Assembly: GCA_964640155.1 (NCBI GenBank)
Contig: CAZXEQ010000002.1
Location: forward strand, 150,001-182,000
Source: an uncultured bacterium
GTDB lineage: Bacteria; Auribacterota; JACPWU01
Direction of reading: 5' to 3'
DNA: 32,000 nucleotides
Within the stretch, counting starts at the first letter, position 1. Each line of letters starts with the position of its first letter. Shown piece after piece: positions 1-32,000 of the stretch. The translations under genes were made by a program, and so were the position numbers. The notes beneath the pieces were generated by a model that was given only the letters and a program-made list of their open reading frames with translations, was not told where the DNA came from and made no database searches.

Positions 1-23
1 CATTCTCTTAAAGTGATTGATCA

Positions 24-1097
24 ATGCCTATCTCATCTCAAAAACTAGATCAAAAAATTCTTTCTCTCATCCAAAAAGGAATGAATCAACCTTGTAGTGA
101 TCGAGTTTTTAATAAAATTGCTTTAGAAATTTTTGAATATCAATTCATCAATAATATCCCTTATCAACAATACTGCAAATCTATTGGACAATTTCCCCAA
201 AAAGTCTTTCATTGGAAAGAAATTCCTGCCATTCCAGTTTCCGCTTTTAAAGAAGCCTCTCTTACGTGCTTCCCTATCAAAAAATCTAAAAAAGTTTTTT
301 ACACCAGTGGGACAACTCAACAGAAAAAAGGACGTCATTATCTTGAAAATTTAAATCTTTATGAAGCATCGCTTTTAACGAATTTCAAACACACATTCTC
401 TATTGAGAATAGCCGTTATCCCATTTTAATTTTAACTCCATCTCCCACTGAAATGCCTCACTCATCCTTAGTCCATATGATGCAGGTTCTCAAAAAAGAA
501 ATAGGAACAAAAGAAAGTCATTATTTCATCCAAAAGGGGAAATTCCTGATTAATGACTTAAAAAAAACTCTTGAACAGTTATGCAAAAAAAATGAACCTC
601 TTCTCATTCTTGGAACAGCTTTCTCATTCGTTCATTTTTTAGATCACACTTCCAAAAAAAAATGGAAGATTACTCTCCCTTTAGATTCGAGAATCATGGA
701 AACAGGAGGTTATAAAGGCAAATCTCGCGAACTTCCCAAACAAGAACTATATAAAATGTTAGAAATAACTTTAGGGATTTCCCAAGCCCATATTATCAAT
801 GAATATGGTATGACCGAAATGGGATCTCAATTTTATGATCATCCCTCAAAAAAATTTAAAATCATTCCTCCTTGGGTGAAAACACGTATTTTGAATCCTT
901 TTACGCTTAAAGAAGTAAAAAAAGGTGGAACGGGGTTACTTCAACACTTTGATTTAACCAATCGTTCCAGTGTCATGGCGCTTCTTACTGAAGATCTTGG
1001 AATCAAATTTAAAAATGGTTTTGAGCTTTTAGGTCGTGTCCCCCAAGCGGAACCACGTGGTTGTTCGATTGGGATGGATGATTGGATAAAGAATTAA
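24..1097 (+). CDS. LuxE-like acyl-protein synthetase (adenylate-forming enzyme)
   Basis: 357-aa ORF. By-eye resemblance to the LuxE/acyl-protein synthetase family (FYTSGTT, ETGGYKGKS, NEYGMTE motifs). A LuxC-like partner lies at 4551. No clear SD. Confidence 0.65.
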   Translation: MPISSQKLDQKILSLIQKGMNQPCSDRVFNKIALEIFEYQFINNIPYQQYCKSIGQFPQKVFHWKEIPAIPVSAFKEASLTCFPIKKSKKVFYTSGTTQQKKGRHYLENLNLYEASLLTNFKHTFSIENSRYPILILTPSPTEMPHSSLVHMMQVLKKEIGTKESHYFIQKGKFLINDLKKTLEQLCKKNEPLLILGTAFSFVHFLDHTSKKKWKITLPLDSRIMETGGYKGKSRELPKQELYKMLEITLGISQAHIINEYGMTEMGSQFYDHPSKKFKIIPPWVKTRILNPFTLKEVKKGGTGLLQHFDLTNRSSVMALLTEDLGIKFKNGFELLGRVPQAEPRGCSIGMDDWIKN

Positions 1098-1098
1098 T

Positions 1099-4000
1099 TT
1101 AAGCAGTTATTTCGACGAACTGTGTTCTGAGTTTAATAGTTCTCTTCTCTTTTGTAAACCCATCAGGTCTATCTAAAAATTGACGATAAAATTTTTCATG
1201 TCGCCCGACCATATGACTCAAAGAAAATTTCTTCCGAATAAATCTTCTCCCTGCTCTTCCCATTTCAGTCCTTTTGACTGAATTTTCAAGCAACAATGCA
1301 ACTTTATTTACAAATTCATCTATATCCCCTGGATTCACAAGATACCCTGTCTTTCCATTTTCTATAGCTTCAGGAACACCTCCTTTGTTATAGGCTACTA
1401 CAGGTTTTTGCATCGCCTGAGCTTCCAAAAGTACGCGTGGTAACCCTTCATCTTCTTGAGTAGGGCATACAACCACTGTGCTTCTTGCATAATAATTTCT
1501 CATTTCCTCCCGAGAAAGATGCCCCGTTAAAATAACATCGTCTTCTAAGCCATAAGACCTTGCCAAAATCTTTATTTTTTCATCCATACCTGGAGAGAAA
1601 ACCCCTCCAGCAAATATAAGTTTGAATCTGAATCCTTCTTCTTTCAGTCGCTGAGCAACTTTCAAAAACTCCAGTTGTCCCTTTTCAGAATAAATTCGTG
1701 CGGGTAAAAAAATCACAGGAAGATTTTCCGGAATAGAAATCCTTTCCGGATGAGCATCAAGAGGATTCCAAAAATCCATATCTACTCCGTTTGAAAGATT
1801 CACAAAACGAGAACGAATATGCAGAGGAACATTTACTGAAGAAACGCCTGTAACACTATCTACTGAATCAAGCATCTTTCGTGGATAATGTCGCTCTATA
1901 GAAGAATTGCCCCCATGATGCTGAGCTAAACAGGGAATTCCTTGTGCTTTCACCCTTTGAACAAGTTCTACTCCATTCACAGCCCCTAAAGAATGAATCA
2001 TGACTAAATCAACAGAATATTTTCTAATAATCTCCAGAAGACTTTCTATTTCTGCCCCTGTCCCATAGAATCTTCTAAAGGCTGGTAGATTAGACAAAAC
2101 TGGAGAGAATGGCGTCGTCAGAAGCCAAGTACGCAGAGAACCCTTGATCCCTGATCGATTTAACCATTTAACAGCTTCACCATATAATCTATTTTCTGCC
2201 TTACTCCAAGATCGTAAATTAGAAAAATCCTTTCTCAAAATGGGGACTAAAATAAGTTCTCCCTTTCCCACTTTTATTCTTTTTTCTTTTTCATTAGGAT
2301 TTGTTGTCAAATACATTTGAACAATGGTCATACGATTTCGTTCAAGAAGCCCTCGATTCAAAGCATCCAAATGAGTTTGAGAACCACCAACAGGATCTAT
2401 TGTGTCTTGAAAAATACGGAAAATAGTTTTCCCATCTAAAGGACCTGATTGATTTGAAGAAGCTGCGAGTTTCTTTTCAGCAAAATCAGATAAAGGATCA
2501 TTCAGAGTTTTTAAAATACGCACTACTATTTTCCCAAGTTCGGGATCTTTACGAATCAATTGCACAATATCTTTTTTGGAAAGAAGAGCTCCTGAGGACT
2601 TTGCTTTAGCAGAATCTAAATCTTTAAGAGCTTCTTCAACTACTTTCTTTAAAAAATCACTCGCACTTGCTTCATGATCCTTCTGCCATCTTGTTAGCCA
2701 TGTCTTCACAAACTCTTTCCCATACTTTGAAACCCCAGAACGAGACAGGATTTGAGCAAATCTTTTAAGATCTCTCTCCTGAACTTCAGGTCGGATTTCT
2801 CGCGCAAGTTCATCGAAAAGATAGGAAAGAGCTAAATGATTGTCATGCGGGGGGCGTTGTGTATCGTCCATGTTCGCATGGCGCAAGCCGTTTAACGCGT
2901 AACGGTTTTTTGATCCTTCCATCATTAATTGTTGATAAATTTTCCCATCTAATCCTGTAGAAGTCTTAGGAGTTAAAATAGCATAGCCTAAGTCTTTTTC
3001 TTTCAGTCGTTTTATGATAGATGAGGTATGAAAACCGCCTGTGATTAGAACCGTTGTTGTTCGTGATGCGTCCTGCGTATTGCGTCCGTCTATTCCATAG
3101 CGCCTATTCACCATTTCCATAGCTTTTGAGAACATAACTTCATCTCTTTTAGAAGCAATTTCATAAAAATGCTGTGCTGAAGAAAAAAGCGATTTTATTT
3201 TGTCATCCCCGAAAGCATTCATCGGGGATCCATTTATATTTATATCTTTATCAAACCTATCCCACTCCTCTCTTGATGCTTCCAGACAAAGGATTTTTCC
3301 TAAAAGAACTTCTCGCTGTCTCCTCTCTAAAAGATTTTTAGCTTCAGTAGTATTTGCTAGAAATGCTTTCAGAGAATCCACCCACTGTTCCAATTCATGA
3401 ATCATAGCTTCATGGTCAAGAGATGATTCTTGTTCAAGGAGATCAACATACTTTGTTAACTCAGAAGCTCTCTCTTTTAAAACCCCTGCTTTCTCCAACA
3501 AAAAGTGAAAATATTCCAAGCTAGGGATTTTCTCAAAGCGATATTCCAAACTTTTTCTCACAAGAAGGCCTAAATCATTTTTAGATAAACGATGAATTAA
3601 ATCTCCCAAAAGTGCCTGTGCTTCTTTTTTCACTTTTTCCATCGATAAAGATTTTTGAAGGTTTAAAATATGAATATAAGAATTAAGATTTTGTTTTTTC
3701 TGAAGACCGGCGACCCGCAACTGGCGACTGAATTTGAAAAGATATTGAATATATTCATTAAATTTTATTTTCCCATCTTTATAAGACTTCTCCTTTTCAA
3801 AAATTCCTAAAAGTTCTTTCAAAAATATTTTTTGTGCAAACACGAAAAAATCTCCATCGATTTTATTCAAAAATGAATCGATAAGACTTTTTTGATTCAT
3901 GACCTCTTGAAAAGCCTTTAAATTTTTCTGATATAATTTTTCATCTTCCAGCCCTACAATGCGAACAGGAATTTTTGAATATTGTGTGATGGCAAAAAAT

Positions 4001-4434
4001 TCTGCTGCACTCAATCTCCCTTCTTTCAAAAAAGTGAGCGCTACCTCTTCTTTTAATTTTTCATCAGGGAATGAACCAAAAAGGCTGGTATCTATTTCTC
4101 CCTTAGCTCCTTCCACAAGAATCAAAAGCTTTTGAGCGGGAGAGAGTGAATTGTGAATAGTAGAAGTCACAACCTCTAAAATCTTCGATACATTCATTTG
4201 TGCTTCAGAGTTACAATGAAGATCTTGAATATGAATAACAAAAGGACTATTTTGATGATTGCTTTTGGAGAACTCTCCCACATGAGCAAATGGAGATACT
4301 CCTGAATTTAAAAAAGCTTCATTTATTACCGGGATAGCATTTGAAGCAGGAGCAGAAAAAGAGGGCGTTAGCTCTCCAGAATGAAAGATTAAAGAAACAG
4401 CTAGGATTAAAGAAAAACCTTTTCGAAAAGCCAT
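1099..4434 (-). CDS. Large exported/membrane-anchored protein with C-terminal GT4-type glycosyltransferase domain
   Basis: Long ORF (track 1099..4470 uses a TTG). An in-frame ATG at 4434 gives MAFRKGFSLILAVSLIF, a signal/anchor-like N-terminus. The C-terminal ~380 aa carry GT1/GT4 hallmarks (EGLPRVLLEAQAMQKPVVAYNKGGVPEAIENGKTGYLV). The N-terminal ~700 aa are unassigned. Confidence 0.8.
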   Translation of the reverse strand: MAFRKGFSLILAVSLIFHSGELTPSFSAPASNAIPVINEAFLNSGVSPFAHVGEFSKSNHQNSPFVIHIQDLHCNSEAQMNVSKILEVVTSTIHNSLSPAQKLLILVEGAKGEIDTSLFGSFPDEKLKEEVALTFLKEGRLSAAEFFAITQYSKIPVRIVGLEDEKLYQKNLKAFQEVMNQKSLIDSFLNKIDGDFFVFAQKIFLKELLGIFEKEKSYKDGKIKFNEYIQYLFKFSRQLRVAGLQKKQNLNSYIHILNLQKSLSMEKVKKEAQALLGDLIHRLSKNDLGLLVRKSLEYRFEKIPSLEYFHFLLEKAGVLKERASELTKYVDLLEQESSLDHEAMIHELEQWVDSLKAFLANTTEAKNLLERRQREVLLGKILCLEASREEWDRFDKDININGSPMNAFGDDKIKSLFSSAQHFYEIASKRDEVMFSKAMEMVNRRYGIDGRNTQDASRTTTVLITGGFHTSSIIKRLKEKDLGYAILTPKTSTGLDGKIYQQLMMEGSKNRYALNGLRHANMDDTQRPPHDNHLALSYLFDELAREIRPEVQERDLKRFAQILSRSGVSKYGKEFVKTWLTRWQKDHEASASDFLKKVVEEALKDLDSAKAKSSGALLSKKDIVQLIRKDPELGKIVVRILKTLNDPLSDFAEKKLAASSNQSGPLDGKTIFRIFQDTIDPVGGSQTHLDALNRGLLERNRMTIVQMYLTTNPNEKEKRIKVGKGELILVPILRKDFSNLRSWSKAENRLYGEAVKWLNRSGIKGSLRTWLLTTPFSPVLSNLPAFRRFYGTGAEIESLLEIIRKYSVDLVMIHSLGAVNGVELVQRVKAQGIPCLAQHHGGNSSIERHYPRKMLDSVDSVTGVSSVNVPLHIRSRFVNLSNGVDMDFWNPLDAHPERISIPENLPVIFLPARIYSEKGQLEFLKVAQRLKEEGFRFKLIFAGGVFSPGMDEKIKILARSYGLEDDVILTGHLSREEMRNYYARSTVVVCPTQEDEGLPRVLLEAQAMQKPVVAYNKGGVPEAIENGKTGYLVNPGDIDEFVNKVALLLENSVKRTEMGRAGRRFIRKKFSLSHMVGRHEKFYRQFLDRPDGFTKEKRTIKLRTQFVEITA

Positions 4435-4550
4435 GCTTTGGATATAGCTCCTTTTTGGAAAGACAAGCAATATTATAATTATAGCTCATTTTTAGCATAA
4501 TTTCAAGTTTTGATTATTTTTTATAACTTATTTATATAGAACATATTAAA

Positions 4551-5794
4551 ATGAATATTAATTTTAAAAACCTCCTAAAGCCTCCTCCTTCCTTACCTTA
4601 TCTCAAAAAAGCCCTAAAAACTCTTCAAATTCATCACAAAAAATATTTGATTCCCTTAAAAACGGAAGAAATAATTCTTTCCCTTAATAAAGTTGTCCAA
4701 CTTTGGTTAAAACCTGCATCCCCCATTCGAAAAGAAGCGGTAAAACTGCTCTCATTAACAACAGTATGCTCTAAAAAAATCATTTCTGAAGGACTTGATT
4801 TAGCTTTTCAGGAAGTAACTCGAAAGAATTTAGAAAACTCTCTTAGACAACTGAAAGAATTTCCTCGTCCAAAAGTATCTACTTTCATTTTTGCAGGAAT
4901 TATTCCTACCCCTATGCTTTTCGATATATTTCTCGCACTTCTTTTAAAATCTTCCGTTTTCATAAAATGTCCTTCACGCGCTCCTCTCTTTCCTATTCTG
5001 GTAGTACGGTCAATTCAAAAAATGAATCCAGATCTCGGTGAATGTATTGCAGCTTTTCATTGGCCTGGAGGGAAATCTGATCTTGAAACAGCTTTATTTG
5101 AAAAATCAGATCTTATTCATGCTTATGGCAATGATGAGACGATTGGGGAAATTTCAAAAAAAATTCCTTCTTCGAAAACTTTTTTGTCCTTTGGACATAA
5201 ATTAAGTTTTAGCATTATTTTAAAAGAACATATGACGAAACGATTTGTAGACTCACTCACTCAAAAAGTTGCTTACGATGTTTCTCTCTATGATCAGCAA
5301 GGTTGCATGTCTCCCCATGTGATCTATATTCAAAGAGAAGGGGACATTTCAGCTTGTGATTGGGCAAAAAAATTGGCAGATGCAATGCAGGGAATACTTA
5401 AAAAGCTTCCCGCTGGGGAAATTTCTTTGAGCGAAGCATCCCAAATTCATCAAATTCGAGGGCAAGCGGCTATTTCTTCAGATAAATTCTGTATTTCAAG
5501 TCATCCCATAACAAACTGGACAGTGATTTATGAAAAAGATCCATCATTCCATGCATCTTGTCTGAACCGTGTGATTTTTGTAAAACCTTTTTCTAATTTA
5601 AATCAGCTTCATAAAAGCTTAAAAAAAGAAAAGGGACATTTTCAAGCCCTTGGTTTTTCTGCAACTGATAGGAGGAAAAATCTGATCAGGGATTTTGCAA
5701 GAAAATTAGAAATTCCGATGCTTCAACCCCTTGGGGGAATGCAGAAACTTTCTTTTGAACAACATATTGAGGAAAGATGGAGGAAATTAAAACA

Positions 5795-5813
<19 letters not shown>
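4551..5813 (+). CDS. LuxC-like acyl-CoA reductase
   Basis: 420-aa ORF with LuxC/aldehyde-dehydrogenase-like features (YDQQGCMSPH catalytic Cys context, FGHKLSF). The last ~19 nt overlap tRNA-Phe on the other strand. Confidence 0.65.
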
Positions 5814-5867
<54 letters not shown>

Positions 5868-5890
5868 ATTTAAATAAAAAATTACTTTAA

Positions 5891-6012
5891 GTCTGATCAA
5901 AAAGTCCCAAGATGCAAGGCATACGCGAGCGACTGCGGAGACGTATGTTTCGTTATACGTCGCACAAAGAAGCGAAGCGTGTAACGAAGCAGATTGGGCT
6001 TTTTCATCAGAC
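5891..6012 (-). repeat. Long imperfect hairpin element between the ahpC stop and tRNA-Phe
   Basis: Arms GTCTGATCAAAAAGTCCCAA (5891-5910) and TTGGGCTTTTTCATCAGAC (5994-6012) pair with one mismatch and one bulge. They enclose ~80 nt of ACG/CGT-rich sequence with competing hairpins (CATACG/CGTATG; GACGTAT/ATACGTC). Confidence 0.6.
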
Positions 6013-6014
6013 GA

Positions 6015-6578
6015 TTAAATCTTACCAACTAAATTCAAACCAGGCTTAAGAGTCTTCTGTCCAGGTTCCCAACTGGCAGGACAAACTTCACCTTTATTTT
6101 CACGCACAAACTTTGCAGCCTGTAGCTTTCTTAAAAGCTCTTTAGCATTACGGCCCATGCTATTATCCTGAATCTCAATAGCTTTCAATACTCCATCTGG
6201 ATCAATAATAAACGTCCCTCTCAAAGAAAGCCCAGCTTCTTCAATATATGTTCCAAATTCACGACACAATTTCCCTGTAGGATCTGCAATCATAGGATAT
6301 TGAACCTTCTTAATTGCAGCAGAAGTATCATGCCAAGCTTTATGTGTATAAACCGTATCTGTACTCACAGAAAAAATCTCTACCCCTAATTTTTTAAACT
6401 CTTCGTAATGTTTGGCAGCATCTTCAAGTTCTGTCGGACAAATAAAAGTAAAATCTGCTGGATAAAAAATAAGCACCATCCATTTGCTCCGATAATCTGC
6501 AAAACGAACTTTTTTTATTTCCTCGTTATGATAAGCATCAACTTCAAAATCTTGAACTTTCTGATTAATCTGAATCAT
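6015..6578 (-). CDS. ahpC: Typical 2-Cys peroxiredoxin (alkyl hydroperoxide reductase C)
   Basis: FYPADFTFICPTEL peroxidatic Cys, EVCPASW resolving Cys and C-terminal LNLVGKI closely resemble AhpC. The start is moved to ATG 6578 (SD AAAGGAGG upstream) because the longer track ORF runs into tRNA-Asp. Confidence 0.92.
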   Translation of the reverse strand: MIQINQKVQDFEVDAYHNEEIKKVRFADYRSKWMVLIFYPADFTFICPTELEDAAKHYEEFKKLGVEIFSVSTDTVYTHKAWHDTSAAIKKVQYPMIADPTGKLCREFGTYIEEAGLSLRGTFIIDPDGVLKAIEIQDNSMGRNAKELLRKLQAAKFVRENKGEVCPASWEPGQKTLKPGLNLVGKI

Positions 6579-6608
6579 ATTTATTCCTCCTTTAATCTTG
6601 AGAAAATC

Positions 6609-6682
6609 CGGGAGTGACGGGGCTCGAACCCGCAACCTCTGCCGTGACAGGGCAGCGCTCTAACCAATTGAGCTACACCCCC
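6609..6682 (-). tRNA. tRNA-Asp (anticodon GTC), CCA not encoded
   Basis: Reverse complement reads GGGGGTGTAGCTCAATTGGTTAGAGCGCTGCCCTGTCACGGCAGAGGTTGCGGGTTCGAGCCCCGTCACTCCCG. It has an acceptor stem with one G:U, a CT-GTC-AC anticodon loop and a GGTTCGAGCC T arm. Confidence 0.9.
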
Positions 6683-6756
6683 AACTTACAAAATCAAAAT
6701 TTTTACTTAAAACATCATTTGATGAGGCTAAAATCTACTCACCTTCACTGAAAAAG

Positions 6757-8013
6757 TCAATGCGCAATACAAACTTCCGCCATATTTTCAATAATAGCCT
6801 GACCAAATTCAGAACATTTTAAAAGTTTTGCACCTTGCATTTGACGCTCTAAATCATACGTCACACGCTTCTGCAAAAAAGTTTTCTGAAGGGCTTGAAC
6901 AATCAATTCTGAAGCTTCAATCCAATTCAAATGTTCTAGAAGCATGACTCCCGACAAAATCAAAGAGCTGGGATTAATACGATCTTGTCCCGCATATTTA
7001 GGCGCAGTTCCATGTGTGGCTTCGAATACGGCAACATCATCTCCAATATTGGCACCCGGTCCAAGTCCCAATCCCCCAACTTGAGCCAAAAGGGCATCCG
7101 ACATGTAATCCCCATTTAAATTGGGTAAAGCCAAAACACTGTACTCCAATGGTCTTAAAAGAACTTGCTGAAACATAGCGTCTGCAATAACATCATTCAC
7201 TAAAACTTTGGTTTCAGGTGCTTTCCCTGCAAAATTCTTTTCCACCTCTTCCCATACAATGATTTCATTAGCAAATTCTTGTTTGGCTACTTCATATCCC
7301 CATTCACGAAAAGCCCCTTCTGTGAACTTCATGATGTTGCCTTTGTGAACAATCGTCATGGAATGACGTTTATGCTGAATCGCATATCGAATGGCCATAC
7401 GTACTAATCTCTTGGTCCCAAAAACACTGATAGGCTTAACTCCCAAACCAGAATCAGAACGAACTTTGCAGCCCATTTCTTCATTGAGAAAGCGAATGAC
7501 TTTTTCAACTTCTTTAGATCCTTGTTTCCATTCAATGCCTGCATACACATCTTCCGTATTCTCACGAAAAATAACCATATTCACATCTTGTGGCCTCTTG
7601 ACGGGACTTGGAACCCCTTCAAAATAACGCACAGGCCGTACACAAGCAAAAAGGTCTAATTCTTGACGAAGTGTCACATTAAGACTGCGAATGCCTCCTC
7701 CGACGGGAGTTGTTAAAGGGCCTTTAATCCCCACTCTAAAGTCTTTCAAGTCCTGCAAAGTTTCCTGAGGAAGCCATTGTCCTGTTTTCGTATGTGCTTT
7801 TTCCCCAGCCAAAACTTCTAACCATTGAATTTCCCTACTTCCCCCATAAGCCTTTTTCACTGCAGCATCAAACACAGGTTGTGCAGACGCCCAAATATCA
7901 GGACCCACACCATCTCCTTCAATATAAGGAATAATGGGCCTATCAGGAACTTTTAGAAAAGCTCCCTCTTTTGTAATTTTATTTCCTTTTTTCAAAATAT
8001 CCTGTCGTGTCAT
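6757..8013 (-). CDS. icd: NADP-dependent isocitrate dehydrogenase (prokaryotic homodimeric type)
   Basis: 418-aa ORF with strong by-eye similarity to bacterial Icd ([54 protein letters not shown]). Confidence 0.93.
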
Positions 8014-8037
8014 ATCAAATCCGTATTTTGTTTATTT

Positions 8038-9204
8038 TTAAAGTTTCTTCAAAAAAGCTTCTATTCGATCCAACCCCTTCTTAATATTCTCCATCGAAGT
8101 TGCATAAGAAAGACGAATATGATCATCGCTTCCAAATGGAGCCCCAGGAACCAAAGCCACATGGGCTTCTTCTAAAAGCATTTGAGAGAGTTTGGCAGAA
8201 GGGATACCCAATCTTGAAATATTTGGGAATACATAAAAAGCGCCTTCTGGTTTTCTCACACTTACTTTAGGAATGGCATTGAGCCGATCAACAATATAAT
8301 CTCGTCTTTCTTGAAAAGCTTTCACCATTGGCTTAATACAGTCATCTCCACCTCGAAGTGCGGCAACTGCAGCCTTTTGAGAAATCGATGTTGGATTGGA
8401 GGTGCTATGACTTTGTAAACGATTCATCGCACTCACCACATGTGCTGGTCCTGCTGCATAACCAATGCGCCAACCTGTCATGGAATAAGATTTGGAAACA
8501 CCATTGATAATCAATGTTTGTTCTTTATCAAAAGAAGCCAAGGTAGAATGTTTCAACCCATCATAAAGAACCTTCTCATAAATCTCATCTGAAACAACAT
8601 AAATACCATCCGAAAAAGCAATTTTTGCAATTTCCTTCAATTCATTTTCATGATAGGCAGCACCGGTTGGATTCGATGGGCTGTTCATGATAATCACTTT
8701 GGTTTTACGACTTACCACTTTCTTAAGATCATTGGGATCTATTTTAAATCCATTTTCTTCTCGTGTACGCAAATAAACAGGGGTGGCATTGGCTAATTTT
8801 ACAAGTTCAGGATACGTCACCCAATAAGGAGACGGGATGATCACTTCTTCATCTTTATCACATAAAGCTAAAATAGCATTGAATAAAGAATGTTTAGCTC
8901 CGCAAGATACAATCACATGTTCAGGACCATAATCCAGGCTTTGGTCTTTTTTTAATTTTTCGCAAATCGCTTTTTTTAACTCAGCAGTTCCCGGTGTCGG
9001 CGTATATTTGGTAAAACCTTCATCAATGGCTTTCTTGGCAGCATCTTTAATATGTTGAGGCGTATCAAAATCGGGTTCCCCTGCTGCAAAATTAACAACA
9101 TCGATTCCCTGGGCCTTGAATTCTGCGGATCTTGCATTAATCGCCAAGGTCTCAGATTCACTGATTCCCATCACACGTTTTGATAAACCTGTCAAACCTT
9201 TCAT
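8038..9204 (-). CDS. Class I PLP-dependent aminotransferase (aspartate/aromatic type)
   Basis: 388-aa ORF with GEPDFDTP, NSPSNPTG and the SKSYSMTGWRIGY PLP-lysine motif. SD GGAGTTGATCC precedes the ATG. Confidence 0.88.
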   Translation of the reverse strand: MKGLTGLSKRVMGISESETLAINARSAEFKAQGIDVVNFAAGEPDFDTPQHIKDAAKKAIDEGFTKYTPTPGTAELKKAICEKLKKDQSLDYGPEHVIVSCGAKHSLFNAILALCDKDEEVIIPSPYWVTYPELVKLANATPVYLRTREENGFKIDPNDLKKVVSRKTKVIIMNSPSNPTGAAYHENELKEIAKIAFSDGIYVVSDEIYEKVLYDGLKHSTLASFDKEQTLIINGVSKSYSMTGWRIGYAAGPAHVVSAMNRLQSHSTSNPTSISQKAAVAALRGGDDCIKPMVKAFQERRDYIVDRLNAIPKVSVRKPEGAFYVFPNISRLGIPSAKLSQMLLEEAHVALVPGAPFGSDDHIRLSYATSMENIKKGLDRIEAFLKKL

Positions 9205-9225
9205 GGATCAACTCCTTATGAAATC

Positions 9226-10443
9226 TTACTGAACCGTAGCCCCGTAAAAATTCTCAATTAATGGTCGAATATCATTATCTGCAATATTCAAAATTTTAAT
9301 TTCTCTCTCTGCATTGGCAACAGAATCAGAAGCATGAGCAGCATTGACCAAAATATTTTGGCCATATTCTCGACGTACTGTCGCAGGAGCCGCTTTATTG
9401 GGATCTGTTAGCCCCAACACTCCACGTATTTTTGAAACAGCATCTTTCCCCTGATAAACCAAAGCGAGACACTTTTGTTGGCCGGGAGCCTTTCTAATGG
9501 CAGGATCCTTCACTTCTGAAGGATTATACCCCGTCATAAATTGAACAATTTTATTAAATTCATTTTGAGCATATACAGGGGATAACTCTGCACCTGCTTT
9601 TTCAATAAAAGAATCTGGGACCACAAAATCAAATCTTGCCGATAAAGCTGCACTGACTTGTTCTTTTACGCGAGGTGTCATTTTTTCCTGAAGAACTTTT
9701 TGCACAGGGCCATAAAACTCTAATGCCTGATCAATGCTCATCTGTACCAAACGTGCCCCAATGATATAAAGTCCTGTTTTGGAAAACATATCAATGATAT
9801 TGCCCACACGACTGGTAGGTCTTTGAAAATTTTCTGGTTTAATCAAAACTAAAACTTTCTCAGGTTGCACACCTTCTCCATGCTTCACAACTTTTTCTAA
9901 AATTCCCCCATCTTCATCTGAATACTTCGCCCAAAGTGCTAAGCTTTTCTGGGAAACCTTCCCATTGGGGATGACCAAAACAGCGGGTTCAAAATAGCGA
10001 ACCATTCCTTTTTTATCTAAAACGCAATCCCCATATGTATCTCGAATGGTTTCGCCACTGATGGTCATCGATGTAATATGCCCGACCACTTCATCTCTGA
10101 TTTTTTGAACTGCATTTTCCCCTTGAAAAAGAAGCATGAGAACACGCCGTCTCTGACCTGTTTCACTATCAGGTGAAAAATTTTCTAAAACATAATTAGC
10201 AATAAGATCTCTGATTAAAGCTTTACCTTCTTTATTATCAGCTCGAATATCTAAATCATCCTGAGTATCTTGCTTTCGAATCTCATCTACAAAATCACGC
10301 ACCAAGGCTTGACTTGGAGAAAATAGGCGAACTCCGACCAATTCCTGATCTGTACGACCTAATAATCTTGCAACTACTCCGCCTGTTCTAGATTTAAGAA
10401 TGGTATAGGGGGTAATTAAAACATATGCGAGTTCTTTTGCCAT
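9226..10443 (-). CDS. Tandem nucleoside-diphosphate-kinase-like protein (degenerate N-terminal repeat plus catalytic C-terminal NDK domain)
   Basis: The C-terminal half has VLIKPENF...NAAHASDSVANAEREI, including the NDK active-site His context. The N-terminal half (YVLITPYTILKSRTGGVVARLL) is NDK-like but lacks that His motif. The start at ATG 10443 has SD AAGGAGTG 6 nt upstream. Confidence 0.75.
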   Translation of the reverse strand: MAKELAYVLITPYTILKSRTGGVVARLLGRTDQELVGVRLFSPSQALVRDFVDEIRKQDTQDDLDIRADNKEGKALIRDLIANYVLENFSPDSETGQRRRVLMLLFQGENAVQKIRDEVVGHITSMTISGETIRDTYGDCVLDKKGMVRYFEPAVLVIPNGKVSQKSLALWAKYSDEDGGILEKVVKHGEGVQPEKVLVLIKPENFQRPTSRVGNIIDMFSKTGLYIIGARLVQMSIDQALEFYGPVQKVLQEKMTPRVKEQVSAALSARFDFVVPDSFIEKAGAELSPVYAQNEFNKIVQFMTGYNPSEVKDPAIRKAPGQQKCLALVYQGKDAVSKIRGVLGLTDPNKAAPATVRREYGQNILVNAAHASDSVANAEREIKILNIADNDIRPLIENFYGATVQ

Positions 10444-10570
10444 GATTTCACTCCTTCGATTTTGAAACATTATTTCTTAATGCTCATTAATACTAAATTG
10501 AAGTTTATCGGGGGTGGATTGTAGCAAATAGGAAAAGAATACTCAACGGGTATTCAAACCGATTTTTTAG

Positions 10571-10630
10571 AAAAAAATAGGGCTAAGGAAAAGGGAAATT
10601 TTTCTGCTGAACCCCTTAACGCTTAGCCCT
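10571..10630 (-). terminator. Intrinsic terminator downstream of the zinc-ribbon mini-gene
   Basis: AGGGCTAAG (10579-10587) pairs with CTTAGCCCT (10622-10630), with an inner AAGGG/CCCTT pairing. On the minus strand the stem is followed by a U7 run (A-run 10571-10577 on plus). Confidence 0.6.
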
Positions 10631-10641
10631 TACGTCTTAAA

Positions 10642-10785
10642 TTACTTCTTAGGAAGAATCTTAAACATACCCGTACCACAACTTGGGCATTTGCCTTGGG
10701 CCGCCTTCTTACCATTTTTCATAACTACTTCTTTAACATCTGTCATTTCTTTCTTTGCCTTACACTTTACGCAATAGCCTTCCAT
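10642..10785 (-). CDS. 47-aa zinc-ribbon protein (DUF5679-like), absent from the ORF track
   Basis: Translation is MEGYCVKCKAKKEMTDVKEVVMKNGKKAAQGKCPSCGTGMFKILPKK. It has a CxxC...CxxC pair, SD GGAGGAATC before the ATG, and its own terminator. Confidence 0.65.
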   Translation of the reverse strand: MEGYCVKCKAKKEMTDVKEVVMKNGKKAAQGKCPSCGTGMFKILPKK

Positions 10786-10873
10786 GATTCCTCCGTTCTT
10801 TTTAAAGTCCGAAATCCACTCCTGCCTCGTTTAATCCTACTTTTTTAACTAGAACTTTGTCAAACGTTAAAAC

Positions 10874-10953
10874 AGAGCTAAGGGCTAAGTGGTAAGAGCT
10901 AGAAAAATAATCGTCTTTGGTTTTTATCTTTTTAACTCTTAGCCCTTAACTCT
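10874..10953 (-). terminator. Long hairpin immediately 3' of the LysM-OMP gene, sharing its stem sequence with the 10571-10630 hairpin
   Basis: AGAGCTAAGGGCTAAG (10874-10889) pairs with CTTAGCCCTTAACTCT (10938-10953): 16 bp with one mismatch and a ~48-nt loop. The core TAAGGGCTAAG is the same as in the neighbouring terminator. Confidence 0.5.
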
Positions 10954-10955
10954 TT

Positions 10956-12080
10956 TTAAAACTTTAATCTACCTCCTAACATGGGACCTTGAAGCTTAAC
11001 CTCTCCAGAATTATCCCCCTCTTCCACTTTTAAAAAGAGATATCGATAGTCAGCAGACAATTCTAAAACATCCCAAAAGGTATAAGAAATACCAGCTTGA
11101 ATATCAAAAACATCTGCCTCTACATCACTGATTTCAAAACTCATGCCTCGTATTCGAGCGTGAGCTTCTAAATTTTCTGTGAGGTTAAATCCTGCCTGAA
11201 CACCTAAAGTAGCAGTTCCCGCATCTAAAGTAGCACTCACCTCACCAACCAAATCATCAGAGAGCTGACCATCCAGATGAATGTATTCACCCCCTATAGC
11301 TACGCCCAAATATCCCCAATCTCCATTAAAAGGATTAATCTCAACCCAACCACTGAAGCGATCCACATCTAATTCACCTCTAACCGTATCTAAAATATCA
11401 AAAACATAACCATCAAAAACAATGATTTCATCTATCACATGACTACCTTCAACTCCGGCTGTCATATATTCTCCCTGAAATTTCAACCAAGATAAAGGTT
11501 GAATCCAAACAGAAACAACAGGAATACCAACCATATCATCAACCCCCACATCATTAACCAGATCAATCTCTGTTCCAAGAATCCCTGGCACAGAAATTCG
11601 AGCATCTGCTTCTAAAAACGCAAACCACCAAGCTAAACCCACACCTATAAACTTTCTTCTTTTTTCATTTTCAGAATTGTCCACAGGAACAGGAGTAGAA
11701 ACAACCATCTCTGATGAAGGAGAAGATATTGCTTCTTCCTCCATTAAAATAGGCTCGGCCTCTTCTAAATCTTCATCTACTTGAGGAGCAGCTCCCACAG
11801 GAGCAGGAGGAGGAATATATTTAGGTTTAGACACAGGTACAACAGAGGGCTTAGAAACAACCAGAATCTGTCCTATACGTAAACGATTTTTATTCTGAAT
11901 ATGATTCATTTCAGCAAGTTCTCCTACTGAAACACCATAACGTCGGGCAATGCCATATAAAGTATCACCTTTTTTAACAACATACGTATCCACTGTTTCT
12001 TTCTGGACTTGCGCTTTTACCGAAACAGGCAGCACAAAAAAACAAATCAAAAGTAATAAAAAACTCATCGTTTTTTTCAT
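10956..12080 (-). CDS. LysM-domain outer-membrane protein (signal peptide, LysM, Pro-rich linker, beta-barrel-like C-terminus ending in Phe)
   Basis: The start at ATG 12080 gives MKKTMSFLLLLICFFVLPVSVKA, with SD GAGGAA upstream. The LysM motif is YVVKKGDTLYGIARRYGVSVGELAEMN. The C-terminal half has alternating hydrophobic residues and ends in GGRLKF, as in OMP beta-signals. Confidence 0.8.
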   Translation of the reverse strand: MKKTMSFLLLLICFFVLPVSVKAQVQKETVDTYVVKKGDTLYGIARRYGVSVGELAEMNHIQNKNRLRIGQILVVSKPSVVPVSKPKYIPPPAPVGAAPQVDEDLEEAEPILMEEEAISSPSSEMVVSTPVPVDNSENEKRRKFIGVGLAWWFAFLEADARISVPGILGTEIDLVNDVGVDDMVGIPVVSVWIQPLSWLKFQGEYMTAGVEGSHVIDEIIVFDGYVFDILDTVRGELDVDRFSGWVEINPFNGDWGYLGVAIGGEYIHLDGQLSDDLVGEVSATLDAGTATLGVQAGFNLTENLEAHARIRGMSFEISDVEADVFDIQAGISYTFWDVLELSADYRYLFLKVEEGDNSGEVKLQGPMLGGRLKF

Positions 12081-12096
12081 AGTAGTATTCCTCGCT

Positions 12097-14313
12097 TTAA
12101 AAAAGATTAAAGGGTGATTTTTTGCTTTCCCCATCACCTGCATTACTTTTGCTTTCACCGCCAAAAAGTCCCTTTAAGGGATTATTTTGAGAACTTGTCC
12201 CTGCTGGTTCTGCATTGGAAGATTCTGTTGAAGAAGATTTTCCTCCTCCTAAAAGCTGACTAAGAGGATTAGATCTCTCTTCTCCTTCTTGACCCCCTTC
12301 CTTCTTTTGTCCTAAAAGACTCCCTAACTTATCCCCCAATTGCCCCTTAGCCAAAGAAGAAACAAGCGCTGCGATATCAGGCAATACCACAGGCTTATCC
12401 AAAGGTCCGGTGATTTGAACTGGAATGAGCAAACCTTCGTCTTCCATCGGTAAAACTGAAGATTTCTTACCTTGTAACATCTTTTCAGTGAACTCTTTTG
12501 AAAAAACGACTTGTGTTTGAATATTGGACTGAAGAGCAAAATCAACAGATCCTTTCCCGCGAAACTGAAAATCTTCAGATGTTAAATTTACCTTTTCCAA
12601 ATTAATACGTCCTCTCCCGATGGAAAGATCAACCACAAAATCCTTAAAAGGAGTGACATTTTCTTGAGTTTTCGCTTCCTCTTGCATTTGAGCCAGTCCT
12701 GGTAGAACACTTGCAAGCAAAGGATTATTGAGTTTCAACAAAACCTCGCTCTTGAGATTTTTGCCTACCAATTCCCCTTCTTTTACCTCCAAATTAGCTT
12801 TCCCACTTAAAGCTTTTTCAAGATCTCTGCGCTCAAAACCTGCGCCTTGAATTTGCGCTTGTCCTGTCAGAACCCCTCGTATCTTTTCTTCTCCTAAATT
12901 TGCAACTGAAAGCTTCTCTAATTTCAATCCTTGAAGACGTGAATCAAAATCATATTGCAATTTTGGATTTTGAAGATTGACACGTCCTGAACCTTCCATA
13001 CTTCCATCAGATGTATTAAGAGAGAATTTTTCGAAAGACAAAACTCCCTTTTCTAGTAAAGCCTTGAGTGTTACATCCGTCAAAACATTTTTCTTCGCAG
13101 TAACATTTTTTAAATTCGCTTCGAAAGTGCCTTGAGCTTTCTGAAATGACTGATTGTTTGCCAGAGGATTTTCAGAAGCAGAAGAACGTGCGCCTGAAGA
13201 AGAAGTCGATGTAGATGACTCCGCTTTCACCGGAGTTTTAGAAACTTTTTCAGAAGTTTGGGATGAAACCAGCATAAAATCATCTAAATCTAATTTTTCC
13301 GAAGCCAAATTAAATTTAAATTGAGGAGCTTCACCATTTGAGAACTCTCCCGTAAGAAGAAGATCTGAATTCCCCAACTGAAGATTCAACTCATTCAAAA
13401 TAAATTGACTAGGCTTTTTCCAATTGAGTTCCCCCTTCAAACTTAAATTCTTACCAGAAGGCATTAGTTGAAAGGTCAATTTCCCTTTCGCAGTTAAAAC
13501 ATCTGTCTTACCTTGAACATGTCCATCAAAATTCAATTCTTCAAAACTTCCATTCTGCCAGGTATCTGCCGCAACAATGCCGTTCAAATCTTTTGCACTA
13601 AAATGTTCCAAAGAAGTGTCCAGTTCAGCTTCCAGTGTAGCGAGATTCCCTAAAGATCCAACTTTACCTTTGAAAGAAAACTCAGATTTTTCTCCAATTT
13701 TTCCTGACAAATCGATAGAACACCCTTTAACTAATGAGAAATCACGAATATTCAAATTGACATCATGGAGGCGAAAAACAATTGCTTCTCCCGAAGCTTG
13801 TTTTTTCTCAGAAGTCAATTCGGCATTCTTAATCTGAATCAAATCGATTGAAACATCTGGTTTGGAAGTTTGAGTTTCTTCAGGCACTTGCTCTTCTTCT
13901 TTTTGTTCAGAAGTAGCTCCAGGAGAAGAAACCTTCATTAAACTTGAAAAATTATAAGTCCCCTCGCTTTTCTCAATCACGTTTAATTTAGGATGATTTA
14001 AAATAATTGCTTGAATAATTACTTTTTTGCTTAAGAGAGGGAAAAGTTTTGCACGAACTTGAAGGCCTGCCAAACTTGCAAAAACATTTTCAGAATTTTC
14101 TTCATAAATCATTAAGTCTTTAAGATTAAGACCAATAGAAGGAACAACACTCACACTTAAACCTGACAGAGAAATTTTTCGGCCTAATTTTTCACTTAAA
14201 ATCGTTGTTACTTTTTCTCGAACAAAGGGACGATTCACCATGAACTGTGCGACAAAAAAAAGACCCGCCAATAAAATAACGAAAATAATGGAAAGACGAA
14301 CAAGAATTTTCAT
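12097..14313 (-). CDS. AsmA-family protein
   Basis: 738-aa ORF with an N-terminal anchor MKILVRLSIIFVILLAGLFFVA. The rest is repetitive beta-rich sequence typical of AsmA-like proteins, with a low-complexity Gly/Ser C-terminus. Confidence 0.75.
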   Translation of the reverse strand: MKILVRLSIIFVILLAGLFFVAQFMVNRPFVREKVTTILSEKLGRKISLSGLSVSVVPSIGLNLKDLMIYEENSENVFASLAGLQVRAKLFPLLSKKVIIQAIILNHPKLNVIEKSEGTYNFSSLMKVSSPGATSEQKEEEQVPEETQTSKPDVSIDLIQIKNAELTSEKKQASGEAIVFRLHDVNLNIRDFSLVKGCSIDLSGKIGEKSEFSFKGKVGSLGNLATLEAELDTSLEHFSAKDLNGIVAADTWQNGSFEELNFDGHVQGKTDVLTAKGKLTFQLMPSGKNLSLKGELNWKKPSQFILNELNLQLGNSDLLLTGEFSNGEAPQFKFNLASEKLDLDDFMLVSSQTSEKVSKTPVKAESSTSTSSSGARSSASENPLANNQSFQKAQGTFEANLKNVTAKKNVLTDVTLKALLEKGVLSFEKFSLNTSDGSMEGSGRVNLQNPKLQYDFDSRLQGLKLEKLSVANLGEEKIRGVLTGQAQIQGAGFERRDLEKALSGKANLEVKEGELVGKNLKSEVLLKLNNPLLASVLPGLAQMQEEAKTQENVTPFKDFVVDLSIGRGRINLEKVNLTSEDFQFRGKGSVDFALQSNIQTQVVFSKEFTEKMLQGKKSSVLPMEDEGLLIPVQITGPLDKPVVLPDIAALVSSLAKGQLGDKLGSLLGQKKEGGQEGEERSNPLSQLLGGGKSSSTESSNAEPAGTSSQNNPLKGLFGGESKSNAGDGESKKSPFNLF

Positions 14314-14477
14314 GAATCCCCCCCTAAATTTTTTAAAACTTTAAAATAAAAATAAATTTAAGAAAATTCTGACGTTTTAATGAAGAAGATGCAAGAGGAT
14401 AATTTAAATAAACTTAAATCGCAAAGCGCAAACTACAGAGGAGGAAACTCAAAATTAAGAAATGTTCAATTTATTTT

Positions 14478-15512
14478 TTATGATTTGACCCAACCCAAAG
14501 CACTCGCTAGAGATCGAACAGATTTTCGAAAACTAGTCACAGAGTCATTGACCGCTGTAGGCTCATATCCCGAGTGAACCATGCAATTCTCACATTTTGG
14601 ATTACCACTTTTATGGCCGTACTTCGACCATTCTGTGGCCTCCAAGAGTTCTTGGAAGGTTTCTGCATAGCCTGCCTCTGCCATTAAGTAGCATGGCTTC
14701 TGCCAACCTAAAACACTGTAATTAGGATTCCCCCAAGGCGTACATTCATAATCTTGTTTGCCCATTAAGAATTCTAAATAAAAAGGAGAATGATTAAATT
14801 TCCAACGTTTTCTTAAAGAAGATCCATTGGCATTGAGAATGTTCGAAAAAAGTTTTTGAGTTTGTCCTCTTTTAAGAAAATGTTCTTGATCCGGCGCCTT
14901 TTCATAAGCATAACCTGGAGAAACCATCATCCCATCTACTTCAAGTTCAGTGAGTTTATCAAAAAGATTAATGATTTCCTGAGGATCGGTTCCGTCAAAA
15001 ACGGTTGTGTTGGTCGTCACGCGAAAACCTTTGCTTTTTGCAACCTGTATCGCATTGACTGCTTGTTTAAAAACACCTTTGCGATCAACCGCTTTGTCAT
15101 GAAGATTTTCCAGACCATCCATATGAACGCTAAAGGTCAAATAAACAGAAGGTTTAAATTTGTGAATGTGTTTTTCAAGAAGAATGGCATTGGTGCAAAG
15201 ATAAATAAATTTTTTACGTTCGATCAAACCCTGAATAATTTCTTCAATTTGAGGATGTAAAAGAGGTTCTCCACCAGCAACTGAAACAATAGGAACGCCG
15301 CACTCTTCGACCGCATGAAAACATTGTTCGGGTGTTAAATTTTTTCTTAAAATATCGGCTGGATATTGAATCTTTCCACAACCAGGACAGGCCAAATTAC
15401 ATCGAAAAAGAGGTTCCAACATCAAAACCAAAGGATAGCGCTTCCTTTTCTGCAAGCGCTGTTTTAAAACATATCCACCTACTTTTGCAATTTGTCGAAT
15501 TGGAACTCCCAC
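14478..15512 (-). CDS. hpnH: Radical SAM adenosyl-hopene transferase
   Basis: [22 protein letters not shown] is the CxxxCxxC radical SAM motif. There is extended by-eye similarity to HpnH through the C-terminal Cys cluster ([12 protein letters not shown]). GTG start with GAAGGGG upstream. Confidence 0.85.
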
Positions 15513-15612
15513 AGAACACCCCTTCTATAATATGATAGGCAACACTTTATCTATAATCTAAATCATAGTCAACGCTAGAATCCGTTATTGCATTACTACA
15601 TATTGTATAAAG

Positions 15613-15755
15613 AAGTGTGTCCTTTACAAGCGGGTGACACTCGGCGGGGAGCCCCCGCCGCGCGCAATTTTTCATGAGCACAGTGGGGCTGACGAGTGGC
15701 AGGCCCCGTTTCTTACCTCATCCTAAAGAACGGCGAAAAGGCCGAGAACACACTT
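15613..15755 (+). repeat. GC-rich structured repeat, copy 1 (full length; candidate ncRNA)
   Basis: The core is CGGGTGACACTCGGCGGGGAGCCCCCGCCG...CAGTGGGGCTGACGAGTGGCAGGCCCCG. A 3' extension carries the CGGCGAAAAGGCCG hairpin. The termini AAGTGTGT/ACACACTT are inverted repeats. Confidence 0.85.
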
Positions 15756-15787
15756 GTAAATCAGGATCTATTACTATGCATTATGGC

Positions 15788-15824
15788 AAAAAAAAGCGCC
15801 TAGGTATGGGGGCAACCTAGGCGC
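15788..15824 (-). terminator. Intrinsic terminator of the Tyr-rich mini-protein gene
   Basis: GCGCCTAGG (15796-15804) pairs with CCTAGGCGC (15816-15824). It is followed on the minus strand by a U8 run (A8 at 15788-15795 on plus). Confidence 0.85.
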
Positions 15825-15845
15825 CGGTACTACGAACAACTGTGT

Positions 15846-16073
15846 TTAGCAGCCGTAATCGTAGTAAACTACAGGGGCTGAATAATAGCCATAATCATAG
15901 TAGTATCGAGGATAACTGTAATAACCTCTGGCTGGACCATAATAAGTCCGATGATATCCTCCCCAAGGACGATAGCAAGATCTACGATAATGATCTGCAT
16001 TGGCTGAGGAAATCATTCCTTCGGAAAAAAGAAGTCCTACGATAGCTATTAACAAAGCAATTGTTTTTTTCAT
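15846..16073 (-). CDS. Small secreted Tyr/Gly/Arg-rich protein
   Basis: ATG 16073 has SD AAGGAGAG. The signal peptide is MKKTIALLIAIVGLLFSEGMISSANA. The ~49-aa mature part is about one-third tyrosine (YYGPARGYYSYPRYYYDYGYY) and has Cys near both ends. Confidence 0.75.
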   Translation of the reverse strand: MKKTIALLIAIVGLLFSEGMISSANADHYRRSCYRPWGGYHRTYYGPARGYYSYPRYYYDYGYYSAPVVYYDYGC

Positions 16074-16312
16074 ATTTTTAACTCTCCTTTCAAGTTCGAG
16101 TTTCATCTACTTTAAGAAGCAGAAAGCATGCCAAAATTCTAAAAAGGCATTTAATTACATTTTAACTATTTGTAATAGAGATAGTTACAACTTTACATAA
16201 AGACATAGCAACTCTACCTTCTTTCCTTCTCTTCTCCATTTTGAAGCACTTTTTCAGATAAAACTGCTTCAAAAAAATTTTAAATCCCCTTTTTAATCAA
16301 AAGATTTATAAT

Positions 16313-16332
16313 CCTTCAATATTTGAAGGAGG
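16313..16332 (+). promoter_or_regulatory. Hairpin partly sequestering the SD of the Rieske gene
   Basis: CCTTCAA (16313-16319), TAT, then TTGAAGG (16323-16329). The 3' arm overlaps SD GAAGGAGG (16325-16332), 9 nt before ATG 16342. Confidence 0.35.
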
Positions 16333-16341
16333 ACGTAAGAT

Positions 16342-16650
16342 ATGAGCCACTATGTGAAATTATCCAATGTAAAAGAAATCTCAGCTGGATCTGGAAAAGC
16401 GATAGAAGTTGAAGGAACTCCTATCGCCCTATTTAATGTAGATGGAAACTTTTATGCAATTTCCAACACTTGTAAGCATCGAGGAGGACCTTTAGGTGAA
16501 GGAAGTTTAGAAGGTCACGAGGTGATGTGTCCATGGCATGGTTGGCAATATGACGTCACAACAGGAGAATGTCCTTCCATTCCGAGTGCCTCTGTCAATA
16601 AATACAATCTCAAAATCGAAGGAGAAGAGATTTTTGTTGAACTCTCTTAA
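16342..16650 (+). CDS. Rieske [2Fe-2S] domain protein (NirD/ferredoxin-like)
   Basis: 102 aa with the CKHRGGPL and CPWHGWQY Rieske ligand motifs, and a strong SD. Confidence 0.88.
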   Translation: MSHYVKLSNVKEISAGSGKAIEVEGTPIALFNVDGNFYAISNTCKHRGGPLGEGSLEGHEVMCPWHGWQYDVTTGECPSIPSASVNKYNLKIEGEEIFVELS

Positions 16651-16662
16651 AACCTATTGAAT

Positions 16663-17682
16663 TTATGAATCATTAAAAGGGATTTCTTTTATTTCAGCAT
16701 GAATGATAAAGGTCCGTTTTGAATCTAAAGTTGAGATCTGATTTTCATCAAAAGGTTGCAATGATCCTTGATATTCTAACCACTTGATCAAAGCGGTGAT
16801 TTCATCTCTATTCTTAAGGATAATACGAAGATCATTTTCTTGTTTAATCAGACTCCCCCCTTTTTCTTCTAAAAACTGTGTTAGTCCATTGACAGCTAAA
16901 TCTTCATCTAAAACAATCCAAATCCATTTTTGTATTTCTTTTTGTGAATCGTTTATAGAGTCAAAAGAAATTGTTTTTTCTTTTTCCGGAAAAGCTCTGG
17001 ATTGCAAGGGAGTTATAGGACTAACAACTGAGCTTTCAGATTTTTGAGTTTCAACCAGTCCTCCTGGGAATGATGAAGCAGGTTTTGCTTCTAAATCTTC
17101 CTGGGAAGCCAAACTCTCGCTCCTTTTCATTTGATCTTTTGAAGTTTCCATCTCTTGAGCAAGAGACACTTGATTCTCAGATGATCTTTCTCGTGGGAGA
17201 GACAAAGACTTTTGAGGAGCAATAGAAGTATTTTCAACAACAGAGACAGGAGATAATTCTTTCTTTTCCAGCAAATCAAAATCTTCTTCTTTTTCTGAAG
17301 ATGCCCCAGTCCCCACAAATTCTTTTATAATCACAGGCCCCTTGGGGACAGGATGGCGCGGAAGCATTTCGTGAAATATAAAAAATCCAACGATTAAAAG
17401 AGCCGCTAACTGAATAGGAATCATAAGCCGTCGAGAAAGAAAAATGTTTTTAACTTTTTCTTCTCCTTTCAAACGCTTCTGAACAGTCTGAGCAAAACCA
17501 GTAGAAGCATGTACTTGCGAAAGGGTTTTAACTCCCTTTAAAAGCTTTTGAGATTTTTCAAGAAGGATTCGACAGGTTTCACACTGGTTCAAATGTTCTT
17601 CAAAAGCTTTTCTTTCTTCCCCTAAAAGCTCTTGATCTAAATAGGCATCTATTTTTTGAACAATATCCTTACAAGAGATCAT
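16663..17682 (-). CDS. Anti-sigma factor (zf-HC2 type) with one TM helix and a long low-complexity extracytoplasmic region
   Basis: N-terminal HLNQCETCRILLE is an HxxxCxxC motif. The TM helix is LMIPIQLAALLIVGFFIF. An ATGA overlap couples it to the upstream ECF sigma gene. Confidence 0.8.
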   Translation of the reverse strand: MISCKDIVQKIDAYLDQELLGEERKAFEEHLNQCETCRILLEKSQKLLKGVKTLSQVHASTGFAQTVQKRLKGEEKVKNIFLSRRLMIPIQLAALLIVGFFIFHEMLPRHPVPKGPVIIKEFVGTGASSEKEEDFDLLEKKELSPVSVVENTSIAPQKSLSLPRERSSENQVSLAQEMETSKDQMKRSESLASQEDLEAKPASSFPGGLVETQKSESSVVSPITPLQSRAFPEKEKTISFDSINDSQKEIQKWIWIVLDEDLAVNGLTQFLEEKGGSLIKQENDLRIILKNRDEITALIKWLEYQGSLQPFDENQISTLDSKRTFIIHAEIKEIPFNDS

Positions 17683-18266
17683 AAATGCTCCTTGAGCAAT
17701 TCTCTCAAACTCTTTCTTGCTCGTGAAAGCCTAGATTTCACTGTTCCCACATTCAAAGATAAAACTTTTGCAATTTCTTCATAAGAGAGCTCCTGCATAT
17801 CTCTTAAAACAATCACTTCTCGAAACTCGGCATCCAATTTTTTCAAACCCTCATCAATGGCTTCCAACATCTCTTTAGAAATAGCCTGCTCTCTGGACAA
17901 AGGAGCTTCATCGACAGGATCTATTTCAAACTCCCCCTCTTCATCCGAATATTTTGAAAAAGAAACCCAGGACCGCAATTTCTTCCATCGAAGCTTGCTC
18001 TTGGCCAAATTGATGGCAATGCGATAAAGCCATGTTGAAAATTTTGCATCTCCTCTAAAACTTTCTAAACTTCTAAAAGCCTTCACAAAAGCCTCTTGCG
18101 CCATGTCTTGGGCTTCTTCAAAATCTCTCAAAATCTGAAATACAACAGACACGATGTGGTCCTGATATTTCAACACAAGTTGATTAAAAGCTTCCAAATC
18201 TCCTCTTTTGGCAGCCTCTACCCAAGTTTTTTCTTGAAGCAGATCTTGTATTCGAGCCTCATCCAT
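17679..18266 (-). CDS. ECF-family RNA polymerase sigma factor
   Basis: 195 aa with region 2 (FSTWLYRIAINLAKS) and region 4 HTH (SYEEIAKVLSLNVGTVKSRLSRARKSL). Confidence 0.9.
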   Translation of the reverse strand: MDEARIQDLLQEKTWVEAAKRGDLEAFNQLVLKYQDHIVSVVFQILRDFEEAQDMAQEAFVKAFRSLESFRGDAKFSTWLYRIAINLAKSKLRWKKLRSWVSFSKYSDEEGEFEIDPVDEAPLSREQAISKEMLEAIDEGLKKLDAEFREVIVLRDMQELSYEEIAKVLSLNVGTVKSRLSRARKSLRELLKEHL

Positions 18267-18358
18267 TTATTTAGACGCCTTTTATCAGCAAAAGTTCCAA
18301 GCATTTTACTAAAAATAATGGGTTAGGTAACAATTTACTGTTTTTTGATCCCGTATCT

Positions 18359-18520
18359 AAAAGTGTATCTTTGGGCTTTTCGCCATCCTTGTAGGATTAG
18401 GTAAGAAACGGGTCCTGCCACTCGTCAGCCCCACCGTCCTCGCTTCAAAGCTGCGGGCGGCGGGGGGCTCCCCGCCGAGTAGCACCCGTATTGTAAAGGA
18501 CCTGCTTTTTACACACGATC
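18359..18520 (-). repeat. GC-rich structured repeat, copy 2 (full length; candidate ncRNA)
   Basis: The reverse complement matches copies 1 and 5 over the core and 3' extension (GGCGAAAAGCC). The 5' flank GATCGTGTGTAAAAAG is shared with copy 3. It lies between the divergent ECF sigma gene and the 18622 operon. Confidence 0.85.
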
Positions 18521-18621
18521 TGTTTTTAGGGAACTTTTTCATAAGCCTTGCGTCTAAGTAAGTAGAAATCAAACTTATGTATTTGATACTATTTATGCAA
18601 ATCTAACAGGAGGAAAATGAA

Positions 18622-19092
18622 ATGAACAAAATAAGGGTTACACAATTTATTCTACCTCTATTTTTTCTTGCAATATTTTCTTTCTGTAAAGCAGACGATA
18701 TTCCAAAAACTTTTCCTTCAGAACAAGAAGCTTACAATTTACTCCTAAATGATAAAACTTTTAGCCTTACTGGAGCAGGCATTGCGTTTACTCCACTTAA
18801 ACAAGTTGATGCAATGAAAAATATTCTCGCATCTCCTCATTCTACAGAACAGTTGATTTCACTTTATGAAAAAGGATCTGCTGTTGCAAAACTTTATTCC
18901 TTAACAGGACTTTGGTATTCGAACAAAGAAGAATATCTTTCTAGGGTCGGGAAAGTAAAAAAAGAGAATCCTAACATTCCTGTATGTATGGGAGGCTGTA
19001 CCATGGGAACTTTTCAGCAAACATCTGTAGAAGTCATTAAAAACATTGAAACAAATTATTTCGATGAGTTTTTTCGAAAAAAATCTAAATAA
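18622..19092 (+). CDS. Small exported protein, unknown function
   Basis: SD AGGAGGA precedes the start. The signal peptide is MNKIRVTQFILPLFFLAIFSFCKA. It is the first gene of the operon with the 19128 and 20671 genes. Confidence 0.75.
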   Translation: MNKIRVTQFILPLFFLAIFSFCKADDIPKTFPSEQEAYNLLLNDKTFSLTGAGIAFTPLKQVDAMKNILASPHSTEQLISLYEKGSAVAKLYSLTGLWYSNKEEYLSRVGKVKKENPNIPVCMGGCTMGTFQQTSVEVIKNIETNYFDEFFRKKSK

Positions 19093-19127
19093 AAAGAGTT
19101 AACTATAAGATCATAAGGAGAAACAAA

Positions 19128-20591
19128 ATGAAACTAAATCTCGCAAAAACAAAAAATGTCTTAAATTCATTTCTCACTTTCTTCGCTTTTCTTTATTTAT
19201 CAAGCGCTCATCTAGGAATGGCAGAGCTGAAATCTCAGCAATCCACACTCTCCGATCGAAAAAGTGTGAATATCACGATTTATAATTCGGATTTAGGGTT
19301 GGTAAAAGAAACACGGTCCCTCAAACTTGAAAAAGGACTTTTGAATTTGGCTTTTATGGATGTAGCGTCCAAAATTCAAACAGAAACCGTTCACATCAAA
19401 TCTTTATCCGATCCTGCTAGTCTTTCCATTCTTGAACAAAATTACCAATACGATTTACTTAGCCCTGAAAAATTACTTGAAAAATACATTGGTAAAAAAA
19501 TCAAAGTTTATCGCTGGAATGATGTGACCGGCAAAGATCAAGAATATGAAGCTGAAGTTCTTTCAAACAATAATGGCACCATTCTCAAAATAGGAGATGA
19601 AATTACTTATGGTTTTCCTGCACGCTTCTCTTTCCCTGAAGTCCCTAAAAATCTTATTTCCAAACCTACGCTTGTCTGGCTTTTGGAAAATGAACTCCCT
19701 GAACAAGAATTAGAAGTGTCTTATTTAACAGAAGGCATGACCTGGAAATCAGATTATGTTTTAACCGTGAATAAAGATGAAAATGGTGGAGATTTCAATG
19801 GGTGGGTTACACTCAACAATACCAGTGGGACGATTTACGAGAATGCAACTTTAAAGCTGGTAGCAGGAGATGTTCATCGTATCCCTAAGCCAGTGGAATA
19901 TGATTATTTACAAGCAGAATCAGTCGCAGCACCAAGAATGGCAAAAGCGCCTGCTGGCTTCAAAGAAGAATCTTTTTTTGAATATCATCTTTATACGCTT
20001 CAAAGACCCACCACACTTCTCAATAATGAGCAAAAACAAGTTTCTCTTCTGGAAGCCCCTAATATTAAACTTGAGAAGAAGCTCATTTTTTATGGCCAAC
20101 CTTATTATTATCGAGGTTCTTACGGCCAAGTCATGTCCAATCAAAAAGTCGGCGTTTATCTCGACATTGAAAATAAAAAAGAAAACGGCATGGGCATGCC
20201 TCTTCCTAAAGGCAATGTGCGTGTTTATAAAGCCGATGCAGAGGGATCTCTTCAATTCATTGGTGAAGATTCCATTGATCACACTCCCAAAGACGAAAAA
20301 GTCCGAATTAAAATGGGAGAAGCCTTTGACGTGGTAGGCCAACGTAAACAAATGGAATGGAAAGCGCAAGCGCTTTGTGGCTCTGAATCCACTTGGGAAG
20401 TAACACTAAAAAATCACAAAGATCAAGATGCTGCAGTGGAAGTTGTAGAACCTATTCATGGCGACTGGAAAATTCTTTCCTCTTCCCATCCTTATGAAAA
20501 GATCGATGCCCATACATTCACATTCAAAATCGTTGTCCCCAAAAATGGAGAAGTCAAAATTCAATATCGCGTTCAAATTGATTGGTGTTAA
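19128..20591 (+). CDS. DUF4139-like (MuiA-family-like) exported protein
   Basis: SD AAGGAGA precedes the start, and there is a signal-like N-terminus. The N-terminal pattern VNITIYNSDLGLVKETRSLKLEKGLLNLAFMDVASKIQTETVHIKSL is typical of DUF4140/DUF4139 proteins. Assignment is by eye. Confidence 0.65.
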   Translation: MKLNLAKTKNVLNSFLTFFAFLYLSSAHLGMAELKSQQSTLSDRKSVNITIYNSDLGLVKETRSLKLEKGLLNLAFMDVASKIQTETVHIKSLSDPASLSILEQNYQYDLLSPEKLLEKYIGKKIKVYRWNDVTGKDQEYEAEVLSNNNGTILKIGDEITYGFPARFSFPEVPKNLISKPTLVWLLENELPEQELEVSYLTEGMTWKSDYVLTVNKDENGGDFNGWVTLNNTSGTIYENATLKLVAGDVHRIPKPVEYDYLQAESVAAPRMAKAPAGFKEESFFEYHLYTLQRPTTLLNNEQKQVSLLEAPNIKLEKKLIFYGQPYYYRGSYGQVMSNQKVGVYLDIENKKENGMGMPLPKGNVRVYKADAEGSLQFIGEDSIDHTPKDEKVRIKMGEAFDVVGQRKQMEWKAQALCGSESTWEVTLKNHKDQDAAVEVVEPIHGDWKILSSSHPYEKIDAHTFTFKIVVPKNGEVKIQYRVQIDWC

Positions 20592-20592
20592 T

Positions 20593-20650
20593 AAAAATCG
20601 TATTGCGTCATGCGTTGTGTGTACTACGTAAAAAACATAACGCATGACGG
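20593..20650 (+). repeat. Stop-codon-proximal ACG/CGT-rich hairpin, member A
   Basis: CGTCATGCGTT (20606-20616) pairs with AACGCATGACG (20639-20649). The first ~40 nt are about 80 percent identical to member B (23713-23755). Confidence 0.7.
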
Positions 20651-20670
20651 ACAAAGACAAGGAGACATGT

Positions 20671-23600
20671 ATGAAAATCTTAAAATTAGTTTTAGTAATA
20701 CCGCTTATATTTCTAACTCTGCTCTCTTTAAAAGCAGATACGCCTACAAATGGATACATTTCCCTCACCGCTCCGGATGGGACAGGACTTGAATTAAGAG
20801 ATATGAAAGTAAAAGCTGTTGTCGATGGGATGACTGCTTTCACAGAAATGGAATTAACTTTCTATAATCCAGAAAATCGTCAAAGAGAAGGCCATTTTTC
20901 CATTTTGCTTCCTCCTAAAGCTACCATGAGTCGATTTGCCATGAGGATCAATGACCGTTGGCAAGAAGGTGAAGTTGTTGAGACTCGAAAAGCGCGCCAA
21001 GCCTATGAAGATTTTCTTCATCGCAAGCAAGATCCTGCTTTATTGGAACAGGATAATGGAAATATGTTTAGAGCCCGTATTTTCCCTATTCCTGCCAATG
21101 CTGAAAAAAAGTTGATTGTGTCCTATTCTGAATTATTGGTAAACAATCATGCAACTTACGTTTTCCCTCTCAAAGGACTCCCCCAACTCAAAAACATGTC
21201 CATCAAGGTTTTTTATAAGGATAAATCTGTCCCAACAGGAAAAGATTCTGGAGTTGTCTCATCTCTGGGAGGACAAGTGAAGAATTGGCAAGTCATGAGT
21301 GTTGAAAAGAAAGATTATCAACCTGATCAGGATTTTTCTTTGAGCTTTCCTTCTGCACAAAAAGATATTTATGCACTGCGTGTGGACAATATGGCTGCCG
21401 TGAAATTTCAACCTTTGCCAATAGATTTAAAATGGAAAAGTAAAATCTTAAATGACTGGGTCATTCTCTATGATACGTCTGCATCCCAAGCACTAGATTA
21501 TGAGAAAAATTTGGGTCAATTTGGGAAAATTCTCCAAGAACTGTTTGATAGCAAAGCAGCGAGTTCAGCTTTAATCATTGCCTTTGATCAGGAAGTTAAA
21601 AAAATTGGAGAAATCACTAAAAGTAACGAAATTAATACTGTTCTTTCTTCTTTAAAAGAACGCCAAGCATTAGGGGCTTCGAATTTTGAATTAGCTTTTA
21701 CAGAGTTATCTAAATTAACTGACTCTCAAGAGCGTCGCTTGCTTATTATCTCTGATGGCGCACCCACAGCCTTTGAAACAAATAAAATAAAGTTATCTGA
21801 GATACTCTCTAAAATTACATCTATTGAAAGAACTGATTGCTTAGCCTTGTCTACTTATCGCAATGAAGATTTTCTAACAGCACTGTCTCGAGCAAGCGAT
21901 CAAGCAGGTGTTGTTCTCAATGGGGAAATAGGACAAGAAGCAATGATTAAAAAATTAAATACTCCAACATGGAAAGAGATCTCCATCGACGTCCCAGGAG
22001 CCGAATGGTTTTGGCCTCAAAAGCTTGAAGGTCTTCAACCAGGAGATGAAATCGTGGTGTTCGCAGAAATTGCCAAAGACAAACCTTTTCAGATTAAAGA
22101 TTCCTTTAAAAAAGAAATCATCACTTTACAACCAGAGTTAACAGAAAAAGAACTTCTCAAACGGGAATGGGTCAAGGCCCGGATTCAAAAACTTCTAGAA
22201 AACGAAGCAACTTCTCAAGATAAAGACATGAAAAGTGCAATGCATAATGAAATCATCCGACTTTCAGAAAAAGAACGTGTTTTGTCCCCCTATACCTCTC
22301 TTTTAGTTTTGGAAACAGAATGGGATTATCAAAGATATAAAATTGATCGAAATGCTTTGGCGGATATTTTGACCATTGGATCAGATGGACTCACACTCAT
22401 CAATCGAAAGGCAGAAGACATCCCTGTTGTTCAGCCTGTTGCTTCAAAACAAAACACTCGTGTCCAAGGTCTTGCTCTTCGCAAACAAGAAGCTACACCA
22501 GGCGAAGGAGATTTAGCTCGAAATGGAGCTGCTCCTGCATTAGCAGAAGAAAGAATGGAATTTGAGGAAGCTGATTTTAAAGCTAAAGAGGGCGGTTCTT
22601 TAGACGCTGCAACGCCCGCACGAGAAGTAGAACAAGCTGTACAAACAGGGACTTCTTCAACTCTAAATCAAGTGGCAAAAAGATCCGAAACAGAGGATAC
22701 GTCAGAACTAGCGCAACAAAGAAGGATAATTACACCTCCTTCAAATCCAGTCCCCTCCATCGTCTCTGAACAAGTGAGTGGAGCAAGCAACATTGAAACA
22801 AATGGGAAAGAGCCCTGGATTGGAGATTATGCCCAAGCCAAGAAAATGATGAAAGATTCAGATCTTAAATCCACCAAGGAATTTATTTTACAGTGGAGAG
22901 CCAAAAATCCTGCCGATGCATTGGCACTCATTGCCCTTGGAGAAGTAGAAGCTAAAATGGGCAATGGTAGCGCTGCTGCCCGTGCTTATGGTTCACTGAT
23001 AGATCTTTTCCCTTCTCGAGCTGATATTCGACGTTGGGCCGCCGAACGTCTTTTGGAAATTACCGAAGGTCATGTCTTGGCTAAAGACTCTCTGATCAAA
23101 GCCAATGAACAAAGAAAAGATCATCCTTCAGGATACGTATTGCTTGCCACAGCAGAGATGATCACGGGACATTTAGATTCTGCGATTAACATTCTTGTAG
23201 CAGGTTTAAGTCGTCAATATCCAGATCGATATCCTCAAGTAGATCGAATCATGAAAGAAATAATTGGTTTAATCTTATCCTCCAAGCAGGGGCAGCATTT
23301 ACTTAAAGATGAATCTGTTCAAGAAATTGCAAGAAAATACAACATCAACACAAAAATGAAATCTCAACTGCGATTCCTCTTAACTTGGGAAACCGATGCC
23401 AATGATGTGGACTTTCATATTTATGACAAAGACAAGAACCACGCTTATTATCAAGGCAAAATCCTAAGTTCCGGTGGCGAGCTTTATGCAGACATCACAC
23501 AAGGATACGGCCCTGAATGTTTCACTGTAGAAAATCCGAAAGCTTTCCCTTATCAACTTCAAGCCCATTATTATTCTCGCGGCCCTATGGGATATGGCAT

Positions 23601-23712
23601 GGGTTTATTACAAATTGTTCGTTTGTCTGAGGATTTAAACTTGTCAATCGAGAATAGACCTTTTATCATCATGCAAGATCAAGCCTTTGTTAATTTGGGA
23701 GAAGTAGCTTAA
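20671..23712 (+). CDS. Secreted VIT - vWA - TPR-like - DUF2135 multidomain protein
   Basis: The start at ATG 20671 has SD AAGGAGA and gives the signal peptide MKILKLVLVIPLIFLTLLSLKA. The VIT-like region is FAMRINDRWQEGEVVETRKARQAYEDF...FRARIFPIPANAEKKLIVSY. The vWA domain has a MIDAS motif, DTSAS. The C-terminal LTWETDANDVDFHIYDKD...ITQGYGPECF matches the YfaP-type DUF2135 pattern. Confidence 0.8.
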   Translation: MKILKLVLVIPLIFLTLLSLKADTPTNGYISLTAPDGTGLELRDMKVKAVVDGMTAFTEMELTFYNPENRQREGHFSILLPPKATMSRFAMRINDRWQEGEVVETRKARQAYEDFLHRKQDPALLEQDNGNMFRARIFPIPANAEKKLIVSYSELLVNNHATYVFPLKGLPQLKNMSIKVFYKDKSVPTGKDSGVVSSLGGQVKNWQVMSVEKKDYQPDQDFSLSFPSAQKDIYALRVDNMAAVKFQPLPIDLKWKSKILNDWVILYDTSASQALDYEKNLGQFGKILQELFDSKAASSALIIAFDQEVKKIGEITKSNEINTVLSSLKERQALGASNFELAFTELSKLTDSQERRLLIISDGAPTAFETNKIKLSEILSKITSIERTDCLALSTYRNEDFLTALSRASDQAGVVLNGEIGQEAMIKKLNTPTWKEISIDVPGAEWFWPQKLEGLQPGDEIVVFAEIAKDKPFQIKDSFKKEIITLQPELTEKELLKREWVKARIQKLLENEATSQDKDMKSAMHNEIIRLSEKERVLSPYTSLLVLETEWDYQRYKIDRNALADILTIGSDGLTLINRKAEDIPVVQPVASKQNTRVQGLALRKQEATPGEGDLARNGAAPALAEERMEFEEADFKAKEGGSLDAATPAREVEQAVQTGTSSTLNQVAKRSETEDTSELAQQRRIITPPSNPVPSIVSEQVSGASNIETNGKEPWIGDYAQAKKMMKDSDLKSTKEFILQWRAKNPADALALIALGEVEAKMGNGSAAARAYGSLIDLFPSRADIRRWAAERLLEITEGHVLAKDSLIKANEQRKDHPSGYVLLATAEMITGHLDSAINILVAGLSRQYPDRYPQVDRIMKEIIGLILSSKQGQHLLKDESVQEIARKYNINTKMKSQLRFLLTWETDANDVDFHIYDKDKNHAYYQGKILSSGGELYADITQGYGPECFTVENPKAFPYQLQAHYYSRGPMGYGMGLLQIVRLSEDLNLSIENRPFIIMQDQAFVNLGEVA

Positions 23713-23730
23713 AAACCATATTGCGTTTAA

Positions 23731-23768
23731 CGTTGTGCGTGATGCGTAAAGCAAAAATCGCACGACGC
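23731..23768 (+). repeat. Stop-codon-proximal hairpin family, member B: 38-nt core (left arm of a perfect inverted repeat)
   Basis: The core is CGTTGTGCGTGATGCGTAAAGCAAAAATCGCACGACGC. It starts 18 nt after the VIT gene stop. It also has a local hairpin, CGTGATGCGT (23738-23747) with ACGCATCACG (23772-23781). Confidence 0.9.
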
Positions 23769-23796
23769 GTCACGCATCACGAGGTACAGTTTTTAT

Positions 23797-24132
23797 ATGA
23801 TTTCACTTTATGCTAAAACTGATGACGAAGAAATTTCAGCTGCTTTTCAAGAGTTAGGACCTGCTCAAGAAATTAAGCAAATTACTTTTCCATGGAAGGG
23901 GCAAGAGGTTCTGTGTGATATCACGGGTTGGCAAAATGAACCGGAGCCTCAAAAAACTCCCGCATTTGCTCAACCCATCACAGACTCGGGAGACGCTCAG
24001 GCCATTCTCATCTATGGAGGAGAAGGTGGAGTTATGATCAAACCCTCTTCCCTGAAAGAACCCTGGAATCCCCAAAGTCCTCATCAGGAAAGAAGAGTTT
24101 ATTTAGTTGTTTCTGCGTCTTGCCTTCTTTAA
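23797..24132 (+). CDS. Hypothetical 111-aa protein bracketed by the 38-bp inverted repeat
   Basis: Open frame with a weak SD (GAGGTA 11 nt upstream). No recognisable motif. An antisense frame is also open. There is no room for its own promoter after member B. Confidence 0.4.
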   Translation: MISLYAKTDDEEISAAFQELGPAQEIKQITFPWKGQEVLCDITGWQNEPEPQKTPAFAQPITDSGDAQAILIYGGEGGVMIKPSSLKEPWNPQSPHQERRVYLVVSASCLL

Positions 24133-24156
24133 AAACCGTTGTATGTAATGCGCACT

Positions 24157-24194
24157 GCGTCGTGCGATTTTTGCTTTACGCATCACGCACAACG
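24157..24194 (-). repeat. Stop-codon-proximal hairpin family, member C: 38-nt core (right arm, exact reverse complement of 23731-23768)
   Basis: GCGTCGTGCGATTTTTGCTTTACGCATCACGCACAACG is the exact reverse complement of member B's core. In minus orientation it begins 18 nt after the stop (24213) of the 72-aa gene. Confidence 0.9.
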
Positions 24195-24212
24195 CTCGAC
24201 AAAACACGGTCT

Positions 24213-24428
24213 TTAAGTCACTTCACGCCTGGGATCTTCAATCAGATTCTCAATCTCAAAACTTTTCGCACCAAATTCTTTTGCGATTGAGATCAATTCT
24301 TTGCAATCCTCAAAACGCTCCTCTAACAAGGCTTCTTTTAAATAAAGAAGTGCTGTTAGCTTCACAGGATGATTCTTAACAGCCCCTCCTTTAATTGAAG
24401 AAACAATGGTTTCTAATTCATCTTTCAT
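24213..24428 (-). CDS. Hypothetical 71-aa acidic helical protein
   Basis: The start is moved to ATG 24428 (MKDELETIVSSIK...), which has a strong SD AAGGAGGGG. The longer track ORF would read through the upstream terminator U-tract. Confidence 0.65.
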   Translation of the reverse strand: MKDELETIVSSIKGGAVKNHPVKLTALLYLKEALLEERFEDCKELISIAKEFGAKSFEIENLIEDPRREVT

Positions 24429-24470
24429 ACACCCCTCCTTTTTCTTTAATTTTTTCATTGGTTTTTCTCC

Positions 24471-24512
24471 AAAAAAAAAACCCATGACTGATAGTCCAGT
24501 CATGGGTTTTTT
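24471..24512. terminator. Strong bidirectional intrinsic terminator, acting as a leader terminator for the 24428 gene
   Basis: A10 (24471-24480), CCCATGACTG (24481-24490), a 6-nt loop, CAGTCATGGG (24497-24506), then T6 (24507-24512). Confidence 0.85.
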
Positions 24513-24563
24513 AAAAATTGTTTTAAGTTACTTCAGGAAATATTCACCTTTTGTCCTTTAAAA

Positions 24564-24574
24564 CCCATGACTGG
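24564..24574 (-). promoter_or_regulatory. Putative antiterminator arm
   Basis: On the minus strand this reads CCAGUCAUGGG. It duplicates the 3' arm of the terminator and is an 11-nt perfect complement of its 5' arm (CCCAUGACUGG, 24506-24496). Confidence 0.5.
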
Positions 24575-24735
24575 ACGCAACCCGTACAGAGAAAAGAGAG
24601 CTACCTTAGCCTCTGTTCTCATAGGCTTCATAATCCAACGATGTGTTTTTGAACAAAAAGTCATTTTAATACCTTCATTTACTTGATTTAAAAGTTACCA
24701 TGGATTTTTGATGAAATCAAGCTTTTTTAAAAATA

Positions 24736-24866
24736 TCTCCTTTTCAAAAGTAGCGGGTCCTGCCACTCGTCAGCCCCACCGTCCTCGCTTCAAAGCTGCG
24801 GGCGGCGGGGGGCTCCCCGCCGAGTGTCACCCGTATTGTAAAGGACACACTTTTTTGCACACGATC
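24736..24866 (-). repeat. GC-rich structured repeat, copy 3 (core plus short 3' part; candidate ncRNA/leader element)
   Basis: The reverse complement reads GATCGTGTGCAAAAAAGTGTGTCCTTTACAATACGGGTGACACTCGGCGGGGAGCCCCCCGCCG...CGGTGGGGCTGACGAGTGGCAGGACCCG. Confidence 0.85.
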
Positions 24867-24887
24867 CTTTCTTTAAAAACTAAATCG

Positions 24888-25033
24888 ATATTGTTTATCA
24901 GAAGATGAAGACCATTGGACCCCGATATATCGGGGATAGGAATCCCGATGTTTTATCGGGATGAGCGAGAGCTCCTTGAGATCGTTTGGCTCGCAGGGCC
25001 AAACGACGTGTCCGAAAATCTGATAAACAATAT
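24888..25033. repeat. Multi-hairpin element closed by a perfect 15-bp inverted repeat (MITE-like or structured RNA)
   Basis: The closing stem is ATATTGTTTATCAGA (24888-24902) with TCTGATAAACAATAT (25019-25033). Inner hairpins are CCCCGATATATCGGGG (24920-24935), ATCCCGAT/ATCGGGAT (24942-24962), GAGC-GAGA-GCTC (24963-24974) and CGTTTGGC/GCCAAACG (24983-25005). Confidence 0.75.
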
Positions 25034-25056
25034 ATCTTAACTTCGGGAGAGACCTT

Positions 25057-25971
25057 TCAATTCCCGTGATAGGAAGTAATCCAACGTACAGTCCCGCTGG
25101 TTGATCGCATAAAAACACTATTTGTCACAGGCCCTTGAGAAGTAAACCTCACACCTCGCAAAAGGCTTCCATTGGTAATTCCGGTCGCAGCAAAAATGCA
25201 CTCTCCCTTAACCAAATCTTCAAGAGAATAAACTCTTGAGTCTATCTTCCCTTGAGCATCTACGATCTGAATCTGAAAATCCCCTCTCAAACACTTGATT
25301 GCACATGCTGTAATGACCGCCTCGGGAGCTCCTCCAATGCCATATAAAAGATCTATCCCGCTGTCTTCAAGACATGATGCGATGGAGGCCGAAACATCGC
25401 AGTCCTGAATCAATTTAATTCTTACCCCTATTTTTCTTAGATTCGTGATTAATTCCTGATGACGAGGACGGTCCAAAACGCAGACAACGATATGTGATTT
25501 TTCCTTTCCGGTTGCAACAGAAATAAGCTCAATTGTTCTAGATAAAGGATCTGTGATAGAAAGCCGAATCTTGCGCGCAACTTGAGGGCCATAAGCAAGT
25601 TTATTGACATAAAAGGAAGAGGTTGAAAAAAGGCTGCCCTTTTCAGCAACAGCTAAAACGCTTAAGGCTTCAGGTCCAGAATTTACAGTCGGACGCGTCC
25701 CTTCAATAGGATCCACCGCCAAGTCATAAACCTTCCCTCCAGCCATACCTCCTGTGCCCACTTTTTCACCATTAAAAAGACCTGCGCTCTCGTCTTTAAT
25801 CCCCTCACCAATCACAATATGACCTGTGATTTCAATCCTATTCAGTCGCTTTCTCATCGCATCCGTTGCAGCCTGATCTGCGGCTTTTTTGTCTCCACTT
25901 CCAATCCATGCAGACGCAGCAATGGCTGCAGCCTCTGTTACACGCATCATATCTAAATGAATATCTTTCAC
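25057..25971 (-). CDS. glpX: Class II fructose-1,6-bisphosphatase
   Basis: RVTEAAAIAASAWIGSGDKKAADQAATDAMR, VDPIEGT and LYGIGGAPE resemble GlpX. I prefer GTG 25971 (GGAG 6 nt upstream, N-terminal length like E. coli GlpX) over the track's TTG at 26019. Confidence 0.88.
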   Translation of the reverse strand: MKDIHLDMMRVTEAAAIAASAWIGSGDKKAADQAATDAMRKRLNRIEITGHIVIGEGIKDESAGLFNGEKVGTGGMAGGKVYDLAVDPIEGTRPTVNSGPEALSVLAVAEKGSLFSTSSFYVNKLAYGPQVARKIRLSITDPLSRTIELISVATGKEKSHIVVCVLDRPRHQELITNLRKIGVRIKLIQDCDVSASIASCLEDSGIDLLYGIGGAPEAVITACAIKCLRGDFQIQIVDAQGKIDSRVYSLEDLVKGECIFAATGITNGSLLRGVRFTSQGPVTNSVFMRSTSGTVRWITSYHGN

Positions 25972-26108
25972 GACAATCTCCGAATCAACTTTAAAAGTAA
26001 AAAATTCCTTATCCAGCAATGAATATACTAATGAGAAACAAAGGATTTTTCTAATGAATAATTATTCAAAGAATAAAAAAATAGGCATCTATCTCCCATC
26101 TTAAAATC

Positions 26109-26225
26109 AAAAGTGTAGCTTTTATAAATCCGGGTGACACTCGGCGGGGAACCCCGCCGCCCGCAGCTTTAAAGCGAGGACGGTGGGGCTGACGAGTGGC
26201 AGAACTCGTTTCCTTTTAAAAAGCT
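26109..26225 (+). repeat. GC-rich structured repeat, copy 4 (core plus outer helix, no 3' extension)
   Basis: Sequence is AAAAGTGTAGCTTTTATAAATCCGGGTGACACTCGGCGGGGAACCCCGCCG...CGGTGGGGCTGACGAGTGGCAGAACTCG...TAAAAAGCT. It lies in the glpX/cysD divergent spacer, upstream of the cysD promoter. Confidence 0.85.
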
Positions 26226-26284
26226 CTCCCTTTTATATACAGAATCATTTTTTTGAGGCTCCCTCTTTCTCAAAAAGCAAAATG

Positions 26285-26293
26285 TGATATAAT
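26285..26293 (+). promoter_or_regulatory. Extended -10 promoter (TGaTATAAT) for cysD
   Basis: TG at 26285-26286, one spacer base, then a consensus TATAAT at 26288-26293. It lies ~27 nt before the cysD ATG. The -35 is weak. Confidence 0.55.
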
Positions 26294-26319
26294 AAGTGCC
26301 CTTTTTGAAGGAAAGACTT

Positions 26320-27201
26320 ATGGATCATTTAGAAAAATTAGAAAGTCAATCGGTATACATTTTAAGAGAAGCCTATAGCCAATTTAAGAATTTGGCCATG
26401 CTTTGGTCTATTGGAAAAGATAGCACCGTTCTTTTATGGTTGGCTCGCAAGGCCTTTTTCGGCCATGTTCCCTTCCCACTCGTTCATATTGATACCGCTT
26501 ATAAAATCCCTGAAATGATTCAATATCGAGATCGTTTGGCTTTGGAATGGCATCTCAATATGGTCTATGGCCAAAATCAGGAAGCACTTAAAAACAAACA
26601 AACTTTCCCAGACGGGGCTTTGGATCGTATTTCCTGCTGCAAAACCCTCAAAACGGAAGCCCTTAGAAATACGCTTTCTGGAGCCTGGCCCCGCTTTCGC
26701 ATGGATCATGAGAAAAAAAAATATGTCTTAGATGAAAACAAAGAGCCTTACACTGGAGTCATTGTAGGCGTACGTGCTGATGAAGAAGGAAGTCGATCCA
26801 AGGAAAGATATTTTTCTCCACGAGATAAACATAATGACTGGAATATTGGAGATCAACCTCCAGAACTTTGGAATCAATTCAAAACAGATTTTGCTCCTGG
26901 GACTCATATTCGCGTTCATCCTCTTTTAGATTGGACAGAACTCAACATTTGGGAATATATCGACAGAGAAAATATCCCTGTCGTCCCCCTCTATTTTGAT
27001 CAAGGCAAAGGAGAACGCTATCGATCTTTAGGCTGTTATCCTTGTACATTTCCAGTCCAATCAAAAGCAAAAAATATAAAAGAAATTATTGAAGAATTAA
27101 GAACAGGAAAATTTTCTAACATTGCCGAGCGCGCGGGGCGTGCACAAGATAAAGAAGATGGCGGTGGGCTTGAAACTTTGCGTCGAGAAGGGTACATGTA
27201 A
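26320..27201 (+). CDS. cysD: Sulfate adenylyltransferase subunit 2
   Basis: [22 protein letters not shown]..., the PAPS-reductase-fold SIGKDS motif and C-terminal [12 protein letters not shown]...REGYM are as in CysD. ATG 26320 with GAAGGAAAG upstream is preferred over the track's GTG at 26296. Confidence 0.9.
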
Positions 27202-27204
27202 GCC

Positions 27205-29004
27205 ATGAACAAAACCCACGCTCAAGCCATCAAAATGAATATTGTCATTGTTGGACATGTCGATCATGGCAAAAGCACTGTGATTGGAAGACTTTTAGCT
27301 GACACCCATTCTTTGCCTGAAGGAAAGCTTGAACAAGTCAAATTGGATTGTAAACGTAACTCCAAACCCTTTGAGTATGCTTTCTTACTGGACGCTTTAA
27401 AAGACGAACAAGCACAGGGAATCACCATCGACACCGCCCGCTGTTTTTTCAAAAGTAAAAAAAGAGAATACATTATCATCGACGCCCCTGGACATATTGA
27501 GTTTTTAAAAAATATGATCAGTGGCGCCGCTCGTGCTGAAGCAGCGCTCCTTGTAATTGACGCCAAGGAAGGCGTACAAGAAAATTCTAAGCGACATGGA
27601 TATTTGCTTTCACTTTTAGGAATTCGTCAGGTTGCCGTCTGTATCAACAAAATGGATTTAGTCAATTACAGCGAAAAAACCTTTAAAGAAATTGAAAAAG
27701 AATATAAAGCCTTTTTAAAACCCATTGGTCTTGAGCCCAAGGCATTTATCCCCATTGCAGCCATGCTCGGAGATAATATCGTTGAATCCTCTCAAAATCT
27801 TTCTTGGTATAAAGGCCCTTCGATTTTAGAAATGTTAGACACTTTCGAAAAAGCTCCCAATCTTGAAGACAAGCCTTTCCGTATGCCTGTTCAAGCTGTT
27901 TATAAGTTTACAGAAGCAGGTGATGATAGACGCATTGTCTCAGGCAGAATTGAATCAGGATCCATCATGGTAGGAGATAAAGTCATCTTCCTTCCTTCCA
28001 ACAAGCGCTCTGAAATCAAAACGATTGAAGAATTTAACACCCCTATTCGAAAAAAAGCAGTCGCTGGCTATTCTGTAGGATTCACTTTAAAAGAGCAAAT
28101 CTACGTCAATCGTGGCGACATTTTGTGCAAACTGGAAGAAGAACATCCTTTGGTAAGTCCCCTGTTCCAAGCCGAAATTTTCTGGATGGGACGAGATCCC
28201 ATGACACTTGATAAAGAATATAAATTAAAAATTGGAACCGCTAAAACAACCATTCGCATTAAAGAAATTAAAAAAGTTATCGATGCTTCCCAACTCAAAA
28301 AAGCTGAACACAAGAAACAAATTGATCGTCATGAAGTGGCTCAATGTATTTTTGAATGTACTCAACCCATTGCATTTGATTTAGCACACACCGTCGAAGC
28401 CACGGGACGATTTGTCATTGTCGATAAATATGATATTGCGGGCGGAGGAATTATTTCAAGTCTCGTCAAAGATGAACAATCAGAAGTACGCGAGCAAGTT
28501 CAACAAAGAGAAATGAATTGGGATTTTAGCATTATCGATCCTAAAGAACGTGAAACCTCCTACGGGCATCCCCCGAAACTTATTCTTCTCACGGGTAAAG
28601 TAGGTGTAGACAAAAAGACCATTGCAAAAGAAGTCGAAAAAACTTTATTTGACAAAGGAATTAAAACCTATTTTTTAGGAATGGGAAACCTCCTGCGTGG
28701 ACTTGATGCCGATCTTGAAAAGAATAAATCAGCCCGGCATGAACACATTCGTCGTATGGCAGAAGTCGCGCACTTGCTTTTAGATGCAGGACTGATTGTC
28801 CTAGCTACAGCCAGCAACATGAGGGATGATGAGTTAAAACTTTTTCAAGAAGTGACAGACCGAGCTTCTATTTTTGTGATCAATGTAGGAGAAAATCAGT
28901 TTAGAGATAGCATTACAGATCTCAACTTAAACGAAAAAGATTCAACAATCAAAAATTCAAAAAAAATCCTTCAGCTTTTAGAAAAAGAAAAAATTATTTC
29001 CTAA
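27205..29004 (+). CDS. cysN: Sulfate adenylyltransferase subunit 1 (GTPase) fused to a degenerate APS-kinase-like domain
   Basis: The GTPase motifs are [14 protein letters not shown] and NKMD. The C-terminal ~150 aa align by eye with CysC, but the P-loop is GKVGVDKKT and LDGDNVR is replaced by LGMGNLLR. Confidence 0.88.
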
Positions 29005-29031
29005 AAAACAAAATTTGTCTTTAGACTCTCT

Positions 29032-29179
29032 AAAAGTGCGTCCTTTATGAATGCGGGTGACGCTTGGCGGGGCGCCCCATCGAGCGCAATTTTTAATGAG
29101 CACGATGGGGCTGACAAGCGGCAGGACCCGCCACTTTTTCAATCCTAAAGGACGGCGAAAAGCCCGAGGACCCACTTTT
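29032..29179 (+). repeat. GC-rich structured repeat, copy 5 (full length, most divergent; candidate ncRNA)
   Basis: Sequence is AAAAGTGCGTCCTTTATGAATGCGGGTGACGCTTGGCGGGGCGCCCCATCG...CGATGGGGCTGACAAGCGGCAGGACCCGC...TAAAGGACGGCGAAAAGCCCGAGGACCCACTTTT. It fills the cysN to 29194 spacer. Confidence 0.85.
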
Positions 29180-29193
29180 AGAAACACAATCAT

Positions 29194-29943
29194 ATGTCGT
29201 CATTGAAAAACATTCAAATTGTCCTTGTCCGAGCTGAGAATCCAATCAATATTGGACAGGCTGCGCGTTCAATGAAAAATTTTGGGTGCTCTAACCTGAG
29301 TTTGGTTAACTGTGCAGCTCATCAAACTCCGGAAGCTTATACTGTCGGGTGGAAAGCCAAAAAAATTCTAGACTCGGCCACGATTTTCAAAAACTTACCC
29401 AAAGCATTAAAAGGATGTGAACTCTGTATTGGCTTTACTACAAGAGCAAGGAATAAACGCAACATCCCTGTCCCCTTTTCTCAAATCCTTCCCCAAATTT
29501 TAGAAACAATGAAAACTCAAAAAGTTCATTTGATTTTTGGAAATGAAAAAAATGGGCTTTCAAATGAAGAATTGAATTCTTGCCATATCTTGGCAACCCT
29601 TCCCGCAAATCCCATCTATCCCTCTCTAAATCTTTCTCATGCGGTAGCCATTACGCTGGCACAAATTTTTTCAAATGTTTTTGAATCCAAAAAACTCTTC
29701 AAAAATCGTGCACGTTTTTTTGCAAACAGACAAGAGCTTAAAACTCTGATGAATAATTTTTCTGAAGTTTTTTATCTTTTGAAATATGATCTTTCTATGA
29801 ATAAGGATCTCTTGCCTACAGTACAAAGACAACTCAAAAATTTCTTTCTTAAAAGCAGTTTGGAACGTAGAGAACACCATTTATTTATAGCCCTTCTCTA
29901 TAAAATTAAAGCTGCATTGAATAAGAAGGAGCAACATCAATGA
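29194..29943 (+). CDS. SpoU/TrmH-family RNA 2'-O-methyltransferase (TrmJ-like)
   Basis: IVLVRAENPINIGQAARSMKNFG, LIFGNEKNGLSNEE and LNLSHAVAI are SPOUT motifs. No SD; the ATG lies 15 nt after repeat copy 5. Confidence 0.8.
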   Translation: MSSLKNIQIVLVRAENPINIGQAARSMKNFGCSNLSLVNCAAHQTPEAYTVGWKAKKILDSATIFKNLPKALKGCELCIGFTTRARNKRNIPVPFSQILPQILETMKTQKVHLIFGNEKNGLSNEELNSCHILATLPANPIYPSLNLSHAVAITLAQIFSNVFESKKLFKNRARFFANRQELKTLMNNFSEVFYLLKYDLSMNKDLLPTVQRQLKNFFLKSSLERREHHLFIALLYKIKAALNKKEQHQ

Positions 29944-30458
29944 GATCATACTCATTGATTTCAAAATCTGATTCTCAAAAACTTCCATGGAGCAAATTTT
30001 GCTTTGTTTGTGGAGAGCAAAACCCTCATGGCTTAAAACTCAAAGCACATGTTCAGAATCATCAGGTCATTCTAGAACATACCTGCCAAACCTCAAACAC
30101 GGGTTATCGAAATATCATGCATGGGGGAATTGGCATAACCCTTCTGGATGAAGTCATGACCTGGGCTGCGATTCTTGAATCTGGGAAAATTTGTGTTGCT
30201 GCTGAACTAACAGGCCGATTTCTAAAACCTGTTCTTACAGGAGCAAAACTTCAAATTAAAGGCTGGGTTACTCAAAAACGCTCAAAACTTATTTTAACCG
30301 AAGCAATAATTCAGGATGAAAATGAAGAGATTTATATGAAAGGATTTGGAAAATTTCTACCCATGAATGATTTGCAAGCAAAACAAATTGAACAAGATTT
30401 CGTTTTTTCAAAAGACACGATTCAACCCGCAGAAATATCTCAAAAAAGAGAGAAATAA
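29940..30458 (+). CDS. Hotdog-fold (PaaI-type) thioesterase
   Basis: CFVCGEQNPHGLKL and HGGIGITLLDEVM motifs. An ATGA overlap joins it to the upstream gene. Confidence 0.75.
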   Translation: MRSYSLISKSDSQKLPWSKFCFVCGEQNPHGLKLKAHVQNHQVILEHTCQTSNTGYRNIMHGGIGITLLDEVMTWAAILESGKICVAAELTGRFLKPVLTGAKLQIKGWVTQKRSKLILTEAIIQDENEEIYMKGFGKFLPMNDLQAKQIEQDFVFSKDTIQPAEISQKREK

Positions 30459-30467
30459 TTCTCAAAG

Positions 30468-31172
30468 TTACCGAAAATCCTTCATGGTCAAAATGACTTT
30501 TCCAACAATTTCCTGTTCATTTTGAGGGACAGATGAAAGAAGAGATGGAAAAGAAGTTTGATCTTTATCTGCAGAGAATAGAATGATTTGTTCCCCTTCT
30601 TGGCAAAAGATTCTAAATACCAATGACTCCTGCCCCTTTTTCCCCTTGATGGCGGCAATATCCCCATTTTTTAAAGGAGCATCATAGGCCACAATCACAA
30701 TGTCATTTTTTTGAATCCCACGATTAAAAAGATCATCACTGCTTACCTTCCAAGCAAAACACTCCCACTCACCTAACCATGAAGTATCCACATAGAGGGC
30801 AGGCTTTCCATTCACTCCAGAACCCAAAGTTCCTTTTTGTGGAAGCGTCTGAACCAGAGGAACAATTTTTACTCCCTGCTGAGGTTTATACTCCGTACGT
30901 GTTTCTCGTACTTTGTTTAATTTCAAGTAAGGAGCAATATCCTCATCCACTCGATCCAAGGCTGCTAATTCAATTAACTTTCTTGCCTCAGATTCATTTA
31001 GATTCAGAAGTCGTATAATTTTTTCACAAATATCCATTTTAAAGGGAGGACTGATTCCAGCTTCTACAAGGTTAATGTAGGTATGCGAGAATCCCAAACT
31101 TTTTGAAAAAAGAGATTTTCGAAATCCATGTGATTCCCTGAGTTGAGTAAGATAAGTTCCAAACTGTGTCAC
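30468..31172 (-). CDS. XRE-HTH / S24 (LexA-like) fold repressor lacking the catalytic dyad
   Basis: GTG start with SD GGGAGG. The N-terminal HTH is LRESHGFRKSLFSKSLGFSHTYINLVEAG. The C-terminal KVSSDDLFNRGIQKNDIVIV...LVFRIF aligns by eye to LexA VSGMSMKDIGIMDGDLLAV...VTVKRL, with Ser to Asp and Lys to Arg changes. Confidence 0.7.
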   Translation of the reverse strand: MTQFGTYLTQLRESHGFRKSLFSKSLGFSHTYINLVEAGISPPFKMDICEKIIRLLNLNESEARKLIELAALDRVDEDIAPYLKLNKVRETRTEYKPQQGVKIVPLVQTLPQKGTLGSGVNGKPALYVDTSWLGEWECFAWKVSSDDLFNRGIQKNDIVIVAYDAPLKNGDIAAIKGKKGQESLVFRIFCQEGEQIILFSADKDQTSFPSLLSSVPQNEQEIVGKVILTMKDFR

Positions 31173-31499
31173 ATGTCCTCCCGAGGATATTTCAAAGCAT
31201 TATAGAAGATTTATTCATACCTTTGAACAAAAAAAGAAAGTATTTACTTTAGATTAAATTTTATGAATTAAACTCTTTACTTTTATAATGAAATTAATTA
31301 TTTTAGTTTATATTTATAACATAGATTGACCGATGTCTAGATAAGAGAACTAAGGAGAACCAAGAAGCTCCAAAAAAATCATTCTATAACCTACTTCTCC
31401 CCGAGGCCGAGGCTGTGACACTTGAAGAAATCTTCCGAGGATCACTCGAGTAAGTCATGGCCAAGGCCTCCCCCATTTTTACTGTCATGAGGTTCAAAC

Positions 31500-32000
31500 T
31501 TAATCGATGGTATTGCCTTCGCTGCGCTCAAGTGTCACAACACATTCAACATGATAAGTATGAGGGAAAAGATCCAAGGGTTGAATTTCTTTAGTCTGAT
31601 AGCCTAAAGAAGAAAATATTTTTAAATCTCTTGCCAAAGTTTTAATTTCACAAGAAACATAAATAATTTTTGATGGATGAAGGTCTACAATGCCTTGAAT
31701 AACTTCCTTCGTACAACCTTGTCGGGGAGGATCTAGTACAATCAATTTAGGGTGAACACTCTTTTCTTTTAAAGCATTTAAACCTTCATGCGCCTGCGCA
31801 CAAATCCATTCCACATTTTTAATCTCATTCAAATCTGCATTTTCTTTTGCATTTTCAATAGAATTTACAACATTCTCAATGCCATAGACCTTCTTTGCCT
31901 TTGATGCTAAAAATAAACCAATAAGTCCAACCCCACAATAAAGATCCACCACCTCATCTTCTTCACAAATACCACTCTGTGCTAAAACAGTTCCACAAAT
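31500..32000 (-). CDS. RlmD/RumA/TrmA-family RNA (uracil-5)-methyltransferase, C-terminal part (5' end beyond the window)
   Basis: DLYCGVGLIGLFLA is the SAM motif I; VLDPPRQG, and YVSCEIKTLARD holds the catalytic Cys context. The frame stays open to position 32000. Confidence 0.85.
   Translation of the reverse strand: MCGTVLAQSGICEEDEVVDLYCGVGLIGLFLASKAKKVYGIENVVNSIENAKENADLNEIKNVEWICAQAHEGLNALKEKSVHPKLIVLDPPRQGCTKEVIQGIVDLHPSKIIYVSCEIKTLARDLKIFSSLGYQTKEIQPLDLFPHTYHVECVVTLERSEGNTID

Follow-up and report, generated by a model that had tools for sequence, protein, structure and literature searches.

The window, by which we mean the whole 32,000-nucleotide stretch of DNA analysed here, contains five copies of a short GC-rich repeat, three of them long (c1, c2 and c5) and two short or mosaic (c3 and c4), lying beside unrelated genes: radical SAM/DUF3463, ECF sigma, GlpX, CysD and CysNC/SpoU. 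The 18-mer GGGGCTGACRAGYGGCAG matches the window at exactly five places (0.02 expected in shuffles), which are the copies located by a preliminary description of this DNA; all five elements extend further than was described there, as the limits below show.

15591-15598, plus strand: left target-site duplication of c1, CATTACTA
15599-15768, plus strand: c1, long form, 170 bp, with a 5′ inverted-repeat end, GC-rich hairpin core (15631-15708), side hairpin CGGCGAAAAGGCCG and 3′ inverted-repeat end ...CAGGATC
15769-15776, plus strand: right target-site duplication of c1, TATTACTA, identical to the left at 7/8 positions
18339-18346, minus strand: downstream target-site duplication of c2, AAAAAACA (as read on the minus strand)
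18347-18520, minus strand: c2, long form, 174 bp, running from GATCGTGTGTAAAAAG through the core (18409-18488) and hairpin GGCGAAAAGCC to CTTTTAGATACGGGATC
18521-18528, minus strand: upstream target-site duplication of c2, TAAAAACA (as read on the minus strand)
~24731-24866, minus strand: c3, mosaic or short form, core 24754-24833, 3′ boundary approximate
~26097-26246, plus strand: c4, short form, ~150 bp, core 26131-26208, boundaries approximate
29013-29020, plus strand: left target-site duplication of c5, ATTTGTCT
29021-29191, plus strand: c5, long form, 171 bp, core 29054-29131, side hairpin GGCGAAAAGCC at 29154-29164
29192-29199, plus strand: right target-site duplication of c5, ATATGTCG, 6/8 identical to the left

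Two further copies (L001 and L002) are present in a metagenome-assembled genome (MAG) of a sister species (GCA_041906865.1, Candidatus Auribacterota), where the neighbouring genes are DCC1-like, AstA and HAD. The elements in the window, at 136-174 bp, have no coding capacity, and their GC content (49-56%, rising to 63-70% in the core) stands out from a genome of ~38% GC. They occupy AT-rich intergenic sites, in many cases a short distance upstream of a gene, and are found in either orientation with respect to the adjoining genes, with both orientations represented within 14 kb. Contigs assembled from short reads of the same organism (Logan) break within the element, as is expected of a dispersed repeat. 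Copy c1 is slightly decayed (core mismatches C:A and U:C); c3 is 94% identical to c2 over the 5′ inverted repeat and core, lacks the GGCGAAAAGCC hairpin, and has a 3′ tail, CTACTTTTGAAAAGGAGATA, of the type found in MAG copy L001.

The three long copies (170-174 bp) end in imperfect terminal inverted repeats of ~25 bp, with a consensus of roughly GATYGTGTnTnTAAAAGTGYGTCC; these are best preserved in c5 (TCTAAAAGTGCGTCCT / AGGACCCACTTTTAGA), and matches counted by eye were 18/24 in c5, 16/25 in c1 and 15/25 in c2. Automatic end-to-end alignment of the 32-nt termini did not beat shuffles, and only the inner AAAAGTGYGTCC block and the terminal GAT(C/T) make a convincing inverted repeat. Direct repeats of 8 bp lie on either side of each long copy; the chance of identity at 7/8 or more positions, at fixed spacing in the window, is ~0.001 per site. 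The right duplication of c5 includes the start codon (ATG, 29194) of the gene for the SpoU-type methyltransferase. The flanks of c4 and of both MAG copies were examined and carry no recognisable target duplication.

Comparison with the syntenic DNA of the sister-species MAG showed that the sites of c1, c2 and c5 are all empty there. At the c1 site, MAG locus L254 has 14 nt against 176 nt in the window, and divergence of the MAG sequence here prevents a base-by-base match of the empty site. The c2 site (L254, 5954-5976) is 23 nt against 205 nt and retains a single TAAAATAT, that is, one target copy; likewise the cysNC-spoU spacer at the c5 site, 189 nt long in the window, is 16 nt in the MAG (L260) and holds GTATGTCG once, and this site is also empty in a relative at 82% identity, where the spacer (L261) is 30 nt. 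As c1, c2 and c5 are absent from the sister species, their insertions postdate the split of the two species. In the MAG ortholog of the c3 site (L138) there is a diverged, internally deleted remnant, and at the c4 site, also in L138, only the ends are retained, the interior (CGGGTGACACT...GGGGCTGA) being deleted; with c3 itself a mosaic, older copies are decaying or recombining. No copy was found within the ~87 kb read from relatives at 76-82% amino-acid identity.

Folding the five window copies together with the two MAG copies (RNAalifold) recovered one long, irregular, GC-rich, rod-like hairpin common to all, containing the nested helices P1, P2 and P3 proposed earlier. By pair counting, 97.9% of pair cells are paired and six pairs have compensatory changes on both sides; the observed pairing score was reached by 0/500 shuffles, and slid controls pair only 33-47%. 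Covariation is present in every helix, and the compensatory changes that had been quoted are real: in c5, P2 goes from CACUCG/CGAGUG to CGCUUG/CAAGCG and P3 from CCCCGCCG/CGGUGGGG to CCCCAUCG/CGAUGGGG, and in c4 the outer helix goes from GUCCUUUA/UAAAGGAC to AGCUUUUA/UAAAAAGCU. Two apical versions are separated by G:C to C:G and A:U to G:C swaps, in either direction. The unpaired GGGG, CUGA and GCAG are invariant, the internal-loop nucleotides differ among copies (GA/GC and AG/AA/CG/GG), and the core arms are asymmetric, the 5′ one containing an additional GCGGGGAG. After the core comes a U-rich run, UUUCUU in c1, c2 and c4, and CUACUUUU or CCACUUUUU in c3, c5 and MAG copy L001. A conserved alternative fold, in which the invariant GGCGGGG would pair with the 5′ strand of P3, had also been suggested; it is not supported, as that partner changes to CCCCAUC in c5 and CCCCACC in a MAG copy, changes that are compensated only in the P3 partner. 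A hammerhead core at CUGACGAG was considered and rejected: in c5 the sequence is CUGACAAG, a change that its helix partner compensates.

We consider it very probable that the repeats are a lineage-restricted, non-coding MITE of ~170 bp, moved in trans, probably by a DDE-type transposase. DNA-level mobility follows from the inverted-repeat ends, the 8-bp duplications, the empty orthologous sites and the decayed copies. The element would be a non-coding DNA transposon, with the shorter forms as deletion or mosaic derivatives; a transposase, presumably encoded elsewhere in the genome, would recognise the inverted-repeat ends and cut the target with an 8-bp stagger, giving the direct repeats. The ~50 kb of this genome and ~40 kb of the MAG that were read yielded neither a transposase nor a complete parent insertion sequence sharing these ends. 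Of the undescribed ncRNA or mobile repeat offered by the preliminary description, the mobile and repeated part thus stands, and the ncRNA part is opposed by the inverted repeats, the duplications and the empty sites; presence/absence differences with target-site duplications, named there as the mark of a DNA-level MITE and as contrary to an RNA, are what we found. Rather than a new regulatory RNA, the MITE is an ordinary type of element found in an unusual host, an uncultured Auribacterota bacterium, where its copies have recently inserted. By comparison with Rfam, phage and plasmid collections, none of which gave a match, its sequence family is new.

A cut-and-paste transposase requires only the ends of its element, so the MITE model alone does not explain the strongly conserved, covarying hairpin. 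The covariation is real, but by itself it is no proof of a functional RNA. From the compensatory changes we infer that the copies able to fold would be those that spread or persist, and we favour a reason at the level of the DNA or the element, such as bringing the ends together or stabilising a folded intermediate; RNA side effects could arise if neighbouring transcription reads through a copy.

As a supplement to this MITE model, there is some possibility, though we think it a distinctly lesser one, that selection on this mobile element keeps the GC-rich rod for an RNA role, exercised when it is transcribed with its neighbours. Candidate roles are a portable hairpin that insulates or resembles an intrinsic terminator, a structure that stabilises mRNA or is an RNase target, and a protein-binding module; SPRITE, ERIC, Correia and bcr1 might serve as models. 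Such a role would be in keeping with the covariation in every helix, the U-rich run, the sense orientation of 4/5 window copies with respect to the downstream gene, and the position of c3 and c5 downstream of the co-oriented glpX and cysNC. Against this, c1 and MAG copy L002 run antisense to the genes on either side of them; c2 and c4 each separate a gene from the region likely to hold its promoter, a position in which termination would do harm; only 3 nt remain between the end of c5 and the spoU ATG, and therefore spoU probably needs read-through of the element; and a terminator scan flagged only one sub-hairpin, in c4. Strand preference, earlier taken to favour an RNA, proved a weak argument: 185 of 189 consensus pair cells pair on the proposed strand against 172 on its complement, but 7/15 wobble cells come from one invariant pair, and the two strands fold with much the same minimum free energy. 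G:T wobble also forms in single-stranded DNA, so the bias does not discriminate RNA from DNA. At the orthologous positions in the sister species the copies no longer have the hairpin, so there is no locus-specific requirement for it. There is, nonetheless, a precedent in bcr1: this MITE-like repeat is transcribed, and its structure is maintained in the RNA (PMC3184786).

It is highly unlikely that the copies form a new structured RNA class (such as a riboswitch, ribozyme or sRNA family), as free-standing genes or cis-regulatory units each kept at its locus for a local function. The conserved fold with its compensatory changes, the invariant unpaired nucleotides and the intergenic positions close upstream of genes would suit such a class, as would the lack of a match to any Rfam family at gathering thresholds or at E<=10, which bears out the earlier impression. 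However, the internal loops vary; the unrelated neighbours and both orientations, as had already been argued, do not fit a single-regulon riboswitch; and there are the target-site duplications and inverted-repeat ends to account for. With three copies absent and two decayed at the orthologous sites, this reading is largely refuted by the empty sites. Least probable of all, and close to negligible, are REP/REPIN-type or IS200/IS605-derived palindromes moved as single-stranded DNA hairpins by a Y1 (RAYT/TnpA) transposase: the strand-biased, G:T-compatible hairpin and the intergenic, GC-rich imperfect palindrome would be compatible with these, and Bertels and Rainey (2011) reportedly described compensatory changes in REPIN hairpins, but Y1-mobilised elements are not known to make either the target duplications or the terminal inverted repeats present here, a GTAG-type head is absent, the arms with their extra 5′ segment do not form a pair of inverted REP units, the two orientations are both seen within 14 kb, and there is no Y1 transposase among the window proteins scanned (a subset of ORFs).

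The classical bacterial MITEs are Correia/NEMIS of Neisseria, ERIC/IRU of enterobacteria and RUP of pneumococcus. With these the present repeat shares terminal inverted repeats, a target-site duplication, a size of 100-200 bp, intergenic location, long stem-loop folding, presence/absence differences between related genomes and, probably, mobilisation in trans; its asymmetric core differs from their two near-identical halves. REP/REPIN sequences are likewise intergenic, GC-rich imperfect palindromes with hairpins maintained by paired changes, but they lack DDE-recognised inverted-repeat termini and target-site duplications, and the present repeat has both features. SPRITE is also dispersed, and the fold described here resembles its GC-rich stem followed by U residues (PMC3184786); SPRITE, however, favours gene 3′ ends; of our copies, only 2/5 follow a co-oriented gene, and one is found 3 nt ahead of a start codon. 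Lastly, bcr1 is an interspersed, transcribed, MITE-like repeat of ~155 bp from the Bacillus cereus group (PMC3184786). It has no sequence similarity to the present repeat, comes from a different host phylum and has direct repeats of 5 bp rather than 8 bp; yet both are small, non-coding dispersed repeats with short flanking direct repeats, their genomic distribution is not conserved between close relatives, and in both a predicted stable fold is kept by compensatory changes while some copies lose structural stability (PMC3184786).

The GC-rich element that occurs five times in the window belongs, very probably, to a lineage-restricted MITE family, moved in trans by a transposase whose staggered cuts lie 8 bp apart. 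We are led to this reading by its small size and lack of coding, its inverted repeats and 8-bp duplications, its multiple intergenic copies, the empty sites of a sister species and the decay of older copies; this kind of element is well known. All five stretches named in the preliminary description read as stated there, and an 18-mer with degenerate positions, taken from the 3' arm (GGGGCTGACRAGYGGCAG), matches exactly these five copies, against 0.02 matches expected from dinucleotide shuffles. Their cores are 63-70% GC in a window of about 38%. The places of the copies thus stood, but not their extents, as alignment with wider flanks shows the elements to be longer. They measure 136-174 bp, too short to code for a transposase, and the long copies (c1, c2 and c5) start GATCGTGTGTAAAAAG... 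and end ...CTTTTAGATACGGGATC.

Copies of the element in the window:
15599-15768, c1, long copy; 8-bp direct repeats CATTACTA (left) and TATTACTA (right), 7/8 identical
18347-18520, c2, long copy; 8-bp direct repeats TAAAAACA (left) and AAAAAACA (right), 7/8 identical
about 24731-24866, minus strand, c3, shorter copy; no recognisable target duplication
about 26097-26246, plus strand, c4, shorter copy; no target duplication beyond chance
29021-29191, c5, long copy; 8-bp direct repeats ATTTGTCT (left) and ATATGTCG (right), 6/8 identical

For comparison, pairs of 8-mers at that spacing in the window are identical at 7/8 positions or more with a frequency of about 0.001. The two copies in the sister genome described below (L001 and L002) resemble c4 in having no target duplication beyond chance. 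The terminal inverted repeats, imperfect and some 25 bp in length, match by eye at 18/24 positions in c5, 16/25 in c1 and 15/25 in c2, and the part best kept is a shared inner block, AAAAGTGYGTCC. Automated alignment of the 32-nt ends did not rise above shuffles, so the inverted repeats are only moderate as a stand-alone feature.

The sister MAG, 'Candidatus Auribacterota bacterium SZ_szas25bin.51' (GCA_041906865.1), carries GlpX and CysNC proteins 97% and 96% identical to those of the window. Since its syntenic DNA is 72-94% identical, we regard it as congeneric with the window organism but as another species. The sites of c1, c2 and c5 are all empty there (loci L254 and L260). Contig JAYRIK010000087 (L254), colinear with 6661-23993 of the window, has 23 nt at the c2 site in place of 205 nt; the sequence there is ...GTTCCATAAAATATGATAATTG..., and that of the window, once the element and one of the two flanking repeats are taken out, is ...GTTCCCTAAAAACAGTAAATTG... 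The c2 site of the MAG is cleanly empty and contains the target, TAAAATAT, once. For c5, the cysNC-spoU spacer is 16 nt in contig JAYRIK010000280 (L260) against 189 nt in the window, and the target GTATGTCG occurs once, with the spoU ATG within it; the same spacer is 30 nt in a relative at 82% amino-acid identity (L261). The c1 site has 14 nt in L254 against 176 nt, c1 included, in the window, in a spacer that has diverged so that no base-for-base match can be made. At the two sites that are shared, both in locus L138 of the MAG, what is left is decayed: the c4 site keeps the ends alone, the interior CGGGTGACACT...GGGGCTGA being deleted, and the c3 site keeps a diverged 5' arm, with the apical part and the 3' arm gone. 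Copy c3 of the window is itself a mosaic, with a 5' end and core 94% identical to c2 and a 3' tail of the type of L001 and the MAG remnant; we infer recombination or conversion between copies as its likely origin.

The preliminary description had offered two readings, an undescribed ncRNA or a mobile repeat family. The second was right, at the level of DNA; the first gains no support, as presence/absence polymorphism with target-site duplications, which its author had named as counting against it, is what we see instead. A transposase encoded elsewhere would move the element in trans, through 8-bp staggered cuts. No transposase turned up among those window proteins that went through a Pfam scan, the ORFs adjoining the MAG copies, or the Pfam-annotated called genes of the syntenic MAG locus and flanking Logan contigs; for the source genome this search for a cognate insertion sequence covered about 50 kb, and for the MAG a few contigs. 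Ends starting with GA and 8-bp duplications presumably fit IS256-like or IS5/ISH1-like families (ISfinder tables), which gives a lead for the transposase.

The MITE model alone does not account for one property of the element, an internal rod kept by compensation. RNAalifold joins the seven copies (five in the window, L001 and L002) in a single unbranched rod with 0 branch points, which reads as follows.

The rod, from its base outwards:
helix P1, CGGGU/ACCCG
2x5 internal loop
helix P2, CACUCG/CGAGUG
G/A mismatch
CGG/CUG
4-6 nt bulge, GGAG(CC)
helix P3, CCCCGCCG/CGGUGGGG
small apical stem-loop

In the seven-copy alignment, standard pairs fill 97.9% of 189 cells and both-sided changes occur at 6 pairs. 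None of 500 column shuffles reached the observed covariation score, and pairing fell to 33-47% when partners were slid by 1-3 columns as a control. The helices and compensatory changes listed earlier are therefore correct. The two versions reported for the apical insert do differ, but they are homologous, set apart by G:C to C:G and A:U to G:C swaps. A conserved alternative pairing of GGCGGGG with CCCCGCC could not be upheld: GGCGGGG is invariant, but the C-strand is CCCCAUC in c5 and CCCCACC in L002, and in these copies compensation is found solely in the P3 partner. The internal-loop nucleotides GGGG, CUGA and GCAG are also invariant.

Could the rod act as RNA, as a terminator, insulator or stabiliser, on top of being part of a MITE? 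We regard this as possible but unlikely. The core is followed by U-rich tails, and c3 and c5 come after genes of their own orientation, as such a role would have it. Against this, c1 and L002 are antisense to both neighbours, c2 and c4 separate genes from what are likely their promoter regions, and the end of c5 is so close to the spoU ATG that spoU probably needs read-through. Furthermore, a terminator scan marks just a sub-hairpin in c4, and the hairpin has been lost in the sister species at the c3 and c4 sites. A bolder proposal, that the rod, with its invariant loop nucleotides and compensated helices, is not filler but a functional RNA module spread by transposition (a new protein-binding or self-processing RNA, or a portable transcription insulator), seems to us improbable.

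Still less probable is a free-standing ncRNA or riboswitch. The earlier argument from strand for an RNA proves weak: 185/189 cells pair on the proposed RNA strand against 172/189 on its complement, 7/15 wobble cells come from one invariant G:U pair, and folding energy gives no strand preference (for example, -44.5 vs -43.4 kcal/mol for c2 and -41.3 vs -40.0 kcal/mol for c5). The element was rightly said to be absent from Rfam, as no Rfam 15 match at gathering thresholds overlaps any copy, the window's matches being two tRNAs, both outside the copies. At E<=10 the sole overlap is a 19.7-bit DicF match in c5, which is noise, and over the copies no covariance-model score for any Rfam family (hammerhead, twister and HDV-like ribozymes and riboswitches included) comes near threshold. 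A hammerhead, hinted at by CUGACGAG, calls for an invariant CUGANGA core, GAAA and a three-way junction; c5 has CUGACAAG, where a change in the helix partner makes up for the G-to-A change (C:G to U:A), and the unbranched rod contradicts the junction. A REP/RAYT-type element is hardly credible, given the 8-bp duplications, the DDE-type inverted-repeat ends and the lack of a Y1 transposase domain among the window proteins scanned.

The MITE family looks genus-restricted, with its copies clustered in places that offer intergenic space. With the covariance model (R1), no copy turned up in about 87 kb of relatives at 76-82% amino-acid identity (L139, L140, L261-L264), nor in the flanks of the window (10 kb on the left, 8 kb on the right). 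Among other representative genomes, only GCA_041906865.1 has an exact match to a 27-mer of the core. A metagenome scan with GGGGCTGACNAGNGGCAG gave chance matches in GC-rich contigs, none of them with the 5' half of the element; viral-contig scans gave chance matches only, and phage and plasmid collections gave no match. The sequence family is thus new, being absent from Rfam and unmatched in the phage, plasmid, viral and metagenome scans. Logan short-read contigs of the window organism (100% identity) break off within the element, an effect that dispersed repeats have. The window organism is congeneric with the MAG, and the same proteins as the window's are present in Logan assemblies SRR8893623, SRR31893870, DRR784955, DRR784962 and SRR19881398.

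The genes that flank the copies are unrelated, encoding in the window a radical SAM/DUF3463 protein, an ECF sigma factor, GlpX, CysD, CysNC and a SpoU methylase, and in the MAG DCC1-like, AstA and HAD proteins; both orientations relative to neighbours occur. Copy c5 lies 3 nt upstream of the ATG (29194) of the SpoU-type methyltransferase gene, its duplicated target (29192-29199) includes the start-codon context, and the sequence upstream of spoU is now wholly the end of c5. Reading outwards from the 5' end of c1 (15602-15629, minus strand) there is a sigma-70-like promoter match, TTGTAA, 16 nt, TACAAT, which faces the radical SAM/DUF3463 gene, with the start 87 nt away; this insertion may have created an outward promoter. 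Other copies also have the -35 part (TTGTAA, from CCTTTACAA), with a weaker -10 part.

Other features lie close by. Adjoining c3, a 146-bp segment (24888-25033) has perfect 15-bp inverted repeats, ATATTGTTTATCAGA/TCTGATAAACAATAT, with several short GC palindromes inside. The stretch downstream of glpX (24755-25058) is about 304 nt long against about 85 nt in L138, which makes a further MITE-like insertion of recent date probable, and the 81-aa ORF that overlaps the segment (24873-25118) is probably spurious. An inverted pair of 95-nt repeats (23701-23795 and 24130-24224), 78% complementary and sharing a 34-nt core without differences, GTGCGTGATGCGTAAAGCAAAAATCGCACGACGC, encloses a 111-aa ORF (23797-24132) with no Pfam match. 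Each arm has a terminator-like hairpin and both are covered by BLAST alignments to sister MAG contigs (L254, L138); the window holds no further copies. A strong terminator-like hairpin, AAAACCCAUGACUG...CAGUCAUGGGUUUUUUUUU (24472-24600, minus strand), has sub-threshold Rfam matches to His_leader (30 bits) and PyrR (25.6 bits) and is probably just an intrinsic terminator; its overlap with the start of a 96-aa ORF (24213-24503) makes that start doubtful. Beyond the right edge of the window, some 8 kb away (L136, 8430-10079), is a ThyX-domain protein of 549 aa, unusually long for ThyX.

To our knowledge, Auribacterota is a candidate phylum without cultured members whose mobile elements are essentially undescribed; our study puts on record a MITE family that was recently active in Candidatus Auribacterota and gives a first look at the phylum's mobile elements. 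The element accounts for assembly breaks in short-read data of the window organism. For annotators, covarying, Rfam-negative hairpins upstream of cysD, the ECF sigma gene and spoU are to be read as insertions and not as regulatory leaders: this is a clean case of convincing covariation from a selfish repeat, a known trap for ncRNA discovery pipelines. The replacement of the spoU upstream sequence by c5 may merit attention as a natural experiment in gene expression.

A precedent for a MITE-like repeat whose fold is likewise kept by compensation is bcr1 of the Bacillus cereus group, which is about 155 bp long, is flanked by 5-bp direct repeats, is non-conserved in distribution and is transcribed, and whose fold is maintained via compensatory changes (Delihas 2011, PMC3184786). 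SPRITE, from the same account, resembles a rho-independent terminator (PMC3184786). A terminator repeat of that type would have a GC stem that runs straight into a U tract, and would favour the 3' ends of genes in its own orientation. The Auribacterota element has U-rich tails after its core; a consensus terminator scan, however, marks only the c4 sub-hairpin, and only c3 and c5 lie downstream of co-oriented genes.
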